DNA from: a virus
Virus record (IMG/VR): IMGVR_UViG_3300001533_001295
Coordinates: 1-64,000 of that record
Strand: one strand, 5' to 3'
Length of the DNA stretch: 64,000 nt
Shown: positions 1 to 64,000 of the stretch, piece by piece
Layout of the letters: the number at the start of each line of letters is the position of its first letter
How positions within the stretch are numbered: position 1 is the first letter of the stretch
Position numbers and translations under genes: made by a program
The notes under the pieces: model-generated
The model's database searches: none
What the model saw: the letters and a program-made list of their open reading frames with translations, nothing else
Told to the model about the DNA's origin: nothing

Positions 1-123
1 ATAGCACTGGCTTATATTGATGAAAATAAACGTCCCCGTGTAGTGGTGGGATATGTAGGAGAAGATGGCATTGAAGCTGATACATACTATAAAGTTGAAA
101 ACGGAAAATTGGTAAAAGCTTAA
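1..123 (+). CDS. 3' end of phage hypothetical protein (partial)
   Basis: Open frame from base 1: IALAYIDENKRPRVVVGYVGEDGIEADTYYKVENGKLVKA*; the GEDGIxADTYYxxxNG ending is typical of a common phage protein family. Confidence 0.6.
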   Translation: MALAYIDENKRPRVVVGYVGEDGIEADTYYKVENGKLVKA

Positions 124-286
124 AGCTAGTAGACAACTATAACGGTACTTACGCGCTTAAGCCTATAGAGAAAGATAGTTGTATTAATGTAAGTAAGCTT
201 AGAATTAAGGAGAAAAAGATTTGGAGTATTAAATGCTCAACTAATAATGTTCTAGCTAGAGTTGATGGTTCACCTGTTTTGCTTTT

Positions 287-1840
287 TTGTTCTTGATTGG
301 AATTACTATGGCGAAGTTGAGAAAAGGCCGTAGAGCTTCTGTTTCTTTGAAGCCTTCTACTGTGATGAGTGGTGTGCATTTCTTCGTTAAGAATGCGCAA
401 GTAAAATACATTCGGCCTGACTGGGATAAGATTTCCCAGCCTACGGTAGTTAAAGTACTGCCGGCTATTGACGATGAGTCAGGCAAGAAGAAGTTTCTAC
501 CTTACAGGTATGATGAAGGGCTACACGGATTCAACGACTGGTATTGTCCGCTACCTACAGCCACCTATATCGGCACTAACGAAGACTGTAAGCAGAGTTT
601 TATCTTGTTCGATCCGATGGATCCGGACTATGATGAGGCGCAGAATCCTTACATCATTATGTTTAGGACTTTGCGTCGGCTAAGTTCGACCACTAGGTTG
701 GTAAAGGTGCCTGGCGTAAATAGGCAGATCTCGACGGCCGAGATCGCTGTGCTGATGCCGGGCCGTTCTAGCGACATGAAGAGTCAAGCCTTCTCTAGGC
801 CTGACCAGAGAATTACGTTCTTGAACGTTATTCCTATTTATCATCGTGATAAGTTTGCCGGTAGGCAGCACGATGGTAAGTTCTATTTTAACGGAACGCA
901 CGAAGATGACGTTCCGGTAATTATGGGCCTATCCAGCTCGGCTGGTGTAGAGCTGCTTAAGCAGGCTAACATACCTGCGAGCGAAGATGTTGATACGTCT
1001 GACTACATGAACGCTTACCATCATGGCGACTTTACGTCGCTCACAGACGGTAAGTTAGTTATGTTGTTTGATACGCGTAAGTTTTCGGCGGAAACTTTTA
1101 CCGCTGAGGCTCGCACCAACAAGAGCGTGCTGTCTGCTGACGAAGCCTTAGGCGGAGCAGACAAGTCTAACGAGGGTTTCGGTCGCTACGAAGTTGTTAT
1201 TAGGGACGAGTTCGTACTAACTCACCCTGAGACTCGTAGAGATGTAACGGTCTCTAATAAGCATATGGCTAAGCACGCCGACGCTATTTTAAATAACTAT
1301 CCACCTCTGGGTGAGTTGTTCCACGTTCCAACTCACGAAGAGATCGTCAAGTACCTGGCTCTGGCTTTTAAAGACCAGCCTTACTTGCTGTATCTCGGAG
1401 GTCTAGCTGACTTCGGTTACCTAGACACGGACGAAGTTAAAGGCATTATTAACGCTCGTAAGCAAGTCGCAGCTACCGATAATCGCTACGCGGGAGCCGA
1501 AAGCTTAGACGATCTGAGCGATGACTTAGATGATGGCGACGATGATGAGTCGTTTAACTCTAAGCCAAAAACTGTAAGTAGTAAAAACACAGTTAAGTCG
1601 ACTATCGAAGACGACGAGGACAGCCTCATTGACTGGCCTGACGATGAGGACGATAGCGATGGTGTAGCTAATGCCATCTTTGCGTCTTCAGACGAAGAAG
1701 ATGAAGACGGCCCAGATATTAAAGATCTGCTGTCGGATATGGATGCAGACGAGCCGCCGGCTGCTCCTAAAACTAAGAAAGTCTTGAAGAAGCGTAAGGC
1801 TTCGGCCGGCGGTACTTTTGCTGACGATATCCCGTTCTGA
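287..1840 (+). CDS. Probable single-stranded DNA-binding protein (likely start ATG 308)
   Basis: Long acidic C-terminal tail ending in DDIPF, the bacterial SSB-Ct motif; adjacent to RecA-like gene. Confidence 0.6.
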   Translation: MFLIGITMAKLRKGRRASVSLKPSTVMSGVHFFVKNAQVKYIRPDWDKISQPTVVKVLPAIDDESGKKKFLPYRYDEGLHGFNDWYCPLPTATYIGTNEDCKQSFILFDPMDPDYDEAQNPYIIMFRTLRRLSSTTRLVKVPGVNRQISTAEIAVLMPGRSSDMKSQAFSRPDQRITFLNVIPIYHRDKFAGRQHDGKFYFNGTHEDDVPVIMGLSSSAGVELLKQANIPASEDVDTSDYMNAYHHGDFTSLTDGKLVMLFDTRKFSAETFTAEARTNKSVLSADEALGGADKSNEGFGRYEVVIRDEFVLTHPETRRDVTVSNKHMAKHADAILNNYPPLGELFHVPTHEEIVKYLALAFKDQPYLLYLGGLADFGYLDTDEVKGIINARKQVAATDNRYAGAESLDDLSDDLDDGDDDESFNSKPKTVSSKNTVKSTIEDDEDSLIDWPDDEDDSDGVANAIFASSDEEDEDGPDIKDLLSDMDADEPPAAPKTKKVLKKRKASAGGTFADDIPF

Positions 1841-1877
1841 AGATAACGTCTAGCGTCTTAGCTGTTTGTGTTGTGTT

Positions 1878-1904
1878 CCCGGCCCCTTTTTAGGGGCCGG
1901 GTTT
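1878..1904 (+). terminator. GC-rich hairpin, possible terminator
   Basis: cccggcccct-tttt-aggggccggg followed by ttt. Confidence 0.5.
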
Positions 1905-3309
1905 GGTGTTAAAGGATTTAGCAGTGGCGAAGAAAAAGATAGAAAACGACGGCGATATACATTCTTTAAGGCTTAAGTTAGCTCGATCTTCGTTTAACGA
2001 AGACGTGAAAAGCCTAAATAAGTCTTCGTTAAAACGTGGCAACGTAGAGGTACGCTGTTTAGATGCTAGTGATAGTCCTTTAATTATCGGCTTTGAGTTG
2101 CCGTTTCCTTTGCAGTTTTTATTTTCTTCTAGAGTGATGCCTCTCGGCGTTTGTATGGAGTTAGCCGGCGAGAGAATGTCTTGTAAGAGCTTATTTACTT
2201 ACGAGCTCGGTCGCATATTTTGCGACAACGGCGGCTGGATGGAGCTTATAAACACGGAAAGTAAATATAGCCAGACGTTAGCTATGAGTATTTTGGGCTA
2301 CGATAGGCCGTACGCTATCAACGCTCAAATGATAAATGATATGTCTCTATGGCAGAAAGCCTTAAAAACTAGAGCCGAGAGTATTATCGACGGGATGGTG
2401 TCAGGCGATAAGGCCAACGGAATACCAGCTGGAGCTACTTACCCAGTTCTTCTAGCTGTCGATTCGATTGCTGGCGCTAGCCTATCTGAAACCAACGCTA
2501 GGATTGATAAGGACGGCAGTGCTGGCCGTGCTTTTCCGTTAGAAGCTTTAAGCTTAACTAATTACTTAAAGTACTTAGCCGGACAAATAAGTCCCTATCC
2601 TATTACAGGTTTATTTGTCAATCACTTAAAAATTAAGCCGGGTGAGAATATGTACCAGCCGGCTGAAGAACGTACGCCTGGCGGCACGCATGTTAAATTT
2701 CAGGTATCTTTAATTGTGTACATGTACCGTAAGGCTAAATCTACGCACCTAGACCCAAGTCCTAGTGGGTCAGGTACGATCGAGCGTAGACAGATTCAGT
2801 TTAAGATAGCTAAGAGCAGCATAGGCGCTGACAATCGCAAGATGTCTGCCTGGGTATCTTGGTGTCACCGTAAGGGTGAAGACGGTAACATGCGTCAGAT
2901 AACCAGGTGGCAGTGGAATGAAGCAACTACTCGCTTGCTGTGTGATTTCCAAAAAGGAAAGTTATATCCGTCTACTAAGTTAAGTGAATCTACTTGGCGC
3001 ACTAAGATGGATGACTATTTTCATTTTAGGGATCTAGGCAGAGGCAACTTCTGCAGCGACTCCTTAGGTGTTCCTTCCTCTGATCCGCTCACGGCTTCAG
3101 AGATAGGTAAGCTGATTAACGATACGCCGGAAGCTATGAGTTCTCTAAGGCTGTTGTTCGGCATACATGACAACTGCCTGTGGGAACCAGGCGAAGACTT
3201 TGAGAAAATTAGAAAAGCTGCAAGTTTATACAAGGACGACGATTTTATAAACAATGCTCTCGGCAACTCTTTCGACGAAGAAACCGTTAACATATTGGAT
3301 GATGTCTGA
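1903..3309 (+). CDS. RecA/UvsX-like recombinase
   Basis: Walker A variant ELAGERMSCKS, INTE, Walker B LLAVDSIA, FVNH...TPGG...KF motifs of the RecA family. Confidence 0.8.
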   Translation: MVLKDLAVAKKKIENDGDIHSLRLKLARSSFNEDVKSLNKSSLKRGNVEVRCLDASDSPLIIGFELPFPLQFLFSSRVMPLGVCMELAGERMSCKSLFTYELGRIFCDNGGWMELINTESKYSQTLAMSILGYDRPYAINAQMINDMSLWQKALKTRAESIIDGMVSGDKANGIPAGATYPVLLAVDSIAGASLSETNARIDKDGSAGRAFPLEALSLTNYLKYLAGQISPYPITGLFVNHLKIKPGENMYQPAEERTPGGTHVKFQVSLIVYMYRKAKSTHLDPSPSGSGTIERRQIQFKIAKSSIGADNRKMSAWVSWCHRKGEDGNMRQITRWQWNEATTRLLCDFQKGKLYPSTKLSESTWRTKMDDYFHFRDLGRGNFCSDSLGVPSSDPLTASEIGKLINDTPEAMSSLRLLFGIHDNCLWEPGEDFEKIRKAASLYKDDDFINNALGNSFDEETVNILDDV

Positions 3310-3851
3310 TGGTATATAAGTCTGAAGCTCAGCAACGCAGGCATTTAACCTTTGAGCAGCAGGGATATCAGAGGTTAGAGGACGAAGCCGTAAAAACACT
3401 AGTTACGGCTATGAAGCTTCCTATTAGGGATTTTGAAGCTATTAAGCAGATAGCTAAAGCCAGGTCTCAAGACGGCTCTGGCTTAATGCTGCTATCTGAC
3501 TTTTATGAGCATGTACCTGAGTTTCCTTTAGATTTAGTTTGTGCTCCTAACGAAAATCTCAGAGCTAATGCGTCTCTTGGGCAGGTGTTTTGTTTGAGTA
3601 ACTTCACTCAGTACAAGTTCTACCGGGAGCTGATCGAGTCTAGAAAGTCTTCTAATTCAAGGAAAAGTCCTATAGGCGTGCTAATTAGGTGGCCGTATAT
3701 GGTTGATCTTATGTGCTTGCATACGGCAGCTATTAACACGACAGCTCCTTACTCTTACATGTGCGTGAGAGTATCGGACAACCTACCAGCTATGCGACTT
3801 GAGCCGCTAAAACAATTGATCAAAGCAATTTACAATGACGGCGAAAAATAA
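3309..3851 (+). CDS. Hypothetical protein
   Basis: 180 aa ORF, TGATG overlap with upstream gene. Confidence 0.7.
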   Translation: MVYKSEAQQRRHLTFEQQGYQRLEDEAVKTLVTAMKLPIRDFEAIKQIAKARSQDGSGLMLLSDFYEHVPEFPLDLVCAPNENLRANASLGQVFCLSNFTQYKFYRELIESRKSSNSRKSPIGVLIRWPYMVDLMCLHTAAINTTAPYSYMCVRVSDNLPAMRLEPLKQLIKAIYNDGEK

Positions 3852-4920
3852 AAATGAGCCTTTATTCGTCAGCCACCGAAATATTACTTCAAGTAAGTTA
3901 GACGACTTTACAGAAATACTTAATAAATCAGATCAAAGTTTAGCTACACTATTCATATCTGATTTAAATAATGTGTGCATCGGGGCTGACGGTAAAGTCG
4001 CTAATAGGTACACGTACTCTTATCCGGCCTTCAGACAGGTAGGTAATTCTATAGGGCCTGGTTTAAGTTCTTTTTTAATTTTAAATTACAAAGATCACGT
4101 TGATAATTTAAAAAATAAAGAAGACTTCGACTCAGATAAGTACGGCAACTTAATTAAGTACGTAGCCGGTACTTTTAATAGAGTAGTTAAATTTAACTTA
4201 AACAAACTCGCAGGTACTAAGTTTATAGTTAGCAACGACTCTAATTTAATAGACGGTCATATAGGTCGTAGGTTTATTATAGTTAGAAATAAACTAATAT
4301 TTTCGCAGGCATTAGAGTTAGCTGACTCTATGGCAGACAAGCCTAAGTTCGTACTAGGCTCTCTGTACGGTCGCGACATGACCGCCATATTTATATCCGA
4401 AAAAACTTTCTTAAATAAAAATAACTGTTCATTTAAGCGTGGCTTTTTAGTTCAAAACAGAGAAGTATCTGGTAGAGCTATTCGGTTCGCTAATTTAATC
4501 TACTGCACTGAGTTTAAGGGCTTCGCTTTAGACTCATTCTACCCGGACACACGTATCAATCATGTGTCTGCTGCTAAGCTGATAAAGAAGGTCTCAGCCC
4601 TGTCTGACACTATGCAGTCTAGGCAGCTTTCAAAAGACATAGTTAGCCAAAAAATAGATACAGCTTTGAACAGTACTGTGCTTAACTCCAAGGTTGACTT
4701 GACTAAAAAATTTCAGAAAAAGCTAGCTAGCTGGCTAGCAGAGGGGGGCGTTTCTAGTTATAGAAGAGAGCTGTTCTTAGAGGATCTTGCGGGCTTGGCC
4801 TCAAGAAGGAAGGTCTCCAAGTACGATATGTTCGGCTTGATGATCGCCTTGAAGTCTGTAGGCTTGTTAGATCAAGACGTTAGTGCTAGTCGCCTAGCGT
4901 ATCAACTTCTTTTTGCCTGA
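3835..4920 (+). CDS. Hypothetical protein, possibly DUF932-like
   Basis: 361 aa ORF; weak resemblance (GRRFIIVRN..., VQNREVSG...) to phage DUF932-type proteins. Confidence 0.5.
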   Translation: MTAKNKNEPLFVSHRNITSSKLDDFTEILNKSDQSLATLFISDLNNVCIGADGKVANRYTYSYPAFRQVGNSIGPGLSSFLILNYKDHVDNLKNKEDFDSDKYGNLIKYVAGTFNRVVKFNLNKLAGTKFIVSNDSNLIDGHIGRRFIIVRNKLIFSQALELADSMADKPKFVLGSLYGRDMTAIFISEKTFLNKNNCSFKRGFLVQNREVSGRAIRFANLIYCTEFKGFALDSFYPDTRINHVSAAKLIKKVSALSDTMQSRQLSKDIVSQKIDTALNSTVLNSKVDLTKKFQKKLASWLAEGGVSSYRRELFLEDLAGLASRRKVSKYDMFGLMIALKSVGLLDQDVSASRLAYQLLFA

Positions 4921-4934
4921 CACAGGAGTTAGAT

Positions 4935-6041
4935 GTGGCGAAAACTGAAGAAGTAAACGAGGGTCTCTCTCTGACGGATGTACAGTTGGACACCTCAGCA
5001 CCTGAGGTTAGTAGACGTATCAGCGCAGAGAAGACGATGCCTACGGCTTTGCGAAAGATTTCTGAGGAAATCGAGCAGGCCAAGGGAAAGCTAGGAAAGC
5101 TTGAGCTAGGTACTGAGTTCACTATCGCAGAAAGACTGCTGTTCTGTAAGGAAGATCCTCAGACGTACGGCACGTCGGGTTTGCAGCAGCTAGCGTCTAG
5201 ACATAATTTTTCGTCTAGCCAGGTATCTAACTACGTGCGGGTAGCTGAGACTTTTACGCGCGAAGACCTGGATCAGTTTATCGAGTATAACTCTAAGCAA
5301 ACCTCTAGATACAATCGTATTACCTTCTCTCACCTATGTCAGTTCTCTCGCGTCTCTGACGAAGATACGCGGCAGGCTATTATTATGCGGACCTGCAAGG
5401 AGGGTCTGCCTATTACCGATGTCGCTAAGATGGTCGATGACAATAAGGTCATCGCCAACCTAGCTGGAGACACGGATAAGTCGCTAATCATTAAACCTGT
5501 TCCGACGCTTAACGCCGGTCTAAAGCTTTGCGACAAGTTTAACGAGGTCACTTCTAGGGTGATGTCGGCAGAGTTTGCTTCCAGGGTTATGGAGCTGGCT
5601 CAAGGCAAGTCTAGTAAAAAGCTGTTCGGTTTGCTTGAAGATTACGCGCTATGTCTGAACGACCTAGCTGAAATTATCGACCAGCAAAAGCAGTCTTTGG
5701 AGGCTGTTATTGATAAGGCAGCGGCTGTTAAGGCGCAGGCAGCTAATCTAGACGAAGTTGAACCAGTCGTAGACGAGGTAGAAGACGACACGTTCGAAGA
5801 TGATGTCGAGGAGGTCAGTGATGACCAGGAGGTGTCGGTCGAAGATTTCGTAAAGACTACTAAACTGCTAGCTGACGATGAAGACGAAGAAGAAGAGGTT
5901 GAAGAAGTCGACGAGCTAGACGAGGAAGAAGTCGACGACGATGAAGAACTCGAAGACGACGAAGAGTACGAGGACGACGAAGAGTACGAGGACGACGAGG
6001 AGTTCGAAGAAGAAGAAGTCGAAGAAGCCCAAAAGCAGTAG
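4935..6041 (+). CDS. Hypothetical protein with long acidic C-terminal tail
   Basis: 368 aa, RBS aggag upstream, D/E-rich tail. Confidence 0.75.
   Translation: MAKTEEVNEGLSLTDVQLDTSAPEVSRRISAEKTMPTALRKISEEIEQAKGKLGKLELGTEFTIAERLLFCKEDPQTYGTSGLQQLASRHNFSSSQVSNYVRVAETFTREDLDQFIEYNSKQTSRYNRITFSHLCQFSRVSDEDTRQAIIMRTCKEGLPITDVAKMVDDNKVIANLAGDTDKSLIIKPVPTLNAGLKLCDKFNEVTSRVMSAEFASRVMELAQGKSSKKLFGLLEDYALCLNDLAEIIDQQKQSLEAVIDKAAAVKAQAANLDEVEPVVDEVEDDTFEDDVEEVSDDQEVSVEDFVKTTKLLADDEDEEEEVEEVDELDEEEVDDDEELEDDEEYEDDEEYEDDEEFEEEEVEEAQKQ
5929..6022 (+). repeat. 18-bp tandem coding repeat (EEYEDD)
   Basis: gaagagtacgaggacgac and variants repeated in tandem. Confidence 0.8.
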
Positions 6042-6489
6042 GATTCTTCCCGGTCAGAAAATACCGGGAGACGAGTCTCACCTTACTGGTTACTACTGTC
6101 ACGCTCCCGCCGGCAGCTCGGATATTACTTTCGGGCTGCGGGCGGGATTTAATTTTGGTGAGAAAGTTAATTTAGCCGACAATCTAAAAGTTAATGAGTT
6201 AAATGCTCTGCGCGAGTTCGCTGGTATAGTGGCCCACGCCTTAAACTCAGGCGTAGACATTACGAGTTTAGACGTAATGTTTAATCAAATAAAAGTCTTT
6301 GTAAACAGCAATCAAGTGCATTATGGAGACAAATACCAGCCATTAGGGCTGGAAGTTCTTCAGACCGCTATATACCGTTATTTATTTAAAGAACATAAAC
6401 CGTCTAAATTATACAAAGGTGATGTTATAGAAGTCGTACCTCAACACTTTACGAGAGCGGCTAGATTAAGTGACAAACGAAAAAAATAA
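5941..6489 (+). CDS. Hypothetical protein (true start uncertain, probably downstream)
   Basis: N-terminal part is an off-frame reading of the acidic repeat; the C-terminal part fills the gap to the next gene. Confidence 0.45.
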   Translation: MKNSKTTKSTRTTKSTRTTRSSKKKKSKKPKSSRILPGQKIPGDESHLTGYYCHAPAGSSDITFGLRAGFNFGEKVNLADNLKVNELNALREFAGIVAHALNSGVDITSLDVMFNQIKVFVNSNQVHYGDKYQPLGLEVLQTAIYRYLFKEHKPSKLYKGDVIEVVPQHFTRAARLSDKRKK

Positions 6490-7234
6490 AACTCTAAAAT
6501 TTACTACCATCCCTAAGAAAGCTAGATATTTAGCCTTAAGTGTTTTTAGATATATTAAAAGTAATCACGTAGACAAAGACCCAGATCAACCTAGATCTAA
6601 GACTATAGCTAATCTTAAAGTTTACTTTCCTAAGACTTATGACTCCGTATTAATGGCTTCAGCGCCGGAGTTATTTTCTAGTCATAGGTTGAGTGTAGGT
6701 AGTGCTAGAGCCATCGCTTGGCGCTTAGCGGTCAACGCTAGGCTAATGCGCTCAGGCTACTCTGTATCTCCTAAAGCTCAAGTAAAAGAGCACGTTGCTT
6801 TAGCTAAAGTGACTTCCGTCAACATAGATAAAAATTACGGCGGCAAGAATAGAATTAAATTAGTTTTGAACTTAACTGTATTAACCGGTTTTTTAGCTGG
6901 ATCTGTTAGGCCTGTAATCTTGCCACATAATTACGGGCCTATATTATTTAGAAACTTAGTCGGTAGGTTGAGGTTTAGTTACAGCTATTCTCCGCTACTG
7001 CTGGGAGGCCTTAAACTCTTAATACACATAGTACCTAGAGAAGAAGGCCAGGACATAACTCAGCTAAATGCTTCGCCGTCTAATAGGTATTCTAACACTA
7101 AGCTAACTAAGGCTAGGTTTAGAGAAGTTAGTCCGTGTGTACACGAAGACAAGCAGATAGTAGACTGTCTACTTTGCTCGAGAGGTAGGCAGAGCTGCAG
7201 ACTAGGTCTAACTTTGTATGACCGCATTAAATAG
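6470..7234 (+). CDS. Basic hypothetical protein with C-terminal Cys cluster
   Basis: 254 aa, C..DCLLC..C near C-terminus. Confidence 0.7.
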   Translation: MTNEKNKTLKFTTIPKKARYLALSVFRYIKSNHVDKDPDQPRSKTIANLKVYFPKTYDSVLMASAPELFSSHRLSVGSARAIAWRLAVNARLMRSGYSVSPKAQVKEHVALAKVTSVNIDKNYGGKNRIKLVLNLTVLTGFLAGSVRPVILPHNYGPILFRNLVGRLRFSYSYSPLLLGGLKLLIHIVPREEGQDITQLNASPSNRYSNTKLTKARFREVSPCVHEDKQIVDCLLCSRGRQSCRLGLTLYDRIK

Positions 7235-7243
7235 GATGAAAGT

Positions 7244-7879
7244 ATGAGTGAGAAGCTAAAAGAACTAGACTCGTTACTTTTCAACAAGATCACTATGGTC
7301 AAGCCTAAGGGTTACGGCGATGACACGCAGTGGTTTAGCCCAGACGCCCATGTGGTGGCTATGGTCGCGCAGTGTGTTGACCACGTAGCTGCCGCCTTTG
7401 AGACGGACTTCTGGCCTGAGCTAACTAAGACTATATGCAAGGCGCACGATTTAACTGAAGAAGAACTTGAGCAGCACGTAGTAGCTGCTTTTAAAGTTAT
7501 TCACGATTTCTTCCAGCGTGCCACGGATGGTACGGCTGAGGATATGACTTATTTAGACGCGCTCAACAACGTGGGCTGGGCTAACATGCACCCAGCTGGG
7601 CGTGTAGCGTATATGGCTATGGTGTCCCAGTACTTCTTCGCAAGGTTCTGGGTAGCCTGCAGGCAGCTAGTGCGTATGGGTATCGAACCTTCCCAAGTTT
7701 TTGGAAAGATCGCCAGTAATGCTCAGGAGCTAATGCGTTTAGTTAACGAAAACGTTACGCCTGAGGTAGAAGCTGTAAACAGGCTTAAGAAAGCTGTGCT
7801 GTTCGCTAAAGGCGCTGACTTCAGCAACTACATGATCAACCGAGTAGTTGAAGAAACTATACTTGAGAGCGCTAGATAA
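7244..7879 (+). CDS. Hypothetical protein
   Basis: 211 aa ORF in operon. Confidence 0.75.
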   Translation: MSEKLKELDSLLFNKITMVKPKGYGDDTQWFSPDAHVVAMVAQCVDHVAAAFETDFWPELTKTICKAHDLTEEELEQHVVAAFKVIHDFFQRATDGTAEDMTYLDALNNVGWANMHPAGRVAYMAMVSQYFFARFWVACRQLVRMGIEPSQVFGKIASNAQELMRLVNENVTPEVEAVNRLKKAVLFAKGADFSNYMINRVVEETILESAR

Positions 7880-8527
7880 ATGGTAGAGCTGTTGGGGTAT
7901 TTTGGTGACGACCTTATGGTCGTTAATGCGGCTAGGGTATCTTTTAATAAGTATAAAAAGATACTGGATTATTCGGATGAGCGGTTAATAAGGTTTTTAA
8001 TTAAACGTAAACATACTAGTCCGCTAAGGCATCCACAGCTACAGTTCAGGATAAGCTGTCCTGTCTATGTAGAGCGCCAGCTTTTTAAGCATCAAGTTGG
8101 AATGTCGGCCAACAGCATTAGCGCTAGGTATGTTGACTTTAGTGATTCTTACACTTCAATTAAAACCTGGAGGAAGCAGTCTACGAGTTCAAAGCAAGGT
8201 AGCGAGGGCGAAGTCGACGACCAAAAAACTTGCCGAGAACTAGAAAATAACGTAATTAACTTATGTAGAAATACTTACAACAAACTACTAGAACTAGGTG
8301 TGTCTAAAGAACAGGCTAGGACAATACTGCCTTTAAATCTGAACACTACTTTTATCTGGACTGGAAGTCTGCTGGCCTACTTACATCTATTTAACTTACG
8401 CATTAAATCTGACGCTCAAGCTGAAACCAGAGAGGTAGCTGAAGCTATGTTAGATAGTGTGATTAATTTAAAAGATAGGCCGTTTAGTAAAGTCATTACA
8501 GCTTGGCAAGAGTTAAAAAATGTCTGA
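7880..8527 (+). CDS. thyX: FAD-dependent thymidylate synthase
   Basis: VVNAARVSF, HTSP, RQLFKHQVG..NSISARY, EQARTILP, RIKSDAQAE motifs. Confidence 0.93.
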   Translation: MVELLGYFGDDLMVVNAARVSFNKYKKILDYSDERLIRFLIKRKHTSPLRHPQLQFRISCPVYVERQLFKHQVGMSANSISARYVDFSDSYTSIKTWRKQSTSSKQGSEGEVDDQKTCRELENNVINLCRNTYNKLLELGVSKEQARTILPLNLNTTFIWTGSLLAYLHLFNLRIKSDAQAETREVAEAMLDSVINLKDRPFSKVITAWQELKNV

Positions 8528-9083
8528 CTATTTACCAGGTGGTGTTGACTTAGGTCTCAAAGGAGGCTGCGCGTTTACCCACCTTGGTAAAGTTGTGTAC
8601 ATTTTTAAAGTTCCTAAGCGCAATGTAAAAATTAATAGTCTCAGAAAGATAAGAAAAAAAATAACCGAAGTAAAAAAAGTAGTATCAGTCTATGATACTG
8701 TCAAGCTCTTAGAGCACTTAGACGCAGCTGACATAAAAGCTAAAAACTTAGGCTTTAAGGGTATAAAACTAGTAATAGAAGATTTCCAGCAAAGACCAGG
8801 CTTTAACCATCCTAAGAGTTATCTATCTACAGGCGGCTGCCTGCAGTTCTGGCGAGACTCCTGTTTGATTGCAGGAGTTAATTTCTATATGGTCTCTCCC
8901 GTCACTTGGAAAAGAGACATGTCTTTAACTAGCGATAAAGAGCTCAGCTGCAAGTTAGCCTGTGATATGTTTCCTGGTAACAGTGTTTTTATAAAAGATG
9001 ACAATCTAGCTGAAGCAGCATTACTGTCACATTGGTTTTCTGTTTTCAAGAAAGATCTTTTATGTTCTCCTACGGAATCGTAG
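8520..9083 (+). CDS. RuvC-like Holliday junction resolvase
   Basis: GVDLGLKGG, VIED, VSPVTWK, DDNLAEAALL motifs of phage RuvC-like proteins. Confidence 0.75.
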   Translation: MSDYLPGGVDLGLKGGCAFTHLGKVVYIFKVPKRNVKINSLRKIRKKITEVKKVVSVYDTVKLLEHLDAADIKAKNLGFKGIKLVIEDFQQRPGFNHPKSYLSTGGCLQFWRDSCLIAGVNFYMVSPVTWKRDMSLTSDKELSCKLACDMFPGNSVFIKDDNLAEAALLSHWFSVFKKDLLCSPTES

Positions 9084-9667
9084 CTGTCAGCACTCAATCT
9101 CCAAGTAACGTGCCGTTTGATCCACCTGAGTTTACAGCGCCTAAGAACTATACTGACCCTATCAAGATCAAAGATTACGTCCAAAAGAAGACCGAAGCCT
9201 GGTTAGACGGTTTGAACGCTAATCCAGTGTTAGCAGAGACTGTCGATGTCTCATACTTTTTTAAGAAAGACTACGCAGGTGAAGCTTCTCCTGCTAAATT
9301 TAAAAACGTAGAAGAAGCTATGGCTAAAATGGAAGAGCTCGCTAAAGGAGTTAACGCGCGCGAGTTCACTTGGTTTAGTTTCGACGTAGACTTCACTGTA
9401 CGATTAATACGACACTACGCTGCTAGGAACGGTCTGACGAGCTTAGCCGCTCTCAGCCATGCTAATAGGGTGGACTGTTGGTCGTTGTTAGGTGTTAAGT
9501 CTGATTACATTCCGCAAAAAGCGGCGTGGGATATTTGGTTTGATTTAGCTAGTAAGTCTGATATGCCTTCGAATTTAAGTAAGGATCTTACTGGAAAAGA
9601 TCAAGGAAAAGTTTGTGTGGCTATGGCTTACCATATTGTTAGGGCTTACGGGCTAGTGTGCTCGTAG
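9032..9667 (+). CDS. PolB-type 3'-5' exonuclease-like protein, catalytic residues not evident (likely start 9062)
   Basis: APKNYTDPIKIKDYV segment resembles stand-alone phage exonucleases; DxE of ExoI replaced by AVST. Confidence 0.45.
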   Translation: MVFCFQERSFMFSYGIVAVSTQSPSNVPFDPPEFTAPKNYTDPIKIKDYVQKKTEAWLDGLNANPVLAETVDVSYFFKKDYAGEASPAKFKNVEEAMAKMEELAKGVNAREFTWFSFDVDFTVRLIRHYAARNGLTSLAALSHANRVDCWSLLGVKSDYIPQKAAWDIWFDLASKSDMPSNLSKDLTGKDQGKVCVAMAYHIVRAYGLVCS

Positions 9668-9695
9668 AATTACTAAGAATCACAGGTTAACTTAA

Positions 9696-10400
9696 ATGTT
9701 AGGCTCAGGCGTCGATAGATTTGACTATAAACAGGATCCAATCGAACTGGTTAAAATGTCTGGCGCTAGAGGTTGTTCTCTAGTCAAGGCGTCTGAGGAC
9801 TTTGAATTTTTTGTACCGTACGTACCTGCGGTAGTTATGTCGAATAACTACGTAGATCCACTTATGGTATGTAGGTCAGCTGTAGGGATTCCCAGTAAGA
9901 TGTATTACTGGGAATCCCCTTATCAATTAGTAGAGCTAGGTAAGGTTGGACGCCACCTTGGCTTAAGTTCACACGTAATATTTGGTTTAAAGAAAGACGA
10001 CTGGGCTACAGTATCCGAGCATGTTGGGTCTATTAACGTAAAAACATTTTCTCCGGTAGACCCTAAAAATTCGTTCGTATTACACTTCGGCGTACAGACT
10101 CTGGATATGGCTGACCCTCTGGCTCCTAGTAGTAAGCACTACAGCGGAGCCGACGACTTGCGTATAAAGTTAAACGCATTTGTAATTAATAGTCAGTTCT
10201 GGGGTATAATACTTAGAGACCACGGTATTAAGAAATTTGGTCTGCCGACCTTTTTTAGAATAACCGTAAAGCAGTCGCTAGCTGATCCTAAGTCAGAATA
10301 CTTTGTCAAGGCTGTTATCGAAGGTGTAGCTCCTGACGATTCTTTAGGTATTTTAAATAGCTCTAAGTTCAGTAATAATGGTGGATTACATGGAATCTAA
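9696..10400 (+). CDS. Hypothetical protein
   Basis: 234 aa ORF. Confidence 0.7.
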   Translation: MLGSGVDRFDYKQDPIELVKMSGARGCSLVKASEDFEFFVPYVPAVVMSNNYVDPLMVCRSAVGIPSKMYYWESPYQLVELGKVGRHLGLSSHVIFGLKKDDWATVSEHVGSINVKTFSPVDPKNSFVLHFGVQTLDMADPLAPSSKHYSGADDLRIKLNAFVINSQFWGIILRDHGIKKFGLPTFFRITVKQSLADPKSEYFVKAVIEGVAPDDSLGILNSSKFSNNGGLHGI

Positions 10401-10755
10401 ACAGCGACCTCCATATGAAGTTGTTCAGTTCTTGTTAGGAGTATCGGCAGCTGTAGCCGTACCGGACGTTGAAGACAAGAAAGCTGCTTTAGCTGCTGCT
10501 TTAGATAAAGTTATTGAAGAACTAGCTAGTAAATTTAACGCAAAATGCGCAGACGAATACGTAGTGCCTCTTAACAGCTCGGCACCTAACATTCAGGTGT
10601 TCAATGGAGTGGTTATGGGTACTTTGTCGGGCGTGGTAAAAGAGAAGTCCCATGAAATTAAAAGTGTTAGGGTCGCAAGTCCAGCAGAGAAAGTCATCGA
10701 AGCAGCTAAGCAAATCGGCGGAACAGTTAGAAGAACAAGAAGAAGAGGTAGGTAA
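10378..10755 (+). CDS. Hypothetical protein
   Basis: 125 aa ORF. Confidence 0.6.
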   Translation: MVDYMESKQRPPYEVVQFLLGVSAAVAVPDVEDKKAALAAALDKVIEELASKFNAKCADEYVVPLNSSAPNIQVFNGVVMGTLSGVVKEKSHEIKSVRVASPAEKVIEAAKQIGGTVRRTRRRGR

Positions 10756-11101
10756 AAAGTTCTTCGCCGTTATAGCGACTTTAGGAATATCTCCGTCTTG
10801 CCTCATGTTCGAAGACAGGGAAAGCTTAGTAAAGCACCTGCGCGAACATATAAGTAAGTCTATACCCGATGATGTGCGTATATATGTGTTTGAAGGTAGT
10901 CGTATACCTATAACTCACTCGTCAGGTAATTACTTAGATCCACACCTAGTCTTCTCTAGCGAAGACAGAGTCAGGATATTAAGTAATGAATACATCGACC
11001 CGAGCCAAGATCAACTAATAAGTGGCATCATTAAATCTCCTTTAAATACTGAAACAACGACATCCGAAGAATCTAGTGACGAAGATGACTTATTCTTCTA
11101 G
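10652..11101 (+). CDS. Hypothetical protein with acidic C-terminus
   Basis: 149 aa ORF; start uncertain. Confidence 0.6.
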   Translation: MKLKVLGSQVQQRKSSKQLSKSAEQLEEQEEEVGKKFFAVIATLGISPSCLMFEDRESLVKHLREHISKSIPDDVRIYVFEGSRIPITHSSGNYLDPHLVFSSEDRVRILSNEYIDPSQDQLISGIIKSPLNTETTTSEESSDEDDLFF

Positions 11102-11103
11102 CG

Positions 11104-11131
11104 CTTAATTATTTAACATTTTGCGCTATAT
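11104..11131 (+). promoter_or_regulatory. Putative phage promoter motif, copy 1
   Basis: cttaattatttaacattttgcgctatat; matches copies at 60265 and 60914; intergenic. Confidence 0.6.
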
Positions 11132-11153
11132 TTTAATGCGGTGTCGCTCTCAC

Positions 11154-11181
11154 AAGGCCTGCTTTTAGCAGGCCTTTTTTT
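11154..11181 (+). terminator. Hairpin plus U-tract
   Basis: aaggcctgc-tttta-gcaggcctt followed by T run. Confidence 0.6.
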
Positions 11182-11198
11182 ATTTAAAGGAGACGCAG

Positions 11199-11924
11199 GT
11201 GTATGAGTTAGGTGAGGTACCGAAAACTAAAGCTAACAGGAAGTTAGCGGCCATAATTCAAAAGGCCAAAAAGAAGCTTTTTAATAAAGCTATCTGCTAC
11301 CAAGGAAAAGACTTTTTCATAAAGATTTTTTACTCGGTAGAAAACAAGTTTTATTGTGTCATCGAAGAAGGTGAGACAATTAAAACTATCGACCTAGATT
11401 TAGCAAGCGTTGGCCCTAGAAAAATTTACGCTGTAAAAAGCGTAAAAAGTATTCCAGAAAAAAAGCTTGCTGATGTCGACAGATTAGTTAAAGAAAATAA
11501 TCGAATAAGCGCTTATTCGATTTCTGGAGAGTTTCTGTTTGCTTTTGCCCCAGAGGAGAAAGGAGCAAAACTGTATGATTTGGACGGCGTTGACTATGTA
11601 ACTCTAGAAGACTATTTCAAAGATAAACCTAGTTTCAACGCGGCTTGGCTATCTCAACGGTTCTTAAACATAAAAGCCGATTTCGGTCGGCTTAAAGTTT
11701 GGGTGCTAACTAGTAAGAATTACTTAGATCATAGCTACTTTGATCTAAGTAAAGCAGCGGATGTTACGGCGTTAGTTATATTAGTTACCTTAGGAAAGGG
11801 CAGAAAATTATGTGCACGGAATACGCCAGACAACTTGTCGCTGACTGGACCAACAGCGGCAACTCCCAAGCCGAAAAAATCTTCGTTTCGGTGGATAACA
11901 ACCAAGCTAATGAGCTGGTTGTAG
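11199..11924 (+). CDS. Hypothetical protein
   Basis: 241 aa, RBS aaaggag upstream. Confidence 0.7.
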   Translation: MYELGEVPKTKANRKLAAIIQKAKKKLFNKAICYQGKDFFIKIFYSVENKFYCVIEEGETIKTIDLDLASVGPRKIYAVKSVKSIPEKKLADVDRLVKENNRISAYSISGEFLFAFAPEEKGAKLYDLDGVDYVTLEDYFKDKPSFNAAWLSQRFLNIKADFGRLKVWVLTSKNYLDHSYFDLSKAADVTALVILVTLGKGRKLCARNTPDNLSLTGPTAATPKPKKSSFRWITTKLMSWL

Positions 11925-12877
11925 CTATATTCACCGAAGAAGAGATCTTCGGCGAGATTAGGAAACCCGGTAAGGGTTGGCTGTCCGTGAAAATGGACAA
12001 ACCTCTCTCTGGAAAACAGAGAAAGTTCTACCGGAATAACTGCATCATCAGCCCAGCTGATGGAGTTATGAAGGTAACTGAGGGTGAGATTGACTTCTCG
12101 TTCGAAGTGGCTGAGAGAGTATACTCAGTCACAAAGCCGATTGAGGCAGCTATCACAGAGAAAACCTCTGTTAAAAAAGGAGAGATAATCGTGAGATTCT
12201 CTAAAATTTTAGACATCGTAGAGGAGTACTACGATGGTAAGAATTTCAGCATAGATCCCCAGGCTGAAAAAACCAACACTGAGTCAGAACAGTTGCTGGA
12301 GCACATTTACAATGTTCTTCACAACGGTAAAGAACAGTTCGCTTACCGCTGGTACTACGTCCTTCCTTCAAACGCTTTGACGCCTGGGATGGCGTTAAAA
12401 CTGAAGGAAGAGAAAGCGCTGGAGGCTATCGAAGGCGGCCTGCCGGTCCGGGTGATGCACCGCTCTAGGTACATCACACATGCCGACGAAACGACCGTCC
12501 GGCTCAGGACTAAACACTACAAGGAAGTAGTTTTCGACAGCCGACTGGTATCTATAGACGTAGAGCCAGGGAGGCTGTACGAAGCCGGCGAGCAAGTAGG
12601 CCGGTTCGTCAGGAGTATGGAAGACCTCGACATCATTCAGTCTGACAAGCGCGCGTTAGAGCGCATTTCGGACTGTTACATGCTGGAGAATTCCATTTTC
12701 TCTGGGGACAAGGTTATGGTCCCTGCTCGATTGGCCTTTTCGAAAAAGATGGAGAATTTCGAAAAGGTGTTAGTAAAAGGAGAATCGTTGGGAAAAGGGC
12801 CGCTCCCTTTCAACGATGACGGCTATGTTGATTTCGGCGATGTCAGAGTGTTCAGGCACTCTAAGCTGAAAAAGTAA
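11810..12877 (+). CDS. Hypothetical protein with possible sandwich-barrel hybrid motif repeats
   Basis: IISPADGVMKV...SVKKGEII and DVEPGRLYEAGEQV segments. Confidence 0.6.
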   Translation: MCTEYARQLVADWTNSGNSQAEKIFVSVDNNQANELVVAIFTEEEIFGEIRKPGKGWLSVKMDKPLSGKQRKFYRNNCIISPADGVMKVTEGEIDFSFEVAERVYSVTKPIEAAITEKTSVKKGEIIVRFSKILDIVEEYYDGKNFSIDPQAEKTNTESEQLLEHIYNVLHNGKEQFAYRWYYVLPSNALTPGMALKLKEEKALEAIEGGLPVRVMHRSRYITHADETTVRLRTKHYKEVVFDSRLVSIDVEPGRLYEAGEQVGRFVRSMEDLDIIQSDKRALERISDCYMLENSIFSGDKVMVPARLAFSKKMENFEKVLVKGESLGKGPLPFNDDGYVDFGDVRVFRHSKLKK

Positions 12878-12905
12878 GCACTACAAAAAAGTGCTTACTT
12901 AGTGT

Positions 12906-12944
12906 AAAGTAGGCGGAGAAGTTAACCTTCTCCGCCTACTTTTT
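12906..12944 (+). terminator. Rho-independent terminator
   Basis: 16-bp stem aaagtaggcggagaag/cttctccgcctacttt plus T run. Confidence 0.8.
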
Positions 12945-12960
12945 AGCTATTGGAACTAAT

Positions 12961-13170
12961 ATGCAATTTTCTACAGAGTATGCTGTAAAAGGCTTAGACC
13001 AAGCTATGGTGGACGACGAGGAGCTGCCGTCTGACTATAAGCCACCTACCAAGATGAATTCTAGAGATTTAATCGACGGCACGGATTTACCTAAGTACGG
13101 GCCTTCTGCTCCTTTTAAATTAGAGGTAAGCAAAGACTTTAATGATTTATCTATACACCTAATTCCATAG
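12961..13170 (+). CDS. Small hypothetical protein
   Basis: 69 aa ORF. Confidence 0.5.
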   Translation: MQFSTEYAVKGLDQAMVDDEELPSDYKPPTKMNSRDLIDGTDLPKYGPSAPFKLEVSKDFNDLSIHLIP

Positions 13171-13244
13171 CCATCGAAATCTATAATCAGTTAGTTAGAC
13201 AGCACGGTAAAGCTGCTACTGTTAGTACTGAAGAAAGTAAACCT

Positions 13245-13694
13245 ATGTCTATATCTCAGAGTGTACGTAGATCTACTCCGGCTGCCAGCTACACTGCACC
13301 CCTAGATTTAAGTAGTGTATTTAAGATACCGGGCTTGAGCCTAGAGCCGTCTGAGCCGTCTATTAGCATCGACATGCACTATTTTGCGCCAGACGCGCAA
13401 AAGGTTAGGCATAAGTACAAGGTAGATCACGCCATTTTTATGTCTCACCCAGATACAGGTGAGCCGGAGTTTTTTGTAACGGTCACCGATCAGCGTCGAG
13501 GAGAGGACGTTATAGACCAGCTGCCCGTTATCAGCGCTGTTCCTTTCGATGACGCTACCATATCCCTTGATTTGGTAGACGGAGGTAATCAGTATAGAAT
13601 TACAGCAGATCAAGGATCTATTGAATTTTCTTTCGGCGTGTTCTTCTTTATGATATTTTTCACTAAGCAAGTAGTAGAGATTAATAATGGATAA
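13245..13694 (+). CDS. Hypothetical protein
   Basis: 149 aa ORF. Confidence 0.65.
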   Translation: MSISQSVRRSTPAASYTAPLDLSSVFKIPGLSLEPSEPSISIDMHYFAPDAQKVRHKYKVDHAIFMSHPDTGEPEFFVTVTDQRRGEDVIDQLPVISAVPFDDATISLDLVDGGNQYRITADQGSIEFSFGVFFFMIFFTKQVVEINNG

Positions 13695-13869
13695 GTTCGC
13701 CGTAATAAGAGAAGACATTACTCCGCAGTACGCCGAGAGAAAAAAGTGCTCAAGCGGTAAGTGCGGCTGCGCTGGTGGCAGCAACAAGCGTTCGTCTGAG
13801 ATTCCGGCAGAGCTTACCGAAAAAGTCGCTAAGGACTTAGTTAAGCAAGATAAAAAGACTAGCTCTTAA
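13687..13869 (+). CDS. Small Cys-containing hypothetical protein
   Basis: 60 aa, overlaps upstream stop. Confidence 0.55.
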   Translation: MDKFAVIREDITPQYAERKKCSSGKCGCAGGSNKRSSEIPAELTEKVAKDLVKQDKKTSS

Positions 13870-13884
13870 GGTCTAGCGACTTAT

Positions 13885-15762
13885 ATGAATGACAACGCAA
13901 CAGGTATGTCTTTTTCTGCTTGTGGAAATATAAATTCTACAGGCGGCGGTTTAGGTAAGGCTAGGTTTCCGTCGCCTTACTTAGACTACACATCTACATA
14001 TGTGTGGCGTACGTTAGACGAAGTATTTGACTGGTCCGAGTTCAGCTTCCTTATGACTCCTGAAGTCAGGGAAGCTTTTAGGCGTTTAGTTAGCCCTTTT
14101 GTTACTCCGTTAAAATTCGAGTCTCTTGATCCAGAACACAGGCCATTAGATCCAGGCGATGAGAAGTCTTGGCAGAGACTTGTAGAGCTTAAATTAAAGT
14201 GGCCGATGCACGCCTTCGTCACTTTACTCAACATAATGTTCTACGGCAACGACTTTATGAGCGTTGTCGCTCCGGTTGATCGTTGGCTTGAGTGCCCCGA
14301 CTGTGGTACTAGGTACAGGCTCAGAGAGCTTACTCATGACCATAATTTTAGCTACTCTAAAAACGGCTTCTCTTTAAAATGCCGCTCACCTAGCTGCCGT
14401 TACAGTGGTTTAAATAGTAAGAAAATCTTTAAAGTAGTTGATATGCGAGATTCTCGGCCTGAGAACTTTCGCATCAAGCATTGGTCTCCTAGGAACATCG
14501 TAATAGATTACTACGAAGTACCTGAAGAGACTAAAATCTACTGGAATATCCCAGGCACTATTAAACAAGCTGTAAAGAAGAGCGATGTTTATACCTTGTC
14601 GACTCTAGACATGGGTATGCTCAAGGCTATAGAGGAAGGAAAACTATTTGAGTTTAATAAAAATAGAGTTTTCCATGCCTACGAGCCCACGCTATCTGGG
14701 ATAAAAAATAATGGTTGGGGGTTACCTAGGGTAACTGGATTACATAAGCAAGCTTGGATGCTGCAGCTTTTAAGAAAATCTGTGCAGTCTATAGCTTTAG
14801 ACTTAGATCATCCTATTAAAATAGTCTCGCCGGCTCCGGTGTCTCAGCAGACAATGGGCGGAGCTATGTCTCCTAACCAAGCTCAACCGGTAGCTGAATT
14901 TCAACGCAACTTTAACAGGATATTAGCTTCTCATAGGTTTGACCAAACTAGGTGGCACGCAATGGGTCAGCCTATTCAGTCTTCGTTTTTAGGCGGACAA
15001 GCTAATCAGTTGTTTCCGTCAGAAATGATAAACGCTACTAAAGAAGACTTAGTTGATGCAGCTGGGTTGCCTGTCGAACTTTATAAAGGTAACTTATCGG
15101 CGCAAGCTGCCCCTATGGGTATGCGTTTGTTTGAAGTTCAAAACTCATTTTTAGTAGCCATAATAAATGATGCTGCTCAGTTTGCAGTGGACCGCATATG
15201 TGAGTTAAGCGCCAGGGACCCTGTAAACGTAAGTCACCAGCCACTGAAGTTGGTCGACGATATGAACACCATTGCCATGTTGAGCCAGCTGGCTACTTCC
15301 GGTGCTATCAGCTTGAGCGAGCCGCTTGGTAGGTTGGGCGTTTCGCTGCGCGATGATATGTGGAAGCAGCATTACGAACAAAAGTTGCGTCAGGAATTCC
15401 AGCAACGCATGGAGTCCGACATGATGAAGCAGCAAGAATCGGCTGCTTTGATGCAGCAGCTTGGCGCTCCTCAAGAACAGCAAGTAGGACCTGACGGCCA
15501 ACCTATGCCTCAAGGTCCAGCAGCTCAGATGCTTCCTTCGCAGGGACTAAAGCCGCCTCCTCAGCTTGAGCAGTGGGAGCCTGCGGCTATGTCTTTGGCT
15601 GAGACTTTATCTATGATGCCTGAAATTCAAAGGCAGCAAGAAATAAGGATACTCAGAGAGCAGAACCCGACTTTCCATGCTGTAGTAATGCAGCGGTTGA
15701 GTCAGATACGCAGGCAGCAGGGTACGGAAGCTCGCGCTGCCATGATGTCCGGTGGTATGTAA
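13885..15762 (+). CDS. Probable portal protein with zinc-ribbon insertion
   Basis: 625 aa; YGNDF, ECPDC...CRSPSC, GWGLP motif, Q/P/M-rich C-terminus; layout resembles large-phage portals. Confidence 0.55.
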   Translation: MNDNATGMSFSACGNINSTGGGLGKARFPSPYLDYTSTYVWRTLDEVFDWSEFSFLMTPEVREAFRRLVSPFVTPLKFESLDPEHRPLDPGDEKSWQRLVELKLKWPMHAFVTLLNIMFYGNDFMSVVAPVDRWLECPDCGTRYRLRELTHDHNFSYSKNGFSLKCRSPSCRYSGLNSKKIFKVVDMRDSRPENFRIKHWSPRNIVIDYYEVPEETKIYWNIPGTIKQAVKKSDVYTLSTLDMGMLKAIEEGKLFEFNKNRVFHAYEPTLSGIKNNGWGLPRVTGLHKQAWMLQLLRKSVQSIALDLDHPIKIVSPAPVSQQTMGGAMSPNQAQPVAEFQRNFNRILASHRFDQTRWHAMGQPIQSSFLGGQANQLFPSEMINATKEDLVDAAGLPVELYKGNLSAQAAPMGMRLFEVQNSFLVAIINDAAQFAVDRICELSARDPVNVSHQPLKLVDDMNTIAMLSQLATSGAISLSEPLGRLGVSLRDDMWKQHYEQKLRQEFQQRMESDMMKQQESAALMQQLGAPQEQQVGPDGQPMPQGPAAQMLPSQGLKPPPQLEQWEPAAMSLAETLSMMPEIQRQQEIRILREQNPTFHAVVMQRLSQIRRQQGTEARAAMMSGGM

Positions 15763-15777
15763 TTAAGGTTTATATCG

Positions 15778-16092
15778 ATGAAACGACGACGCAAGAGAAT
15801 ATTACCCGTGGATGGCGAAATTCAAGAATCGGCTCCCATGCCTACTCCTGTAACTGAAGAAGTTAAGCCTCCTGCGGAGGAGATTCCTCCGGTAGAGGAA
15901 GCTCCTCCTGTGGAAGAAATTCCACCGGTAGAAGAAGTTCCTCCGCCAGTAGAAGAAGTTCCTCCGCCGCCAGCAGAGGAAGAGGAAGAGGAAGTTGAAG
16001 TTAAAGTTGAATCAAATCAACCAGAGTACGCTTCTTATTTGCATTTTCTATTAGCTCTAGAAGGCAACAGCGAACCGCTAACTATAATTTAG
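15778..16092 (+). CDS. Pro/Glu-rich small protein
   Basis: PPVEE tandem repeats. Confidence 0.6.
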   Translation: MKRRRKRILPVDGEIQESAPMPTPVTEEVKPPAEEIPPVEEAPPVEEIPPVEEVPPPVEEVPPPPAEEEEEEVEVKVESNQPEYASYLHFLLALEGNSEPLTII

Positions 16093-16195
16093 GCTACATT
16101 ACTTCTTGCGGCTGGGTAACTAGAACCTACATTAAAGGTTGCTATAGGTACGCACTCAGCGCAAACGGAGCTAAAAAGATAACGGAACTTATGCA

Positions 16196-17014
16196 GTGAC
16201 AGTCAACGTCTTTGCTACTCCTGGTGGAACTAACTTGTTAGGCGGAGCCGTTACGCTTCGCCGTAACCCTAAACCAGGTGAATCTAACAACCCCGCTAAG
16301 CAGTGGGTTTTTAACAGCGCTAAGACTAACTACGATTTAACTCATGGTAAAACCATATCTGAAGTAGCTAAAGATAAAAGTAAGCAACCTAGCGAAAAAA
16401 ATACTAAAGAAAATGGTCGGAACATGGCTCCAGCACATAAAGTAGCTTTCGGAAATCTTAAAGTTCCGCAAAAAAACGACATAAACTACGAAGCTTTAAA
16501 GCTGTACAGGAAGTGCGCAGTAGTATCTGCCGTACCTAACATACTTAGGTCTGCAGGAAGTTTTATGGCTAGGGCAGGTAAAAACCCTGTCATGAACTAT
16601 GGTACAAAAGCTATGCAAGGATACGGCGTAGGAAATTTAGGTAGCGTTTTGTCGGCACATGCAACCGGATTTCCGTTAGACGATAATTTTAGTTACGGCT
16701 TAGCCTTGATGGCTCCTGCAATTATGAGAGGCCGACGTCCACGTACCCTAAGACGTTTCAATAACCTGAGTAACAAAGGTCTTGCGTTAGCGGCGATGGG
16801 TAGTTTACAACGTCAAACCTGGGGTAACGGCCAATCTATGCTACTAGACCCTAGAGGTGCTTTAAACCAAAACAAACAAGAATTCAGTCAATCTATGTAC
16901 AATAACTTACATGATTACTCTATTAAAGCGGGTTTTGGTGGTGTAGATCCTATGTTGCATGAGTTTAGTAAACTTAGATTTTTAAAATACCTACCGCCGT
17001 ATAAAAAAGCTTGA
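16196..17014 (+). CDS. Probable virion protein (K-x-A motif family)
   Basis: HKVAF, RKCAV motifs, Gly/Ala-rich segments. Confidence 0.5.
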   Translation: MTVNVFATPGGTNLLGGAVTLRRNPKPGESNNPAKQWVFNSAKTNYDLTHGKTISEVAKDKSKQPSEKNTKENGRNMAPAHKVAFGNLKVPQKNDINYEALKLYRKCAVVSAVPNILRSAGSFMARAGKNPVMNYGTKAMQGYGVGNLGSVLSAHATGFPLDDNFSYGLALMAPAIMRGRRPRTLRRFNNLSNKGLALAAMGSLQRQTWGNGQSMLLDPRGALNQNKQEFSQSMYNNLHDYSIKAGFGGVDPMLHEFSKLRFLKYLPPYKKA

Positions 17015-17018
17015 CTTA

Positions 17019-17741
17019 ATGCCTCAGGTAGACGCTTTACGAGAACCGTGGAAAGTAGTATTACTAGTCCACGGTGAGACTAGGCGCCAAGTTGAGCAGA
17101 CTTATACCCAGTTGCAGCAACTAGGTTTCGAGTCTGTACATGTCGCTTCGTCTTCTGACGTTACTATAAATAAACGTCACGACACAATAGTTCAACAGGA
17201 TAAAACCTGGAAGAGCGAGTACTACCTGTATAGAGACATGATAAAAATCATGTCTAGTGCGTACGCCAGCCAATGCGACATGTTCATGTTTGTCAGAGCT
17301 GGCTCTTTTTTATGGGAACAGTTGCCTGTCTATTGCGAGACAACCATTCCTAAAGACTCTGTAGGAGTTTGGAATCCGTTTACACCTAATAGAGTGTTTC
17401 CGGATGAGCAGCGGCAACGGCCTGAGTGCACAGGGAACTTTGGCTGGTGCCGACATCCAATAAATTCTTCATTGGCGGCTTACCATTGTTTCGTTGTAAG
17501 AAACCACACTCTTACGTTAATGGCTGCGTACATGGACGACGAGCCAGAACTTGGAGGTAATTTTGGAGGCAGTTTAGCGTTAGCTCTAAACAGGTATGAA
17601 GTGCCGATGTACTTCCACTTACCTAGTTTGGTTGTGTATTCTTCCGAATTTTTATTAGCTGACGATTTTGTAGGAGTATCACATCATATGAATCAATCAG
17701 ACATGCGCGTTTGTAACTACATCTACAAAGCTGATGTATGA
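17019..17741 (+). CDS. Glycosyltransferase-like protein (divergent)
   Basis: C-terminal YFHLPSLV resembles the GT-A fold PSLVxH motif; adjacent to an epimerase-like gene. Confidence 0.35.
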   Translation: MPQVDALREPWKVVLLVHGETRRQVEQTYTQLQQLGFESVHVASSSDVTINKRHDTIVQQDKTWKSEYYLYRDMIKIMSSAYASQCDMFMFVRAGSFLWEQLPVYCETTIPKDSVGVWNPFTPNRVFPDEQRQRPECTGNFGWCRHPINSSLAAYHCFVVRNHTLTLMAAYMDDEPELGGNFGGSLALALNRYEVPMYFHLPSLVVYSSEFLLADDFVGVSHHMNQSDMRVCNYIYKADV

Positions 17742-18718
17742 ACTTATCTAACTCTATTCTAGTAATAGGGGCAGATACACCGTTAGGCAGCGAGATAGCT
17801 AATAAAGTAAGCAGCGCGAATACAGGCGTCATATCCTGGAGCTGTGATAGAGTTGTAAATGACTCTACTAAAATAATAAAAGACTCACTTTACAGTAAAA
17901 AACCATTTGCTGTTGTAAATTGTCTGGGTCTATCTTATAGGTGCGCTCACGCTGGCGACCAGGCACATATACAGAGTTTGGCTGCTACTCATACAGCCAT
18001 ACAGTACGCCGGACGTAAAGGTGCTGTGTATGTACATGCAAGTTCAGCTGACGTATACGGTCAAGCTGTGTCGATGTCGCAGCGTACTGTTTACGAGCCG
18101 TACGACCCGTACCTATGCTCTACGGACAACTTAGAGTCTTTGTTTAACTCTAGGCTAGAGTCTCAGGTATTTATGCAGACTCAGATAGCGTGTCCGGACG
18201 TATGGGCAGGAGCCAGAGTATCTACTGGGCTCGTATTTTACGTACTGAGACTGGGTCCTATTGTACTTCCGGCTGGTAACAGTAATAAAGACGCCTGCAA
18301 GCTGTCTAAGTTTGTTCATCTTGCTTTAAGTAAACGTCACAAGGATGTACATATAGAGAGTCCTGAGGCGTTAGTAACTCCTGTAAGTCTAGACTACGCT
18401 GTAAACTCAGTTATGTATGCGGTGGACAATCCGCATAAATTACAAAGCGGTGTATATAATATAGGTTCAAACAATCCTGTAAGTCTCAGGAGTTTGTTTA
18501 ATCAACTAAACATATACAGTGGTAGTCACTTTGTAGTAAAGCCTAAAAATATCAGGTATTCTGATAAAGACGACAGTCTTTTAGTGAATTGGCCTGTAGT
18601 TGATCAAGCTCTGTCTAACGTCTGGTGGCATAGGCGAACTAAACTGAGTCCACTAAATACAACTACTTTAATAAAATCTGTATTATCTGATGAAGACTCC
18701 GACGCTGAATTATTTTAA
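17738..18718 (+). CDS. NAD(P)-binding epimerase/RmlD-like SDR protein (degenerate)
   Basis: LVIGADTPLG, VVNC, YVHASSADVYG, LRLG, GVYNIGS...VSL motifs. Confidence 0.7.
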   Translation: MNLSNSILVIGADTPLGSEIANKVSSANTGVISWSCDRVVNDSTKIIKDSLYSKKPFAVVNCLGLSYRCAHAGDQAHIQSLAATHTAIQYAGRKGAVYVHASSADVYGQAVSMSQRTVYEPYDPYLCSTDNLESLFNSRLESQVFMQTQIACPDVWAGARVSTGLVFYVLRLGPIVLPAGNSNKDACKLSKFVHLALSKRHKDVHIESPEALVTPVSLDYAVNSVMYAVDNPHKLQSGVYNIGSNNPVSLRSLFNQLNIYSGSHFVVKPKNIRYSDKDDSLLVNWPVVDQALSNVWWHRRTKLSPLNTTTLIKSVLSDEDSDAELF

Positions 18719-20111
18719 AAGAGCTAACAAGACGCCAAAGTCTGTTACAGCTCTATCAGGTAAGCTAATCTTATCTGACTCTAACTGGGTTCTGTTAGAA
18801 GTCCCTAACGCGATAGTCTACGGTCTATACGCTGCGTTAGACGTGCCTGGTATAGAGTTACCTAAACATAAAGGTAAGCTCAACGCGCATATAAGTGTTA
18901 TGCGTGCTGAAGAAGTAGAGGCCATAGGCGGCGGCGACATAATCTCTGAGCGCGGTAAAAGCTACCATTTTCAGATAGGTAACTTAAAAGAAGTTAAACC
19001 TATAGGATGGGAAGGCGTTGAACGAGTTTGGTTTGTTGAAGCTTTTAGTCCTGAGTTGTCTCAGCTGCGGCGTAGCTACGGTTTAACTTCTTTACCTAAA
19101 AAAGGTAACAAGAACCTCAAATTTCATATAACAGTAGCTATAAGAAAATCCAGAGTATTACAAGAGAATAAGGTAACTAAGACTGCAAGTATTAAAGACG
19201 CGGTTAAGTTATTTAGTAAACATAGTGACGAGATACAAGGAGTTACCACAGGTTTAACTCCTGAGCAACTAAGGCAGGTTCCCGGTTACACTCAGCCTAC
19301 ACCTCATAATCCTTTAAATGCGGCTAGACAAATAAGTCAATCACCTGATCTATCTAGTTTTGCAAATTCCAACGCAGTAAGCGCTAGAAACACACCTTCA
19401 CCTATAGCTAAGCCTAATTTTTTCTCAGACTATAGAGATTATTTCTTAAGAGCGCATGCTCCAAACGCTTCTTTTCTAGGACTAGTTAGTCCTGAGAACA
19501 GACAGCAGATAGAGCAAAGAGTGCCGGCCGACGCGCTAACGCACGCAGCTCAAGCCGGTCCTATTGTTAGCGCGGGCGCCTTAGCAACTGCTGGAGGAGT
19601 TGCTGCAGCTCCAGCGATACAAGGAGCTGTAGCTCCTGTTCTTACTGGTTTTAGTGCGAGAAAGAGTATGCCTACTTTTACTAACTTTATGCGTCGGCTT
19701 AAAAGTAGACCAAAACAACCACCAAAACCAACAGCTAATCCTGCAGGTAGTACGGCATCTCCTGCTAGTGACCCATTTAGCGCGTTTAGGCCTAAAACTC
19801 CCGGCACTAGCACTACGCCAGCAAATGTTGGCGGCAGAAATTGGCGTGGAACAGTAGGTAAAAATTTCTCACGCGCATCAAACTTAGCAGGAGCATATCT
19901 TATGTTTTCAGCAATTAATGACGCAGTTAACCCTAAAGATAATGATCAAAGCTACTTAGACAATAGTAATGAGTACCCGACAATAAGTGAATTTCTTAAT
20001 TCAGGAGGACAAATGGGTTCAGAAACTCAGAACGCACCAAGTGCGCCTAGCAGTGGTCTAGACTTTGACGACCCAACTAAGACGCGATTAAAGCGGTATA
20101 CGTACCTGTAG
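18690..20111 (+). CDS. 2H phosphoesterase domain fused to a low-complexity K-x-A-type virion protein
   Basis: Two HxS/T motifs AHISV and FHITV about 80 aa apart, followed by KTAS and an Ala/Pro-rich tail. Confidence 0.7.
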   Translation: MKTPTLNYFKRANKTPKSVTALSGKLILSDSNWVLLEVPNAIVYGLYAALDVPGIELPKHKGKLNAHISVMRAEEVEAIGGGDIISERGKSYHFQIGNLKEVKPIGWEGVERVWFVEAFSPELSQLRRSYGLTSLPKKGNKNLKFHITVAIRKSRVLQENKVTKTASIKDAVKLFSKHSDEIQGVTTGLTPEQLRQVPGYTQPTPHNPLNAARQISQSPDLSSFANSNAVSARNTPSPIAKPNFFSDYRDYFLRAHAPNASFLGLVSPENRQQIEQRVPADALTHAAQAGPIVSAGALATAGGVAAAPAIQGAVAPVLTGFSARKSMPTFTNFMRRLKSRPKQPPKPTANPAGSTASPASDPFSAFRPKTPGTSTTPANVGGRNWRGTVGKNFSRASNLAGAYLMFSAINDAVNPKDNDQSYLDNSNEYPTISEFLNSGGQMGSETQNAPSAPSSGLDFDDPTKTRLKRYTYL

Positions 20112-20851
20112 TGGCGCATAAAAAAACGCCAGCTAAGCAACTTCTTATACCAGGTAACAGTAAGCTAGGTTACGGTATTTGGCACTTCTCTATACCTGCG
20201 GTAATTACTTGCGTAGGTAAAAGCATAGATTGCGCTAAACTATGCTACGCCACTAAGGGCTTCTTTAGGTACGGCAACGTAAAGATCTCTCTAAACTCTA
20301 GAAATGTCGCTAGGCTGCAGCCCACTTTTGTCAGCGACATTGTTCGTGAAATACGTTTAAAGAATATTAGAGACGTACGTATTCACGTGTCAGGCGACTT
20401 TGACGATAGAAAATACGTCATTAAATGGCAGCAAATTGTCAAGAAATGTCCTAGGACGTCTTTTACGTTCTATACTAGGTCGTGGCGTTCGCCAGAGCTT
20501 ATATCAAGTATTTTACAACTAAGTAAAATGCCTAACGTTGTTCCTTGGTTCTCCTGCGACAGAGGAACCGGCGAGCCGCCTTATCATGAACATATTGGTC
20601 GGGCCTACATGGCTGTTCATGATGATGACTACCCTAGTTATAAAGTTGACTTAACTTTTAGGGTGTTAAGAAAAAGTAAGATGACCAGAGCTAAGGACGG
20701 ATCATTAGTCTGTCCGATAGAGCGCGGTATAAGCGTAAATCATGAAAAACTAAGCTGCTCTACTTGTAGACTGTGTTATGAGTCTGCCAAAATAAGGTGG
20801 CTACGTAGTAATGTTCGGCCGTCTTCAAACTCATTACCGGTGTTAAATTAA
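20111..20851 (+). CDS. GP88-family (Cys-rich, radical-SAM-like) phage protein
   Basis: GNSKLG, FSIPAVITC...CAKLCYA, RIHVSGDF, YTRSW, C-terminal CP...CSTCRLC. Confidence 0.75.
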   Translation: MAHKKTPAKQLLIPGNSKLGYGIWHFSIPAVITCVGKSIDCAKLCYATKGFFRYGNVKISLNSRNVARLQPTFVSDIVREIRLKNIRDVRIHVSGDFDDRKYVIKWQQIVKKCPRTSFTFYTRSWRSPELISSILQLSKMPNVVPWFSCDRGTGEPPYHEHIGRAYMAVHDDDYPSYKVDLTFRVLRKSKMTRAKDGSLVCPIERGISVNHEKLSCSTCRLCYESAKIRWLRSNVRPSSNSLPVLN

Positions 20852-21229
20852 ATGAGCAATTTATATATCGCTGTTATACCTACAGAGAACTACAGTAAGC
20901 GCACCAACTTAGCTTTAGGTCTTCAGATTTTTGGTCTAGACGAGAAATTAATTAGCCAGTCTGTATCTACGCTAGGCTCTAACCACTCTGAATTCGAGTT
21001 CTACGTACCTCGTGGCACTAAATTTAAGTTGTCGTTAGAAGAATCTATACCTGAACTTCCGTTTGGGCTTAATGCTGAGTGGACTAAGTTAATTAGATCT
21101 GGCGAGCAGTTTAGCGGAACAGAAGTCGGTCCTTTCGTAGATGTAGTGCTCTTCTCAACTGGAGACTTTGAAAATGATTACGAATACGAAGAAGAAGCTG
21201 TAGTTGAGGAATCTTTTGACGCAAGATAA
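20852..21229 (+). CDS. Hypothetical protein
   Basis: 125 aa ORF. Confidence 0.65.
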   Translation: MSNLYIAVIPTENYSKRTNLALGLQIFGLDEKLISQSVSTLGSNHSEFEFYVPRGTKFKLSLEESIPELPFGLNAEWTKLIRSGEQFSGTEVGPFVDVVLFSTGDFENDYEYEEEAVVEESFDAR

Positions 21230-21932
21230 TTTGCACGTTGGCTTAAAATTTAAAGATATATGCCACTACTGCGATGGAAAAGGCGCGCATAGTTTTGGAA
21301 CTTGTGGTCGCAGTAGGTGTAAGTTTTGTGGCGGTGTAGGTCGTCTTGTATGTCTTAAGTGTGAAGACGTTAAATCACCTAATATACTTGCTTTAAGAAA
21401 TAGAAGTATTTTTGTAAAATACTTAAATGCTACAATTAAAATTAATAACACTATCAATTTTGATAAATGCGCTATTAACGTAAAAAAACTACTTAAACAA
21501 AGTAATTTTAATTTATGCTCAGCTTTCAACGAGTTTACCCTAACTCACGGAGACTGCGTATATATATTTAAGCGTAAAAGAATGAGACAGTTTGTTGTTA
21601 TTTTATTAAGAGAAACAAAACCGTTAAGACCTTTCGGAGGTCAAGAAACTATATTGTTAGAATTTAACAATAAAAAAATTCATAACTTAGATAAAAGATT
21701 TTATGAAAATAGATTTAGGTTGTTATTAGAAGCCAAACTTAAAAACGATAAAGCAACGCTTTTACTAAATTCTCTAGATAAAAATTTAGTTCAAATATTA
21801 AACAGTTGTAGTAATTTTCGTGAAACTATGGGTTGCGATATAACCTATAAACCTACAGATTCTAAATACACGTATTATTTAAAGTATGAAAGACTCGACG
21901 TTTATAGCATAGTTAGGAGGCGCAATGATTGA
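21204..21932 (+). CDS. Hypothetical protein with DnaJ-type CxxCxGxG zinc finger
   Basis: CHYCDGKG and CKFCGGVG. Confidence 0.65.
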   Translation: MRNLLTQDNLHVGLKFKDICHYCDGKGAHSFGTCGRSRCKFCGGVGRLVCLKCEDVKSPNILALRNRSIFVKYLNATIKINNTINFDKCAINVKKLLKQSNFNLCSAFNEFTLTHGDCVYIFKRKRMRQFVVILLRETKPLRPFGGQETILLEFNNKKIHNLDKRFYENRFRLLLEAKLKNDKATLLLNSLDKNLVQILNSCSNFRETMGCDITYKPTDSKYTYYLKYERLDVYSIVRRRND

Positions 21933-24117
21933 TGCTGCAGTGAATGAAGTAGTAAATCGACTTACCGGTTTCAGTAGCTATGAAATCGACATCGAAGAAG
22001 ATATCAATGTCTTCTTAACTAAAAAATTAAATCAATATAACAATGCTGCACTTAAAGGTAGCAGATTAGAGATTATAGCAAATTTAATACTGTACTTAAG
22101 CCAGCACACTAAAATAAGTATAGTTTATACATATTCTTATTCAGCTCGAAACTCCATTGAGTTGTCTTTTTACTTAGATCACTTAGGTATAGATCTAAAC
22201 GAGCTTTACAAAACCAACAGCGACGATGTAACGCTAAAAGCGGTTGGTTCTACGCTTAATATAAATTTTGACAGTGTAATTTTAAATAAAAGATTTAAAA
22301 GCTTAGTAACCGCGATAGCCACTAAAAACGACATCTCTTGCGACAACTCTGAAAGCTTAGTGACGGTAAACAGCGGAGTAGACGCAGCGTTTTTCTGTGA
22401 CGAGAGTGTAGATGATGTTAGTGATTTTTTTGAAGCTAATATTAAAGTAGCTGGGTTCTACTATTTTATAAGTGCTTCGGGTCCGATAGTAATTTGTAAA
22501 AAACCAAAAACAGCCATACCTGATCTTATCAGAGAAGCGCTGTATTTGTTTGAAGACAACTTGTACTTAAATAAAGATAAGTTAAAAATAAATCATGTCT
22601 CTACAGTAAGAGACGTAAATAAGATAGTAAACTCGCTGCGTAAAATTAACGTATGCGCTAACGCTAGCGTAAAGCTAACACGCAGCTTAACTTTTTATAA
22701 GTTTGTTTTCGAGAAAGTTAGGTATTATCGAGGCAAACTCAAGTTAATTGACGTAAAGTCATACGACAGCGATGAAATAACTGTTGAGACGATATATAAC
22801 GCTGGGTTAATTAGGTGTGTTAAAAAACCTAGTTGTTCAGGTATCAAGAAAACCGCCAAAACTAGTATATTGAATGACAGTGAATTGCACACTGTTCTTG
22901 TCATGGATGCGGACTTTGATTTCGTATACGGCAGCTTACCTGATTTTATTAAGGTAAGGTCGTACGAACCAACTAGCGTTAGCGTAAAAAATAAAAACTC
23001 TAACCTAGATGTTGTTGTTCTATACGGTAGCTCAAATGAGAACAACGATGTATTTACCGTTCTAGAAGAAGCCAAAATAAACGAAGTACTAGACAACCAT
23101 AAATCTAGTACATTTTATTATATTAAATACAGCAGACTTACAAAACTAATAAATGATACGTACTCAGTAGATACGTACAAATGGTTTTTTCAAGCGTGCG
23201 TTAAATTAAAGCCCGAAAACATAAAAGTCATCGGCGTTACTGAAGCCGGTAAGAATTTATGTGAGTCGTTGAATATACGTAATCTTGAAACGTACGTATC
23301 AGACGCTCTAAATAGTCTATCGAAGATAGACAAAGAAGTAGTTAGATTCATGAAAGAAAGCGGCAGACATTTTAAATCTACAGTAAAGTGTATGTCGCAC
23401 AGCAAGTTTAGGTTATTTGAGCTATTTAAATTAGTTTCAAATAGTAAATATAAAAAGCTAGTTCAAGATTCTAGCGTGTTCTATTCTTTGCTTAGTAAAT
23501 ATAAAATATTAATAGCTAACACAGAACTTTACGCAACTGAAGACTCTGACTTTAATTTTGATTTAGCTTATTACTCAGCTAAACCAGACGACTTTAACTT
23601 TTACGCGACGCTCAATACTAACATACTCGAGCTTTTAACTAACTTAGGTCCGCATAGTACTTTTAATTTAGATAACTACAGCACAGCTGCCACGTTATGC
23701 TCAACCCTAGTGAAAGCTGATTTGGTAAACAACAGTACAGCACTAGTGGCAGTTGATAATGTTCTTAATAATATTGAACGTGATCCGAGTAAACTGCGTA
23801 AAGTCTCAGAGTTAGACTACTACTCTTTTAAATTTTTTAGGTTTGTGGTTGACGCTAACAATTTAGAAGCTAATTTAGACGCAGCTGTAGAGTCGTTAGG
23901 TGAGAGCAACTTAAGAAAAATTAGCTTTAAGTTTATTAACCTACCACTTTATTTACTGTCTTTCCACGCGGACAAGCTAAGTGATAACCACTTAGAAGCA
24001 CTACTAAATAGCGCTAACAACTTAGACCTGCTATTTATCCACGGGCATACGCAGATGCCGGAAGCTATTGAGATTTATGAACGTCGTCAGTTCGACACTG
24101 TTGTTGGAGGAATTTAA
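21925..24117 (+). CDS. Large AT-rich hypothetical protein, possibly degenerate rIIA-like
   Basis: 730 aa; N-terminal YNN...RLEIIANL...DHLGID weakly echoes the rIIA GHKL-like domain. Confidence 0.5.
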   Translation: MIDAAVNEVVNRLTGFSSYEIDIEEDINVFLTKKLNQYNNAALKGSRLEIIANLILYLSQHTKISIVYTYSYSARNSIELSFYLDHLGIDLNELYKTNSDDVTLKAVGSTLNINFDSVILNKRFKSLVTAIATKNDISCDNSESLVTVNSGVDAAFFCDESVDDVSDFFEANIKVAGFYYFISASGPIVICKKPKTAIPDLIREALYLFEDNLYLNKDKLKINHVSTVRDVNKIVNSLRKINVCANASVKLTRSLTFYKFVFEKVRYYRGKLKLIDVKSYDSDEITVETIYNAGLIRCVKKPSCSGIKKTAKTSILNDSELHTVLVMDADFDFVYGSLPDFIKVRSYEPTSVSVKNKNSNLDVVVLYGSSNENNDVFTVLEEAKINEVLDNHKSSTFYYIKYSRLTKLINDTYSVDTYKWFFQACVKLKPENIKVIGVTEAGKNLCESLNIRNLETYVSDALNSLSKIDKEVVRFMKESGRHFKSTVKCMSHSKFRLFELFKLVSNSKYKKLVQDSSVFYSLLSKYKILIANTELYATEDSDFNFDLAYYSAKPDDFNFYATLNTNILELLTNLGPHSTFNLDNYSTAATLCSTLVKADLVNNSTALVAVDNVLNNIERDPSKLRKVSELDYYSFKFFRFVVDANNLEANLDAAVESLGESNLRKISFKFINLPLYLLSFHADKLSDNHLEALLNSANNLDLLFIHGHTQMPEAIEIYERRQFDTVVGGI

Positions 24118-24651
24118 GTGAGTCTTAATCGCAAAGAGTTAGTCGCGGCTCTGGTCAAAAAGACCAAGGGTGTTATAACACCTAAGGAAATCGTAGAGCA
24201 TTTCCGAGAAAAAGGTGTTGAGATTTCGGAGCAGTACGCGGCTGTTCTAAAAAGCAATGTTAAAAGGACCCTCGTAGCTGAGGGAGTTAGTATGAAAGAG
24301 ACTAAAAGGCGCGGCCGGCCGCCTAAGGCCAAGGTACATGTAGAAGAGGCAACACCAGCCGGTCAGACCCAACCGTCGCCGGTCGTAGTAAAGCGTCGGG
24401 GCCGGCCACCTAAGTCAACTGAGACTGTGAAGGCTGCAGTAGCTCAGACTAAAAAGCGGGATACGTATTCAGAGAAAGTATCAAAGATTGCTGCGAAGAT
24501 GACAGCTATCGGCGAGGCGTGTGACACAGAGCAGAAGAACGCCGAACTGGTTGGTCGAATTTTCTTAGTTCGGTCCAAGTTGGTGGAGTCGTACGACCAT
24601 CAGTCGGTCGACGCTGCGTGGAAACGTGTATCTGAGGAAAGCGTAAGCTAG
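24118..24651 (+). CDS. AT-hook DNA-binding protein
   Basis: Two KRRGRPPK motifs. Confidence 0.75.
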   Translation: MSLNRKELVAALVKKTKGVITPKEIVEHFREKGVEISEQYAAVLKSNVKRTLVAEGVSMKETKRRGRPPKAKVHVEEATPAGQTQPSPVVVKRRGRPPKSTETVKAAVAQTKKRDTYSEKVSKIAAKMTAIGEACDTEQKNAELVGRIFLVRSKLVESYDHQSVDAAWKRVSEESVS

Positions 24652-24679
24652 ACAAACTAGCTTAAATTGGTTAGGAAAT

Positions 24680-24710
24680 AAGGCAGGGGTCATTTCGGCC
24701 CCTGCCTTTT
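24680..24710 (+). terminator. Rho-independent terminator
   Basis: aaggcagggg...cccctgcctt plus T run. Confidence 0.7.
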
Positions 24711-24731
24711 CTTGTTTAAGGAAGGACTGTT

Positions 24732-25031
24732 ATGGATCCGCTGGCAGTGTCTAATAACGATTTTTCACATATCTACGGTTGGGATAAACTATCAAAGGAG
24801 GCTAGGGATAAAGTAAAATACTTTCTAAGGGCTTTCTCCGTTAACTATCCTCCGGATGACGGGACGGTATTATCCAACGAGATAGAACTTTCCTGGAGTG
24901 TTGAGACGCTCGATGTGTCGTTAGTCGTTGACTTAGATACTAAGAGAGCAAGACTATCTGTGTGGAACGCAGAGCTAGAGGATTCGTCGAAATTTTCTGA
25001 CGGTATAAACATAGAATTTCAAGTAGACTAA
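24732..25031 (+). CDS. Hypothetical protein
   Basis: 99 aa, RBS aaggaagga. Confidence 0.65.
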   Translation: MDPLAVSNNDFSHIYGWDKLSKEARDKVKYFLRAFSVNYPPDDGTVLSNEIELSWSVETLDVSLVVDLDTKRARLSVWNAELEDSSKFSDGINIEFQVD

Positions 25032-25033
25032 AA

Positions 25034-25888
25034 ATGACTCAACCTCTGGAAAAAGCTATCGATTTCGTCTTCGAAATAGCTGAAGACTTAAAAAATAGAG
25101 AATTTGACGATTTTCCAGAGGCTATTAAAGTTGCTTCAAACATAGCCAGGGAGCTTAGATTAGAGGGCTACTACACTCCTTTGGTAAAAACTTCCAGTAA
25201 AATTAAGTTTAAAGGCAATCCTAAAAGTGTAGGAAATTTTGCAGATTACCTAGGCAGATTATTAGGTTTATGGCAAGGAAATATACTAGGTATACCTAAC
25301 AAGCCGGGACCTTTGGGCAGCCTCATGGTTTTAGCCCCGCTTGGGGCTGCCCTAGGTTACGGCGGCGCTAACTTGGCCAATTTATTAACCGGTGGTAATG
25401 CTTTTACTCACCCAGTAAACGCTGCGATCATGGGAGGTTTAGCCGGCTCTGCGCCTGCAGGACTTTTAGCAGCTTATAATTATGCGGCTAAGCACCCAAT
25501 GACAGATTCCGCCCTCAACTTCTCTATGACTAAGGAATCTAGTTTCTCTTATATACCTGTAGATAAATTTAAAGAAGTTGTCTACGGCGACCCCAACGTT
25601 GCCTCTAGTCTCTCAAGAAGAACCCAAGCAGCTGCTGTGGGTTTAGTTGAGTCAGCCAACCATTTACCTGGTAGGCGTTATAATGACTTTCCTATAGTTA
25701 CTCCGAATGACATCGCTAGAGTAGCTGTCGGAATGGGGTCGGGTTATGCTTCAGGTTTACTTGTAGGAAAAGCCTTAGGTGGTTTGTTCGGTGTCTCAGA
25801 CAACGCGCAACAAATATTAAGGCGGTCTGGAGCTGCAGCCGGTATAATTAGAAGTATGGTTCCGCTAGTATATAATGGTGGGTTTTAA
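25034..25888 (+). CDS. Probable virion protein with glycine-zipper segments
   Basis: GAALGYGG, GLLVGKALGGLFG; KTSS/KESS motifs. Confidence 0.6.
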   Translation: MTQPLEKAIDFVFEIAEDLKNREFDDFPEAIKVASNIARELRLEGYYTPLVKTSSKIKFKGNPKSVGNFADYLGRLLGLWQGNILGIPNKPGPLGSLMVLAPLGAALGYGGANLANLLTGGNAFTHPVNAAIMGGLAGSAPAGLLAAYNYAAKHPMTDSALNFSMTKESSFSYIPVDKFKEVVYGDPNVASSLSRRTQAAAVGLVESANHLPGRRYNDFPIVTPNDIARVAVGMGSGYASGLLVGKALGGLFGVSDNAQQILRRSGAAAGIIRSMVPLVYNGGF

Positions 25889-26301
25889 TGTCTCGACTAA
25901 TTTTGCCTTTCGAAGCATCTAATAACGTAGCTAAGATTGGTACGCTCAGCGTATGGGCTAGGAACGGTATAATTTGCTTAAGTCACGAGCTCCCTAATGG
26001 TAAGGAAGATTTTAAGCAATTATCTGTTGGTGCTGCTAAAGTAAGATATGGAGCTATGAACGATGAGCTAAAGCGGTTAAGGCAAGAAGCTCATCGACAT
26101 CCTAAGCTGCGAGACCAGGTTCATATGCTTGAAAGGTTTTTAAGCGCTATGAACACGGTCATAGCTAAAGCCGAGGAGCAAGGTCCACCGGAAAACAGTG
26201 ACGCTATTAAAGATCGCCTGCGACGACGTAAAACGCAGGTTAGCGTACCATTTACTAGAGCAGACCTAGAAGCTAAAGACGCTGAGCGAGGGCTAAAATA
26301 A
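25888..26301 (+). CDS. Hypothetical protein
   Basis: 137 aa, TAATG coupling. Confidence 0.7.
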   Translation: MSRLILPFEASNNVAKIGTLSVWARNGIICLSHELPNGKEDFKQLSVGAAKVRYGAMNDELKRLRQEAHRHPKLRDQVHMLERFLSAMNTVIAKAEEQGPPENSDAIKDRLRRRKTQVSVPFTRADLEAKDAERGLK

Positions 26302-26888
26302 TGAGTAAAAATAATAAAGTTGAAGACGTCATTGAGCAGTTCATCAAAATAGGTCTAGACGTAAAGCAAATGGAGGCTTTGTCTGGTGAAATTGCTGATT
26401 TTCTAGAGGAAGCAGATAATCAAGGCGTGCTAGAAGATTTGTTAACTGACAGTATGTCGAAGTTAGCTGAGTGCTCTAACTTAAGTAAAACAGCTAACCC
26501 AGCTGCAGCTGCGGGAGCTGCTCCGGCGGTTGGTGGTTATTTAGGTTGGAAAACCATATTACCGGCAGCTTACCTAGCTAGTCTAGGTTCTCGAACAGCT
26601 GACACTGCTATAGGCGCTGCTGGTGGATTAGCTAAATCAATAGCGTCCGCAGGTGGTAAGGCTTTACTACCTTTAGGAGCTCTGTCTTTAGCTGCTCCTT
26701 TTTTTATTGGTAGATTTGGTGGAGAATTATCTGCCGACGCTCTACACAATCATGACGCTGAAGCAGAAAGAAAGTACATACAGGACCAGGAAATACTAGC
26801 TGCTCTTAGAGAGGCTACTAGACAAGTTAAGCAGCGGTCAGGCTTACCTAGTAATTACAGCGTAGACACTGGCACTGACTTCAGTTAA
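26301..26888 (+). CDS. Probable virion protein (K-x-A motif family)
   Basis: SKLAE, SKTAN followed by Ala/Gly-rich hydrophobic stretch. Confidence 0.6.
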   Translation: MSKNNKVEDVIEQFIKIGLDVKQMEALSGEIADFLEEADNQGVLEDLLTDSMSKLAECSNLSKTANPAAAAGAAPAVGGYLGWKTILPAAYLASLGSRTADTAIGAAGGLAKSIASAGGKALLPLGALSLAAPFFIGRFGGELSADALHNHDAEAERKYIQDQEILAALREATRQVKQRSGLPSNYSVDTGTDFS

Positions 26889-26923
26889 CTTAATCGGCGT
26901 CCTAATCTAAAGAGAGCGCCGAA

Positions 26924-27220
26924 ATGAATGAGTTTGATTACAGGTATTATAGTCAGCAAGGATTGCCGTTCTTAGCAGGATAGCTAGGCAGGCTTTTTTT
27001 GATCTAAGAAAACCTGAAGAACGCAAAAATGGCCATACCTTAGAGGAAATATTATCCTTAAATGCGTGTGGCGAGTATGAGATAGTAGCTTGGAAAGAGT
27101 ATGAAATAGCCTCAGAAGTTACTGCTGCTCTACCAGCCGTCTTTGTTCATTTAGTGTGGTATGAAAAATTTGACGTACTCGTATCACAGTACCCATCTTT
27201 TATAAAAAATAAATTTAAAA
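26924..27220 (+). pseudogene. Apparently frameshifted gene (end uncertain)
   Basis: ATG 26924 gives MNEFDYRYYSQQGLPFLAG*; the -1 frame is open from 26953 (..AFFDLRKPEERK...VHLVWYEK) with no ATG of its own. Confidence 0.4.
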
Positions 27221-28186
27221 ATGAAGACAGAACTACTCAACTCAATAAAGAAAAAGACAGCCAACACGGCGTCGTTCGAAAACGCAGTAAGTCAAATACA
27301 AAACCTAAGGTCTTCGGCAATGCCGGAGGAGAGGCAGAAGTTTCTGCTGAATCTATTATTAGCGACGGGGGCAGCGGGAGCGGGAATAGCCGGACTGTCG
27401 CATCTCCAGAGCTTGAACAAGAGACAGACTTCAGCCAAGAAGCCACACATATCCGAAGTTCGAGTAGAGTTATTTGGTCAAGAAAAAGACAAAAGACAAA
27501 AGTCGAACCGGCGTAAAAGATTAGTTAACCCTAATCTTTTCAGCTATACCGACGCACCTGATTCGCCCAAGATTAAATTATCGGCACTGACCGACTCAGC
27601 AAATAAGAAAACAGCCAGCGATTTTTTAAATTTTACAACTAACCCATCAGCCTACTTATCTGAGCTAGGCAGAAGTCTAACTTCTTCTGGCGGCAAAGGT
27701 TTAACCGACAGTTCTCTTTTCTTGCCGGCGGCACTACTGGCTGGTTCAGCTGGTTTAGGCGGAGGTTACTACGCTACTAATAAGTTACTTAATAAACTTA
27801 GGGAAACCGCAAGAAATAAAGAACTAGCTAAAGCTGAGCTAGAGTTTGAAGCAGCTTTAGCTGAGTCGGCTAAAACAGCTAGTAATAAAAATTGTCTCTT
27901 TGATAACACGTCTAGGATAGTTAACGTTTTAGATAAGGTAGCAGACGGTGGTTTAGTGTCTCCAGGCGTCTCGCATGCTGCTAGGAACATAGTAGGTTTG
28001 TATTTAACTGCAGCGTTGGCTTTAGGTGGAGTTGGAGCTTATGGAAGCTACAAATCCAACAAGGCTAAATCTAAATCAAAAGCTATTGAGCGTGCTCAAT
28101 TAGAGCGACTATCTCAAATGAGTCAAAGACAGTATCCAGCTATATACGCAGAGCCAGGTGTATCCGCAGATGATTCAGAACAATGA
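27221..28186 (+). CDS. Probable virion protein (K-x-A motif family) with glycine zippers
   Basis: KKTAN, KKTAS, AKTAS, DKVAD; three Gly/Ala-rich hydrophobic segments. Confidence 0.65.
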   Translation: MKTELLNSIKKKTANTASFENAVSQIQNLRSSAMPEERQKFLLNLLLATGAAGAGIAGLSHLQSLNKRQTSAKKPHISEVRVELFGQEKDKRQKSNRRKRLVNPNLFSYTDAPDSPKIKLSALTDSANKKTASDFLNFTTNPSAYLSELGRSLTSSGGKGLTDSSLFLPAALLAGSAGLGGGYYATNKLLNKLRETARNKELAKAELEFEAALAESAKTASNKNCLFDNTSRIVNVLDKVADGGLVSPGVSHAARNIVGLYLTAALALGGVGAYGSYKSNKAKSKSKAIERAQLERLSQMSQRQYPAIYAEPGVSADDSEQ

Positions 28187-31100
28187 TAACGAAGACATCG
28201 CGCTTACTTTAAACCAACCTGCTAAGCCTTTAGTTAGTTATCGAGCTGTAGACGACGCAGAAGTTCTGCGTGAAAACGTATATCAAAAAGCGTTAAATGC
28301 GGCTAAGTCTATACAGCCGCTGCAGTACGGTAAGTTTCAGCTAGCTCTAACTGACGTAGACTATGAGGACTCTCCTCAACCTACCAAGAGAGATCAGACC
28401 ACAGCTTTACTTGGGCGTAATAGTATAACTCGCCGGCTGAGAGGTACTTGGTCTCTGCAAGATACTCAGACCGGTGAGACGGTTGATCAGCGTAAGCAGA
28501 TCATAGCTAACGTGCCGCACGTTTTACATGACGGAAGTATCGTCATGCGCGGTACTAGGTATGCCTCCGGTATTCAACAGCGTCTTAGGCCTGGCGTTTA
28601 TACTCGTGTACGTAAAAGCGGTGAGCTAGAAGCTCACGTTAACGCTAAGGTAGGTACAGGTCCCAGCCACAGGTACGTCTTGGAGCCTGAGACAGGTAGG
28701 TTTTTACTTAATATTGGTAACAGTAAGATACCTTTGTCTAATTTATTAGACGTACTAGGAGTAGATAGAAAACGTGTCGAAGACGTCTGGGGCAAAGAAC
28801 TCACCGCCGTAAACTACGGTAAGCAGGATCCTAAAGCCTTAAATAAACTGTACGACAAGTTTGTCCCTAATAGGCTTAGAAACAAAGACGACCTCAGTAA
28901 CTCTGAGGCTATGCGTCAGAAAATTTCTGATGTATTTAATAACATCGGCTTAGATCAAGGTGTATTGAGCCAGACTGTTAATTTACCTACAGAGCATCTA
29001 AGCCCTGAGGTAATTCTAGCTGCGACGAGTAAGATACTTGAGATATCTAAGCAGCAAGAAGATAAGGACGACCGAGATCATCCAGGCTTCGCAACATTCC
29101 ACGATCTATCTGATCTGATCGCTGAAAGAATTAGCAACGATCACGGCGGCGTCAGACGCCAGTTGATGTACAAGATAGCTCAAAAAGGCAACTTAGCTAA
29201 TCTTCCGTCAGGTTATCTAGACAAGCAAATAAATAGCGTAATATTCGGTTCAGGTCTTGCTGCAGCTGTAGAAGAAACCAACCCGGCCGACATACTAGAT
29301 AGAATAACTAAAGTAACTAGGTACGGTGAGGGTGGTTTACCCTCTACGCAATCAACTCCGTCTGAAGCTAGAAATGTAAATCTAGGTCAGTTCGGCTTCA
29401 TAGATCCTGTGCGAACGGCTGAGTCGCTTAGAGTTGGTGTAGACGTTAACGTAGCAAATCCTACGTTCATAGGTAGCGATAATAAGCTCTACGCTAATTT
29501 TATAAACCTAGGAAACGGTCAAACAGAGTTACACTCGCCTGACGAGTTATTTAACTCTTCTTTAGTTATAGGTCCAAGCTCTATAGAAGGTTGGGACTCG
29601 GCTGTAGTAGGCGGCAAATTACAACTTGTAAGGCAGGGGGAAGGTGATTTTAAGTTACCGTCCTATGACAACGCCTTTAATATATTAAGCCAAATACTTC
29701 CTATGAAGTCGGCGTCGTTCGCTCAGCGTCTATCTATGGGCGCTAGAATGTCCCAGCAGGCTTTACCTGTGGAAGGAGCTGAAGCTCCTTTAGTGCAAGC
29801 AGCTGTGCCAGGAACAGGTGGCGCGGAGAGTTATGAGTCTAGGATAGGTACCAAGCTGGGAGCAATCAGGGCTAAAGATAGAGGCCGGGTTCTAGCTGTA
29901 ACTGATGACTATATTGAGGTCGCTTACCCAAACGGCAGTGTAGTAAAAGAAGATTTAGACTACTACAGACCTACCGCTCGTAAGTCGTTCATACACAACA
30001 CGCCGCTAGTTCAACCGGGCGATATTGTTGAGCCAGGCCAGATTTTAGCTAAGAGTAATTTTACAGACGACCAAGGCTCTTTGGCTTTTGGTAAGAACGT
30101 TAGAACAGCTCTTATACCTTGGGGTGAAAACTGGGAAGACGCTATCATCTTTAGCCAGCGCATGGCTAACAGTATGAGGTTAAACCAAGCTTATAAAAGC
30201 CATTTTGAAATAACAGATAAAGACGAGGTAGGTAAAAAGCCGTTCGTATCTGTTTTTGCTTCAAAGTACAACAAAGACATTTTAGACACGCTTGACGATA
30301 ATGGCGTAGTCAAGCCGGGCACGGTAGTTAAAAAAGGCGATCCGCTTATTTTAGCTATACGTGAGACAGACATGACTGGCAACCGAGTACATAAAAAGCA
30401 AGCTAAGTCTTACTCAGATGCTAGTGTTACTTGGGACCACAACCATGAGGGCTTGGTAACACATATAGCTGACTCAGGCAAAGGCTTCAGCGTTATGGTG
30501 ACTACCAGTAAGCCACTTGAAGAAGCAGACAAGATTGCAGGCTTATACGGTAATAAAGGTACGGTTAGAATTCTGCCTGATGCTCAGATGCCTGTGGCTG
30601 AGGATGGTGAAATTATAGACGCGCTCATATCTCCTTTGGCGGTTATATCTAGAGGTAACTCGTCTTTCCCTTTAACGATGCTACTAGGTAAAGTCGCAGC
30701 CAAGACTGGTAAGTCTTATAAAATTGAAGACTTTACCGGCCAAGACTTCACTCAACTGGTCAAAGAAGAGTTAGGTAAAAATAAGCTTAACGCTACAGAG
30801 ACGGTAACCGACCCTAACACAGGCAGGCAGATACCTGGTGTTCTTGTTGGTAATTCTTATTTAATGGCCTTACATCACTCAGCTGAGGCTAAGTCGTCAG
30901 CTAGAAGTATTGGCTCTTACTCGGCTTCCGGAGAACCAGCTAGAGGCACTAAAGGTCAGGCTAAGCGAGTATCGGGCCAGGAACTAGCTGCACATATGGC
31001 TCAAGGAGCTTATAAGTACAGCAGAGAATCTTCGTTGCTTAGAGGAAGACGTAACGATGACTTCTGGTCGGCTTATATGGGTGGTCACAATATAGAATTG

Positions 31101-32576
31101 CCTCAAGTTAATGAAGTATATGAGGGATTTTTAGACCGACTTAAAGGTATAGGTATAAACCCGGTAAAGTCAGGCGAAGACACTCAGCTTATGGCTATGA
31201 CCGACAACGATGTTAGAGAGCTGGCCGGCAGTAAACGAGTGACAGTACCTGACACTGTTAACATGTTTAAGGATCTTCAGCCTATAAAAGGCGGTTTAAT
31301 GGATCCTGCGATATTTGGTGAAGGCGATAAATTTGCGGCTTTTGATTTACCTGAAGCTCTACCTAATCCAGTATTTGAAGAGCCTTTGCGCAAGCTACTC
31401 GGTGTAACTGAGAAGCAATTTAGAGGCATTATTTCGGGTACAGAAGAGTTAGGTAAGTTTGGCTCAGGACCAGATGCTCTACATAGCTACCTTAAGAACT
31501 TAAACGTAGACGATGAGATTAAGCGCGCTAGACAAGAAATAGCTGGCACTAAGAAAACAGCTAGAGACGCAGCTGTTAAGCGCTTGCGTTATCTAAAGAT
31601 GTTCGAGCGCACTGGCGTTAAGCCTGAAGAGCTTATGGTAAGTGTTGTGCCGGTTATTCCTCCCAATCTTAGACCTATATCTCGCATAGGTAATAAGGGA
31701 TCGGTAGCTGTCTCTGACTCTAACTATTTATATAGAGAGTTAATGTTAGCTGCTGAGAACTTAGGAGAGATGAAACAGTTTTCATCTGACTTAAGTAAGG
31801 AGCGTTTGGCTACGTATGACGCACATAAAGCTCTAGTTGGTTTAACTGATCCTCAAAGCCGAGAGCTGAGGTCTAAAAAAGTAAAAGGTCTTATTAAAGA
31901 GATAATCGGAGACTCACCTAAGACCGGCATAGTTCAGCGCCGGCTTTTATCTACCAACGTCGACAACGTCACTAGAGGCGTCTTGGTGCCTGACACTAGT
32001 CTTAAAATGGGTCAGGTAGGTGTTCCGGTAACTCAGGCCTTAACCTCTTACTCTAATTATGTAATTAGAGATTTAGTTCAAAGCGGTATGCCTAGGGTAG
32101 AAGCTTTAGAGTCAGTTAAGAATAAATCTAAGGAAGCTATACAGGCTCTACAGAGAGTGATTAAAGATAGACCGGTTGTTCTTAGTAGAGCGCCAGTACT
32201 ACATAGGTACGGTAATATCGCCCTAGAGCCAGTCTTGGTGTCGGGCGATGGTATCAGGTTAAACCCTTTCGTATATAAAGGACTCGGAGCTGACAACGAC
32301 GGTGACGCTGTTAATATGCACGTCCCTCACAGCGACGAAGTCGTAAGAGAGGTTAGACAAAGACTCTCTCCGGCCAGTATGCTTATCCACCACCAGGATA
32401 AAAAGACTCCGGCTTTTTCTGTTAGCCAAGATCATCTTCTTGGGCTATATTACGCTTCTACAAAACGCAATGACCGCAAACGAACTAAATATTTTAGTTC
32501 CGTTACTGACGCGGTTGCCGCATTTAAGCGCGGCGAGCTAAACGTAGATGATCCTGTTAAGATCAGCGAATCTTAA
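28158..32576 (+). CDS. Phage RNA polymerase: beta subunit fused to N-terminal half of beta'
   Basis: Beta motifs RLSMGARMSQQALP, GENWEDAI, ADKIAGLYGNKG, ARSIGSYS; then beta' motifs VPVIPPNLRP, LSRAPVLHR and catalytic GADNDGDAVN. Confidence 0.93.
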   Translation: MYPQMIQNNDNEDIALTLNQPAKPLVSYRAVDDAEVLRENVYQKALNAAKSIQPLQYGKFQLALTDVDYEDSPQPTKRDQTTALLGRNSITRRLRGTWSLQDTQTGETVDQRKQIIANVPHVLHDGSIVMRGTRYASGIQQRLRPGVYTRVRKSGELEAHVNAKVGTGPSHRYVLEPETGRFLLNIGNSKIPLSNLLDVLGVDRKRVEDVWGKELTAVNYGKQDPKALNKLYDKFVPNRLRNKDDLSNSEAMRQKISDVFNNIGLDQGVLSQTVNLPTEHLSPEVILAATSKILEISKQQEDKDDRDHPGFATFHDLSDLIAERISNDHGGVRRQLMYKIAQKGNLANLPSGYLDKQINSVIFGSGLAAAVEETNPADILDRITKVTRYGEGGLPSTQSTPSEARNVNLGQFGFIDPVRTAESLRVGVDVNVANPTFIGSDNKLYANFINLGNGQTELHSPDELFNSSLVIGPSSIEGWDSAVVGGKLQLVRQGEGDFKLPSYDNAFNILSQILPMKSASFAQRLSMGARMSQQALPVEGAEAPLVQAAVPGTGGAESYESRIGTKLGAIRAKDRGRVLAVTDDYIEVAYPNGSVVKEDLDYYRPTARKSFIHNTPLVQPGDIVEPGQILAKSNFTDDQGSLAFGKNVRTALIPWGENWEDAIIFSQRMANSMRLNQAYKSHFEITDKDEVGKKPFVSVFASKYNKDILDTLDDNGVVKPGTVVKKGDPLILAIRETDMTGNRVHKKQAKSYSDASVTWDHNHEGLVTHIADSGKGFSVMVTTSKPLEEADKIAGLYGNKGTVRILPDAQMPVAEDGEIIDALISPLAVISRGNSSFPLTMLLGKVAAKTGKSYKIEDFTGQDFTQLVKEELGKNKLNATETVTDPNTGRQIPGVLVGNSYLMALHHSAEAKSSARSIGSYSASGEPARGTKGQAKRVSGQELAAHMAQGAYKYSRESSLLRGRRNDDFWSAYMGGHNIELPQVNEVYEGFLDRLKGIGINPVKSGEDTQLMAMTDNDVRELAGSKRVTVPDTVNMFKDLQPIKGGLMDPAIFGEGDKFAAFDLPEALPNPVFEEPLRKLLGVTEKQFRGIISGTEELGKFGSGPDALHSYLKNLNVDDEIKRARQEIAGTKKTARDAAVKRLRYLKMFERTGVKPEELMVSVVPVIPPNLRPISRIGNKGSVAVSDSNYLYRELMLAAENLGEMKQFSSDLSKERLATYDAHKALVGLTDPQSRELRSKKVKGLIKEIIGDSPKTGIVQRRLLSTNVDNVTRGVLVPDTSLKMGQVGVPVTQALTSYSNYVIRDLVQSGMPRVEALESVKNKSKEAIQALQRVIKDRPVVLSRAPVLHRYGNIALEPVLVSGDGIRLNPFVYKGLGADNDGDAVNMHVPHSDEVVREVRQRLSPASMLIHHQDKKTPAFSVSQDHLLGLYYASTKRNDRKRTKYFSSVTDAVAAFKRGELNVDDPVKISES

Positions 32577-32648
32577 TCCCCTGTAGCTCAATGGCAGAGC
32601 GTTCCGCTGTTAACGGAGTGGTTGTAGGTTCGAGCCCTACTGGGGGAG
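32577..32648 (+). tRNA. tRNA-Asn(GUU)
   Basis: Full cloverleaf: tcccctg/tggggga, ttccg-ctGTTaa-cggag, gtagg-ttcgagc-cctac. Confidence 0.93.
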
Positions 32649-32655
32649 CTACTAA

Positions 32656-32687
32656 GGCCGGATGGCGGAATCGGCAGACGCACAGGT
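32656..32687 (+). pseudogene. 5' half of a Leu-type tRNA (remnant)
   Basis: ggccgga-tg-gcggaatcggcagacgc-acagg is a Leu-type acceptor strand and D arm; no T arm follows. Confidence 0.5.
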
Positions 32688-32772
32688 AGTTAAAGTTGAG
32701 TAAATGACTTCCACTAGTACATAGTCGGGACATGTTCATAAGTCCCGACTATTTCTGATTAATAGCCACGCG

Positions 32773-32846
32773 GGGGGTATAGTCCAACTGGCAGAGACAA
32801 AGGTATTAAAAACCTTCAAGTGTCGGTTCGAATCCGACTACCCCTA
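32773..32846 (+). tRNA. tRNA-Leu(UAA) with short variable loop
   Basis: gggggta/tacccct, aaggt-atTAAaa-acctt, gtcgg-ttcgaat-ccgac. Confidence 0.85.
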
Positions 32847-32931
32847 TTTATTTTTGTGAGTTAACCGAGATAAACTCACAATCTTTACAGTGTATGCTGT
32901 AGGTTATTTTCACCAATATTAAAGGTGCGTT

Positions 32932-33477
32932 ATGGATCAAAAACGACTGCAGAAGTTGCTGTCTAATTTGTGGTCTAAATCAGCGTCAACGCAACCTGTG
33001 TCGGACGTATACATTATTAAGGGTAACCCGGAAGTAGATACCGGTAATGCGCATAATTACGCTAGTTTCTACGAAGACGTAGCTAAAGTTGTTGGCGAAA
33101 ACGGGTTTACATACAGCTTTGACGATGGGCTGGGCGGCACGTTACCGCCTGGCGGTAAATTATGGATCGGCCATAGTCGCGGTGGAGATCGGCTGAGATT
33201 TGCTCCTAAAGAAGTTGCTACGCTCAAGTTAGATGACTTTGAACCAGCCGAGGCTAAAGAGAAACAACGGTTGGCTTATGAGCAGTTATTTAATACGCGA
33301 GGATATAAAAATATAGCCGACGTGCCGTTGCATCTGCGACCTCAGCCAGGGCCGGAACACTATACATTAAATGAAGAGGCTAAGGCGGCTATTGTCGCTA
33401 AACTTCGAGAGTTACGTAAAGTTCGTATTACTTCACGACTTCGGTCGTTGTTAGGTCGATCTCACTTGTTTCCTTAA
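32932..33477 (+). CDS. Small alpha/beta-hydrolase-like protein
   Basis: WIGHSRGG nucleophile elbow; C-terminal His (PEHY); N-terminal SKSAS. Confidence 0.6.
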   Translation: MDQKRLQKLLSNLWSKSASTQPVSDVYIIKGNPEVDTGNAHNYASFYEDVAKVVGENGFTYSFDDGLGGTLPPGGKLWIGHSRGGDRLRFAPKEVATLKLDDFEPAEAKEKQRLAYEQLFNTRGYKNIADVPLHLRPQPGPEHYTLNEEAKAAIVAKLRELRKVRITSRLRSLLGRSHLFP

Positions 33478-33493
33478 ACGTGGAGAAGGTTCT

Positions 33494-33874
33494 ATGCCAG
33501 CTTCTGGATTTTATTGGGCTAAGCACAAAAACTCTGAAAATTACGACATTGTCGTTTATTACAACGAAGACGAGGGTACGCTCAAGTTTGTTAAGTCGTC
33601 TAACAATAAGGTTATTAAGTTTAATCCTGCTACAAGTAAGACCTACACTTTAGGCGAATCAATTCCTGATGACGTAGATAAAGTCACTGAGAGCCTGTTG
33701 GAAGAGAAGTCAGAGTTTTATATAGAGACAGGCGCTGGTCTAGGTAAGCATGTATTCAGGGTTGTCAGGATACTGTCAGACGGAAGCATACATGTTTTTG
33801 GTAGCTACTCCAGTGAGACCGCAGCTATACTAGTAAAAAACAGACTCAACTCAGGTAAACTTCTAGGTTGGTAG
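33494..33874 (+). CDS. Hypothetical protein
   Basis: 126 aa, RBS ggagaagg. Confidence 0.7.
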   Translation: MPASGFYWAKHKNSENYDIVVYYNEDEGTLKFVKSSNNKVIKFNPATSKTYTLGESIPDDVDKVTESLLEEKSEFYIETGAGLGKHVFRVVRILSDGSIHVFGSYSSETAAILVKNRLNSGKLLGW

Positions 33875-33875
33875 C

Positions 33876-34088
33876 ATGCAGGCTTTAATAGATAAGTACT
33901 TAGCTCAGGAGAAAGCTAACAACGAAGAACGTAGAGCATTACACCGAAGACACACGGACGAGTTAAGAGAGTTAAACGAAAGACACAGGTGCGCGCAGAA
34001 TCCTTTTAAGATAGCTCTAGGCAGAGATTACTGCAGAGAGAACGTTCAAGTACTGGCGCAGGCTCTGAGGGCTCTTCGCCGCGACTAA
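33876..34088 (+). CDS. Hypothetical protein
   Basis: 70 aa ORF. Confidence 0.6.
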   Translation: MQALIDKYLAQEKANNEERRALHRRHTDELRELNERHRCAQNPFKIALGRDYCRENVQVLAQALRALRRD

Positions 34089-34100
34089 AAGCGACTAAAG

Positions 34101-34496
34101 ATGTATCTACTAAAATTAATAGTAATTTTAGTTTTATCAGTAGATACATCTATCTCTAGTACCGATAACTACAGGCGTATGGAAGCGGACAAGCCTGTAG
34201 CCGGTCTGTATACTATGCTGGTCAACCGCAGGCACAGCCACAATTTACCTGAGTTAAGATACTGCGCTGACTTAAGCTCTGAGTGTTATTTTAATAACCA
34301 GTTTCAAAGGCGTTACGGCTTAGGTGAGTACACTCGTCAAACCGGTTGCTTCGTGGCAAATGACGGCATGTTCGCTATAAATGTCTTTAGCAAATTATTT
34401 AGCGAGGGACCTGGCTACTATCTAACACTTAACACAAATATAACTAAATTTGGTGCGCACTATGATGGGCATTTTTGGACCGTAATATTCGAGTAG
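34101..34496 (+). CDS. Secreted CAP/SCP-like domain protein
   Basis: Signal peptide; NRRHSHNLPELRYCADLS and LNTNITKFG...FWTVIF resemble the CAP domain. Confidence 0.5.
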   Translation: MYLLKLIVILVLSVDTSISSTDNYRRMEADKPVAGLYTMLVNRRHSHNLPELRYCADLSSECYFNNQFQRRYGLGEYTRQTGCFVANDGMFAINVFSKLFSEGPGYYLTLNTNITKFGAHYDGHFWTVIFE

Positions 34497-34505
34497 GAGC
34501 GGGAC

Positions 34506-34703
34506 TTGTCTGACAAACCTTCATTTGAGTTAAATCAAAGAGTCGAGGTAAATCACTACGGTTTGGGAACTATATCAGAAGTCACTAACAGATTTCATCC
34601 GAAGTACGGTTACGGCTATTTAGTCAATTTGGACAAAAAACAAAAATCTAAACTAAAGTTACTAGCTTGGTTCTACGAAGACGAGATAAAAGCAGCCGAG
34701 TAA
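34506..34703 (+). CDS. Small SH3-like hypothetical protein
   Basis: FELNQRV...GTI...YLVNLD...FYEDEI pattern; RBS aggag. Confidence 0.6.
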   Translation: MSDKPSFELNQRVEVNHYGLGTISEVTNRFHPKYGYGYLVNLDKKQKSKLKLLAWFYEDEIKAAE

Positions 34704-34742
34704 TGTAAGCCTCTGTAGCTCAGCGGATAGAGCAGCGGCCTT

Positions 34743-35348
34743 TAAGTAGTGGGAGCCTTTATGTGGAAGATCGAGAAGATAGTTAGCAAAGGAGATTACA
34801 ATTACTACGTTGTGCGCAATCATCCAAGCTGTACCAAGCATGGCTATGTATTGCATCATAGAGTAGTAGTGGAAAATCACCTTGGCAGGCTTCTTGATCC
34901 GACTGAAGTTGTGCATCACCTAAACGGTGATAAGAAAGATAATCGTGTAGATAACTTGCGTGTTATGGATGAAGCAGATCACGCAAGAGTTCATGGGTAT
35001 GAACAGGGTGCTCGTTTTGTGGAGCTAAAATGTCCGAGCTGCGGTGTGTTATTTCATCGGCCGCGACGACAAACACATTTAGTAAAACCTACAAAATATG
35101 CTACTTGCTCATCCTCATGTCGAGGAAAGTTCTCACGTGAAATTCAACTTCATGGACTAACACATAAAGTGGAGGAGGCTATATCGGAGAATATCGTAAG
35201 AGAGTACACGAAGTATTCACACGACAACTCCGAGCAAACCATTTAACTATGGGATGCGTAGAGACTACACGCCTCCAGCCTGAAATGGCTAAGATATAGT
35301 CCAGCCAGCAAGCCTTTATCGGTGGTCATGGAAACATGATGCTGGAAG
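34743..35348 (+). mobile_element. Group I intron in tRNA-Arg(UCU), between positions 34 and 35
   Basis: 5' exon ends in U, intron ends in G; P7 elements gtagagactaca and aagatatagtcc; P4 tcggag/ctccga. Confidence 0.88.
34749..35246 (+). CDS. Intron-encoded HNH homing endonuclease (likely start ATG 34761)
   Basis: YVLHHRVVVE...VVHHLNGDKKDNRVDNL, then CPSC...CSSSC zinc finger. Confidence 0.9.
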   Translation: MGAFMWKIEKIVSKGDYNYYVVRNHPSCTKHGYVLHHRVVVENHLGRLLDPTEVVHHLNGDKKDNRVDNLRVMDEADHARVHGYEQGARFVELKCPSCGVLFHRPRRQTHLVKPTKYATCSSSCRGKFSREIQLHGLTHKVEEAISENIVREYTKYSHDNSEQTI

Positions 35349-35418
35349 CTAAGCCGTCGGTCGGGGGTTCGAATCCCTCCAGAGGTATTTTCAGTAGTAT
35401 TGCAAAGGAGTGAAAAAT

Positions 35419-35538
35419 ATGAAGAATATTGCATGGTTTATAGTCCAGTGGGTATTAGGTATGCTGCTCAGCTTACCTATAGCCGCCATAATCTTGTGGC
35501 TGCTAGGCGTGCTTAAAATAGAACTAATTATCCACTAA
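35419..35538 (+). CDS. 39-aa membrane peptide (not in ORF track)
   Basis: RBS aaaggag; MKNIAWFIVQWVLGMLLSLPIAAIILWLLGVLKIELIIH. Confidence 0.6.
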   Translation: MKNIAWFIVQWVLGMLLSLPIAAIILWLLGVLKIELIIH

Positions 35539-35579
35539 CAGTTGGGACCGTAGCTCAAAGGTTAGAGCAGGAAACTCAT

Positions 35580-36356
35580 CAGTGTTGACTCTTGTGTTCT
35601 TGGTTATGGTGTACTTTACTAAGTAACTAAGAACCATCGAAAGAAGTCGGATGTCGAAATCCAAAAGTAAGGTGAGAATGTTGAATGGGTATAGAGTTAT
35701 CTACGACCCAACTCATCCAAAAGCTATGACCAGTGAAAATTGGAACGGATATGTGTACGAACATGTAGCTGTTGCTCAAAATTCACTAGGAAGAAGCTTA
35801 GAAAGTGATGAAGTAGTTCATCACTTAGATGGGAACCGCGAGAACAACAGGTCTTCGAATCTGCTTGTTTTGGAGCGGAGTCAGCATGCAAAACTTCACA
35901 GATGGATGGAGACAAATGGTGCCTTTACATTGAAAGATGTAAATGAGAATGGGGTGAATTCAGGGAAACCTAAATCTATTTCGACATGTAAAGTTTGTGG
36001 AAAAACTCTACAAGCAAAGCAAAAAGGTGCTTGCTCACTTAAATGCAAGCGTATCCTTTCCAGGAAGGTTGAAAGACCGGACAGGCCGACGCTAGAAATC
36101 GACATGCAAAATCTATCAATGGTAGCAATTGGTAGTAAGTATGGAGTTTCAGATAATGCGATCAGGAAGTGGATAAAATCTTACGAAATAGACACGGCAA
36201 TCCTGAGCCAAGCTTCTGGTACACCAGAAGAAGGTGCAGAGACTAGCGGAGAGGTAAAGTCCTCTTAATTACCGCCTAGAGCGCCCCACACCCAAACGAG
36301 TAATGTCGTGGGTGGTGAGATAGTCCAGGGAGAAAATGAAAATTTTCACAAACCAG
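35580..36356 (+). mobile_element. Group I intron (IC3/trnL-like core) in CAU tRNA, between positions 36 and 37
   Basis: aattcagggaaac (P), aatcctgagccaag (Q), ggtgcagagactag (R), gagatagtcc (S); terminal G. Confidence 0.9.
35651..36268 (+). CDS. Intron-encoded HNH homing endonuclease with zinc finger and HTH
   Basis: YVYEHVAVA...VVHHLDGNRENNRSSNL; CKVC..CSLKC; IGSKYGVSDNAIRKW. Confidence 0.9.
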   Translation: MSKSKSKVRMLNGYRVIYDPTHPKAMTSENWNGYVYEHVAVAQNSLGRSLESDEVVHHLDGNRENNRSSNLLVLERSQHAKLHRWMETNGAFTLKDVNENGVNSGKPKSISTCKVCGKTLQAKQKGACSLKCKRILSRKVERPDRPTLEIDMQNLSMVAIGSKYGVSDNAIRKWIKSYEIDTAILSQASGTPEEGAETSGEVKSS

Positions 36357-36437
36357 AATTTCTTGGTTGCGGGTTCGAATCCTGCCGGTCCTATTTTAGT
36401 CATTATCTTAGTTTTAAACTTTAACTAGGTTTATACC

Positions 36438-37076
36438 ATGTTTAGTCTATTAGCGGTCATGTGTGTGAATGACTTAATCTTTAGTAAAATTGAGCCAGTT
36501 ACTAATAGATTTGGTTCAGGTACTTTTTATTCGGACGTAATGAATTATGCTTCAAATCCATACGTCCGGGATATAAGGTCTACCAACGCGCACGAGACAA
36601 CGCATGGTATAAACTCGTCACTAAGAAACAGATTCAGGAGCGTTTATCCTCATAAGATAAACGCTTTTTTTGTTGGTAGAGGGGAGTACGTAGTACTCGC
36701 CGAACCTAACATCAGGTTGAGAGATGTAGCGCAATTTGTTCCGGCGGCTCTAAGAGGTCGCCGTTTTAATTTGTACTTCGTGCAACAAGTTAGGCACTGG
36801 GACGATACGCCTTTATATGTGTTAGACGAGTTCGTTTGTTACATAAACGGAGGTAAGGTATGCGTAGACGATCTGTTAAATAATCGGTACAGACAAGAGA
36901 ACACAGACGGCGTGTCTGGTTGTTTAGAGTTTGCCATATACTCTATGGCTTTGGTGAAGTGTATAGAGATTAGAGATCCAGGTTACTTTGAGCGAGAGAA
37001 AAATTTCCTACCATTTATTAACCACTTAATATTTGAGGCAGGTCTTACGTTTTATAAAGGAAGTCAGTTTAGGTAG
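36438..37076 (+). CDS. HExxH metalloprotease-like protein
   Basis: AHETTHGIN and downstream LDEF; frame stays open 47 codons past the TAG. Confidence 0.6.
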   Translation: MFSLLAVMCVNDLIFSKIEPVTNRFGSGTFYSDVMNYASNPYVRDIRSTNAHETTHGINSSLRNRFRSVYPHKINAFFVGRGEYVVLAEPNIRLRDVAQFVPAALRGRRFNLYFVQQVRHWDDTPLYVLDEFVCYINGGKVCVDDLLNNRYRQENTDGVSGCLEFAIYSMALVKCIEIRDPGYFEREKNFLPFINHLIFEAGLTFYKGSQFR

Positions 37077-37222
37077 CTATATAGTCCTACCCAAAATGCT
37101 CTATTAAGAAGACTACAGACAGAACCGTCGGCTAGAGAAATACTAGATCTACTAAGAGGAAGTTTTTACTTAGAACAACAAAGAAGCGGAATCAGACTCT
37201 TTCAAAACCAAAGGAATTAAGC

Positions 37223-38200
37223 ATGGAACCGCAAAACGCGCTGCACAGTATGTTCACTAACTACGTGGAAGATATGTTGGGCCTGGACGCGGAAGGTTTT
37301 CCGAGATTTTTCTTGCACTACAGGCCGACATCTGCCGGAGGCTATGATGCGCTAAGAAAGATGGAGCTGGCTGACGTTAAGCCGGCTTTTAAGAATTTTA
37401 TGGATGTTAAGCTACCTTACATTAAGCGAAAAAGTAAAGGTAACATAGACAAGTATTTTCGACACACCTACTTCATTGCCGACTGGCTCTATAATCAGGG
37501 ACGCGGGCTTACGAGAGCCTGGAGTCCTGAAATTAGGAACGCCGTCTTTGATGAGTGTGTAGCTATTTTAAGTGAAGAGTTCGAAAGTTTTGGTTCGTCT
37601 TTCGAGTCGGTTGAGAAGTGCGAAACCGCTTTATCTAGCTTCCTATGGGCTTGCTTAGCTGGCCTTAAAGGAGGAGACTTAGCGCACAGCTACGTAGCTG
37701 ATATGTTAAGTAATAAATTTAATCACTTCCTGTGGGGAGCGGTTGCAAGCATCTCAGAGGATACCTGCGGCGCTGAGAGTTATATCCTTAACGAAGTGGC
37801 AAGCGGTAATCTGCAGAGTGGCGAGGGCATGCCCTACAACCTCTATCGAGTCGTATTCGACGCCATACAGCCTACTTACTGGCTAGACAGGCCAGATGAT
37901 CGACATACGGAGAAGCTCCCCTTCTCGATCGATCTTGTTTTAACTAATCAAGAGTTCGCCTCAGCATACGCTTGGGAGCGGCCGCACTTGTTCGAGTTTG
38001 AGAAGACTTGGGACAAAGAAGTACTCGAGCCGCTGGAAGAAGAAAAGCAGATCGAGTATCTTAGGGTCTGCGCGGCCAGCAGCTGTGCTAAGGTAGTTGT
38101 CCCTACGCACGTGGAGTGGGGAGTAACTTCTAACAATAAAGCGCTATACCACGTGGTGCTGGATCACATTGTTTATACGACAATGTGTTTCGGCAGCTAA
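37223..38200 (+). CDS. Hypothetical protein
   Basis: 325 aa, RBS aagga. Confidence 0.75.
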   Translation: MEPQNALHSMFTNYVEDMLGLDAEGFPRFFLHYRPTSAGGYDALRKMELADVKPAFKNFMDVKLPYIKRKSKGNIDKYFRHTYFIADWLYNQGRGLTRAWSPEIRNAVFDECVAILSEEFESFGSSFESVEKCETALSSFLWACLAGLKGGDLAHSYVADMLSNKFNHFLWGAVASISEDTCGAESYILNEVASGNLQSGEGMPYNLYRVVFDAIQPTYWLDRPDDRHTEKLPFSIDLVLTNQEFASAYAWERPHLFEFEKTWDKEVLEPLEEEKQIEYLRVCAASSCAKVVVPTHVEWGVTSNNKALYHVVLDHIVYTTMCFGS

Positions 38201-38215
38201 GCTTAGTTAAATAAC

Positions 38216-38258
38216 GCGTCCCCGCTCGTTTCTGGGCGGGGACGCTCATCTATTTTTT
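38216..38258 (+). terminator. GC-rich hairpin, probable terminator
   Basis: gcgtccccgctc/gggcggggacgc with T run shortly after. Confidence 0.6.
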
Positions 38259-38416
38259 AACTAGCAGCAGGTGTGGTAAAGTGTATTAGAGCTTGATCAT
38301 TGGCGCCTGTAACTAACTCTAAGTCTTAAATAAAGTCCGCCTATCTTTGCCTCAAAGCAAAGTATCTTTGGCGGATTTTTTGTCTACCCACACAACTTTC
38401 ACTTGAGGAAATTCTC

Positions 38417-40357
38417 GTGATATTCGAAGAGCAGCTCGCACGCAAGCCGGACCATTATCCCTGGACTGAAGAATTTGTGCGAGCTATGTGGGAGGGACAT
38501 TGGACAGACAGAGAATTTAATTTTTGCTCAGATATACATGATTTTAGAACTAATTTAACCGAGCAAGAACAAGAGATAATAGTCAGATGTTTATCGGCCA
38601 TAGCGCAGATAGAAGTAGCTGTTAAGACTTTCTGGGCTAAACTAGGCGATAACTTACCTCACCCGTCTATAAGAGACATGGGGTACGTCATGGCTAACGT
38701 AGAGTGTTATGCCGAAGGAACAGAAGTATTAACTCCATCTGGTTGGTGTAATTTATTTGACGTTAAAAACGGCGACCCAATTTATCAGTACCATCCTGAA
38801 GATGGGTCTTTGTCTGAAACAAAGGCTAAAGATTCTTTTAGTAAGCCTTACAAAGGCGCGATGTTTATTTTTGGTAGTAAGTCTAACAAGTGCATGGTTA
38901 CGCCCAACCACAATATGTTAGTTAGACGTATACGAAGTAATTCTTGGGAGCTGACTAAAGCTACGGCTAAAGATCTGAAGATACATCCGTCTATTAAAAT
39001 GCCAAAGACTACGTATATATCTTCAGAAAAAAAGACCGTTAATAAGCTGAGCTACATGGATAGGCTAGCTATCGCGATACAAGCGGACGGTACAAGAGCT
39101 ATGGGGTATTCTAGGCGTGGCGAGTATGTTGAGCGAGGTTCAACCGGTGGTTACACGTATCAACTTAGGTTTAGGCGTGCTCGAAAAATAGAACGCATCG
39201 AATACTTAATCAGTAATGCCGGAATAGACTACAAAAAGTACACACTTAAAGATGGTGTGACGCAGGTTTTTAACGTTGTTTTCCCTACAGATAATGATTA
39301 TAAGAATTTCTCTTGGGTTGACTTGAGTAATAAATCTACAGACTGGTGTAAAGAGTTTGTAGAAGAATTATTTCATTGGGATGGTAGTTTGCGTCAAAGA
39401 GCTTACTTCTCTAAGTACAAAGAGAATGTAGATTTTTGCCAGCATGTAGGTATTTTGGCCGGCTACCACACAACTGTAGGGTTTACTGACGACTACAGGA
39501 CAGGCCAAAATAGGCGAAAACATAGAGTTTTATTCGCCAAAAAGCCGAGTCTTTGGCGTCATATAAGTGATATGCGTAAAGAAGAAGTTGATTACTTCGG
39601 TAGAGTTGGTTGTGTCACTGTGGACACCGGTGCGATAATGACTCGCTTAGATGGGCGAACATTTATTGCAGGTAATTGTATCCACAATTCGGCCTACGAG
39701 CGTTTATTAGAGGTTCTAGGTATTGAAGATGTATTCGAAAAGAACCTGCAACTAGAGTGGATGCAGGGGCGTGTTAAATACTTACGAAAGTATACACACA
39801 GATTTTATAAAGACAGTAAAAAACAATTTATATATGCCTTAATATTATTTACTCTTTTTGTGGAGAACGTGTCTCTCTTTAGTCAGTTCTACGTAATTAA
39901 TTGGTTTGGTCGTAAAAATTTATTAAAAGACACAAACCAGCAGACGAATTACACACTCAAGGAAGAAGACCTACACGCTAAAGCCGGCATAAAGCTTATA
40001 CAGGTAATAAGAAGCGAGCACCCTGAGTTATTTGATGACGAGCTTCAAGGCCGAATACTAGATGAAGCCCGAGAAGCTTTTAAAGCCGAGTCTAAGATCA
40101 TCGACTGGATGGTTAACGGCATCAAGGACGAGTTACTTTCTGCCGAGCTATTAAAAGAGTTCGTTAAGAACCGTATCAACAGCTCATTAAGTCAGATAGG
40201 GTTTGACTCGGTTTTTGATGTAGACCAGGATATACTCGCCAAGACTCTGTGGTTTGATGAAGAGTCTTTAGGTAACGGTATGACGGACTTTTTCCATGCT
40301 CGTCCGGTAGAGTATTCGAAAAAAGGCCAGAGTTTCTCCGAAGAAGATTTGTTTTAA
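38417..40357 (+). CDS. nrdB: Class Ia ribonucleotide reductase beta subunit with intein
   Basis: AQIEVAV, E..IHNSAY, FVENVSLFSQF, KEEDLH, DFFHARPVEYSK. Confidence 0.93.
   Translation: MIFEEQLARKPDHYPWTEEFVRAMWEGHWTDREFNFCSDIHDFRTNLTEQEQEIIVRCLSAIAQIEVAVKTFWAKLGDNLPHPSIRDMGYVMANVECYAEGTEVLTPSGWCNLFDVKNGDPIYQYHPEDGSLSETKAKDSFSKPYKGAMFIFGSKSNKCMVTPNHNMLVRRIRSNSWELTKATAKDLKIHPSIKMPKTTYISSEKKTVNKLSYMDRLAIAIQADGTRAMGYSRRGEYVERGSTGGYTYQLRFRRARKIERIEYLISNAGIDYKKYTLKDGVTQVFNVVFPTDNDYKNFSWVDLSNKSTDWCKEFVEELFHWDGSLRQRAYFSKYKENVDFCQHVGILAGYHTTVGFTDDYRTGQNRRKHRVLFAKKPSLWRHISDMRKEEVDYFGRVGCVTVDTGAIMTRLDGRTFIAGNCIHNSAYERLLEVLGIEDVFEKNLQLEWMQGRVKYLRKYTHRFYKDSKKQFIYALILFTLFVENVSLFSQFYVINWFGRKNLLKDTNQQTNYTLKEEDLHAKAGIKLIQVIRSEHPELFDDELQGRILDEAREAFKAESKIIDWMVNGIKDELLSAELLKEFVKNRINSSLSQIGFDSVFDVDQDILAKTLWFDEESLGNGMTDFFHARPVEYSKKGQSFSEEDLF
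38705..39676 (+). mobile_element. Intein with LAGLIDADG-like endonuclease in NrdB (324 aa)
   Basis: NVE|CYAEGTEVLT...AIQADG...LFHWDGS...FIAGN|CIH. Confidence 0.88.
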
Positions 40358-40367
40358 AGGAAGCAAC

Positions 40368-43300
40368 ATGTCCGACTTCTACTGGCTTAACAATGACTCT
40401 AGGCTTTTTCTATCCCGAGGATATTTAGCCGAGGGTCAAGAAGCTGAGGATAGGCTTCTAGATATTAGTAAGAACGCTGAGAAGACGTTAGGCCCTAACT
40501 TCGCCGGCTTTGCTGATAAGTTCTATGGTTATTTAGCTAGAGGCTTCTACTCCCTAGCTACGCCGGTCTGGACTAATTACGGAAACGATCGCGGACTTCC
40601 TGTGTCCTGCGTTGTTGGTGATACATGGATAAATACAAAATATAATGGAGGCAAACTAGCTAAAGATATAGAAATAGGAGACGAGGTTTTAACTCATAAA
40701 GGGCAATATAAAAAAGTAACAGATGTAATTTTAACAAAAAATCAAAAAGATATTTATAAAATTAAAATATCTAGCAGAATGACACCACTATACATCACTG
40801 GAAACCATTTGGTTTTAACAAATTTAGGATGGGTTAGATGTGATGAGTTAAATTCAGATTACCATCTTGTCGCTATTAACGGAGATATAGAATATATTGA
40901 GCAAGATTACGAAATAGATCTAAAACCATTTTGTAATTTTGAATCAACTATAATTGATGGTAAAATATGTAAATTAATTACAGACAATATAAAGTATAAA
41001 AAAAGATCAAAGAACGGAGTATATGTTGATTACTACGCTACACCCAAAGAAAAAATACAAGTAGATAACGACCTAGCTTGGGCTTTGGGGTTGTGGTTTG
41101 CCGAGGGATCCCTTAGCACTAGAGGTGGCTCACCGTGCGGAATTCGTATAACGTATAATACTAAAGACGAAAAAGAATTGGGGGATAAATGGTTCCATAT
41201 AATGTCTGAAAAATTCGGCTTAAAAGGTAACATCTATGACAGTGTGTGTAATAGAAATGGAAAATCTACAAGCTGGAGTAACGCAAATATTAACTCTAAT
41301 ATTATAGGTAATTTTTTCGAATCTTTTGGTAAAGGATGTAAAGAAAAAACAATACCTCAATGGATTATTGATCTACCCAAAGAAAAACTTGATCTTTTCT
41401 TAAAAGGCTTGTTGGATGGGGATGGTACAAAAACTAAAAGCAATTCCAACAGAATAACCGTAGCAAATCCTAAAATGCTGCTTCAAATATACCAGATAGG
41501 ACTAAAACTTGGTTTGCAGATGTCGCTGCAAATGCAAGAAAAAGCAGGAAAATTAGCAACAACTACACATACTTATACATGTATCTTTATATCTTATGAA
41601 ACAGATAATAGAAGATCTAGCAGATTTGCTATTAAATTTCATGATGGTTTATATTACTCGAAAATTAGAGAAATATTAAAAACAGATAAATCAGAAGATG
41701 TATATGATTTTACTGTTGAAGATGATCATTCTTTTAGCGCTGCTGGTGTCCTACTTCATAATTGCTTCAACTCACATTTGTCGGACAAAATGCAGTCTAT
41801 ACTATATAAGACTGCTGAAGTCGGCATGATGAGTAAGTACGGCGGCGGCACATCTGGTTACTTCGGCGACATACGTCCTAGAGGCGCGCCTATAAGCGTA
41901 GGCGGCACTTCTAGCGGAGCCGTACACTTTATGGAGTTGTTCGATAAAGTGGCAGATACGGTGAACCAGGGCAACTCTAGGCGCGGATCTTTCGCTGCCT
42001 ACTTACCTGTAAGCCATCCCGACATACTAGAGTTTTTGCGCATAAGATCTGACGGCCATCCTATTCAGAACATGTCGATAGGTGTAACTATCACCGACGA
42101 CTGGATGAGAGATATGATTGCCGGAGACAAAGACAAGCGTAAGGTATGGGCTAAGATAATTGAGAAGAGATTTGAGAGCGGTTATCCTTATGTCGCTTTT
42201 ATAGACAACATTAATAAAAACAATCCTAAAGTTTATAAAGATAAAAATTTAAGCGTAAAATCACAAAATCTTTGCGTTGCTGGAGACCAGCGGGTTGTAA
42301 CTAGCCGAGGTATGCTTACAGCTAAAGAGCTGTATGAGATCGGAGGTAACTTAACACTGTTTGACAACGATAAGATTGTTAATTCAGGGCCTATGTCTCT
42401 TGTAGAACGTATGGCCGATGTCTATGAAATTGAGCTAGATAACGGCCTCACACATAAAGTTACTAGCTACCATAAAGTTAAAGTCAGGACGTCTGGCACT
42501 TTGGATACGGTAGTTAAGACGGCCGACGTAGCTTGCTCAGATTTAAACGTAGGCGATTTAGTAGCTGTTCAGACTAATAAAGGTCTGTTTGGTGACGTCA
42601 ATAAAGAAGATGAAGCTTTTCTACTAGGCTTGCACCAATCAGAAACTGAAGATAATACGTTAACTGAAGTCCCAGACTGGATCTGGGAGTCAAACGAAGA
42701 TACGCAGAGAGCATATATAAGAGGCCTACTACTTCCAAATATTGGAAGAGGGCTGCACCACCGGTCAAAGGACTTCCTAAAAGACTTACAACTCGTACTA
42801 GTGAATTTGGGAATTAACTGTGCTTTAAAATTAAGAGAAGCTGAAGGGGTTTATACACTTTATAGTTTAGACGATGATTTAGATAACGCCTTCCATAAAA
42901 TTAAGTCTATTAATTACGTAGGCCAAGAAGACGTCTACTGCGTGACTGTAGACTCAGCAGAGCACCATTGGGTCTGCAACGGAGTCGTAACACATAACTG
43001 CGCGGAAATATCGCTCCATTCAGATGAAAAATACTCTTTTGTATGCGTGTTATCTTCTATAAACTTAGAACACTGGGATGCTATAAAGTCTACAGACGCG
43101 GTCGAGACGCTAATATATTTCCTCGACACGGTAAACGAGGAGTTCGTCCGTAAGTCTAAGGATCTTCCTTTTATGGAACATCCTTATAATTTCGCTAAAG
43201 ACCATAGGGCTCTAGGTCTTGGGGTTTTAGGCTGGCACTCGTATCTTCAGTCTAAGATGATACCTTTCGATAGCTTTGAAGCTAATCTAGAGAACGTAAG

Positions 43301-43901
43301 CATCTTTAAGACTATATCTGAGCGCTGTAAAGCAGCTACGACTAAGCTAGCGGATGTTCTAGGTGAGCCAGATATTCTAAAAGGTTACGGCGCGCGTAAT
43401 ACGCACACAATGGCGATAGCTCCTACGACATCTTCGTCTTTTATATTAGGTCAGGTATCACCTAGCATAGAGCCACTCAATAGTAACTACTTTGTTAAGC
43501 GTTTAGCCAAAGGTAACTTCACTTATAGAAATCCTTATCTAGTGGATTTACTAAAGGCTAAAAATAAGGATGACGCTAACACGTGGCACAGCATCCTAAC
43601 GCACGGCGGATCTGTACAGCATTTAGACTTTATGGACGACCATGAGAAGAACGTCTTTAAGACCTTCTCAGAAATTAGTCCTAAGCAAGTCATAATTCAA
43701 GCTGCCCAACGCCAGCAGCACATCGATCAAGGTCAGAGCTTAAACATCATGATACCGCCTGGTACTAAGGCTAAGTTAGTAAGTGATCTTATGATCTTTG
43801 CTTGGGAGCAAGGAGTAAAGAGTCTCTACTATCAGCGAAGCGCTAATCCATCTCAGCAGTTGTCTAGAGAGATACTAAACTGCTCTGCATGCGAGTCGTA
43901 G
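40368..43901 (+). CDS. nrdA: Class Ia ribonucleotide reductase alpha subunit with two inteins
   Basis: LPVSC, KYGGGT, QGNSRRG, NLC.EI, AIAPT, HIDQGQSLN, KSLYY, C-terminal CSAC. Confidence 0.95.
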   Translation: MSDFYWLNNDSRLFLSRGYLAEGQEAEDRLLDISKNAEKTLGPNFAGFADKFYGYLARGFYSLATPVWTNYGNDRGLPVSCVVGDTWINTKYNGGKLAKDIEIGDEVLTHKGQYKKVTDVILTKNQKDIYKIKISSRMTPLYITGNHLVLTNLGWVRCDELNSDYHLVAINGDIEYIEQDYEIDLKPFCNFESTIIDGKICKLITDNIKYKKRSKNGVYVDYYATPKEKIQVDNDLAWALGLWFAEGSLSTRGGSPCGIRITYNTKDEKELGDKWFHIMSEKFGLKGNIYDSVCNRNGKSTSWSNANINSNIIGNFFESFGKGCKEKTIPQWIIDLPKEKLDLFLKGLLDGDGTKTKSNSNRITVANPKMLLQIYQIGLKLGLQMSLQMQEKAGKLATTTHTYTCIFISYETDNRRSSRFAIKFHDGLYYSKIREILKTDKSEDVYDFTVEDDHSFSAAGVLLHNCFNSHLSDKMQSILYKTAEVGMMSKYGGGTSGYFGDIRPRGAPISVGGTSSGAVHFMELFDKVADTVNQGNSRRGSFAAYLPVSHPDILEFLRIRSDGHPIQNMSIGVTITDDWMRDMIAGDKDKRKVWAKIIEKRFESGYPYVAFIDNINKNNPKVYKDKNLSVKSQNLCVAGDQRVVTSRGMLTAKELYEIGGNLTLFDNDKIVNSGPMSLVERMADVYEIELDNGLTHKVTSYHKVKVRTSGTLDTVVKTADVACSDLNVGDLVAVQTNKGLFGDVNKEDEAFLLGLHQSETEDNTLTEVPDWIWESNEDTQRAYIRGLLLPNIGRGLHHRSKDFLKDLQLVLVNLGINCALKLREAEGVYTLYSLDDDLDNAFHKIKSINYVGQEDVYCVTVDSAEHHWVCNGVVTHNCAEISLHSDEKYSFVCVLSSINLEHWDAIKSTDAVETLIYFLDTVNEEFVRKSKDLPFMEHPYNFAKDHRALGLGVLGWHSYLQSKMIPFDSFEANLENVSIFKTISERCKAATTKLADVLGEPDILKGYGARNTHTMAIAPTTSSSFILGQVSPSIEPLNSNYFVKRLAKGNFTYRNPYLVDLLKAKNKDDANTWHSILTHGGSVQHLDFMDDHEKNVFKTFSEISPKQVIIQAAQRQQHIDQGQSLNIMIPPGTKAKLVSDLMIFAWEQGVKSLYYQRSANPSQQLSREILNCSACES
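40608..41762 (+). mobile_element. NrdA intein 1 with LAGLIDADG endonuclease (385 aa)
   Basis: PVS|CVVGDT...LGLWFAEG...KGLLDGDG...VYDFTVEDDHSF...LHN|CF. Confidence 0.92.
42273..42998 (+). mobile_element. NrdA intein 2 with degenerate endonuclease (242 aa)
   Basis: SQNL|CVAGDQ...FLLGL...AYIRGL...VYCVTV...VTHN|CAEI. Confidence 0.92.
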
Positions 43902-44092
43902 TAAACACGCAAGAAACTGGCTTAACGTCTTTAACTAGTTACGTTGAAGTCATAAGACACACAGGCCCCGTTACTATATTTAGTAACGGGGTTTTGTTTC
44001 AACATAACCCGCTAGAAGATGCGTACAATTTTATAGACACCAGAAATAAAGTTTTTTACAGAAGCATACTTTATGAAGTACGGCCCAAATGA
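43889..44092 (+). CDS. RxTGP-family small protein
   Basis: IRHTGP. Confidence 0.7.
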   Translation: MRVVVNTQETGLTSLTSYVEVIRHTGPVTIFSNGVLFQHNPLEDAYNFIDTRNKVFYRSILYEVRPK

Positions 44093-44110
44093 TGAGATAT
44101 CTTTAAACCT

Positions 44111-44335
44111 ATGACTATGTTGGTAAAAATTAATTCTCTAACTAACGGTGGTAATGAAAATCCTTATCTAACTTTAGAGTACGGTAGAAACTACAAAAAC
44201 AAACATAGACAAACCGGACCTACTCAGTACATACACAACAATAACGGAATATTACTTGCTAAAAACACTTCGCATAAAATTATTTATTTTAGAGAGAAAT
44301 TAGCTACAAATTGGATAAAAGAATGGCCAAGTTAA
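44111..44335 (+). CDS. RxTGP-family small protein
   Basis: HRQTGP. Confidence 0.7.
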   Translation: MTMLVKINSLTNGGNENPYLTLEYGRNYKNKHRQTGPTQYIHNNNGILLAKNTSHKIIYFREKLATNWIKEWPS

Positions 44336-44538
44336 AGCCAGGCGAGGCCGGAATGCTAGTTGAAGTAAATAGTTTATCTTTTATTTACGGTAATAGTAGG
44401 TATTTAAGGTGTACAGGCCCGTCCATTTGTCGCGAAAATAGAGTGTCTTTTGATACGTGGAACTACAGTACCTTGGAAAACAGACTGAAACATGTTAAAG
44501 CCAAAGATAGAGAACACAATATCCCATGGCTCAGCTAA
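44311..44538 (+). CDS. RxTGP-family small protein
   Basis: LRCTGP. Confidence 0.7.
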   Translation: MDKRMAKLKPGEAGMLVEVNSLSFIYGNSRYLRCTGPSICRENRVSFDTWNYSTLENRLKHVKAKDREHNIPWLS

Positions 44539-44765
44539 CTGCGTCAGTTTACTTAAATAATTACAGAAAAACCATGATAACCAAAACCGAAAGCCTAGTA
44601 GTTGAGGTAACTAAGGTTAGTGTTGTTTACGGCGACTACCTCAAACTGAGGTACACAGGTCCGTCAGTCTGTTTCATGTCTAGAATAACTTACGACAGAA
44701 CATCTAAAAGTACTTCTAAACTAAAACATATTGACGCTAAACATAGAAAATTAACTTTCACGTGA
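44526..44765 (+). CDS. RxTGP-family small protein
   Basis: LRYTGP. Confidence 0.7.
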   Translation: MAQLTASVYLNNYRKTMITKTESLVVEVTKVSVVYGDYLKLRYTGPSVCFMSRITYDRTSKSTSKLKHIDAKHRKLTFT

Positions 44766-44772
44766 GGATTGA

Positions 44773-44985
44773 ATGGTTCAAATAAAAATAAGCAAAGATT
44801 CTTTAACTTATTGTTTAGAAGAAAAAAGTGAAACACGTAGCAATCGCATTTTTTTAATGCGCAGATCTACCGGGTCATCACATATAAACAATAAATATAT
44901 GTGTCTACATAAATCAATTTTAAAATCTAACGATGATGTCGTTACTTTCTTCTTTAACTACAAAAAAATCTTTAACAGAGCCTAA
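44773..44985 (+). CDS. RxTGP-family small protein (divergent)
   Basis: RRSTGS. Confidence 0.6.
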   Translation: MVQIKISKDSLTYCLEEKSETRSNRIFLMRRSTGSSHINNKYMCLHKSILKSNDDVVTFFFNYKKIFNRA

Positions 44986-45200
44986 TGAACACAGTATTTG
45001 TATTTATATCTGCTAATAAAGTATCTGTGTTTATATCTGCTGATAAAATCAAGACTAAAAGACACACGTATATGTACTACTCTAACACCGACGGCTCAGG
45101 GCGAGTAAACTACACCGGACCAGTAGTTATGGGAGATGCGTATATAAGCGTATACAATTTTAAGTTTAAGTATGTACGGAAAATTCCAAGTATATCGTAA
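44985..45200 (+). CDS. RxTGP-family small protein
   Basis: VNYTGP. Confidence 0.7.
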   Translation: MNTVFVFISANKVSVFISADKIKTKRHTYMYYSNTDGSGRVNYTGPVVMGDAYISVYNFKFKYVRKIPSIS

Positions 45201-45423
45201 AATGGCTAGACATAAAAAACATACGTGTCAGGTAACCGTCTCTGAGCCGTCTGCAATTAGCACAATTATTATTTACGGGCAGTACGCTTCATGCAGACAC
45301 ACCGGCCCCTCTGTGGTATCTTCTGACCACATTTGTCTAGAGTACAATGACTGTAACAACTTATATGAATTAAAAATTTGCTATTTTAGGACTACAAAAA
45401 TCGAAAAGTCAATTTGTGCTTAA
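45172..45423 (+). CDS. RxTGP-family small protein
   Basis: CRHTGP. Confidence 0.7.
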   Translation: MYGKFQVYRKMARHKKHTCQVTVSEPSAISTIIIYGQYASCRHTGPSVVSSDHICLEYNDCNNLYELKICYFRTTKIEKSICA

Positions 45424-45432
45424 ATTTACACA

Positions 45433-45678
45433 TTGATAAGAAAAATTATGCCTCATGTAATCATTTCTAGATATAGTGTAATTATTTATAAAATATACGA
45501 TGAAAATATGAACGATAACATCGCACTTAACTACTACTGCGGGTCCTTAACCTGTCGTCGGTATACTGGACCTGGCATAATTCGGGCTAGTAATATTTGT
45601 CTAATTTATTCTGAAGCATCAGGAGAAACTCATTTTAAGGTCTGTAAATTTAAGCTTAAGAGGGCGTCATGCTTGTAG
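45433..45678 (+). CDS. RxTGP-family small protein
   Basis: RRYTGP. Confidence 0.7.
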   Translation: MIRKIMPHVIISRYSVIIYKIYDENMNDNIALNYYCGSLTCRRYTGPGIIRASNICLIYSEASGETHFKVCKFKLKRASCL

Positions 45679-45914
45679 AAGTTTCTAATAATATAACAGT
45701 TTATGGTAGTTACGTAGAAGCTAGATATACTGGCCCTGCGGTATTTCGTCATGATTCGGTTTATCTAGATTATTATATAAATTTTAAAGAACGTAATTCA
45801 GTGCAGATACAGCTAGGTAGTGCTGTTAAACCCGTAGAATGTTTTACTCAAAAAATTTGCTACTTTAAGATCAAAAAGACAAACGATCTTTTTGATTTTA
45901 GTACTAAGCAATGA
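45669..45914 (+). CDS. RxTGP-family small protein
   Basis: ARYTGP. Confidence 0.7.
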   Translation: MLVEVSNNITVYGSYVEARYTGPAVFRHDSVYLDYYINFKERNSVQIQLGSAVKPVECFTQKICYFKIKKTNDLFDFSTKQ

Positions 45915-46099
45915 GACTGAAGATTCAACCGTATAGCGTAACTATCGCTAAAGTAGGGATTAATAATTTCCTAAAATACTACGTCATATATAGTCCTGAA
46001 ATGAGTCAGTTTAGGTATACCGGGCCAGCTATAATTTGGGCTAACATTTCTTTTTTAGACAAAATATTTGCAGCACGAGCCGCTGCCAGGATGTTTTAG
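45911..46099 (+). CDS. RxTGP-family small protein
   Basis: FRYTGP. Confidence 0.7.
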   Translation: MRLKIQPYSVTIAKVGINNFLKYYVIYSPEMSQFRYTGPAIIWANISFLDKIFAARAAARMF

Positions 46100-46101
46100 C
46101 G

Positions 46102-46281
46102 ATGTTTAGTGTATCTATAACGCATATAGGCTTAGGGTATGGTAATTTTATCTTAGCTAGAAATACCGGGCCTCGGTTAATAATTAAAAACTACGTCGTC
46201 TTACAGTATCTGTCTCCAGAGAAAGTCTACTGCTGTAAAATTTGCGCGCACTCAAACAAACAAAATTACTATGCAAGTTAA
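46102..46281 (+). CDS. RxTGP-family small protein (59 aa, not in ORF track)
   Basis: MFSVSITHIGLGYGNFILARNTGP... Confidence 0.7.
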   Translation: MFSVSITHIGLGYGNFILARNTGPRLIIKNYVVLQYLSPEKVYCCKICAHSNKQNYYAS

Positions 46282-46417
46282 TATAAATGCTTTTAACGTG
46301 TTAATTTATGACTTCGTCAGACATACTGGGCCTTGTGCGCTAGATAATGGAAGTTTCGATTTAGATGTTTATTCGACTGAAAACGGTTATTACGTGCAGA
46401 CTTTTTGTTATCTCTAG
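46271..46417 (+). CDS. RxTGP-family small protein (48 aa, not in ORF track)
   Basis: MQVNINAFNVLIYDFVRHTGP... Confidence 0.7.
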   Translation: MQVNINAFNVLIYDFVRHTGPCALDNGSFDLDVYSTENGYYVQTFCYL

Positions 46418-46506
46418 TAAGCAAACAATCGACTATCCCCACTGAGTGAAAAAGCTTAGATAAGCGTAACTTTTTTAAATTCTACTTACCTGAGAACAAA
46501 CACTGC

Positions 46507-46737
46507 ATGACTAATTTGAGCGTAACAGTGTCGAATATGAAGATATCGTACGGTGACTATATTTCTAGATATCAGGTTGTTAGAGCTGGCCTTACTTTCT
46601 ATAGACATACAGGACCTTATGTAGTCTCAGACAACTACGTTCTACTTGATACATACTTTCAGCAAATACTTGTAAAACTCATTACTTCCGTTAGGTGTTT
46701 AATAATATGTCTCAAATTGGTACCTTTAATAGAATGA
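46507..46737 (+). CDS. RxTGP-family small protein
   Basis: YRHTGP. Confidence 0.7.
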   Translation: MTNLSVTVSNMKISYGDYISRYQVVRAGLTFYRHTGPYVVSDNYVLLDTYFQQILVKLITSVRCLIICLKLVPLIE

Positions 46738-46982
46738 CGAACGTAACTAGTCACAGTGAGGACGGCTGTCAGATAGTTCCCCAGTTAATAAAAATTTCAA
46801 AAAACGAGGTTGTTTATGGTAACAGATACTTAATTAGATATACCGGGCCTTCTATAATATACTCGATATCATGCTGTGCAGATCTTAGTCATTTCCCAAA
46901 CACGTACCGTCAAATAATTTTTGACATACGTAAAAAAAAATTATGTAGACATGAAACAGAATATAAAAAACAAGTATTTTAA
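46695..46982 (+). CDS. RxTGP-family small protein
   Basis: IRYTGP. Confidence 0.7.
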   Translation: MFNNMSQIGTFNRMTNVTSHSEDGCQIVPQLIKISKNEVVYGNRYLIRYTGPSIIYSISCCADLSHFPNTYRQIIFDIRKKKLCRHETEYKKQVF

Positions 46983-47214
46983 AAGACATCCTCCAATGTA
47001 TAGGTTTCCAACCATAAACATGCGGCTGAAATTTAAAATTTTTGTAAAAATAGTTGATAGAAGAAATTTAAACTACAGTTTCTTAGGAAAATACTCATTA
47101 AGAGATCACCGATTAACCGGCCCCGCCGTAATCACTAACAGATACGTTGCTTTAAAACATAATTTGTCTAGAAAATCTAAATTCTATTTTTACACTAATA
47201 AAAAATCTTTGTGA
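46921..47214 (+). CDS. RxTGP-family small protein
   Basis: HRLTGPAVI. Confidence 0.7.
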   Translation: MTYVKKNYVDMKQNIKNKYFKRHPPMYRFPTINMRLKFKIFVKIVDRRNLNYSFLGKYSLRDHRLTGPAVITNRYVALKHNLSRKSKFYFYTNKKSL

Positions 47215-47244
47215 TCGTTGCTTCTTCTAAGGTAGCGCGCTTGC

Positions 47245-47445
47245 ATGTTTAAAGTAGTAGTAGATAGCTCAGGGATATGGTACTACTCACCGTTAGGGCT
47301 AGCTAAGTACACCGGTCCTTGTATAGCGGGTCGTAATTATTTTGTTTTAAAGAAAATAATAAAACTAAGAAAACGCAATAATGGACGTAGGCCGCTGCTG
47401 CATTATAGATACGCAGTTAAATACCGTGAAATTAAAATTATCTAG
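47245..47445 (+). CDS. RxTGP-family small protein
   Basis: AKYTGP. Confidence 0.7.
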   Translation: MFKVVVDSSGIWYYSPLGLAKYTGPCIAGRNYFVLKKIIKLRKRNNGRRPLLHYRYAVKYREIKII

Positions 47446-47667
47446 ATGTTCCCAGTAAAGATATCACTACACCATATAGTTTATGTCAGTACCGATGGAC
47501 CAGGTCGAATAAGATACACTGGACCAGCAATTGTAGGGCGTACGTATTCATATTTATATTCGTTCCAAGAAAAATACCGTATTAGAAAAATTTATGATTT
47601 TAGGCTTAAAACAAGTTACGTATTTGCAGAGGAATTAGATGTTAAGGATAGAAGTATCGTTAAGTAG
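47446..47667 (+). CDS. RxTGP-family small protein
   Basis: IRYTGP. Confidence 0.7.
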   Translation: MFPVKISLHHIVYVSTDGPGRIRYTGPAIVGRTYSYLYSFQEKYRIRKIYDFRLKTSYVFAEELDVKDRSIVK

Positions 47668-47803
47668 GGTAATTTACGTCTACGGCAGATATACCGGTCC
47701 TTCCTCAATATTTCTTCTAAGAATTTACTTAGACTCGATTAAAGAAGGACGCTATGTTGAAAAAATCTATGATTTTATAAATAAGTCCGAGCAGATTTTT
47801 TAG
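47639..47803 (+). CDS. RxTGP-family small protein (54 aa, not in ORF track)
   Basis: MLRIEVSLSRVIYVYGRYTGP...YLDSIKEG. Confidence 0.7.
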   Translation: MLRIEVSLSRVIYVYGRYTGPSSIFLLRIYLDSIKEGRYVEKIYDFINKSEQIF

Positions 47804-47808
47804 TTAGG

Positions 47809-48000
47809 ATGCAGATGATCAAGATAAAAATAGCGCCAGGTCGTGTAATGTACGACCACAGCTTATATAGGTATACCGGTCCTTACGTAATATTTCCTAG
47901 ACTAATCTTCTTAGACTCGTTTAAAGAAGAACTATATGTTCAAATAATTTATGATATTAAACGTAAATGCGAGCAAAATACGGATATGTCTGAAAATTAG
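47809..48000 (+). CDS. RxTGP-family small protein
   Basis: YRYTGP...LDSFKEE. Confidence 0.7.
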   Translation: MQMIKIKIAPGRVMYDHSLYRYTGPYVIFPRLIFLDSFKEELYVQIIYDIKRKCEQNTDMSEN

Positions 48001-48192
48001 ATGTTCGGCGTAAGGATAACACTAGACTGCGTAATCTACGGCACTTTAGAATCATATAGATACACCGGTCCCTCTGTAGTACGCGCTAGCGCCGCCTACT
48101 TAGACTCGATTAAAGAAGGGGGTTATGTGCAGATAATTCATGAGGTTAAACATAAATCAAAACGAACTGTAAATTTAACTGATTATACGTAG
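48001..48192 (+). CDS. RxTGP-family small protein
   Basis: YRYTGP...YLDSIKEG. Confidence 0.7.
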   Translation: MFGVRITLDCVIYGTLESYRYTGPSVVRASAAYLDSIKEGGYVQIIHEVKHKSKRTVNLTDYT

Positions 48193-48248
48193 TGGCACTT
48201 ACTTAGACTCGATTAAAGAAGGGGGTTATGTGCAGATAATTCATGAGG
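48097..48248 (+). repeat. Exact 49-bp direct repeat (48097-48145 and 48200-48248)
   Basis: tacttagactcgattaaagaagggggttatgtgcagataattcatgagg twice. Confidence 0.9.
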
Positions 48249-48369
48249 ACCACAATCCAATATATGTTAATAGTCCGTTTAAGATGCAAACTCAGTTTAG
48301 TACGGACTTTACTATTGAAGAAATTATAAAAAGTGATGAAGTAGCGAAGTTTATGTCACGGTTTGAGTA

Positions 48370-48639
48370 ATGTTCAAATCAATAATTGCAGGTAAACGTG
48401 TAGCAGTTATTAAAGTTAGAGTTAGCTTGCGGGAAGTTAATTATTACGAATATAAGTTTAATAATTGGAAAAACACGGGTATAAATTTTTCTAGGGATAC
48501 GGGAGCTGCTTTAATGAAGCGATCTTCATCGTATTTTTGTTCCAGCGGTAGAACACTTAAAACGGTGTTTGTTTGTATGACGTTAGGAAATGGAGATAAC
48601 GTTGACAAAGTCGTACAGGTGTTCCCGTCGTATGATTGA
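48370..48639 (+). CDS. RxTGP-family small protein (divergent)
   Basis: SRDTGA. Confidence 0.65.
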   Translation: MFKSIIAGKRVAVIKVRVSLREVNYYEYKFNNWKNTGINFSRDTGAALMKRSSSYFCSSGRTLKTVFVCMTLGNGDNVDKVVQVFPSYD

Positions 48640-48666
48640 TAATCGTCTCAACGTAGAAATTCATCC

Positions 48667-48900
48667 ATGCTAGATGATATTGACAGCGACTCAGTTAATG
48701 TAGTCGTTACTGTAACGCGGTCTGGCGTTATTGACTTCTTAGTCAGAAAAAGATACACCGGACCTTACGCTATAATTAAAGATAGCATATGGTTAATTGA
48801 GTCTCACAGAGGATCTATGTGTGACTTTACTACTGTAATTATCACTGCTAGCGATAGGCGGCGGCGCTCAGCAGGTTTCGCGAGTGAGTGTCTTGATTAA
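48667..48900 (+). CDS. RxTGP-family small protein
   Basis: KRYTGP. Confidence 0.7.
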   Translation: MLDDIDSDSVNVVVTVTRSGVIDFLVRKRYTGPYAIIKDSIWLIESHRGSMCDFTTVIITASDRRRRSAGFASECLD

Positions 48901-49105
48901 GGATAATCGTAATTTGGTCTACGTAATTGTTAAAGCTAACAATAAATTTAGATTTAACCTTTGCAGGTACACAGGTGTCTGTTGTAACACACCTACGTAT
49001 GCGCTACTTATGCGCCTTAACGTTAATGATGTGTACGTAGATAACATTTGCGTAAAGTACATTTCGGCGTTAACGCACAAGATAGAAAAATCAACTCATA
49101 GCTGA
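48884..49105 (+). CDS. RxTGP-family small protein
   Basis: CRYTGV. Confidence 0.65.
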   Translation: MSVLIKDNRNLVYVIVKANNKFRFNLCRYTGVCCNTPTYALLMRLNVNDVYVDNICVKYISALTHKIEKSTHS

Positions 49106-49106
49106 A

Positions 49107-49370
49107 GTGTTATATATGAAATTAACGCCGTTTATAGTAGATATTTCTCCACAGCAAAAGGCTAAAAACAAGCACGTAATATTTAACTACGATAACTACA
49201 ATCAATTTAGATATACTGGAGCTTGCTTAAGCACAAAAACCGACGTAGTCTTGAGAACGCCAACTTTAATAACACCAGAGCGACCGAAAGAACTTAGACT
49301 TAAACTAATTATTGTAGAATATAAAAAAACGCAGATTTTACCAGTTGCTTATCCTTGGACTCTCGAATAA
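49107..49370 (+). CDS. RxTGP-family small protein
   Basis: FRYTGA. Confidence 0.65.
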   Translation: MLYMKLTPFIVDISPQQKAKNKHVIFNYDNYNQFRYTGACLSTKTDVVLRTPTLITPERPKELRLKLIIVEYKKTQILPVAYPWTLE

Positions 49371-49578
49371 CGCTAATGTAATGACGTTAGTTGTTGAAAT
49401 TAGTAACACGCTACGCATATCGTATTGCGTAGATAAAAAAACTAATTTAAAAATTATCACAGAATACAGATTTACTGGGGCTGCGTTTGTAGTTCGCGGT
49501 ATTTCTTATTTAAACAAAAAAAACACTTTATACTTAATACTTGACGTACGCAACAGAAAGGTAGCTGGTCTTGTGTAA
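49345..49578 (+). CDS. RxTGP-family small protein
   Basis: YRFTGA. Confidence 0.65.
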   Translation: MLILGLSNNANVMTLVVEISNTLRISYCVDKKTNLKIITEYRFTGAAFVVRGISYLNKKNTLYLILDVRNRKVAGLV

Positions 49579-49582
49579 GCCA

Positions 49583-49729
49583 ATGGTAATAGTAACGATT
49601 CATTACTTAGAATATAAAATTAACGCAACTTATCCGCACAGATTGCGTGTATTGTGTGCAGCTTATGAACGTACGACTTACGGAAATTTACGCCATTATG
49701 TTAGAGATACCGGGTTATTTCTTGTTTAA
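49583..49729 (+). CDS. RxTGP-family small protein, truncated (48 aa, not in ORF track)
   Basis: ...YGNLRHYVRDTGLFLV*. Confidence 0.5.
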   Translation: MVIVTIHYLEYKINATYPHRLRVLCAAYERTTYGNLRHYVRDTGLFLV

Positions 49730-49732
49730 ACG

Positions 49733-49942
49733 ATGTGTAAGGTATTTAGTATGAATGAATTTGACGTTTTAAGCGTCGATATTTTTAGTGTCGATTATTT
49801 TATTTACGGAGATTACAACAAATACAGACACACCGGCCCCTCTGTAATTAAGAAACATGTAGTAGCTTTAGATAAGTATGTAGCCCATCCACGCATACCA
49901 GCCAGGATTGATGCGTCTAAAAAAATTACTGATTTTAACTAA
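49733..49942 (+). CDS. RxTGP-family small protein
   Basis: YRHTGP. Confidence 0.7.
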   Translation: MCKVFSMNEFDVLSVDIFSVDYFIYGDYNKYRHTGPSVIKKHVVALDKYVAHPRIPARIDASKKITDFN

Positions 49943-49944
49943 GT

Positions 49945-50172
49945 ATGAAAAATATCAGAGTAACGGTAGGCATCGATGCTAGAAAAATAGCCCACAACAC
50001 AAGCATACATTTTTGTGTTTATTTTATTTACGTAAACTACGGCAACAAATACGACCGGTTTACCGGTCCTTGCGCGTCTTTTCAAGATGACACTGTCTCG
50101 ATCAACAACACCGAATTAGACTTAAAGAAAAAGACAGAACGCAGTTACTTAAATTATTTTTACCGCAGATAG
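49945..50172 (+). CDS. RxTGP-family small protein
   Basis: DRFTGP. Confidence 0.7.
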   Translation: MKNIRVTVGIDARKIAHNTSIHFCVYFIYVNYGNKYDRFTGPCASFQDDTVSINNTELDLKKKTERSYLNYFYRR

Positions 50173-50178
50173 TAACTA

Positions 50179-50421
50179 TTAAAAAGACTTGACCTCGTTT
50201 TTATTTAAATCAACATCAGTGTTGTTGACTGAGTTACCTAAATTAGAGCAAGAGCCAAGTATAGTTATTACGCCTACGACAACTGTAACCCAAGCAGCTA
50301 CTGTAGAAGGCTTGAGTACGTCTTTACCTTCTCCAGGTTCGTTTAAGTAATCTCCACCAACTACTTTGTCTATCTTATTTACGTTGTTGATGTTTATTTT
50401 AGTGATCTTATCTCTTCGCAT
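50179..50421 (-). CDS. Small membrane protein
   Basis: One hydrophobic segment VAAWVTVVVGVITILG. Confidence 0.6.
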   Translation of the reverse strand: MRRDKITKININNVNKIDKVVGGDYLNEPGEGKDVLKPSTVAAWVTVVVGVITILGSCSNLGNSVNNTDVDLNKNEVKSF

Positions 50422-50422
50422 A

Positions 50423-50725
50423 TCAGTCTACTTTATTATTAGTTTCTCCACCTAGATTACCTATAGAGTTTACTCGGTCTATATCTATGTTGACGTTGGA
50501 CTTGTTACTAATGATTTGTACTGAGTGAATTAAATTCTCATGCCTAGTACACAGGTGCTCAAACTTACTTTCTAACTTACCTATATCAGCTACACACCTA
50601 TCTATGTTTTGTGCGTGAAATCTCATGTTAGCTTTAAGGTTAGTGATGTCTGCGTATATAGCTGCAAACTCTCCTCTAAGCTTATCTAACCTGTCTATGA
50701 GTTCTACGTATCTAGTGACGTCCAC
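50423..50725 (-). CDS. Coiled-coil hypothetical protein
   Basis: Heptad pattern; part of a minus-strand three-gene operon. Confidence 0.6.
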   Translation of the reverse strand: MDVTRYVELIDRLDKLRGEFAAIYADITNLKANMRFHAQNIDRCVADIGKLESKFEHLCTRHENLIHSVQIISNKSNVNIDIDRVNSIGNLGGETNNKVD

Positions 50726-50738
50726 GACTAAACCTTAA

Positions 50739-51386
50739 CTAGCTAGAGCATAGTAAATAATGTTTTCCGTCAAACATATATTTATGTACGTGCGTGTGTA
50801 TCTTACGTAGCTCATTATTACTTAAACCAACCTCCAATGTTAATTCTGCGTCATGTCTACAACTGGGTATAGCTAAAATTAGGTATAATTCTTTTATACT
50901 GTCCTCACTCAAAAACGAATTAACTTCAGACCCTACCAACTCTTCACACACCTTATTAAACTGTTCGGCAAATTCTTGTGTCGAAAAAATTACATTTAAA
51001 TTCTCGTCTATGATGATGAACTTTAAATGTGCTTCTTTTATGCCGTAGAGCGTAGTTATTGCTCGCTGGTTAGATCCATCCGCATCTGGGATGTAGCTTT
51101 CGGTTAAACCATCTATAGCTTTGTCTAAACTATCCTCTATCTTTTTTATGCGTAAATCTTCAAACACCATAAACACACACATAAAAGCCAGAGTAGACGA
51201 GGCCACGATCGTTATAGTTATCACTAAGCTGTTGTTTTGATTTAACTCTTGCTTAGTAACCGTGTCCAAGCTAACTTCTGCTGCGTAATTAATCTTGTAG
51301 TCGAGATTAAACAACGTAATAAATAGAATACTTATGTATACTATCGTTGTAGGTATTAAGTATTTATCGAATCCTAAAGTTGTCAT
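50739..51386 (-). CDS. Membrane protein with PAS-like domain
   Basis: Two TM segments, then IIIDENLNVIFSTQEFAEQFN...EELVGSEVNSFL. Confidence 0.6.
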   Translation of the reverse strand: MTTLGFDKYLIPTTIVYISILFITLFNLDYKINYAAEVSLDTVTKQELNQNNSLVITITIVASSTLAFMCVFMVFEDLRIKKIEDSLDKAIDGLTESYIPDADGSNQRAITTLYGIKEAHLKFIIIDENLNVIFSTQEFAEQFNKVCEELVGSEVNSFLSEDSIKELYLILAIPSCRHDAELTLEVGLSNNELRKIHTHVHKYMFDGKHYLLCSS

Positions 51387-51450
51387 AACTAACTGCTCAA
51401 GCTTATCTTATTGTTAACAGGGTTGGTTTTCGCACCGAATTCAATTACCA

Positions 51451-52101
51451 TTGTTTGATGGCTTTACGCCGACAATTGAAACTTACTCTATTCTAGGTAC
51501 AAGTAGCATGTCTGACGAATTAGACGCTGTCCTTAACTATATTAGCTCTAAATTAAATAAGAGCAGCGCTATTCCAGCAGAAGAATTAGCGGGTGCGGCG
51601 CAGCAGATTCCAGGCCAAGAACCTCCTATGGATCCTGCTGCAGGCGGAGCTCCGCCAGTAGATCCCGCTACTGGTATGCCTATGGATCCGGCCATGATGG
51701 ATCCGGCCATGATGGATCCGGCCATGATGGATCCGGCTATGGCTGGCGGACCGCCTATGGATCCTGCGGACGATCCTATCTTAGGTGAGCTATTCGGTAA
51801 GTTAGATTTAGTAGTAAAGAAGAACTCACAGATCTTAACTCTCGTAGCTTCTATTGCAGAGGCTCTGGGAGTTCAGCCTAGCATTGCCGAGCTTCTTGAA
51901 GCTGGCGAGGACGTGGTAGATGAGAACGCCATGAAGCAGGCCAGCGTTCCAGAAGGTTACGTCGAAGTGCCTTACGGTTACTCAGACGGCAAACCTAGTC
52001 ACGTCAGCGATACGGTTGAAGACGTTAAGAACAGTCAGCATGAGAAGCTGTCCTCGTCTGCGGCTGTATTCAAGCGTTATCTAGCTACGAAAAACAAGTA
52101 A
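51451..52101 (+). CDS. Probable virion protein with MDPAM repeats (likely start 51508)
   Basis: 15-bp repeat atggatccggccatg three times; KSSA, KQAS motifs. Confidence 0.65.
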   Translation: MFDGFTPTIETYSILGTSSMSDELDAVLNYISSKLNKSSAIPAEELAGAAQQIPGQEPPMDPAAGGAPPVDPATGMPMDPAMMDPAMMDPAMMDPAMAGGPPMDPADDPILGELFGKLDLVVKKNSQILTLVASIAEALGVQPSIAELLEAGEDVVDENAMKQASVPEGYVEVPYGYSDGKPSHVSDTVEDVKNSQHEKLSSSAAVFKRYLATKNK

Positions 52102-52105
52102 AGCT

Positions 52106-52351
52106 GTGAAAAATAATTTATCAGCTGGCATTTTCTCTTTAGGCAGCGATCACGGTAAAGTAATATCTGGCGATGTTATCGTGATCTTCGACCAGTATGG
52201 GTCGCCTTTGGTAGGCGTAGATAAAGTAGCAAACAAGCTAACTCTTATCTGCACCCACGATAAGCCTGATGAAATGCGTCAGTTTTTAGCTAGGCATAAC
52301 ATACCAACTAATGTACCTAATGTAACTTCGGTTAAGATACCTCATGGCTGA
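52106..52351 (+). CDS. Hypothetical protein
   Basis: 81 aa ORF. Confidence 0.6.
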   Translation: MKNNLSAGIFSLGSDHGKVISGDVIVIFDQYGSPLVGVDKVANKLTLICTHDKPDEMRQFLARHNIPTNVPNVTSVKIPHG

Positions 52352-54662
52352 TCTAACGTTTGGGCAATTAATTTTATCTAAAATTTTGCCGCCGGACGTT
52401 TATAGGCCGGGGCAATCTATAGATAAAAAATCTATAAATACTATTCTAGAAGACGTAGCTAGAAAGTATCCCGAACGTTACGAGGACATATCTTTCCAGC
52501 TACTTCAGCTAGGTAAAGACAGCGGTATAGCTCAAGGCGGCGCCAGCTTTGATATAGATGATCTTCTAACACCTCCGAAGGCTAAAATTAGGAGAGATAA
52601 ATTAAAAGACAAAATCAAGCTAGTATTAGAGACAGCTCCACCTGAAGCTAGAAATCAGCTGATAGTTGATATGCTTCAAAAAGCCAGAGATACTGACGTA
52701 GGTGAAGTTCACTCTGAGGCTGAGCAGCTCAAAAATAATTTAGCTATGCAGCTGAAAGGAGCTGGCCGAGGTAACCCTGTCAATTTAGCTAGATTAATAG
52801 CTAGCGATCTAATTTATTCGGACTCAGAAGGAAGTCCTATACCTGTACCTATTCTGCGTAGCTACAGCCAAGGTTTGACGCCCGGCGAGCATCTCTCCAG
52901 TGTGTTTAGTTCTAGGGGAGGTTTGATAGTTACCAAGCTAGGAGTAGGTGAGTCCGGGTATCTATCTAAGATGCTATCAGCAGGGGCTCACAGGCTGGCT
53001 GTGACCGACGTAGACGCCCCTGAAGATAGGCAGTGGCTAGCTAGCGCTAAAGGCTTGCCTGTAGATACCACTGACAACGACAACGTAGGATCCCTGCTGG
53101 CTTACGATGCAGGCCCTTATAAGAGGAACACGGTACTTACGCCTAAGATACTAGAAGATCTTAAAGATAAAGGCTACGACCAAATAGCTGTTAGAAGTCC
53201 TTTGACGACTACTGAGCCGGAAGGTGGCGTGTACGCTAGAGATGTTGGTTTAGATGAAAACCATAAACTAGTAGCTGTTGGCTCAATACCAGGAATACTA
53301 GCTGCTTCTGCTTTATCTGAGCCTTTAACACAAGGAGCGCTCAGCTGCTTATCAGTTGGTACTTTAGTCAGAATGGCGGACAAGTCTGAAAAACCTATTG
53401 AAGAAGTTGATATAGGGGAGTGGGTACTGGGCGCAGACGAGTTGGGAAGAGTGTTCCCTACACTTGTCACAAATATATGGGATCAAGGCAAGCAGCCGGT
53501 ATATAAGTACACTTTTTCTAACTTACCCAACTTAGCGCCAGTTGAAGTAGAATGTACCGAAGAGCATGTCGTACTTTTATCGGACGGCATGAACAATTCT
53601 AAAGAGCCTATCGGTCGTCGCTGCTCTAATAAGACTAACGATATTTGCGCTGTTTACGTAAGTAAAACCGACAAAGCTTACAGCGACTGCTGCGCACCGC
53701 TTAGCTGCGAGTATGTGGGTGAGCGGCAGTGCTACGACATTGAGGTGTCTAATCCGTCTTCGCTATTCGTGCTAGCTAGTGGCTTAGTAGTTAGTAACTC
53801 GAAGCACGGTGGAGCTACAGCTGGCGGAAACATATCCGGCTTTGCTCTTATAGAGAAGCTAGTTAATACACCTAAAGAGTTTAGAGAAGCAGCTACTTAT
53901 GCGTCTAAAGACGGCCAGGTTTCTGCGGTTAAACCTGCGCCGCAAGGTGGTAATTATGTGATTATCAGCGGAGAGAAGCATTACATACCTGCTTCTGCTA
54001 ATATAAATGTTAAGCTCGGACAGTCAGTTGAAGCTGGCGACAGACTCAGCTCTGGTCCAATTCACCCGCATTTAGCTGTCAAGTACAAAGGCTTAGGCGA
54101 AGGAGCTCGGCAGGTTACAAGTCAAATCGTTGAATCTATGCGAGATAGCGGTCTTAAAGTTCACCGCAGAAATGTCGAGCTTGTAGTCAGAGGGCTTCTC
54201 GACCGTGTACGCCTAACGTCTGAATACGGCGATTACGTTCCTGATGACGTAGTGCCTTACAGCCGTATAGAGAGTTCTTATCAGCCAAGGCATGGGTTTA
54301 AACGCCTACCATCTGCTCAAGCAGCCAATAAGTATCTAGAAACTCCTACACTGCATTACACAATTGGAACTAGAATTACTCCTTCGGTTATAAAGAATTT
54401 AAATCGATTTAAGATTGACAAAGTAGACGTACATGATGAACCGCCGCCATTTGAACCAGAAGTGGTCCGTGCGGTAGATTTATTACAGACGGATCCAGAT
54501 TGGCTCACTAGGCATTACGGTACAGGACTTCAAAAAGGTTTACTCAAAGCTGTCCATGAAGGCGACGTATCTTCTACAGATAGTACAAGTTTTGTTCCGG
54601 CTAGGGCTAAAGCTGTAGGTTTTGGTGACAATGAGCCTTTTAAGCTAAAACCACAGGTATAA
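52344..54662 (+). CDS. Phage RNA polymerase beta' C-terminal half, with intein
   Basis: GAGRGN, SYSQGLTP, bridge helix RGGLIVTKLGVGESGYLSKML, VRSP, trigger loop SALSEPLTQGALS|SKHGG, VHRRNVELVVR. Confidence 0.9.
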   Translation: MADLTFGQLILSKILPPDVYRPGQSIDKKSINTILEDVARKYPERYEDISFQLLQLGKDSGIAQGGASFDIDDLLTPPKAKIRRDKLKDKIKLVLETAPPEARNQLIVDMLQKARDTDVGEVHSEAEQLKNNLAMQLKGAGRGNPVNLARLIASDLIYSDSEGSPIPVPILRSYSQGLTPGEHLSSVFSSRGGLIVTKLGVGESGYLSKMLSAGAHRLAVTDVDAPEDRQWLASAKGLPVDTTDNDNVGSLLAYDAGPYKRNTVLTPKILEDLKDKGYDQIAVRSPLTTTEPEGGVYARDVGLDENHKLVAVGSIPGILAASALSEPLTQGALSCLSVGTLVRMADKSEKPIEEVDIGEWVLGADELGRVFPTLVTNIWDQGKQPVYKYTFSNLPNLAPVEVECTEEHVVLLSDGMNNSKEPIGRRCSNKTNDICAVYVSKTDKAYSDCCAPLSCEYVGERQCYDIEVSNPSSLFVLASGLVVSNSKHGGATAGGNISGFALIEKLVNTPKEFREAATYASKDGQVSAVKPAPQGGNYVIISGEKHYIPASANINVKLGQSVEAGDRLSSGPIHPHLAVKYKGLGEGARQVTSQIVESMRDSGLKVHRRNVELVVRGLLDRVRLTSEYGDYVPDDVVPYSRIESSYQPRHGFKRLPSAQAANKYLETPTLHYTIGTRITPSVIKNLNRFKIDKVDVHDEPPPFEPEVVRAVDLLQTDPDWLTRHYGTGLQKGLLKAVHEGDVSSTDSTSFVPARAKAVGFGDNEPFKLKPQV
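53346..53798 (+). mobile_element. Mini-intein (151 aa) in RNAP trigger loop
   Basis: ALS|CLSVGTLVRMAD...CTEEH...CYDIEV...LVVSN|SKH. Confidence 0.88.
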
Positions 54663-54664
54663 AC

Positions 54665-55516
54665 GTGACTTTAGATTTTCGTAAATCAGCGCTTTATCAA
54701 GCCATTAAAATAGCTAGATGCTGGAAAGGCTACGAACCTGTTCCAGGCATGAAAGCCTATGAACCTGGTTCATGCCGGCCTAAAGGCAGCAAGCCAGATA
54801 AGAAGAAGAAAGAAGTAAGCTCTAAGGCAGCTAACTATTTAATAAAGCTAGCAATAGATACCGCTCAATACGGTAGTCCGGGTCCTGCAGCTCGCCAGCA
54901 AGCTAGCGTACGAGATCCTAGAAGTCTGTCTTATTTAGCGGAGCCGGGGTTTGGCAATTGGATTTACTCTATGGGAGGTGCTATCAGGCACTCTATCCCA
55001 GGTATAGGTGGTTATCCTCATAAAAGTTTCTACGATCCTAGAACTACTTCATTAAATCACATGGATCCTGAAACTAGGCGCATTAGAGATTTACGTAATT
55101 CTTATAATAGATTTTGGGCTGGTTTAGGTTATACGTCTTCTAACACAGAGTTAGAGCAGCAGAGGGCTATGGACTACATACAAGCTGCTCGCCTAGGGGC
55201 TATTCCTAGAACAGCTATATTTGAGGCCGGCGAAGCTAGACCTCTACAAGATCCTAATTTTATAAGTGCTGCTAAAACAACTCACTCAGCTCCTGTTGCA
55301 CCTAGGCCAGCTCCAATAGCTGCCGGATCACCGCCTGCGACTTCTAACGTTACTCCTAATGCTTCAACTACCGCACAGCCGGCACCTACCGCACAGCCGA
55401 CAAGTAGCCGTCCAGCTGCTCCGGTTGATAACAGTCCAGTGAGGTTTAGAGCAGCGGATGGTATGGGTGTAGAAGAAGCTTTAAATAACGTAAGAAGATC
55501 TCATTCAAGGAACTAA
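54665..55516 (+). CDS. Probable virion protein with CWKGY motif
   Basis: CWKGYEPVPGMKAYEPGSC; KSA/KIA/KAA/KLA motifs; Pro/Ala tail. Confidence 0.6.
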   Translation: MTLDFRKSALYQAIKIARCWKGYEPVPGMKAYEPGSCRPKGSKPDKKKKEVSSKAANYLIKLAIDTAQYGSPGPAARQQASVRDPRSLSYLAEPGFGNWIYSMGGAIRHSIPGIGGYPHKSFYDPRTTSLNHMDPETRRIRDLRNSYNRFWAGLGYTSSNTELEQQRAMDYIQAARLGAIPRTAIFEAGEARPLQDPNFISAAKTTHSAPVAPRPAPIAAGSPPATSNVTPNASTTAQPAPTAQPTSSRPAAPVDNSPVRFRAADGMGVEEALNNVRRSHSRN

Positions 55517-55530
55517 GTTAGGTAAAATTA

Positions 55531-57942
55531 ATGTCTACAGAATTAAATAAGATACTCACTCACGTTAAGCATGCGTTCGATAAGACCAATAATGTTATTG
55601 GCTCTGAGCATAGGCGTATAACAGCCGCTAGAGATTATTTAAAGCGGGCAGACTACGTTGCTAACCGCATGAATAACTTTGAGCGGGCTTTTGGTGCTGT
55701 AGCTTATACCTATCTACAGGAAAAAGCTCCCGGTCTATTGCCGTATGTAGTCGGCTTTCAGCTGCTAGATAAGGATGAAGACGGCGAGCGCGGTGCCGGT
55801 GTGTTTATTGCTAAGATCAGCGATAAGATAATCGACGTGCCTATGTTCTTTATAAATAATGAACTAAAAGGCCACGTCTTGATGCGTCTCAGGCACCCGA
55901 ATTTGTTCTTGCCTTTACGCGAGTCATTTGTTGACTATTTATTTTCTCGGATGCCTCAAGATTTAGGCGATCCCAGCTCACTTTCTTTAAGTGAACTTCC
56001 CAACTCAGCTCAGCCCGACATGCAGGTCTTTGATCCGGTACACATGCTCAAGCAGAGCAGTGTTGCCGAGTACTTAGAGCCTTGGGCTAGAAGTGTTGAT
56101 GCGTTCGAGACATTAAGTATGTACTCACCTAACCCTATTACTAGGGAAGTGTTTGACGCTGTACGTACCAAGAAGGCTAGCCGCATGATTGTGGACCTTC
56201 AAGACGTATTTATGCAGCATCCTGTGTTGTTTAAGGCAGCTAAAGTATTAGCTTTAGAGTTCCCTGGCTTTGCTGCCAAGATGAACAAGGGCTACGGAGA
56301 TACTTGGGTAGCTGATATCGAGCGAGAGTTCGAGCTTCGTAAAGAAGCGGCTAACTGCTTAAAACTCTACGAAGCTGAAGGCGAGCTTAGATTAACCGGC
56401 ACGGCTAAAACAGCTTCTGTGTCTGTCTATACCAGTGTTCCGCCATTTACTGATCCTGACGAGGCCGATCATATTCGCGGCGAGATCAGGAAGTGGGGCT
56501 GCTACATTGATGACAAACGAGCTGAAGATCAGACTTCCATGTTCCTAGACTCGACCGTAGCTCGAGTTATAGAGTCGGACATGGATCTTGAGAGTCCGTC
56601 GTTTGCAGGCAGCTACGATGTCTTAATGCGTGACGGTAAGTATAAGTCGGTGATGATTGTTCCAGGTCCTAGAGTTGTTGGACTTGATAACCGTATCGAT
56701 TTAATCGTAGATGCTTCATCTAAGAAAGCTGCGCTGGTCAGCCGTAACGACTACGTAGCTAAGACCGTCAAGAGCGGAACTAATACCGAACCTAGGCTCG
56801 CCTGGAATGAGACGTTTAAGAAGCTCTCCTCTAGGGTATCTGCTGGTATCGGCGTGTTCATTAGCCCAGCGGGTCAGGCTTCTGTGCCTGTGAGCTTACG
56901 TAATAAAGTAAGTAAAGACTCGTGGGATGCTTACGATTCAGCTTATAAGTTATTCAGCGACTTTTCAGGTGCCAGCACGCATGGAACTCCTGACGTAGAC
57001 TTCAACGGCATTAATAAGGTTCGTATCTACGACACAGAGAATGCTAACGCTGAAATCTTTGTCCGCAAAGATGAGCTGGTAGTCCCAAGTAACGCTAAGT
57101 TCATTAAGTTCTCCGATTCGGACAGCATGAGCTCTGATGATAAGTTACCTGTCCAGCAGACAGCCAGCTTGTCGTTCCAAGAATTAGTCAATATGTCTAA
57201 CGTTAAATTGACTAAACATTCCAGTGACCGCTATGTACTCAACGGCGCTAATTGTACGGCGTCTCAGGTCAGAAACTATTTAGTGTTCCAGGCTCACCTG
57301 GATAAGACTTCCGCTGAGTACATGTTAGACCAAGATATAGGTACCAAGTACTACGTAGTATCTAAGCCCGGCCAAGACATCACTATTGATCATTTAAATA
57401 AAACGGCTCAGTTTGATGAGCCGACTTTACCTTTCCCCGATATGCGTAATACGCAGCCCGGTCCTACCGGAAACTACGCTGTAACCAACCTGCCGGATGA
57501 AGAAGAAGTCAGAGGTGACTTCAATCCTACGCGCCAACCTATGCGTGAAGGAGAGACGCCTGAAGAGCGTCTGGGTCTAGACTTAGCTTCAGCTGGCGGA
57601 ATGCCTGCTATGGGTCAAGACGGCGGCGTAGATGACGGTCTGTTCGATGTCTCGGGCCTTACAGCTTTACTTAAAGCAACAAGAATTGACTCGCAGCTTA
57701 GGACAGTGTCTAAAACTTTAATCAACGCGATCGATCAGCTAGGGCAAGTTATATTCTTGTTCTACGCAAACCCAGACGCGTTCCAAGATTATTACGGTGA
57801 GACAGAGATGTCTGACCTAGAAGATGCGCTCATTAGTAATTTCGAATCACTCGGTGATTTGTTTATATCGCTAACAAGGCGCTCAGCCGAACCTGACCCA
57901 CTATTAGATATATCCACTCTTAAAGCTGAGAACTTTATATGA
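55531..57942 (+). CDS. Large probable virion protein (K-x-A motif family)
   Basis: 803 aa; KHA, KRA, KKA, KEA, KTA motifs. Confidence 0.65.
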   Translation: MSTELNKILTHVKHAFDKTNNVIGSEHRRITAARDYLKRADYVANRMNNFERAFGAVAYTYLQEKAPGLLPYVVGFQLLDKDEDGERGAGVFIAKISDKIIDVPMFFINNELKGHVLMRLRHPNLFLPLRESFVDYLFSRMPQDLGDPSSLSLSELPNSAQPDMQVFDPVHMLKQSSVAEYLEPWARSVDAFETLSMYSPNPITREVFDAVRTKKASRMIVDLQDVFMQHPVLFKAAKVLALEFPGFAAKMNKGYGDTWVADIEREFELRKEAANCLKLYEAEGELRLTGTAKTASVSVYTSVPPFTDPDEADHIRGEIRKWGCYIDDKRAEDQTSMFLDSTVARVIESDMDLESPSFAGSYDVLMRDGKYKSVMIVPGPRVVGLDNRIDLIVDASSKKAALVSRNDYVAKTVKSGTNTEPRLAWNETFKKLSSRVSAGIGVFISPAGQASVPVSLRNKVSKDSWDAYDSAYKLFSDFSGASTHGTPDVDFNGINKVRIYDTENANAEIFVRKDELVVPSNAKFIKFSDSDSMSSDDKLPVQQTASLSFQELVNMSNVKLTKHSSDRYVLNGANCTASQVRNYLVFQAHLDKTSAEYMLDQDIGTKYYVVSKPGQDITIDHLNKTAQFDEPTLPFPDMRNTQPGPTGNYAVTNLPDEEEVRGDFNPTRQPMREGETPEERLGLDLASAGGMPAMGQDGGVDDGLFDVSGLTALLKATRIDSQLRTVSKTLINAIDQLGQVIFLFYANPDAFQDYYGETEMSDLEDALISNFESLGDLFISLTRRSAEPDPLLDISTLKAENFI

Positions 57943-58325
57943 CCGCGTTTGATCCATACACGTATCAACCTGGAGATGCCTGGACTTCTACCGAGTTCTT
58001 CGGCCGGGCTCTAACTTTGCCTAGAGTTACAGCCACGTTCTCAGCTGGTGGCCAGACTACTACTCCTAGTTACTTTGAGTTTAGAGACGGCCGCATTCAA
58101 GACAGGCCTGGTGTTAGCGTTTATATACGTAAAGTTGGTTCTGGAGCTATCTCTATTACATTAGAAGACTCCAGAGATAACGGCGTTAACTGGGTTACAG
58201 TTAAGACGTACAACAACGAAGGTATCGATGAGATTGAAGTCGATACTCCAAGAATGCTTAGGCTTAAGTGTATCTCTTTAGGTGCTTCTACTACGGCTGA
58301 AGTTAAACTAAGTCAGGCGATGTGA
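57939..58325 (+). CDS. Hypothetical beta-sandwich protein
   Basis: ITLEDSRDNGVNW motif. Confidence 0.65.
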   Translation: MTAFDPYTYQPGDAWTSTEFFGRALTLPRVTATFSAGGQTTTPSYFEFRDGRIQDRPGVSVYIRKVGSGAISITLEDSRDNGVNWVTVKTYNNEGIDEIEVDTPRMLRLKCISLGASTTAEVKLSQAM

Positions 58326-58543
58326 TGCCAAACACAATTAAACACCCAGACCACCCTATATGGTCTGTAATTAGGCTCGCAGTAGTTAACGTGTCCGTCC
58401 TGGTGGCTGTCTATATGCTGTCAGGAAGCGACAACCGCGATCTTTGGGTTATACTAGCTGCGCTAGGCGCATCCGGTGTTACCGAGTTTTTAACGTTCAA
58501 ACAAATTCAGAAAGTAGATCGAGAGAACTTAGATAATAAGTGA
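58322..58543 (+). CDS. Small two-TM membrane protein (holin-like)
   Basis: Two hydrophobic helices, charged C-terminus. Confidence 0.5.
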   Translation: MMPNTIKHPDHPIWSVIRLAVVNVSVLVAVYMLSGSDNRDLWVILAALGASGVTEFLTFKQIQKVDRENLDNK

Positions 58544-58574
58544 TCTTGTTTACTTACTGACCGGACTGAACTTC

Positions 58575-58598
58575 AGCGCTCGAAAGAGCGCTTTTTTT
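58575..58598 (+). terminator. Rho-independent terminator
   Basis: agcgctc-gaaa-gagcgct plus T run. Confidence 0.75.
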
Positions 58599-58609
58599 AT
58601 GGAGAGTTT

Positions 58610-59065
58610 ATGTCTTGGTTTGATTTATTTTATGACGACCGCAAACTACTAAAACTAAAAGCTTTCATCAAATTTGCCAATCAGCTAGGCGATTTATCTA
58701 CCTGCAAGCGACGCCGCGTAGGGGCTATTATATTTCCTGAAGACTTTACCGAAGTGCTAGCCATAGGCTACAACGGACCTCCTAGCGGTATAGCTAATAA
58801 TTCGTGTAAAGATATATCAGCAAGATGTGGCTGCGTACATGCTGAGGCAAATGCCATAGTCAAGCTGCAGACACATAAAGAAAATCTAGTAATATACAGC
58901 ACCGTAACCCCATGCGAGCACTGTGCCGGTTTAATTATCAACACCAAGAAGATCAAATACTGTTTGTACTCTGTGCAGTACAGTAATGATGAAGGCCTGG
59001 ACAAACTTCTCAAGGCGGGTATCGAAACCAGAAAGCTGACAGAGATTATTGATGACTTCTCATGA
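58610..59065 (+). CDS. dCMP deaminase
   Basis: STCKRRRVGA, GYNG, HAEANA, PCEHC. Confidence 0.92.
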   Translation: MSWFDLFYDDRKLLKLKAFIKFANQLGDLSTCKRRRVGAIIFPEDFTEVLAIGYNGPPSGIANNSCKDISARCGCVHAEANAIVKLQTHKENLVIYSTVTPCEHCAGLIINTKKIKYCLYSVQYSNDEGLDKLLKAGIETRKLTEIIDDFS

Positions 59066-59615
59066 CGAAAAATTTTATAAATTAAAAGAAGTAGCAATCG
59101 TACTTAAACACGTATGTAGCCTCATTAATACTGAGAACTTATTAGTCATCCCTAGCCTGACAGGTAGATATTTTTATAGAGTAGAAGATAATATTTTCGA
59201 CTTAATTAATTCAACGAATAAATTATACGAAAGTAGTCGTAGTAATTATAGTAATTTTTTTATACCGGTAAAAGCTACTTCTTTAGCTGCAGAAGACCTA
59301 GATTTGGACTTAGTAGAACTAGGTTTAATTTTAGCCGAGTATCAAAAACTAAGCGTAAAGTTATCAGATAAAGAACACGCATTGGTTAGACTCCTGAAAA
59401 CTCTCAGAAAGTATTTAGGATCTTATACCGATATAATTTTGTATGTTTTAAATGAAACGCAGTTTATAGTTTTTGACCACTCAACTAAACTTAGTATTAA
59501 TTTATCTAACAATTTTAAGATAGAGCTATCAGATAATAACTATTATTTAATAAGAAATAAATTTCCTTCAGTAATAGTTGACGCAGAAGATATGTTTATT
59601 AAACCACATTTTTGA
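59049..59615 (+). CDS. Hypothetical protein
   Basis: 188 aa AT-rich ORF. Confidence 0.6.
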   Translation: MMTSHDEKFYKLKEVAIVLKHVCSLINTENLLVIPSLTGRYFYRVEDNIFDLINSTNKLYESSRSNYSNFFIPVKATSLAAEDLDLDLVELGLILAEYQKLSVKLSDKEHALVRLLKTLRKYLGSYTDIILYVLNETQFIVFDHSTKLSINLSNNFKIELSDNNYYLIRNKFPSVIVDAEDMFIKPHF

Positions 59616-59646
59616 GCACTTGCTTTTTATTGATTAAGCCCAGCCC

Positions 59647-59997
59647 ATGTATGAGTACGAAGCCATTATCTACAACGTCGTCGACGGAGACACGTTAGAT
59701 CTGACTGTAGATCTTGGTTTTGGTGTGCAGTTCTCACACAGGTTCAGGTTGCTTGATGTAGATTGTCCTGAGATCAACAGAGGCCCGTTAGATCAAAGAG
59801 AGTTAGGTCTGAGGGCTAAAAAATATGTCGAAGACTTAGTTGAGCTTAACAACAAACTTTGCCTAGTGAGAACACATAAGCGCAAAGGTAAGTTCGGCAG
59901 GTATTTAGCTAACATTTACTTTGAGCACAACGACTACGACCTATCTTTGTCTGAGTTGTTAATAAAAGAAGGCCACGGAGTTCCTTACGGTAAGTAG
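59647..59997 (+). CDS. Thermonuclease (SNase-like)
   Basis: VVDGDT, DLGF, RLLDVDCPE, GKFGRYLA. Confidence 0.88.
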   Translation: MYEYEAIIYNVVDGDTLDLTVDLGFGVQFSHRFRLLDVDCPEINRGPLDQRELGLRAKKYVEDLVELNNKLCLVRTHKRKGKFGRYLANIYFEHNDYDLSLSELLIKEGHGVPYGK

Positions 59998-60005
59998 AGG
60001 TAAAC

Positions 60006-60269
60006 ATGAAAATTGATGACGCTTTGATTCAAGACCTAGTTAACAATCGTCTGACGGGTCAACAAGAACAAGAGCTTTTTAAAGCTATCCTAAAAGATGA
60101 GAAGCTTAAGGATAAGCTAATAAAAATGCTAAGTGAAAATAATAAGATGGCCTGCGCACCAAAGGAGCCGACTAGCTTTTCGTCGCTCTCTAAAAGCGGC
60201 AAACCTATGACACACATTTCTGAGACGATTACAAAAAGGCAACGAGCTAAGCTCGGTAAAACGTCTTAA
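60006..60269 (+). CDS. Hypothetical protein
   Basis: 87 aa, RBS gagg. Confidence 0.6.
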   Translation: MKIDDALIQDLVNNRLTGQQEQELFKAILKDEKLKDKLIKMLSENNKMACAPKEPTSFSSLSKSGKPMTHISETITKRQRAKLGKTS

Positions 60270-60292
60270 TTATTAGCGTTTTTGCGCTATAT
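60265..60292 (+). promoter_or_regulatory. Putative phage promoter motif, copy 2
   Basis: cttaattattagcgtttttgcgctatat. Confidence 0.65.
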
Positions 60293-60341
60293 GTAGATGT
60301 AGCCAATTAGGCTACACAAACGGAGCCCCGTAGATTTGTGA

Positions 60342-60851
60342 TTGGTCTACGGGGCTCTTTTCAATCACACTTCAATCACTAGGAGATCTGATATGACGAC
60401 TAAAATATTACTGTCGATCATTAGTTTGTTACTCTTCGTCGTCGGCTGCAAAACTGACTACAGCGATTTAGAGACTCGCCCCCAGACAAGTCTCCAAGTC
60501 TCATTCGTCACCAATAAAGAAGGGATCGAAATGGAGAATATGGTGATTCTCCGCTACGGGCACCGAGAAAAACTCGTAGACAAGTCAAAGAACTTTAAGA
60601 CATGGGACGACCTTTTCCCTTTCTACTTGAAGCAGGCTTTAGAAGAGGCTGCCCTAGAATACCAAGTTACCCACTTGGAGATCGACGCCAATACAGTTGG
60701 CGTAAGGGTTAACCTTTGGATCAAAAACGCACTGCAGGACGTATTTGGCGTCCAAGAAGTCAAAGAAGTTCCTTACGAGCGCCGCTGGCCTGTGAGAATG
60801 TCAGATATTGAAGGCGTTCGGTGGCAACCTTCAACGAAATTGCCGTACTGA
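60342..60851 (+). CDS. Putative lipoprotein (likely start at MTTK)
   Basis: MTTKILLSIISLLLFVVG-C lipobox; RBS aggag. Confidence 0.7.
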   Translation: MVYGALFNHTSITRRSDMTTKILLSIISLLLFVVGCKTDYSDLETRPQTSLQVSFVTNKEGIEMENMVILRYGHREKLVDKSKNFKTWDDLFPFYLKQALEEAALEYQVTHLEIDANTVGVRVNLWIKNALQDVFGVQEVKEVPYERRWPVRMSDIEGVRWQPSTKLPY

Positions 60852-60855
60852 CCTG

Positions 60856-60900
60856 AAAAACCCTGATTACGTTTTACGTGTAATTGGGGTTTTTTTTAGC
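60856..60900 (+). terminator. Terminator, copy 1 of duplicated pair
   Basis: aaaaaccctgattac...gtaattggggtttttttt. Confidence 0.8.
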
Positions 60901-60913
60901 TCTTATAACTTAG

Positions 60914-60941
60914 CTTAATTATTAGCATTTTTGCGCTATAT
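60914..60941 (+). promoter_or_regulatory. Putative phage promoter motif, copy 3
   Basis: cttaattattagcatttttgcgctatat. Confidence 0.65.
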
Positions 60942-61034
60942 ATAGGTGTAGTACTAGCTGCCCGTAGTACTTCACATACTCAACACGTTGTTGTGTATGT
61001 AATCAAATGGGCAGTGTCTTAAAGGAGACATATT

Positions 61035-61430
61035 ATGACTTACAACAAATCCCTAATGGTCTTGGTTTTGGTTGTTGGATCCTCACTCGTTGGCTGTGAT
61101 AACGCGGCCAAGGAATTGACCGCAACTTTAAGCAGCTCCGTGGTCACGACGGGTGATAAACTTATAAGCCGAGAGGATCAGGCCTTGGCGGCTGGCGAAG
61201 CCGTCATAAAGGGACTCTTGGGGGGCCATCCGAACGAAGCCCAACACCATCTGTTGGAGCGGGCTTTAAGGCCCGTGCTCGAGAATCAAATCGCCAACGA
61301 GTCAAACCTTTTCGGAGGCTCACTCTATGATAATAGTTTGAGACTCCAGCAGCGGATTTTAAAGTTGGTTAGGTCTACGGACCTAATCGACCAGCTCAAA
61401 AAGCTGGCGGACGAGCCAGCTGCTGAGTAG
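61035..61430 (+). CDS. Putative lipoprotein
   Basis: MTYNKSLMVLVLVVGSSLVG-C lipobox; RBS aaaggag. Confidence 0.7.
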   Translation: MTYNKSLMVLVLVVGSSLVGCDNAAKELTATLSSSVVTTGDKLISREDQALAAGEAVIKGLLGGHPNEAQHHLLERALRPVLENQIANESNLFGGSLYDNSLRLQQRILKLVRSTDLIDQLKKLADEPAAE

Positions 61431-61434
61431 CGAT

Positions 61435-61479
61435 AAAAACCCTGATTACACTTTACGTGTAATTGGGGTTTTTTTTAGC
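61435..61479 (+). terminator. Terminator, copy 2 of duplicated pair
   Basis: Near-identical to 60856-60900. Confidence 0.8.
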
Positions 61480-61536
61480 CCTCACAACTTTACGCTAAAC
61501 TAATCTTGCAGGACAAACTCTAACAAAAGAGAAAAA

Positions 61537-62547
61537 ATGCCCAGCAAGAACAAGTTCAGTATGACTGAACTAGCGCTAAAGTATGTAGACGATTTTCCAG
61601 CAGCAGCCACAAGAACATTAGCCAGGATGATGTATAAAGATCATCCGAGAGTGTTCTTATCTATTGAGCGAGCCAGAGCTGTAGTCAGACGCATACGTGG
61701 TTCAGCGGGAGACAGGCCTACTGTAGCTAAAGCCAAGCAAAGGTCTAACCCTAAGGTTAGGTCTACCGGCTATCCAGCTTTACCTAAACCTGTGAAAGAG
61801 GTTGAAGACTGGAGAGCTTTCGCTGTTGAAGAACCCGGCGTAACAGCTGTATTTTCTGATATTCATATACCTTTCCACGATCCTCAAGCTTTAGAAGAAA
61901 CTCTAAAAGTAGCTAAGAGGCGTAAGGTAAATACTATTTTACTCAACGGTGATATAGTAGATTTCTACGCTGTAAGCCGCTGGGAACAGAACCCAGAGAT
62001 TAGAGATTTAAATAACGAGATAATGTCTTCTAGGCAGTTTTTAGCTCACCTAAGAGGCAGGTTCCCTGACGCTAGGATAATATATAAGGAAGGTAACCAT
62101 GAGAACCGCTGGACATCGTACATGACCGTACATGCTCCAGAGTTTCTAGCTGTTGATTCGTTTAAACTCCATGAAGTGCTAAAATTAACTGACTTAGGTA
62201 TAGAGTTAATTAGTGATCTCAGACCTATATCTTTAGGTAAGTTGAGTGTCATTCATGGACACGAGTACGCTAGATCTGTGTTCTCTCCGGTAAATCCAGC
62301 TAGAGGTTTGTTTTTGCGTGGTAAAACTACAGCTATGTGCGGCCACCATCATCAGGTGAGCCAGCATAGCGAGAGAACCTTAGAGGGTAAACAGCTGTCT
62401 ACCTGGAGTCTAGGTTGTCTGTGTAATTTGAATCCACAGTACATGCCTCTTAATAACTGGAGTCATGGGTTTGCTATAGTTGATGTGGAAAGTAGTGGCG
62501 ATTTCCATGTCGACAACATTAAAATAGTTAACGGTAAGAGTGTTTAA
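61537..62547 (+). CDS. Calcineurin-like metallophosphoesterase
   Basis: SDIH, NGDIVD, EGNHE, HGH, GHHH motifs. Confidence 0.9.
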   Translation: MPSKNKFSMTELALKYVDDFPAAATRTLARMMYKDHPRVFLSIERARAVVRRIRGSAGDRPTVAKAKQRSNPKVRSTGYPALPKPVKEVEDWRAFAVEEPGVTAVFSDIHIPFHDPQALEETLKVAKRRKVNTILLNGDIVDFYAVSRWEQNPEIRDLNNEIMSSRQFLAHLRGRFPDARIIYKEGNHENRWTSYMTVHAPEFLAVDSFKLHEVLKLTDLGIELISDLRPISLGKLSVIHGHEYARSVFSPVNPARGLFLRGKTTAMCGHHHQVSQHSERTLEGKQLSTWSLGCLCNLNPQYMPLNNWSHGFAIVDVESSGDFHVDNIKIVNGKSV

Positions 62548-62555
62548 CCTAAGAG

Positions 62556-63053
62556 TTGAGTAAAATGACTAACCTGTATAGACCTGGCGAAGTTATTGGT
62601 ACGAAGTATACCCGAGCTTATCGTGTTGAGGCTTCAAACCCTCTAAACGATATTCCTCACATTACTTTTGCCGAAGAGACGGTGTACAACCTAGACGAGA
62701 ATGGCCCGGTAACTAAGCAACTAGGTAATTTAAATACCTACCTAACGCCCGACAGTCTTGGCACTACGTTTGAACTTCGTAATCCATTTACCGGTGAAGC
62801 TATCGGCGAGGACATGACTTACGGCGAAGTCATGGCCATCCTCTACTCTCTTTACATTGATTTAGCTATCAAAAGAGATATAGCGGAAGCCGCACCTGAA
62901 CCAGAGCCCGATCCAGAACCAGATCCCGGCGAAGATCCGGATAATCCGGTAGATCCAGAAGATCCCACCGATCCAGAAGATCCCACCGATCCAGAAGATC
63001 CTATCGATCCCGAAGATCCCACAGATCCAGAAGATCCTGACGGCGATGACTAG
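62556..63053 (+). CDS. Hypothetical protein with PEDPTD repeat tail
   Basis: 18-bp tandem repeats gatccagaagatcccacc near 62950-63040. Confidence 0.7.
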   Translation: MSKMTNLYRPGEVIGTKYTRAYRVEASNPLNDIPHITFAEETVYNLDENGPVTKQLGNLNTYLTPDSLGTTFELRNPFTGEAIGEDMTYGEVMAILYSLYIDLAIKRDIAEAAPEPEPDPEPDPGEDPDNPVDPEDPTDPEDPTDPEDPIDPEDPTDPEDPDGDD

Positions 63054-63107
63054 CTTATAAGCACATAACGATTTCAGCTGTTAGACAGATGAACGTAGGG
63101 AAAAAGT

Positions 63108-63734
63108 ATGACGTCAAAAACTTACAAATCCTTATGTTTCATAGGTCCGACAGCTGTAGCAACTACGAACGGGCTTATACCGATACGGGACGTTAAGAAA
63201 GGTGACCTAGTCTATACGCTAGATGGAACAGCTAGACCGGTCTTAACTGTAGGCAGCCGAGTTTATTCTGGTGATATGGTTAAGATCTACTGTGGTGGTA
63301 GAGCAGTCTGTTGTACTTTAGAGCATCCTTTTTTTGCAGCCTATATAAACAAGATAGATGTAGATGGGATGTACAGGTTTCCACGTAAAGTCAAGAATGC
63401 CGTTAAACTTAGTTTAAAGGATTATCTACTTATTCCTTGGAATTTATTATTAAGTTACTCAGATTCCACTGAATTAAGGCATACTTACGCTAAGATTAAG
63501 GACAAAGACTTTTCGTCAAATAAAGCTGGAGCTTTAACTGCTTACGCTCAGAAAAGGGATATTAAAGCTGTAGGTTGCCGAGAAGGAGTAGCCAGGCGTA
63601 TTGATAGAGTTAGGCTTTTAGAAGCTAGAAATATACCTGTCTATAATTTAGAGGTAGAAGACAGGCATACGTACACCGCTGAGTTTTTCGCAGTTAGTGG
63701 TTGCGTTAATCCAAATATCCATGATATGACTTAA
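63108..63734 (+). CDS. Free-standing Hint (intein-like) domain protein
   Basis: SL|CFIGPTAVAT...CTLEHPF...VYNLEVEDRHTY...VSG|C with only 9 and 10 flanking residues. Confidence 0.8.
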   Translation: MTSKTYKSLCFIGPTAVATTNGLIPIRDVKKGDLVYTLDGTARPVLTVGSRVYSGDMVKIYCGGRAVCCTLEHPFFAAYINKIDVDGMYRFPRKVKNAVKLSLKDYLLIPWNLLLSYSDSTELRHTYAKIKDKDFSSNKAGALTAYAQKRDIKAVGCREGVARRIDRVRLLEARNIPVYNLEVEDRHTYTAEFFAVSGCVNPNIHDMT

Positions 63735-63799
63735 TTGCTGCTGGAAAGTCTAGCAGCTATTCTTGGGGTAGTAGTTCGGTTTAACCTTTGAGGTGTTTT

Positions 63800-64000
63800 A
63801 TGTCTTGTATCGCGTCTTTTCCGCGTCCTTCCTTAGCCTGTGCTCTCCAGCTGCTGCGAGCTTTTCGCACCGCCGAAGTACCTGTTCAAGAAATTACTCT
63901 GCGTCTTATTTCCCTGGCTGGTGGAGTTGTTAGCAACAGCTCTTTTAAAGGCGTCGAAGACGCTGCGCTGTGCTTTGAAGGCGGAATTACTATTCCTGCT
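63800..64000 (+). CDS. Hypothetical protein, 5' part (runs off window)
   Basis: RBS gaggtg, ATG 63800, open to window end. Confidence 0.55.
   Translation, partial: MSCIASFPRPSLACALQLLRAFRTAEVPVQEITLRLISLAGGVVSNSSFKGVEDAALCFEGGITIPA

Follow-up and report, generated by a model that had tools for sequence, protein, structure and literature searches.

An HNH-encoding group I intron within the anticodon of a phage tRNA-Arg(UCU) gene

The viral DNA analyzed here, a stretch of 64 kb referred to as the window, contains a tRNA-Arg(UCU) gene whose two halves lie 606 nt apart. We concluded, with a probability of roughly 0.88, that the gene works, that it belongs to an uncultured phage of fresh water, and that a mobile group I intron separates its U34 from its C35. 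The conclusion is carried by the anatomy of the gene, by ribozyme helices with covariation, by co-variation of the exons across the intron, by recurrence of the element at one site, and by an intact HNH open reading frame.

The split tRNA-Arg(UCU) gene

With introns allowed, ARAGORN called tRNA-Arg [34709,35387] (tct) i(35,606) in the untouched window. The intron bounds given by this call, 34743-35348 (606 nt), were exactly those of the original prediction, an earlier reading of this DNA. In 20 block-shuffled windows (1.28 Mb), ARAGORN made no tRNA calls of any kind. When the flanks were joined by coordinates, with 34743-35348 taken out, the program returned a 73-nt tRNA-Arg(tct) with the anticodon loop CTTCTAA, which bore out the predicted cloverleaf with the loop CUU/CUAA. 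The 5' half of the gene ends in CTT and the 3' half begins with CTAA; the split site lies between U34 and C35 and thus within the anticodon, as had been claimed. CCA is not encoded at the 3' end. The parts of the gene are as follows.

34709-34742, + strand: tRNA-Arg(UCU) 5' exon (ARAGORN); acceptor, D and anticodon stems 100% paired in 14 relatives
34709-34715, + strand: acceptor 5' strand, followed by the D arm (5' exon)
34735-34739, + strand: anticodon stem 5' strand
34740-34742, + strand: C32-U33-U34
35349-35387, + strand: tRNA-Arg(UCU) 3' exon, opening with C35-U36-A37-A38
35353-35357, + strand: anticodon stem 3' strand
35363-35379, + strand: T arm
35380-35386, + strand: acceptor 3' strand
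35387, + strand: discriminator A

Neither the tRNA-Arg nor its intron was detected in the window by ARAGORN in default mode or by Rfam at the gathering threshold, with the tRNA model included. The expectation that standard finders would miss the gene was thus confirmed. Four tRNA genes were found in the window, and two of the four are split. All four stems of the tRNA-Arg were 100% paired in 14 copies. Work on E. coli has located the arginine identity elements at A20, C35, and a discriminator A or G. In the phage gene, an A follows GG in the D loop and C35 opens the 3' exon; of the 14 copies listed, 12 have A and 2 have G as discriminator. AGA is the commonest arginine codon of the phage (162 of the 507 in 17 open reading frames of at least 300 aa, with AGG at 113 of 507).

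Structure and covariation of the ribozyme

The insert was assigned the following elements, which include the gene that it encloses.

34743-35348, + strand: group I intron, 606 nt, preceded by U (34742) and ending in G (35348)
34751-34755, + strand: GGGAG, Shine-Dalgarno-like site of the HNH gene
34753-34755, + strand: internal guide GAG, pairing with exon C32-U33-U34 as a 3-bp P1 with U.G at the splice site
34757-34765, + strand: P2 5' strand, 9 bp with 35161-35169; contains the ATG of the HNH gene (34761-34763)
34761-35246, + strand: HNH homing-endonuclease open reading frame, 161 aa, with an HNH_3 domain and a CxxC...CxxxC motif
35161-35169, + strand: P2 3' strand
35174-35179 with 35271-35276, + strand: P3, enclosing P4, P5, P5a and P6
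35184-35189 with 35228-35233, + strand: P4
35194-35197 with 35221-35224, + strand: P5
35202-35207 with 35213-35218, + strand: P5a
35234-35235 and 35239-35242 with 35249-35252 and 35256-35257, + strand: P6
35263-35267 with 35297-35301, + strand: P7 pseudoknot, R and S consensus elements
35277-35280 with 35287-35290, + strand: P8, between the P7 strands
35305-35309 with 35341-35345, + strand: P9
35326-35339, + strand: P9a hairpin with a GAAA loop; AAG at the end of the intron, the terminal G being 35348

All features of a conserved core were located, namely P3-P8, the P3/P7 pseudoknot, and the R and S elements, and so were the U before the 5' site, the guide pairing with its U.G in P1, and the terminal G. 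The exon U and terminal G of the original prediction therefore stand, as do its R and S elements, which correspond to 35258-35273 and 35291-35303 in the alignment with the Rfam Intron_gpI consensus. That model (RF00028) did match at 35135-35322, with an E value of 2.6e-5 in a 2.3-kb search and of 2.4e-7 in a search of the element's own genome, but the score of 30.4 bits lay below the gathering cut-off of 50. The introns of the relatives scored 27-47.8 bits against the same model, all under 50. The P1/P2 part of the match was misaligned, because the model cannot span the open reading frame of about 390 nt between the P2 strands. The single-sequence minimum-free-energy fold of 35161-35348 contained P3-P6, P8, P9, and P9a (-61.6 kcal/mol, z -5.9), and none of 200 shuffles folded as well. 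P10 pairing was weak, 1-4 bp by our own reading. In its 3-bp P1, its site in the anticodon loop, and its compact core, the intron presumably resembles the IC3 introns of Azoarcus and Anabaena.

Among 14 distinct copies, 98.8% of the 864 ribozyme and tRNA pair cells were paired, as against 78.3% when shuffled and 33-43% when the partners were slid. Both sides had changed in 39 of the 62 pairs, and the covariation score was 0.639 versus 0.206, a value that none of 500 shuffles reached. Some 640 nt separate the two strands of the acceptor stem, which had changed on both sides in all seven pairs and was still 100% paired; in the anticodon stem, four of the five pairs had changed on both sides. Within the core, pairing amounted to 98.8% for P3, 100% for P4, 98.2% for P5, 100% for P6 and 90.4% for its inner part, 98.6% for P7, 100% for P8, 97.1% for P9, and 100% for P9a, and changes on both sides were found in every core helix from P3 to P9a. 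An earlier alignment of the core from 12 sequences had given 92% paired cells, with changes on both sides in 34 of 55 pairs; none of 500 shuffles did as well. In that alignment the halves of P5a were 51% and 83% paired and the first P9 hairpin 28%; both elements were omitted from the 14-copy count because they aligned poorly across relatives. Near-duplicates (L008, L015, L018, and L021-L023, of L007, L014, L016, and L020) were kept out of the alignments, and L088, which has a truncated open reading frame and a 409-nt intron, out of alignment A4 and the P2 count.

For P2, a first control, in which the 3' strand was shuffled and any register allowed, proved uninformative (means of 5-7 bp, maxima of 9-12 bp) because the strands are A/T-rich. 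It was therefore replaced by a count in register against permuted partners. In the 14 relatives, 113 of 126 cells were paired in register; over 1000 permutations of the partners, the count averaged 74, peaked at 94, and never reached 113. Exon CTT together with guide GAG was present in 14/14 relatives, and so was the terminal G. Because the 3-bp P1 is invariant, it is consistent with the proposed structure and draws no support from covariation. The compensatory changes in the core helices of 14 relatives, the U at position -1, the terminal G, and the sub-threshold Rfam match jointly upheld the assignment of the insert as a group I intron.

Endonuclease gene, distribution and alternative explanations

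The HNH open reading frame starts inside P2, reads through P3-P6, and ends at a stop codon in the P6 loop. From 35161 onward, its final 86 nt double as P2', P3, P4, P5, P5a, and P6, and its ribosome-binding site includes the guide GAG. Pfam verified the predicted HNH gene within the intron: PF13392 (HNH_3) matched residues 32-76 with 46.1 bits (cut-off 24.8; E 3.7e-12). PHROG HNH families matched down to 1.5e-17. Among 15 homologues, H52, H53, N61, N65, H74, and H78 were invariant, as were four cysteine residues; the HNH proteins of the relatives are 52-64% identical. One relative's contig (run X4) carried a 1-nt deletion in the open reading frame at 34884, showing that the nuclease gene can decay. 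A phmmer search of solved structures with the HNH protein yielded no match at E values up to 1. A profile search of solved structures returned zinc-finger matches (best 3.4e-6) and a marginal similarity to I-HmuI that was confined to the HNH motif (E 0.49). No close relative of the protein was found by tblastn among GenBank phages, where the best match (H9) had 41% identity over 77% of the protein; the H9 gene is free-standing, upstream of tRNA-His and tRNA-Trp, and not intronic.

Besides the window, 17 IMG/VR contigs and 3 MAG contigs carry the element at the identical U34/C35 site. When the HNH gene was compared with its 18 nearest IMG/VR relatives, 17 proved to lie in a split tRNA-Arg(UCU), and so did the HNH homologues at 3 of the 80 bacterial or MAG loci that were retained. 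The predicted rarity of such an intron is thus true of the printed record and not of sequence data. At loci L024-L027, homologous HNH genes stand free beside an intact tRNA-Arg(tct). L011, which shares a contig with L005, was dropped; it has the HNH gene and no group I core. A neighboring CAU tRNA in the window is split likewise by an intron, which scored 68.8 bits against Intron_gpI. In a further lake metagenome (X4), a nearly identical contig lacks this intron, precisely at its U-1/terminal-G bounds. An intron-less allele of the tRNA-Arg gene itself (34742 joined to 35349) was not found in contigs of this phage in four DNA runs; among the sequencing runs listed for this stretch, none was of RNA. 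Other joints and loose ends were set aside. In runs X1 and X2, 34741 was joined to 35349 through one additional C, with 26 letters on the shorter side, and this resembled the intact tRNA-Arg of other organisms; loose ends before 35349 likewise resembled intact tRNA-Arg genes of other organisms and were not counted; and joints of 34733 to 36365 came from unrelated tRNAs matching the D and T arms. The phage origin of the DNA was deduced from the IMG/VR record, whose estimated completeness is 42%, and from a few phage-family matches (UvsX-like recombinase, ribonucleotide reductase); PHROGs gave few matches for eight large open reading frames. A crAss-like affiliation suspected from blastn was rejected, the matches spanning only about 100 nt of the conserved core of the neighboring intron.

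Could the ends of the intron lie elsewhere and yield another anticodon? ARAGORN placed the intron 1-3 nt off in 9 of the 15 relatives in which it was detected and called these nine Ser(gct) (three), Gln(ttg) (two), or 'Stop'(tta) (four). However, the arrangement CTT/...G/CTAA alone provides a U before the 5' site and a terminal G in every copy, GAG pairs with CUU in all 14, and all 12 distinct IMG/VR copies gave tRNA-Arg(tct) in ARAGORN after removal from U-1 to terminal G with the bounds CTT/CTAA, so that another junction is scarcely credible. It is also very improbable that the gene is a relic, killed by the HNH element, with an intron that no longer splices and a phage that uses the tRNA-Arg of its host. 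The Rfam score under the cut-off and the decayed HNH gene of one relative would fit a relic, but a dead gene would have lost the constraints seen across copies whose HNH proteins have diverged as far as noted above: the acceptor and anticodon stems kept full pairing through changes on both sides, the core helices were 97-100% paired with compensatory changes (the inner part of P6 excepted), and the tRNA would read the commonest arginine codon.

More weight, though still little, attaches to the idea that the intron is genuine and not autonomous, efficient splicing depending on help from a host factor or from the HNH protein in the role of a maturase. P1 has just 3 bp and P10 is weak, and the P2 insertion of about 390 nt and the reading of the frame through P3-P6 could hinder folding. 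Against this stand the intact anticodon stem in the tRNA-Arg copies and a protein in which Pfam found HNH_3 alone and no maturase-type domain. In 1993 Zaug and co-workers reportedly found that the small tRNA introns of Azoarcus and Anabaena self-splice with a 3-bp P1, the anticodon stem aiding exon alignment, which also counts against dependence on a helper. Self-splicing of the tRNA-Arg intron is predicted from its sequence. Somewhat unlikelier is that the HNH protein does not serve, or has ceased to serve, as the homing endonuclease of this site and that its gene is instead a passenger or domesticated nuclease in a vertically inherited intron. This would agree with the lack of an intron-less tRNA-Arg allele in this phage population in the four DNA runs, and so would the conserved C-terminal motifs, which the ribozyme sequence dictates and the protein does not. 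Yet the pair of reading frame and intron occupies one site in tRNAs that differ at all seven acceptor pairs; the carriers range over contigs of 24.6 to 242 kb plus the three MAG contigs, which come from three phyla; the free-standing homologues adjoin intact tRNA-Arg(tct) genes; and the catalytic His, Asn, and Cys are conserved without exception. Homing typically leaves just such a patchy distribution at one site, which argues against a passenger. We therefore retained a spliced, mobile group I intron in a working tRNA gene as the best explanation.

Proposed mechanism and comparison with known systems

According to the mobile-intron reading, the precursor RNA would fold into a group I ribozyme in which exon CUU and guide GAG form the 3-bp P1 with U.G at the cut site, P2 closes off the insertion of about 390 nt that holds the open reading frame, and P3-P9 make up the catalytic core. 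Free guanosine would cut after U34, and the terminal G (35348) would then take its place, whereupon the exons would be joined. The spliced product, with the loop CUUCUAA, would be a tRNA reading AGA. The presumed targets of the HNH_3 endonuclease are tRNA-Arg(UCU) genes that lack the intron in co-infecting relatives; it would nick or cut them, and repair would then copy the intron in. The guide lies inside the ribosome-binding site and the start codon in P2, and the final 28 codons coincide with the P2'-P6 core. On any one molecule, occupancy by a ribosome and folding of the ribozyme would therefore probably be mutually exclusive, and translation and splicing should compete. These overlaps would make for a compact system in which to study how one RNA can be both enzyme and message.

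A wider proposal, possible but doubtful at present, is that the tRNA clusters of phages are a large overlooked home of mobile group I introns, with a built-in switch between splicing and translation, and that the element is also a weapon in competition. Each transcript would then either be spliced, giving tRNA, or be translated, giving nuclease. As a weapon, the nuclease would cut tRNA-Arg(UCU) genes that lack the intron, in rival phages and perhaps in the host too; the carrier's own gene would be shielded by its intron, and the element would be a weapon as well as a parasite. The natural variants found, namely the intron-less allele of the neighboring intron and the deletion in the open reading frame, document a cycle of homing gain, decay, and loss in one lake phage lineage. 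Because standard tRNA finders and Rfam thresholds miss the gene, inventories of phage tRNAs and analyses of codon supply are incomplete.

Bonocora and Shub are said to have shown in 2001 that a group I intron in the anticodon loop of tRNA-fMet of Synechocystis PCC 6803 encodes I-Ssp6803I. That intron likewise aims a homing endonuclease at the anticodon region of a tRNA gene, but it is cyanobacterial, lies in another tRNA at another site, and reportedly encodes a non-HNH endonuclease. Phage group I introns with an HNH endonuclease, as found here, are represented by those of I-HmuI (PDB 1u3e) and of I-PfoP3I, the intron endonuclease of the DNA polymerase gene of cyanophage Pf-WMP3, though both introns lie in protein-coding genes and not in a tRNA gene (PMC3428280 for the latter). 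A 2014 review states that all phage introns then known were in protein-coding genes despite the many tRNA genes of phages (PMC3984707); the present intron is a candidate counterexample to this generalization. A search of main texts in the open-access literature turned up no report of a group I intron in a tRNA gene of a phage. A related setting is that of the 'enigmatic' introns in tRNAs of Lak megaphages, of which the authors knew no earlier report (Devoto et al. 2019, PMC6784885). These share the phage tRNA gene with the present intron, but the passages on them assign no type and mention no endonuclease gene, whereas the present one is clearly group I with an HNH gene; one Lak intron may itself encode a tRNA (PMC6784885).

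Among bacteria, Thiomargarita nelsonii has a putative group I intron in a tRNA-Arg(TCT) gene that was missed in annotation (PMC4853749, citing MacGregor et al. 2013a). The anticodon is that of the phage gene, although the host is a bacterium and the interrupted gene, at about 324 bases (79335..79658), is too short for an endonuclease reading frame. The authors assigned it neither a structure nor a type. The classical bacterial introns of anticodon loops, in tRNA-Leu(UAA) at 34/35 and in tRNA-Arg(CCU), -fMet, and -Ile(CAU), are all assigned to subgroup IC3, and a later survey extended them to 21 settings, 17 of them new (Williams 2020, bioRxiv 10.1101/2020.01.27.920355). In the nomenclature of that survey, the phage intron would be 'Arg.3Ug'. 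It shares the anticodon-loop site, the U at -1, the terminal G, and a short P1 with the bacterial tRNA introns, and the 34/35 position and the exon end CUU with the Leu(UAA) intron ('Leu.3Ug'). The survey covered bacterial and archaeal assemblies and not phages, the word 'phage' occurring 0 times in its text. Unlike the bacterial tRNA introns described in that text, the phage intron has a full HNH reading frame interleaved with the ribozyme. The finding thus extends the bacterial tRNA-intron family to phages and to an HNH-carrying copy, and the presence of the family in both viral and bacterial MAG contigs suggests that phages may carry tRNA introns between bacteria.

Split tRNA-Arg(UCU) gene and its ribozyme core

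The IMG/VR virus record holding the window is 84,772 bases long and estimated to be 42% complete. Across the window, default ARAGORN returned tRNA-Asn and tRNA-Leu(taa) alone, and Rfam at the gathering threshold returned these two and one group I intron farther downstream. Neither gave a match at the tRNA-Arg(UCU) locus, in agreement with the original prediction that standard finders would miss it. When introns were allowed, as had been proposed as a check, ARAGORN reported tRNA-Arg [34709,35387] (tct) i(35,606) on the untouched window, exactly the bounds predicted, and a further split tRNA at 35543-36394. No tRNA was called in any of 20 block-shuffled copies of the window. The two halves of the gene are as follows.

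Halves of the tRNA-Arg(UCU) gene, read from the sequence
34709-34742: 5' half; acceptor strand, D arm, 5' strand of the anticodon stem, then CTT
35349-35387: 3' half; CTAA, 3' strand of the anticodon stem, variable loop, T arm, acceptor strand, discriminator A

The 606-base insert between them is preceded by U and closes with G, so the splice-site rule invoked for it (exon U, terminal G) holds. Scripted deletion of 34743-35348 left a 73-nt tRNA-Arg(tct) with the loop CTTCTAA according to ARAGORN, which reproduced the complete cloverleaf and the loop CUU/CUAA (slash, insertion point) that had been claimed.

A permissive Rfam search aligned 35135-35322 to Intron_gpI with 30.4 bits (E 2.6e-5; cut-off 50); the E value in a search of the virus's own genome was 2.4e-7. 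The suggested covariance-model check was thus borne out in part: the consensus elements aligned, but the score stayed below the cut-off, in part because the Intron_gpI model cannot span the ORF insertion. The conserved J6/7-P7 and J8/7-P7' elements agreed well with the Intron_gpI consensus, confirming the R/S elements noted earlier. The core helices were placed by reading the sequence along the Rfam alignment.

Helices of the tRNA-Arg intron
P1: exon C32-U33-U34 with GAG 34753-34755; possible 3-bp pairing, U.G at the splice site
P2: 34757-34765 with 35161-35169; 9 bp, closes off the ORF insertion
P3: 35174-35179 with 35271-35276
P4: 35184-35189 with 35228-35233
P5: 35194-35197 with 35221-35224
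P5a: 35202-35207 with 35213-35218
P6: 35234-35242 with 35249-35257
P7: 35263-35267 with 35297-35301
P8: 35277-35280 with 35287-35290
P9: 35305-35309 with 35341-35345
P9a: hairpin 35326-35339, GAAA cap

Unconstrained folding of 35161-35348 (-61.6 kcal/mol) independently recovered P3, P4, P5, P5a, P6, P8, P9, and P9a. Shuffled versions had a mean of -40.5 (z -5.9), and 0 of 200 were as stable.

Relatives of the split gene and covariation of its stems

Relatives were found in IMG/VR with the HNH protein encoded by the intron as query. Among the 80 loci kept, 18 (L006-L023) matched nearly the full protein at 51-63% identity, and the flanks of all 18 were read. Seventeen, on 17 separate contigs of 24.6 to 242 kb, had a tRNA 5' half ending in CTT ahead of the ORF, a group I core with G as its last base, and then CTAA with the tRNA 3' half. 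The sole exception, L011, had the ORF and no group I core. On its contig (L005/L011, ~1150-2100), a close HNH homologue without a group I core is flanked on one side by a tRNA 5' half and on the other by a matching acceptor/T-arm 3' end, and an Arg(UCU)-type anticodon stem-loop and T arm are nested inside, a rearranged or nested tRNA layout.

ARAGORN with introns allowed detected 15 of the 17 relatives, missing L010 and L017. Six were labeled Arg(tct); the other nine had bounds off by 1-3 nt and other anticodon labels. Cutting after the exon U and before the base following the terminal G gave tRNA-Arg(tct) in 12/12 distinct copies. No relative's intron reached the Rfam cut-off (27 to 47.8 bits). 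When prokaryotes were scanned with one genome for each species, 3 of the 80 loci kept had this split gene.

Prokaryotic loci (metagenome-assembled genomes) with the split tRNA-Arg gene
L086: Blastocatellia MAG, 1.31-Mb contig
L087: Clostridia MAG, 96-kb contig
L088: Anaerolineae MAG, 58.6-kb contig; truncated ORF

The closest GenBank phage protein match (50,697 records) was a free-standing gene product with 41% identity. The HNH intron in tRNA-Arg(UCU) is not a one-off. Rfam matches above the cut-off also occurred in tRNA clusters on related viral contigs: a permuted tmRNA (L013, 353-676; 83.6 bits), a drum RNA (L017, 2244-2353; 69 bits), and a skipping-rope RNA (L020, 2121-2201; 49.7 bits).

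When the core was aligned across 12 sequences, 92.0% of cells were paired versus 76.6% after shuffling and 37-42% with slid partners. Two-sided changes occurred at 34 of 55 pairs, and 0 of 500 shuffles matched the covariation score; two length-variable hairpins paired poorly. A 14-sequence alignment covered whole split genes, with tRNA stems added and these two hairpins left out. Here 98.8% of 864 cells were paired (78.3% shuffled, 33-43% slid), a percentage somewhat favored by construction because the window sequence itself supplied the structure. The two-sided changes, at 39 of 62 pairs, are unaffected by this. The covariation score was 0.639 versus 0.206, and 0/500 shuffles reached 0.639. 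The acceptor stem, whose strands are parted by the entire intron, was 100% paired with two-sided changes at 7/7 pairs, and the anticodon stem was 100% paired with changes at 4/5. Corresponding ribozyme values were 4/6 for P3, 3/4 for P8, and 5/5 for P9a. Because MAFFT displaced the region of the GAG guide (34753-34755) by one column, P2 was scored in register with a script, giving 113 paired cells of 126, whereas permuting the partners of the 3' and 5' strands gave 74 on average and 94 at most (0/1000 reached 113). Sustained co-variation of the two exons across a 600-nt insert is hard to explain unless both end up in one functional tRNA.

HNH reading frame and probable intron mobility

The claim that the intron encodes an HNH protein was upheld. 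The ORF (34761-35246, 161 aa) contains an HNH_3 domain (46.1 bits, E 3.7e-12) and matched eleven PHROG HNH families (best 1.5e-17). His and Asn of the HNH motif and four Cys (a CxxC...CxxxC unit) were invariant in 15 homologues. The start was assigned to ATG at 34761 rather than to an upstream GTG because the N terminus MW.I..K is conserved. This ATG lies within the P2 5' strand, 5 nt downstream of a GGAG that contains the guide GAG. The frame passes through P2', P3, P4, P5, and P5a into P6, with its stop (35244-35246) in the P6 loop; its final 86 nt thus double as codons and ribozyme. The peptide motifs conserved at the C terminus map onto the J3/4-P4 and P5'-P4'-P6 sequences, and it may be the RNA rather than the protein that keeps them conserved. 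This layout suggests that ribosome access and ribozyme folding would be mutually exclusive.

Free-standing HNH homologues, 48-51% identical to that of the window, directly adjoin intact tRNA-Arg(tct) genes at four loci (L024, L025, L026, and L027). An apparent D-arm remnant was seen ~100 nt upstream of the ORF in L024. The L004 contig, which also bears a copy of the tRNA-Arg intron, has a tRNA-Leu(UAA) (257-964) split at 34/35 (CTT/...G/AAAA) by another group I intron, whose HNH-like ORF is a different one and stops short of P3.

Four public metagenome runs (X1-X4), two of which may be the source of the record, supplied DNA contigs for comparison with 34300-36700. A 297-nt contig of X4 (lake water, 2025) covered 35407-35579 and then 36357-36460 with one mismatch. 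It joins 35579 to 36357, and thus the intron in the neighboring CAU tRNA is absent at exactly the bounds (35580-36356) that the exon U and the terminal G had predicted. A contig of X3 skipped 35581-35915, the HNH part of that intron's ORF. A related X4 contig (depth 13.5) lacked one G at 34884, within the HNH frame of the tRNA-Arg intron. The deletion would shift the frame ahead of the HNH motif and may mean that the endonuclease is decaying in a relative. None of the contigs from the four runs showed a tRNA-Arg allele of this phage lacking the intron. Among the sequencing runs listed for this stretch, none was an RNA run.

Neighboring split tRNA, codon supply, and comparison with known introns

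Second split tRNA
35544-36393: exons 35544-35579 and 36357-36393; intron 35580-36356, 777 nt

The second intron is group I (Rfam 68.8 bits), and its 205-aa HNH_3 ORF (35651-36268) passes through the core. With the exon-U/terminal-G bounds, ARAGORN gave the anticodon CAU; its own intron mode gave Leu(caa) with other bounds. The product may be an AUA-reading Ile2 tRNA, ATA being the commonest Ile codon (249/526) in the 17 ORFs of at least 300 aa. In the same ORFs, TTA was the commonest Leu codon and AGA the commonest Arg codon (AGA 162 plus AGG 113, 275 of 507). The four tRNAs found in the window, Asn, Leu(UAA), Arg(UCU), and the CAU tRNA, fit a codon-supplement set.

A stretch of about 100 nt (36192-36296) in the core of the second intron matched eight GenBank records of crAss-like phages at 75-82% identity, in regions annotated 'HNH endonuclease' or 'hypothetical protein' or unannotated, suggesting that these records hold unannotated group I introns. 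A 646-aa ORF (38417-40357) matched the ribonucleotide reductase small subunit over residues 378-642 only, and its N-terminal half had weaker matches among other reductase families and PhoH-like ones. A fusion or an insertion may account for this.

According to a 2014 review, every phage intron seen by then interrupted a protein-coding gene, although phages carry many tRNA genes (PMC3984707). Devoto et al. (2019) describe "enigmatic" introns in Lak megaphage tRNAs and call phage tRNA introns previously unreported (PMC6784885), and Yutin et al. (2021) report dense group I introns in protein genes of crAss-like phages (PMC7886860). Williams (2020; bioRxiv 10.1101/2020.01.27.920355) stated that introns longer than ~400 bp may contain protein genes and did not mention phages. 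The open-access literature searched yielded no description of a phage tRNA gene with a group I intron.

Judged from sequence and covariation, the insert is a genuine group I intron with a putative HNH homing-endonuclease gene that splits a phage tRNA-Arg(UCU), and the split tRNA is very probably functional. Self-splicing, nuclease activity, and competition between translation and splicing are predicted for it. One bacterial tRNA anticodon-loop group I intron is known to encode an endonuclease. New are the absence of such an element from the literature searched, the phage setting, and the interleaving of the HNH gene with the ribozyme; in its likeness to the bacterial introns of tRNA anticodon loops, the intron of the window is a variant of that kind.

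What the first reader, a model, noticed from the sequence alone, without database searches (positions are those of the whole stretch)
35544..36393. Second intron-split tRNA (CAU, Ile2-like) with a trnL-type core at position 36/37
Seen: exons join as CUCAU|AA. The core strings AATTCAGGGAAAC, AATCCTGAGCCAAG and GGTGCAGAGACT match what I recall of the cyanobacterial/plastid tRNA-Leu(UAA) IC3 intron, yet the host tRNA and insertion site differ. Two neighbouring tRNAs were invaded by dissimilar introns with related HNH domains. Inference: either a homing hotspot, or interruption of the anticodon loop shields precursors from anticodon nucleases or times tRNA supply.
Basis: partly seen in the sequence, partly recalled or inferred. 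Interest (0 to 1): 0.75.

Follow-up and report, generated by a model that had tools for sequence, protein, structure and literature searches.

The report
Phage tRNA-Ile2 intron with threaded endonuclease
A phage gene for the tRNA that reads the AUA codon is interrupted by a self-splicing intron of a type known from bacteria, but here the intron also carries a DNA-cutting enzyme gene whose reading frame runs through the ribozyme's own catalytic core.

Summary
Window 35544-36393 is a tRNA(CAU) gene split after anticodon position 36 (CUCAU|AA) by a 777-nt group I intron, 35580-36356. It scores 68.8 bits on Rfam RF00028 against a cutoff of 50.

The intron is not a new tRNA or site combination. It is the classical Azoarcus-type tRNA-Ile2 intron ("Ile2.5Ug", IC3). 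ORF-less bacterial introns of 204-241 nt at the same site align with its core at 58-67% identity.

What differs:
- The host is a phage.
- Two insertions, 328 nt in L1 and about 200 nt in L5, together encode one 205-aa HNH endonuclease.
- The linker and tail of that protein are the ribozyme strands IGS-P2-P3-P4-P5 and P5'-P7.1 read as codons.

At least 21 other loci carry the same architecture: 18 viral contigs and 3 MAG contigs. Of the 120 best protein homologues, 108 carry the linker signature. In 14 aligned introns, 53 of 78 base pairs show compensatory changes.

The tRNA is Ile2-like: G3-C70, and not the initiator D stem. AUA is the phage's commonest Ile codon.

The most likely reading is a self-splicing, homing intron. 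The anticodon-nuclease shield and timing ideas have no support. Splicing and cleavage were not tested, and no RNA run was listed. Verdict: a new variant of a known kind.

The parts
35544..35579 (+). tRNA exon 1 (tRNA positions 1-36, ends with anticodon CAU)
   Evidence: Sequence. Canonical cloverleaf after joining. U8, A14, G18G19 and D stem GCUC/GAGC read directly from the sequence.
35580..36356 (+). Group I intron, 777 nt, with U(-1) at 35579 and terminal G (omegaG) at 36356
   Evidence: RF00028 at 68.8 bits. Boundaries set by the U-1/omegaG rule and the 7-nt anticodon loop. The same boundaries hold in 14 of 14 family members.
36357..36393 (+). tRNA exon 2 (positions 37-73, A73 discriminator, no encoded CCA)
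35651..36268 (+). HNH homing-endonuclease ORF, 205 aa: HNH_3 domain at residues 36-80, four-Cys zinc ribbon at 113-132, helix-turn-helix-like end to about residue 178, then a read-through tail
   Evidence: ORF. PF13392 at 41.6 bits (cutoff 24.8) and phrog_15471 at E 9e-36. Invariant H57, H58, N66, N70, H79, C113, C116, C128 and C132 in 38 homologues.
35585..35912 (+). Insertion 1 relative to ORF-less bacterial introns. It lies in loop L1 (between the 5' splice site and the guide sequence) and holds the leader hairpin, the start codon and the HNH domain codons.
   Evidence: Alignment A4 and the gap analysis. Third-codon-position conservation is 0.53 against 0.75/0.85 at positions 1/2.
35919..35921 (+). 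Internal guide sequence GUG, pairing with exon CAU 35577-35579 (P1; U35579-G35919 wobble)
   Evidence: GGUG is invariant in 14 of 14 introns and aligns with the GUG that follows a 5-9-nt L1 in the bacterial introns.
35924..35943 (+). P2 hairpin, 8 bp, with a GAAA loop
   Evidence: All 8 pairs show changes on both sides across 14 introns, with 70.5% of cells paired.
35950..35970 (+). 5' strands of P3 (35950-56), J3/4, P4 (35960-65) and P5 (35969-70). These are codons 100-107 (NGVNSGKP), the interdomain linker.
   Evidence: Partners are 36282-88, 36201-06 and 36196-97. Cells paired: P3 98%, P4 100%, P5 100%, with double changes in 3, 2 and 2 pairs. The NSxK linker is present in 108 of the 120 best homologues and absent in the free-standing homologues.
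35981..36186 (+). Insertion 2 relative to bacterial introns. It lies in loop L5 and is closed in this window by the 9-bp helix P5a, 35975-83 with 36184-92. It encodes the zinc ribbon and the DNA-binding end of the protein.
   Evidence: Third-position conservation 0.51. The first 5 pairs of P5a are 81.5% paired across the family; the inner 4 are only 41.8% paired.
36196..36275 (+). 3' strands of P5 and P4, then P6 (36207-09/36233-35), P6a (36213-19/36224-30), the 5' strand of P7 (36239, 36241-45) and the extra hairpin P7.1 (36246-75). The ORF's UAA stop (36266-68) lies in the P7.1 internal loop. This stretch encodes the protein tail, residues 182-205.
   Evidence: P6a has 7 of 7 pairs with double changes and is 100% paired; P7 is 100% paired with 2 pairs covarying. 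Third-position conservation is 0.82, equal to positions 1/2. P7.1, including its UUAAU loop, is also present in the ORF-less bacterial L192 and in the crAss-like phage introns.
36282..36356 (+). 3' strand of P3 (36282-88), P8 (36289-36314), 3' strand of P7 (36321-26), P9.0 (36327-29 with 36353-55), P9 hairpin with a GAAA loop (36332-47), and omegaG at 36356
   Evidence: all 3 P9.0 pairs covary. The minimum-free-energy fold of 36193-36360 recovers P6a, P7.1, P8 and P9, z = -3.61.
34709..35387 (+). Context: neighbouring tRNA-Arg(UCU), split after position 34 by a 606-nt intron with its own HNH ORF (34749-35246)

Best explanation
This is a phage-encoded tRNA-Ile2 gene (anticodon CAU, to be converted to lysidine by the host so that it reads AUA). 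[quoted passage not shown]

Proposed splicing steps:
- The ribozyme pairs the exon end CAU with its guide GUG (P1).
- It folds P2-P9 and binds guanosine in P7, which cuts after U35579.
- It then uses its terminal G36356, positioned by P9.0, to ligate the exons into a 73-nt tRNA.

The intron is also a mobile element. One 205-aa HNH homing endonuclease is encoded across two peripheral loops. The nuclease domain lies in L1, and the zinc-ribbon/HTH DNA-binding part lies in L5. Its interdomain linker and C-terminal tail are the catalytic-core strands read as codons. The enzyme presumably cuts intron-less tRNA-Ile2 genes of co-infecting phages, so that repair copies the intron in.

Shown here: the exon and intron boundaries, the conserved and covarying core, the homology to bacterial Ile2 introns, the dual coding, and purifying selection on the protein parts.

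Inferred, not shown: actual splicing, endonuclease activity and target, lysidine modification, and mutual exclusion of translation and folding on one RNA.
For: - Intron: RF00028 at 68.8 bits against a cutoff of 50.
- Splice sites: joining at U-1/omegaG gives a canonical tRNA(cat) in 14 of 14 family members.
- Structure: on 14 aligned introns my P1-P9 model has 88.2% of cells paired, against 71.7% in shuffles (0 of 500 shuffles reach it) and 35-40% when partners are slid. 53 of 78 pairs change on both sides.
- Bacterial relatives: ORF-less introns of 204-241 nt in tRNA(CAU) at the same site were found in 5 of the 8 loci I examined, from a 401-genome sample. They align with the window's core at 58-67% identity and score 64-65 bits on RF00028.
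- Literature: Ile2.5Ug is a classical IC3 setting (Williams 2020, whole text). Azoarcus pre-tRNA-Ile self-splices and has P2-P9 and P9.0 (PMC13168695, passages).
- HNH protein: Pfam HNH_3 lies above its cutoff and the His/Asn/Cys residues are invariant.
- Dual coding: third codon positions are relaxed in the L1 and L5 parts (0.53, 0.51) but not in the core overlaps (0.78, 0.82).
- Ile2 identity: 3-70 is G-C or A-U in 14 of 14, and 11-24 C-G with 12-23 U-A in 14 of 14. By Silva et al. 2006 (PMC1635315, passages) this indicates Ile and excludes fMet.
- Codon use: AUA is 42% of Ile codons in the phage's ORFs. The other phage tRNAs, Leu-UAA and Arg-UCU, also match its commonest codons.
Against: - There is no RNA evidence; the run search listed nothing usable.
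- P1 is only 3 bp and never varies, so covariation says nothing about it. It must form across a 339-nt loop that is also translated.
- No intron-less allele of this tRNA was found. The exact exon-1 scan of viral contigs gave 0 hits, and 17 loci holding distant homologues of the downstream gene had no tRNA at all. Mobility is therefore inferred from the protein family only.
- The window's tRNA has A4-U69, not the C4-G69 that is frequent in Ile2, and a G1-U72 wobble.
- The Silva rule was derived on cellular genomes, not phages.
- The structure model was derived from the window sequence itself, which inflates the paired percentage relative to the slid controls.
- Helix 7 (the inner part of P5a) is only 41.8% paired in the family, and P2 70.5%.
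- The Shine-Dalgarno sequence before the ATG at 35651 is weak in this window.
Confidence: 0.85

Rival explanations
1. The host gene is an elongator tRNA-Met rather than tRNA-Ile2. The intron and endonuclease are as described.
For: ARAGORN labels every CAT tRNA as Met. The window tRNA lacks C4-G69. Silva et al. say that telling Met from Ile needs profile proximity rather than single determinants.
Against: G3-C70 (or A3-U70) in 14 of 14 family members is given by Silva et al. as a complete negative discriminator for Met and fMet. The bacterial homologues at this site have G3-C70, C4-G69 and C5-G68. The phage uses AUA for 42% of Ile codons, and its other tRNAs decode its commonest A-ending codons. 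The known intron lineage at this site is in tRNA-Ile.
Confidence: 0.1
2. The intron is kept for a benefit to the phage. Either the split precursor is not a substrate for host anticodon nucleases, or the need to fold a ribozyme that ribosomes are reading delays the supply of the AUA (and AGA) decoders.
For: Two of the five tRNA genes on this 84.8-kb record are intron-split, and both decode the phage's commonest codons for their amino acid. The ORF threads the core, so translation and folding should compete on one RNA. tRNA-cleaving defences, and phage tRNAs that counter them, are documented (search listing only).
Against: No call bears on it directly. The same core sits without an ORF in bacterial chromosomal tRNA-Ile2 genes. 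Mature spliced tRNA would be as cleavable as any other. An HNH gene under purifying selection is what a selfish homing element predicts.
Confidence: 0.07
3. The gene is a dead tRNA: the intron no longer splices and the exons are a relic.
For: The L1 loop is very long, P1 is 3 bp, and there is no RNA evidence.
Against: Every core element is intact in the window: the U-G wobble, omegaG, the bulged-A P7, and the GAAA loops in L2 and L9. Compensatory changes across 14 diverged copies show continuing selection on the fold. The exons are canonical in 14 of 14.
Confidence: 0.04

Closest known systems
[quoted passage not shown]
   Same: - Same host tRNA type and same insertion point, after anticodon position 36.
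- Same helices P1-P9 and P9.0.
- GNRA loops on P2 and P9.
- The intron ends ...CACAAACCAG|AA exactly as in the bacterial homologue L196.
- Unnamed bacterial introns of this type (L192, L196, L199, L200, L202) align with the window's core at 58-67% identity.
- That the Azoarcus guide sequence is GUG pairing with CAU is my recollection and comes from no call.
   Different: - The Azoarcus intron is 205 nt and has no ORF. The window's intron is 777 nt.
- The window's intron has a 328-nt insertion in L1 and a roughly 200-nt insertion in L5 that together encode an HNH endonuclease.
- It has an extra hairpin, P7.1, shared with bacterial L192 but not with the 204-214-nt forms.
- It sits in a phage.
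   Different: It is inserted after position 34 of tRNA-Leu and is normally ORF-less. It was not compared by sequence here.
tRNA-fMet intron of Synechocystis with endonuclease I-Ssp6803I (Bonocora & Shub 2001; seen only as a reference-list entry)
   Same: A bacterial tRNA(CAU) anticodon-loop group I intron that carries a homing endonuclease aimed at the anticodon region.
   Different: It is in the initiator tRNA, at a different loop position (fMet.2Ug), and has a different nuclease family (PD-(D/E)XK, recalled). I did not see the paper's text.
Phage group I introns with HNH or GIY-YIG genes (T4 td/nrdB/sunY, SPO1 and Bastille DNA polymerase introns) and free-standing SegB in the T4 tRNA cluster
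   Same: Phage-borne self-splicing introns with homing endonucleases. SegB is a homing endonuclease acting on a phage tRNA gene region (abstract).
   Different: These introns interrupt protein genes. The 2014 review states that all phage introns seen to that date were in protein-coding genes despite many phage tRNA genes (PMC3984707, passage). Their ORFs usually sit in one loop.
Free-standing HNH genes of phiKZ-like and other phages (e.g. PHIKZ296)
   Same: 36-49% identical over the HNH, zinc-ribbon and HTH parts, and located next to tRNA genes.
   Different: They have no group I core around them (no RF00028 match at E <= 0.01 in L210 or L211). They have no NSGK linker and no read-through tail.

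Membership tests
Group I intron (Rfam RF00028) | Covariance-model score at or above the curated cutoff | tested here: met
   68.8 bits against 50, E 2.4e-15 in 64 kb
Group I intron (Rfam RF00028) | U at -1 in a U-G wobble in P1, and G as the last intron base | tested here: met
   U35579-G35919 and G36356. Both are invariant in 14 of 14 introns. Because they never vary, the P1 partner rests on homology with the bacterial introns.
Group I intron (Rfam RF00028) | P3-P9 core, including the P3/P7 pseudoknot, supported by compensatory changes | tested here: met
   53 of 78 pairs have double changes. 88.2% of cells are paired, against 71.7% shuffled and 35-40% slid.
Group I intron (Rfam RF00028) | Self-splicing with guanosine and Mg2+ | not testable with these tools
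   Needs a bench assay. No RNA run was listed.
IC3 / Azoarcus-type tRNA-Ile intron | Inserted between positions 36 and 37 of tRNA(CAU) of the Ile2 type | tested here: met
   This setting is named Ile2.5Ug and listed as IC3.
IC3 / Azoarcus-type tRNA-Ile intron | Sequence homology of the core with ORF-less bacterial introns at that site | tested here: met
   58-67% identity over 200-237 aligned columns.
IC3 / Azoarcus-type tRNA-Ile intron | Compact architecture: no P5abc, and GNRA loops on P2 and P9 (this feature list is recalled) | tested here: met
   GAAA loops at 35932-35 and 36338-41. L5 carries an ORF insertion instead of P5abc.
IC3 / Azoarcus-type tRNA-Ile intron | Assignment by subgroup-specific covariance models (GISSD or the 2025 database) | not tested
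tRNA-Ile2 (CAU, lysidine) | 3-70 not C-G (G3/A3 with C70/U70), as against Met and fMet | tested here: met
   G3-C70 in the window. 14 of 14 in the family have G-C or A-U. Rule from PMC1635315.
tRNA-Ile2 (CAU, lysidine) | Not an initiator: lacks A11-U24 and G12-C23 | tested here: met
   C11-G24 and U12-A23 in 14 of 14.
tRNA-Ile2 (CAU, lysidine) | C4-G69 and C5-G68 (frequent, not universal) | tested here: inconclusive
   The window has A4-U69 and C5-G68.
tRNA-Ile2 (CAU, lysidine) | Isotype-model score, and C34-to-lysidine modification | not testable with these tools
   tRNAscan-SE is not installed, and the modification needs biochemistry.
HNH homing endonuclease (Pfam PF13392 HNH_3) | Domain match above the cutoff with conserved His-Asn-His residues | tested here: met
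   41.6 bits against 24.8. H57, H58, N66, N70 and H79 are invariant in 38 sequences.
HNH homing endonuclease (Pfam PF13392 HNH_3) | Cuts the intron-less allele, and intron-plus and intron-minus alleles coexist | tested here: inconclusive
   No intron-less allele was found. Cleavage is not testable here.

The most novel reading that the evidence does not exclude
The threaded arrangement is more than parasitism. The ribozyme's 5' core is the endonuclease's interdomain linker, and its 3' core is the protein's tail, so a ribosome on the ORF must unfold the ribozyme. Supply of the phage's AUA decoder (and, next door, its AGA decoder) would then be gated by translation of the intron ORF. That would give the phage a built-in timer, or a precursor form that anticodon nucleases cannot recognise. 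This would be the founding example of group I introns in phage tRNA genes acting as regulators.
Probability: 0.08. Interest if true: 0.8.

Novelty: new variant of a known kind. Interest (0 to 1): 0.5.

Why it matters
A 2014 review stated that every phage group I intron known then was in a protein gene, despite the many phage tRNA genes. Here one phage carries two intron-split tRNAs, and at least 18 other viral contigs (many of 170-395 kb) carry the same tRNA-Ile2 intron.

The best-studied small ribozyme lineage (Azoarcus type) therefore circulates in large phages in a mobile, endonuclease-bearing form. Standard tRNA finders miss or mislabel these genes, so phage tRNA inventories and codon-supply analyses undercount them.

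The family is also a clean natural case of dual coding. About 120 nt of catalytic core are read as protein linker and tail. There are more than 100 diverged copies, ORF-less bacterial relatives and free-standing protein relatives for comparison. This makes it a good system for studying how a homing endonuclease gene becomes embedded in a ribozyme and how translation and RNA folding are reconciled.

Tried and rejected
**ARAGORN's Leu(caa) call for the unspliced gene.** Rejected: the junction lies inside the P9 loop, the -1 base is C, and the variable arm is unpaired.

**Two other candidate guide sequences.**
- GGUGAG at 35671-76 would give a 5-bp P1 with CUCAU.
- AUGAG at 35945-49 would also pair with the exon end.
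- Neither is conserved. An R-UGAG motif occurs at various places in only some of the 14 introns, whereas GGUG at 35918-21 is invariant. Both remain possible alternative or competing pairings.

**Close relatives of the phage.**
- Megablast of 20 kb against curated phages gave no match.
- An exact 30-nt exon-1 scan of viral contigs gave 0 hits.
- A single-protein scan of viral contigs gave only distant HNH hits.
- The downstream 212-aa ORF gave 17 distant loci with 0 tRNA genes. No synteny was found, and so no intron-less allele.

**Other searches with no result.**
- A profile of 38 homologues against PDB sequences gave 0 matches at E <= 0.01.
- Cluster look-up of 9 homologues returned no informative names or accessions.
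- Sequencing runs: no RNA holder was listed.

**Literature.** Seven full-text searches and passages from the papers named above turned up no report of a group I intron in a phage tRNA gene. That is a statement about those searches only. Supplementary tables, for example those of the jumbo-phage, crAss-like-phage and intron-database papers, were closed and could hold such cases.

**P10 and P1-extension pairing.** By eye, 35585-91 can pair with 35908-14 in 6 of 7 positions, closing L1. I did not test this comparatively. I saw no convincing P10.
Full report
**Setting.** The window is the first 64 kb of an 84,772-base linear IMG/VR virus record that CheckV rates 42% complete. Genes run almost entirely on the + strand. 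They include a large RNA-polymerase-like protein and ribonucleotide reductase subunits. The record has five tRNA genes: Asn-GUU, Leu-UAA, Arg-UCU, the CAU tRNA studied here, and Thr-UGU.

**The observation.** Exon 1 (35544-35579) ends CUCAU. The intron (35580-36356) ends in G. Exon 2 (36357-36393) begins AAUUUCU. Joined by coordinates, the exons make a 73-nt cloverleaf with a 7-nt loop CUCAUAA, which ARAGORN accepts as tRNA(cat).

Rfam's group I model matches 35894-36348 at 68.8 bits, with a cutoff of 50. ARAGORN's own intron mode proposes Leu(caa) instead. That splice breaks the group I rules and cuts the P9 hairpin, so I set it aside. Williams (2020) describes the same kind of ARAGORN miscall.

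**A family, not a singleton.** The intron ORF (35651-36268, 205 aa) has a Pfam HNH_3 domain. It has 332 homologues at E <= 0.001 among 372 candidates in the large protein collection. The best 120 are all 49-100% identical and about 175-250 aa long.

A profile of 38 of these homologues fetched 80 loci each from genome and viral contigs. By an ordered four-motif test, 3 of the 80 genome loci and 18 of the 80 viral loci carry the same ribozyme core over the ORF. The three genome loci are MAG contigs labelled Saccharibacteria, Aquaspirillum and Nomurabacteria. All 21 have an upstream tRNA half ending CTCAT and a T arm downstream. L102 is a 22nd case seen by eye. Many of the viral contigs are 170-395 kb long.

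In the 14 non-redundant copies I analysed, the intron is 704-782 nt and the spliced product is always a canonical tRNA(cat).

**The ribozyme.** I derived helices from the window sequence, guided by the Rfam alignment. I then counted them on a MAFFT alignment of the 14 introns.
- 88.2% of cells are paired, against 71.7% in column shuffles (0 of 500 shuffles reach it) and 35-40% when partners are slid by 1-3 columns.
- 53 of 78 pairs change on both sides.
- P3, P4, P5, P6, P6a and P7 are 98-100% paired and contain compensatory pairs. Examples are P7 U-A to C-G in two copies, and all 7 pairs of P6a.
- All three pairs of P9.0, which positions the terminal G, covary.
- P2 and P9 carry GAAA loops.
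- P1 (CAU with GUG 35919-21) never varies, so its assignment rests on homology (see the next section).
- Weak spots are the inner part of P5a (41.8% paired) and P2 (70.5%), where the alignment is probably out of register.

The model comes from one of the aligned sequences, which favours it over the slid controls. The number of double changes is the stronger argument.

**What it is related to.** A BLAST of the 3' half and exon 2 against 401 genomes of the order that holds the Aquaspirillum-labelled MAG hit 18 genomes. I examined 8 of the loci.
- Five are tRNA(CAU) genes split at the same place by ORF-less introns of 204-241 nt: L192, L196, L199, L200 and L202.
- L201 shows the same exon end, although ARAGORN mislabels it.
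- L194 is a similar intron in tRNA-Asp.
- L192, L196, L194 and L201 reach 60.8-65.1 bits on RF00028.

Aligned with the window, the five CAU introns match its core at 58-67% identity. They show that the phage intron differs by exactly two insertions: 35585-35912 in L1 and 35981-36186 in L5. Their guide GUG follows the splice site by 5-9 nt and aligns with the window's invariant GUG.

The extra hairpin P7.1 is shared with L192 and with about 250-nt introns of crAss-like phages.

This is the setting that Williams calls Ile2.5Ug. It is one of four classical bacterial tRNA intron types, all listed as IC3. The Azoarcus pre-tRNA-Ile intron (205 nt, P2-P9 and P9.0, efficient self-splicing) is its model member.

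**Which tRNA.** Silva et al. (2006) give two rules. G3/A3 with C70/U70 is a complete negative discriminator for Met and fMet, and so indicates Ile. A11-U24 with G12-C23 marks the initiator. The window has G3-C70, C11-G24, U12-A23, C5-G68 and A73. The family has G-C (12 copies) or A-U (2 copies) at 3-70, and the non-initiator D stem in 14 of 14.

In the phage's ORFs of 150 aa or more, AUA is the commonest Ile codon (42%), AGA the commonest Arg codon (33%) and UUA the commonest Leu codon (37%). These match its Arg-UCU and Leu-UAA tRNAs and an AUA-reading Ile2. The counts cover 59 ORFs and 20,432 codons on both strands, so some ORFs may be spurious.

Ile2 is therefore the better reading. No isotype model could be run, and the rule comes from cellular genomes.

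**The threaded ORF.** The HNH domain (residues 36-80) lies in the L1 insertion. The four-Cys ribbon and HTH-like end (residues 113-178) lie in the L5 insertion. Between them, codons 90-107 are the guide sequence, P2 and the 5' strands of P3, P4 and P5. Codons 182-205 are the 3' strands of P5 and P4 followed by P6, P7 and P7.1. The stop codon is a UAA in the conserved P7.1 internal loop.

Column conservation at codon positions 1/2/3:

| Region | Position 1 | Position 2 | Position 3 |
|---|---|---|---|
| HNH part (L1) | 0.75 | 0.85 | 0.53 |
| L5 part | 0.69 | 0.76 | 0.51 |
| 5' core overlap | 0.72 | 0.80 | 0.78 |
| 3' core overlap | 0.82 | 0.85 | 0.82 |

The loop parts evolve as protein and the overlaps evolve as RNA. 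The protein-level motifs that result are N-S-x-K in the linker and ..G-A-E-T.. in the tail. They occur in 108 and 79 of the 120 best homologues respectively. Most of the 41 homologues without the tail motif end near ...YGLL, which matches the UGA stop in the 3' strand of P5 seen in L014, L103, L104 and L109. The tail therefore looks dispensable.

Free-standing homologues, 38-49% identical, sit among tRNA genes in L110, L111, L113, L114, L116 and L117. A phiKZ-like Pseudomonas phage (BRkr, with a gene like PHIKZ296) is another example. These keep both protein domains but lack the NSGK linker and the tail, and no group I core surrounds them.

ORFs that extend into core sequences are a known arrangement, and are said to need tight control of expression (PMC3984707, passages). 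A single ORF split over two loops and bridged by the catalytic core is an unusual degree of it. In-frame mitochondrial intron ORFs that read through 5' core strands are a precedent that I recall and did not check.

**Mechanism and rivals.** The most likely account is an ordinary self-splicing, homing intron (confidence 0.85). The steps are listed under Best explanation. Splicing, cleavage and lysidine formation are inferred. Rivals are elongator Met identity (0.10), an adaptive shield or timer (0.07) and a dead gene (0.04). Nothing supports the shield or timer beyond the arrangement itself.

**Novelty.** The intron lineage, site and host tRNA are known. Williams also noted bacterial tRNA introns above about 400 bp that may hold genes. 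In the seven full-text searches I ran, I did not find any of the following in print:
- group I introns in phage tRNA genes; a 2014 review says none had been seen;
- this HNH-bearing Ile2 intron family;
- its two-loop threaded coding.

I rate the finding a new variant of a known kind, with interest 0.5.

Noticed in passing
L001 2330-2640 and 3130-3150; L002 2390-2655 (crAss-like phages cr55_1 and cr4_1): Group I introns of about 250 nt from the same subfamily (same P7.1 hairpin; RF00028 58.7 and 74.9 bits). They appear to interrupt a T loop, not an anticodon loop. In L001 the upstream flank reads like GGACGAGGGTTCGAT and the downstream flank like TCCCTCCAGCTCCA, which resembles a tmRNA or tRNA-like 3' end. 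An HNH gene lies on the opposite strand inside the interrupted region. None of this is annotated in the records.
   Followed up: partly
L211 (phage phiKZ NC_004629.1, record ~268.8-269.7 kb): A tRNA 5' half precedes the annotated 87-nt tRNA-Asn and the HNH gene PHIKZ296. It has acceptor TCCGTGA, a normal D arm and a loop starting CUGUU. A matching 3' half follows them, with a T arm and acceptor TCACGGA plus GCCA. No group I core was detected (E <= 0.01). This looks like a tRNA gene disrupted by, or split around, a cassette of a second tRNA-Asn plus a homing endonuclease.
   Followed up: partly
L102 2340-2635; L117 895-1224 and 1436-2101; L140 1175-1980: Other phage tRNA arrays hold further group I introns. 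ARAGORN finds them in tRNA-Leu(UAA) (212 and 240 nt, ORF-less) and in tRNA-Phe (571 and 720 nt). RF00028 matches of 59-82 bits lie inside three of these four genes; none was reported for the 571-nt L117 tRNA-Phe intron. L102 has the Ile2 and Leu introns side by side. Rfam at gathering threshold did not report L102's ORF-bearing Ile2 intron.
   Followed up: partly
L194 1322-1651 (unnamed bacterial genome G218): An intron of the same core type sits in a tRNA-Asp(GUC) gene after CUGUC, which would put C rather than U at -1.
   Followed up: no
window 34709-35387: The neighbouring tRNA-Arg(UCU) intron (606 nt, after position 34) scores only 30.4 bits on RF00028. Its HNH ORF (34749-35246) also overlaps the matched core region (35135-35322).
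   Followed up: partly
window 35597-35607 with 35627-35637: An 11-bp hairpin (GUUCUUGGUUA / UAACUAAGAAC) lies in the intron leader just upstream of the ORF start. Relatives instead have GAACC/GGUUC repeats that could pair with the Shine-Dalgarno region. This may be control of endonuclease translation.
   Followed up: no
window 35671-35676 and 35945-35949: Two extra stretches, GGUGAG and AUGAG, are complementary to the exon end CUCAU. They could form alternative pairings that compete with P1.
   Followed up: partly

Follow-up and report, generated by a model that had tools for sequence, protein, structure and literature searches.

A tandem array of small, highly diverged paralogous genes downstream of nrdA in an uncultured freshwater phage

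Introduction

The MORN repeat is a beta-type unit of 23 aa that serves protein–protein contacts, and multigene families of MORN-type repeats have expanded in large viral genomes (PMC5753266). Another 23-residue beta-hairpin repeat, HRxDGPA, occurs in proteins of phages and giant viruses; it is uncharacterised and weakly covered in Pfam by DUF6745 (PF20530) and MORN_2 (PF07661). The repeat does exist, and viral contigs often contain it: small stand-alone HRxDGPA proteins (53–110 aa) were found 74 times among 120 matched stretches, they form tandem paralog arrays such as the nine copies of L080 or the groups of four in L086 and in L094, and R-[FL]-T-G-P-A units adjoin HREDGPA units within single proteins (L169, L153). 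The HRLTGPA family, made up of ~105–115-aa proteins from large lake-water phage contigs (e.g. IMGVR_UViG_3300042330_000875), matches the HRxDGPA proteins at 98.5% in hhalign. Large uncultured phages often carry small hairpin-motif genes in tandem arrays. In phage T4, the mature internal protein IPI* consists of 76 residues, contains beta sheets and inhibits a host restriction enzyme (PMC3012670).

The array described here comes from an uncultured freshwater phage. Like MORN (Pfam PF02493, PF07661) and the giant-virus repeat families, it is a multigene expansion in a large viral genome; unlike MORN proteins, its products, known here from sequence alone, are single-unit mini-proteins and not repeat arrays, and the MORN models match none of 30 members. 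It also resembles the polymorphic T4 loci encoding IPI to IPIII, whose products are small, basic and very diverse with only a short element in common (PMC3012670). However, the T4 element sits at the N-terminus, directs the protein to the capsid and is cleaved off, whereas that of the array lies inside the protein, and its copies show no enrichment of a cleavage-site pattern.

Organization of the array and genomic setting

In the window (the whole 64-kb stretch of DNA that was analysed), positions 43889–50172 of the + strand hold 27 intact genes, of 48–89 aa from the chosen starts (several copies have alternative upstream ones), together with two relics, between nrdA and three convergent genes (Table 1). 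With 27 intact copies and one or two relics, the "about 28" paralogs of the initial annotation was therefore the right count; its length range of 48–97 aa holds for the longest ORFs but not for the chosen starts. The four ORFs that it had placed outside the ORF track (46102, 46271, 47639 and 49583) are all open frames, the last being listed from 49571. Among the 26 junctions between copies, the gap is zero or negative in nine and exceeds 40 nt in only three.

These ORFs are real protein-coding genes, as had been supposed, and the evidence lies in ORF cover against shuffles, motif matches and codon variation. On the + strand of 43889–50172, 28 ORFs of at least 48 aa cover 93% of the sequence, against 4 ORFs and 10% on the - strand, and 200 mononucleotide shuffles of the array gave a mean of 4.4 ORFs (maximum 10) and 12% cover (maximum 31%). 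In six frames of the 64 kb, the strict pattern R[YH]TG[PA] has 15 matches within the array and 0 elsewhere; the looser [RKN]x-T-G-[PAVS] has 27 + strand matches from 43955 to 50056, in all three frames, and just 6 outside the array (2 on the + and 4 on the - strand). A profile built on the 27 copies recovers each at E 1e-10 or better with a clear gap to the rest of the region, values that are self-hits by construction since the profile was made from the same copies; the - strand frames of the array region all score E 0.3 or worse against it. The motif codons vary synonymously (Thr: ACC 15, ACT 6, ACA 5, ACG 1; Gly: GGA 8, GGT 7, GGC 6, GGG 6; Pro: CCT 12, CCC 5, CCA 3, CCG 2), therefore the constraint acts on the protein and not on the DNA, as first proposed. 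The GC content of the array is 34–36% versus ~43% in its surroundings, and it is nearly flat by codon position (0.368, 0.346 and 0.334) in comparison with other genes (0.498, 0.385 and 0.405).

The array lies directly 3' of nrdA, which is identified by its Pfam match and whose stop overlaps the first array gene by 13 nt, in agreement with the initial annotation. Both belong to a block bordered by a beta/beta'-N RNA-polymerase gene (28158–32576) and a beta'-C gene (52344–54662). Besides nrdA and the array, this block carries nrdB, tRNAs, small genes and three genes on the - strand. The large polymerase gene of 14 out of 15 related loci stops about 0.9–3 kb ahead of the beta'-C gene, and neither nrdA nor nrdB was found within 10 kb of the polymerase genes in those loci. 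The location of the array is lineage-specific and accessory. The RVT_1 search of the 84.8-kb record (~42% of a genome) gave no reverse transcriptase, as had been reported for the window.

Table 1. Coordinates of the array copies and neighbouring features in the window
Feature	Coordinates	Strand	Length (aa)	Motif	Remarks
Lineage-specific block	32577..52343	.			~19.8 kb; absent from comparable spot in 14/15 related loci
nrdA	40368..43901	+			ribonucleotide reductase large chain, with inteins; Pfam Ribonuc_red_lgC 1.8e-90, Intein_splicing 7.4e-25
Copy 1	43889..44092	+	67	RHTGP	
Copy 2	44111..44335	+	74	(H)RQTGP	
Copy 3	44353..44538	+	61	RCTGP	from ATG 44353; other starts 44311, 44323
Copy 4	44574..44765	+	63	RYTGP	from ATG 44574; other start 44526
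Copy 5	44773..44985	+	70	RSTGS	degenerate motif
Copy 6	44985..45200	+	71	NYTGP	27-nt direct repeat inside, 44988-45041
Copy 7	45202..45423	+	73	RHTGP	from ATG 45202; other start 45172
Copy 8	45448..45678	+	76	RYTGP	long pre-motif loop
Copy 9	45669..45914	+	81	RYTGP	
Copy 10	45911..46099	+	62	RYTGP	
Copy 11	46102..46281	+	59	RNTGP	
Copy 12	46271..46417	+	48	RHTGP	pI 4.1; sole clearly acidic copy
Copy 13	46507..46737	+	76	RHTGP	hydrophobic C-terminus
Copy 14	46734..46982	+	82	RYTGP	from ATG 46734; other starts 46695, 46707
Copy 15	47020..47214	+	64	(H)RLTGPAVI	from ATG 47020; longest ORF from 46921
Copy 16	47245..47445	+	66	KYTGP	variant P0018 (ENA contigs) 91% identical
Copy 17	47446..47667	+	73	RYTGP	
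Copy 18	47639..47803	+	54	RYTGP	29-nt overlap with copy 17
Copy 19	47809..48000	+	63	RYTGP	nearest outside variant P0009, just 56% identity
Copy 20	48001..48192	+	63	RYTGP	variant P0003 98% over 54 aa; C-terminus differs
Relic	48179..48367	+			open frame without N-terminal half or motif; profile E 0.0024
Copy 21	48370..48639	+	89	RDTGA	
Copy 22	48667..48900	+	77	RYTGP	pI 5.7
Copy 23	48884..49105	+	73	RYTGV	GTG start
Copy 24	49116..49370	+	84	RYTGA	
Copy 25	49381..49578	+	65	RFTGA	from ATG 49381; other start 49345
Doubtful 28th copy	49583..49729	+	48	RDTGL	probably truncated; stops straight after motif; profile E 0.18 (49565-49726)
Copy 26	49751..49942	+	63	RHTGP	from ATG 49751; other start 49733
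Copy 27	49945..50172	+	75	RFTGP	

The common frame and its possible relatives

Alignment of the copies confirmed a fixed core with a variable remainder. In the R-x-T-G-P motif, T and G are present in 27/27 copies each, R in 25/27 and P in 22/27; it is located 16–41 residues in from the chosen starts, and the conserved part lies in the N-terminal half. Beyond the motif, 19 of the 27 copies have L at +14 and 23 have a hydrophobic residue at +7, Y is the commonest residue at -7 (10 copies), and H precedes the motif R in only two. Pairwise identity averages 24% with a maximum of 48%, so the description of the copies as hyper-diverged was apt. As to composition, the beta scaffold first suggested agrees with the beta-rich residue content: V+I+Y+F+T+W amount to 37.4% in the array versus 26.4% in other genes, and A+E+L+M+Q to 17.5% versus 27.9%. 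The pI is at least 7.8 in 25/27 copies, with net charges reaching +14 and K/R-rich tails, and two copies are acidic (pI 4.1 and 5.7); the basic charge may follow simply from the AT-rich composition. Cys makes up 2.4% of residues versus 1.1% in other genes, and seven copies have none. To judge from these features, the products would be small, mostly basic, beta-rich soluble proteins on one frame. This frame would open with an amphipathic N-terminal strand (M-x-V-x-V) and a second strand that closes with Y(G); a variable-length loop would lead to the R-[YH]-T-G-P turn, and then would come the strand [SA]-[VI]-[IV], another that closes with L-D, a further strand and a basic tail.

Searching 1.84 billion representative proteins with the family profile returned only this phage and three near variants; Pfam, PHROGs, NCBIfam, PADLOC, PDB sequences and Rfam gave no match to the family, and five related ~200-kb phages contain no copies of it. 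As far as these searches reach the family is an orphan, and its HMM, the check proposed at the outset, maps to no characterised family. The early suggestion of an undescribed system thus stands for the family but not for the type of array, since comparable arrays are frequent elsewhere (see Introduction).

A link to the HRxDGPA repeat had also been put forward. The repeat exists with T-G-P-A units beside it, and motif spacing and chemistry are common to both, Y-x6-R-x-[T/D]-G-P-[A/S]-[VI]; however, membership is unproven because the likeness does not extend beyond the motif (in hhalign, P 0.0074 over 14 columns, a score reached by 1 of 100 column shuffles; flanks with the motif removed, p 0.10). 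Unlike HRxDGPA proteins, those of the array carry a single motif each without 23-residue (69-nt) periodicity, have T in place of D in 27/27 copies and the preceding H in only 2/27, and lack the W-Y-x-N-G strand; at E up to 10, neither DUF6745 nor MORN_2 matched any of the 30 members. The HRLTGPA family shares with the array the T-G-P-A motif variant followed by a hydrophobic residue and the many, partly tandem copies. The two align in hhalign with a probability of 81% (P 1.3e-5, 17 columns, 0/100 shuffles reaching the score), a result that is partly circular because the family was picked by its motif; with the motif removed, flank likeness is marginal (p 0.017). HRLTGPA proteins also have an N-terminal Y-Y-I-D-G strand, an S-P-D-E-N-T-P-A segment and a helical tail that is conserved, all of which are missing here. 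The array family may be a very diverged single-unit offshoot of the HRxDGPA repeat, although we hold the odds to be somewhat against it.

Duplication, decay and variation between strains

The array is best read as a tandem family that grows and decays through duplication and loss, because it contains a partial duplicate of 59 nt, two relics and one degenerate motif (RSTGS). The duplicate, at 48190–48248 in the relic, is a 93% copy of 48087–48145 in the C-terminal half of copy 20, and it is followed there by an acidic tail (ORF 48230–48370).

The array changes faster between strains than its flanks. Among the listed pieces, it showed 45 changes in 1269 nt versus 5 in 936 nt of the downstream flank in run X3, and 45 in 1181 nt versus 6 in 451 nt of nrdA in run X4, that is, 3.5–3.8% versus 0.5–1.3% in the flanks, and copy 27 was the most variable of these pieces (15 changes and 3 gaps in 205 nt, run X4). 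The 40 differences listed out of 140 include 20 nonsynonymous and 11 synonymous changes in the array and 2 and 6 in nrdA, giving for these differences a crude dN/dS of about 0.4–0.55 in the array versus 0.1 in nrdA. Copy content also seems to differ between strains, as P0009 is 56% and P0003 98% identical to the nearest copy.

Possible functions

Judged on sequence features, the array could be a panel of small, beta-rich binders that act inside the cell and turn over by birth and death, a reading to which we assign a probability of about 0.4. Several other explanations draw on the same features. Injected internal proteins in the T4 manner, packaged in the capsid with the conserved N-terminal half as packaging address and entering the cell with the DNA to inactivate host nucleases, would suit the size of the copies, their basic pI and that conserved half, and mature IPI* is comparable in its length and beta sheets (PMC3012670). 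They are nonetheless unlikely, since the motif lies inward and not at the extreme N-terminus, prohead-protease patterns are not enriched (K-x-A in 5/27 copies, shuffles 5.0; [LI]-x-E in 13, shuffles 8.9 +/- 2.3; [SAG]-x-E in 7, shuffles 8.7), and the array stands behind nucleotide-metabolism genes and not head genes. Just as doubtful are small basic nucleic-acid binders, modulators of transcription or DNA structure with one fold and differing sequence preferences: the charge, the K/R-rich tails and the position between two RNA-polymerase genes favor them, but no known DNA- or RNA-binding family is matched, the charge would be expected from the AT-rich codon content, and two copies are acidic.

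A largely neutral expansion, in which tandem duplicates drift in a tolerant island with selection on the fold-determining turn only and no division of labour, would account for the relics, the degenerate motif, the low GC and its flatness by codon position. Over all copies the dN/dS of 0.55 is not significantly below 1 (binomial p 0.13 versus neutral, differences listed), and therefore constraint on some copies may be slight. Such drift is quite unlikely, given that 27 frames of 48–89 codons remain open in 35% GC DNA despite 24% identity, that the +14 and +7 positions outside the motif are kept, and that dN/dS without the last gene is 0.38 (p 0.047, differences listed). A single beta-sheet assembly, hetero-oligomeric or fibre-like, in which the copies are subunits joining strands edge to edge would agree with the common strand pattern and probable co-expression; yet structural subunits are usually conserved in related phages, five of which have no copy, and copy content seemingly varies between strains, which makes this explanation very unlikely. 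It is hardly credible that the genes encode precursor peptides for a library of ribosomally made, modified natural products (a conserved leader and a variable Cys-containing core): copy number, the contrast between the two halves and the raised Cys content point that way, but neither a radical-SAM nor a LanC-like enzyme, the only two families sought, was found in the 84.8-kb record (~42% of a genome), the conserved part resembles a folded beta core and not a leader, and 7/27 copies have no Cys.

The array would probably be transcribed with the upstream nrdB-nrdA on one or a few polycistronic messages, and translation may be coupled because many copies abut or overlap. The motif would most likely clamp a beta-hairpin, a role also proposed for the similar H-R-x-D-G-P-A unit of the 23-residue repeat. 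As a panel of small binders or inhibitors that present many surfaces on one scaffold, the copies would work within infected cells against host proteins, for instance those involved in defence or takeover, and arms-race turnover would keep the family in change.

Organization and coding content of the array

The virus record is 84,772 bases long, with an estimated completeness of 42%; its first 64 kb form the window, and the array takes up about 7% of the record (6.3 of 84.8 kb). It starts 13 nt ahead of the nrdA stop codon and ends at 50172, facing three opposite-strand genes. A scan for the pattern [RKN]-x-T-G-[PAVS] gave 27 matches on the + strand of the array, distributed over all three frames, and a six-frame scan of the window for the strict form R[YH]TG[PA] gave 15 matches, all of them within the array. 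Each of the 27 motif matches has its own open frame; when gene starts were picked for a common N-terminus (M-x-V-x-V), the 27 genes encode products of 48–89 aa and account for 89% of the region. The region is coding: it holds 28 ORFs of at least 48 aa on the + strand (93% cover) as compared to 4 on the - strand (10%), and 200 shuffles gave a mean of 4.4 such ORFs (maximum 10) with a mean cover of 12% (maximum 31%). The motif is written with four kinds of codon for each of Thr, Gly (in near-equal numbers) and Pro, and with AGA, AGG, CGG or CGA for Arg, and the constraint on it acts on the protein.

The genes are paralogs that carry one motif per protein. In the alignment T and G are invariant (27/27), R is found in 25 and P in 22 copies, and the residue after R is Y or H in 19. 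Outside the core, a hydrophobic residue is present at +6 in 20 copies and at +7 in 23, L at +14 in 19, D at +15 in 11, and Y is the most frequent residue at -7 (10 copies). Pairwise identity has a mean of 24% and a maximum of 48%, a divergence at which synonymous sites are saturated among the paralogs, and adjacent copies are scarcely more similar than those far apart. A profile of the 27 copies recovers all of them at E 1e-10 or better (self-hits by construction) and sets them apart from the other frames of the region.

The same profile detects a degenerate copy that lacks the N-terminal half (E 0.0024). Within it lies a 59-nt stretch that is 93% identical to part of the C-terminal half of copy 20, located 103 nt upstream, a pattern suggestive of recent partial duplication or of unequal crossing-over. 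Another frame (E 0.18) stops directly past R-D-T-G-L. The "about 28" copies of the initial annotation therefore hold, on profile and ORF evidence, as 27 intact genes plus one or two relics. Nine of the 26 junctions between genes have a gap of zero or less and only three exceed 40 nt (89, 177, and 172 nt), two of which are occupied by the relics. The duplicated 59-nt stretch also runs on into a 46-aa acidic ORF.

Coordinates of the array, of its surroundings and of comparable arrays in other viral contigs
Feature	Location	Strand	Remarks
Fused beta/beta'-N RNA polymerase gene	28158-32576		Rpb2_6 1.5e-42, Rpb1_2 5.5e-17
tRNA-Asn(GTT) and tRNA-Leu(TAA)	32577-32846		directly 3' of the polymerase gene
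nrdB	38417-40357		intein/Hint; 646-aa ORF, reductase domains split
nrdA	40368-43901		Intein_splicing, LAGLIDADG, second Hint stretch
Array	43889-50172	+	27 genes
Motif matches	43955-50056	+	[RKN]-x-T-G-[PAVS]
Unmatched letters in Logan contigs	45146/45147		36 letters; runs X1 and X2
Loose contig ends	45792, 46048, 48245		several Logan contigs
Source of duplication, copy 20	48087-48145		59 nt
Duplicated stretch	48190-48248		93% copy
Relic	48179-48367		
Acidic ORF	48230-48370		46 aa
Second possible relic	49565-49726		
Inverted repeat	50097-50233		36 nt, 78% complementary; -25.9 kcal/mol, z -2.1
Convergent gene	50179-50421		
215-aa protein gene	50739-51386	-	two N-terminal hydrophobic segments
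216-aa protein gene	51451-52101		Pro/Met/Asp/Ala-rich low-complexity stretch
beta'-C RNA polymerase gene	52344-54662		intein-bearing
HRxDGPA array, viral contig L080	432-5406	-	nine copies, two blocks
HRxDGPA array, viral contig L094	5065-7346		four copies
HRxDGPA array, viral contig L086	8171-9238		four copies

Composition and expression signals

Relative to 51 other ORFs in the window, the array products are rich in the beta-formers V+I+Y+F+T+W (37.4% vs. 26.4%) and particularly in Tyr (7.9% vs. 3.7%), and poor in the helix-formers A+E+L+M+Q (17.5% vs. 27.9%). GC content is 34–36% as compared to about 43% around the array, and is almost flat across codon positions. Copy 20 is present letter for letter in the ESM Atlas, with a model of pLDDT 0.41 and without a feature match.

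Sigma-70-like sites are fewer in the array (18) than in shuffles (28.6 ± 5.8), terminator-like sites are at chance level (5 vs. 5.0), and the absence of a Shine-Dalgarno-like word before 19 of 27 array starts is not distinctive, since it is also absent before 31 of 51 other ORF starts. We infer that the array is co-transcribed with nrdB-nrdA and that its translation is coupled; the public runs matched included no RNA run holding the array. At its distal end, an inverted repeat that reaches from the last array gene into the convergent gene may act as a bidirectional terminator. With regard to codon usage, the array uses AGA (30.9 vs. 17.0 per 1000), ATA (37.9 vs. 23.5) and AAY (61.8 vs. 51.8) more often than the other genes do, and TTA equally often (34.1 vs. 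34.0); the phage encodes the two tRNAs listed in the table.

Orphan status and distribution

The window family itself is new and an orphan. Pfam gave nothing beyond chance level, for 10 copies and then for all 30 rows of the family alignment, and PHROGs, NCBIfam, PADLOC, PDB sequences and Rfam gave chance-level matches or none. No member matched MORN or MORN_2 (PF02493, PF07661) at E up to 10 (0/30 rows, and 0/10 in the search with 10 copies), and blastn of the array against phage GenBank records returned no match. Among 1.84 billion representative proteins, the family profile found 22 at E ≤0.001, of which 19 are letter-for-letter products of the record itself and three are near variants. The first of these variants (P0003) shares 98% identity with copy 20 over 54 aa and has a different C-terminus; another (P0018) shares 91% with copy 16, its six differences all falling in the C-terminal half; and the last (P0009) has copy 19 as its closest counterpart, at only 56%. 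For P0003 and for P0009 the source is in each case a single JGI contig of 2619 nt, probably the same one, and the ENA contigs that carry P0018 do not exceed 710 nt. No locus was found with P0009 as a query against viral and metagenome contigs. The DNA pattern for YG-x5-R[YH]TGP[SA] retrieved 109 metagenome stretches, none with a family HMM E-value below 0.06, and 5 + 5 IMG/VR stretches without a family match. The array or parts of it are present in public runs of four studies (aquatic, freshwater sediment, lake water, and one unlabelled), habitats that indicate a freshwater phage.

Genomic context in related phages

The phage encodes its own multisubunit RNA polymerase, and 15 IMG/VR loci carry a beta'-C protein 46–49% identical to that of the window. 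The large polymerase gene (40–42% identical) ends about 0.9–3 kb before the beta'-C gene in 14 of these loci, the 15th being without upstream DNA, whereas in the window 19.8 kb separate the two genes. This block contains two tRNA genes, small genes, nrdB, nrdA, the array and the three opposite-strand genes. In none of the 15 loci is nrdA or nrdB found within 10 kb of the beta'-C gene, and none matches the family profile; in five whole related records (144–205 kb) the best profile E-value is 0.24, inside a 731-aa frame. Because the profile is absent from the relatives and the polymerase genes are adjacent there, the array is lineage-specific and resides in an accessory block.

Both nrdB and nrdA carry inteins, as does the beta'-C gene, a high intein load for a single region. 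The 216-aa protein listed in the table contains repeated M-D-P-A-M-type units and has no family match, and the 215-aa protein beside it shows a weak match to the PAS fold (E 2.9e-4, below the Pfam cut-off), unusual for a phage.

Change between strains

Strain variants were taken from Logan contigs of two public runs (X3 and X4), the figures being from the 32 pieces listed of 108. Array pieces showed 45 differences in 1269 nt in X3 (3.5%) compared to 5 in 936 nt of the downstream flank (0.5%), and 45 in 1181 nt in X4 (3.8%) compared to 6 in 451 nt of nrdA (1.3%). The 40 single-letter differences shown, of 140, are divided into 8 in nrdA (6 synonymous, 2 nonsynonymous; crude dN/dS 0.10), 31 in array genes (11 synonymous, 20 nonsynonymous; 0.55) and one intergenic; without the last gene the array retains 8 synonymous and 10 nonsynonymous (0.38). 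At 3.3 nonsynonymous sites per synonymous site, the comparison of the array with nrdA gives a Fisher p of 0.059 on these 40 of 140 differences. None of them alters R, T, G or P of a motif, and one is a synonymous change in a motif Pro. In this small sample the array evolves more quickly than its neighbors and is less constrained. Parts of the array are without cover in X3 and X4. The unmatched letters in the two main runs that hold the array (X1 and X2), like the contig ends that hang loose inside it, may reflect differences between strains or breaks in assembly where the sequence is paralogous.

Possible relation to the HRxDGPA repeat

The initial annotation had likened HRLTGPAVI and HRQTGP to the HRxDGPA repeat of phages and giant viruses. 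The repeat is real and is found in viral contigs: the degenerate pattern W-Y-x-N-G-x-x-H-R-x-D-G-P-A matched at least 120 viral stretches, frequently with a 69-nt spacing, and these include at least 74 complete small proteins (53–110 aa, one to four units). Tandem arrays of HRxDGPA paralogs are frequent, and those of the three contigs in the table consist of 86–110-aa proteins about 12 nt apart or overlapping, without Pfam or PHROGs annotation. In general, Pfam cover of HRxDGPA proteins is weak (DUF6745 and MORN_2, below cut-off) and PHROGs cover is essentially none.

The modal spacing of the window family, Y-x6-R-x-T-G-P-[SA]-[VI], is that of the repeat, Y-x-N-G-x-x-H-R-x-D-G-P-A-[VI]. R, G and P of the repeat are retained in 25, 27 and 22 of the 27 copies, whereas D is replaced by T in all 27 copies and H precedes R in only two; among bona fide small repeat proteins, T occupies the D position in 1 of 123 motif instances. 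The canonical repeat also has a tandem period of 69 nt (23 residues), unlike the window family with its single motif per protein. In hhalign the two motifs are superposed with a P of 0.0074 and a probability of 5% over 14 columns, a score reached by 1 of 100 column shuffles, and with an HMM of 129 repeat units nine of the 27 members exceed the 95th percentile of the scores of shuffled decoys, and four the 99th. When the five motif columns are dropped and the register is fixed, the flanks alone do not resemble the canonical repeat significantly (p 0.10) and their likeness to the HRLTGPA family is marginal (p 0.017).

This HRLTGPA family, a T-variant from lake-water phages (35 loci, 17 distinct proteins of about 105–145 aa), matches the canonical repeat at 98.5%. 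Its match with the window family has a probability of 81% (P 1.3e-5, 17 columns, reached by none of 100 shuffles), a comparison that is partly circular because HRLTGPA was picked by motif. In two viral contigs (L169 and L153), R-[FL]-T-G-P-A units adjoin H-R-E-D-G-P-A units within single proteins, which indicates that T in place of D is tolerated in that fold. Descent of the window family from the HRxDGPA repeat is therefore plausible rather than established, and we would place it somewhat short of even odds on these sequence comparisons.

Proposed mechanism and alternatives

The best-supported reading is a birth-and-death family of small, probably beta-rich proteins in which a putative hairpin core is fixed and the surfaces are free. 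The copies would be made inside the infected cell, early or in mid-infection together with the nucleotide-metabolism genes, and would bind or inhibit host components. A bolder reading, which we consider rather unlikely, is that the array is a repertoire of single-hairpin mini-binders built on the smallest stand-alone form of an HRxDGPA/MORN-like scaffold, each copy neutralizing or hijacking a different host protein (an anti-phage defence component, for example), with duplication, partial duplication and loss renewing the repertoire between strains.

Several other readings compete with these two. The products are mostly basic (pI of at least 7.8 in 25 of 27, net charge up to +14); they might be nucleic-acid-binding small proteins, or they might be ejected with the DNA as T4-type internal proteins are. 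The latter offer the best-documented precedent for a highly diverse set of small basic proteins with one short common element (PMC3012670), but in the window family the conserved element is internal and patterns like the prohead-protease site are not enriched in the array. The copies might instead be subunits of a hetero-oligomer, or they may drift near neutrality. On the latter point, comparison of the array with neutrality gave p 0.13 when every copy is counted and p 0.047 when the last gene is left out (40 of 140 differences), and the deep conservation of the core shows that selection has acted on it over the long term.

A set of RiPP precursor peptides would be expected to come with a gene for a peptide-modifying enzyme, and neither Radical_SAM nor LANC_like, the two families searched, has a match in the 84.8-kb record, which is about 42% complete. 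Targets of a diversity-generating retroelement would likewise have to be reconciled with the lack of a reverse transcriptase, noted earlier for the window and confirmed for the 84.8-kb record, where RVT_1 has no match. Prochlorosins and the poxvirus gene accordion are analogies that are kept out of the evidence.

Novelty and biological meaning

The array is not new in kind, since large viral genomes are known to contain enlarged sets of small proteins with hairpin motifs or repeats. Giant viruses have expanded MORN and other repeat families (PMC5753266), and the HRxDGPA and HRLTGPA contigs show that such expansion of small hairpin-motif proteins is a recurring feature of large uncultured phages. 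HREDGPA, HRxDGPA, "DGPA repeat" and "DGPA motif" appeared in no paper found, and a literature search on the MORN repeat with bacteriophage paralogs gave, among the matches listed, giant-virus and amoeba papers and no phage arrays. The window family keeps a five-residue turn and little else, and it outpaces the surrounding genes in change between strains.

If near-neutral drift is true, the array is a clean natural case of viral gene birth and death. If it is instead a repertoire of mini-binders, it would supply, as a ready-made library, some 27 new natural inhibitors built on a scaffold of about 60 residues; and if hairpin-motif families in general are host-directed binder panels, they would offer a large and so far unused supply of small natural inhibitors, and the array would show how far the scaffold can shrink.
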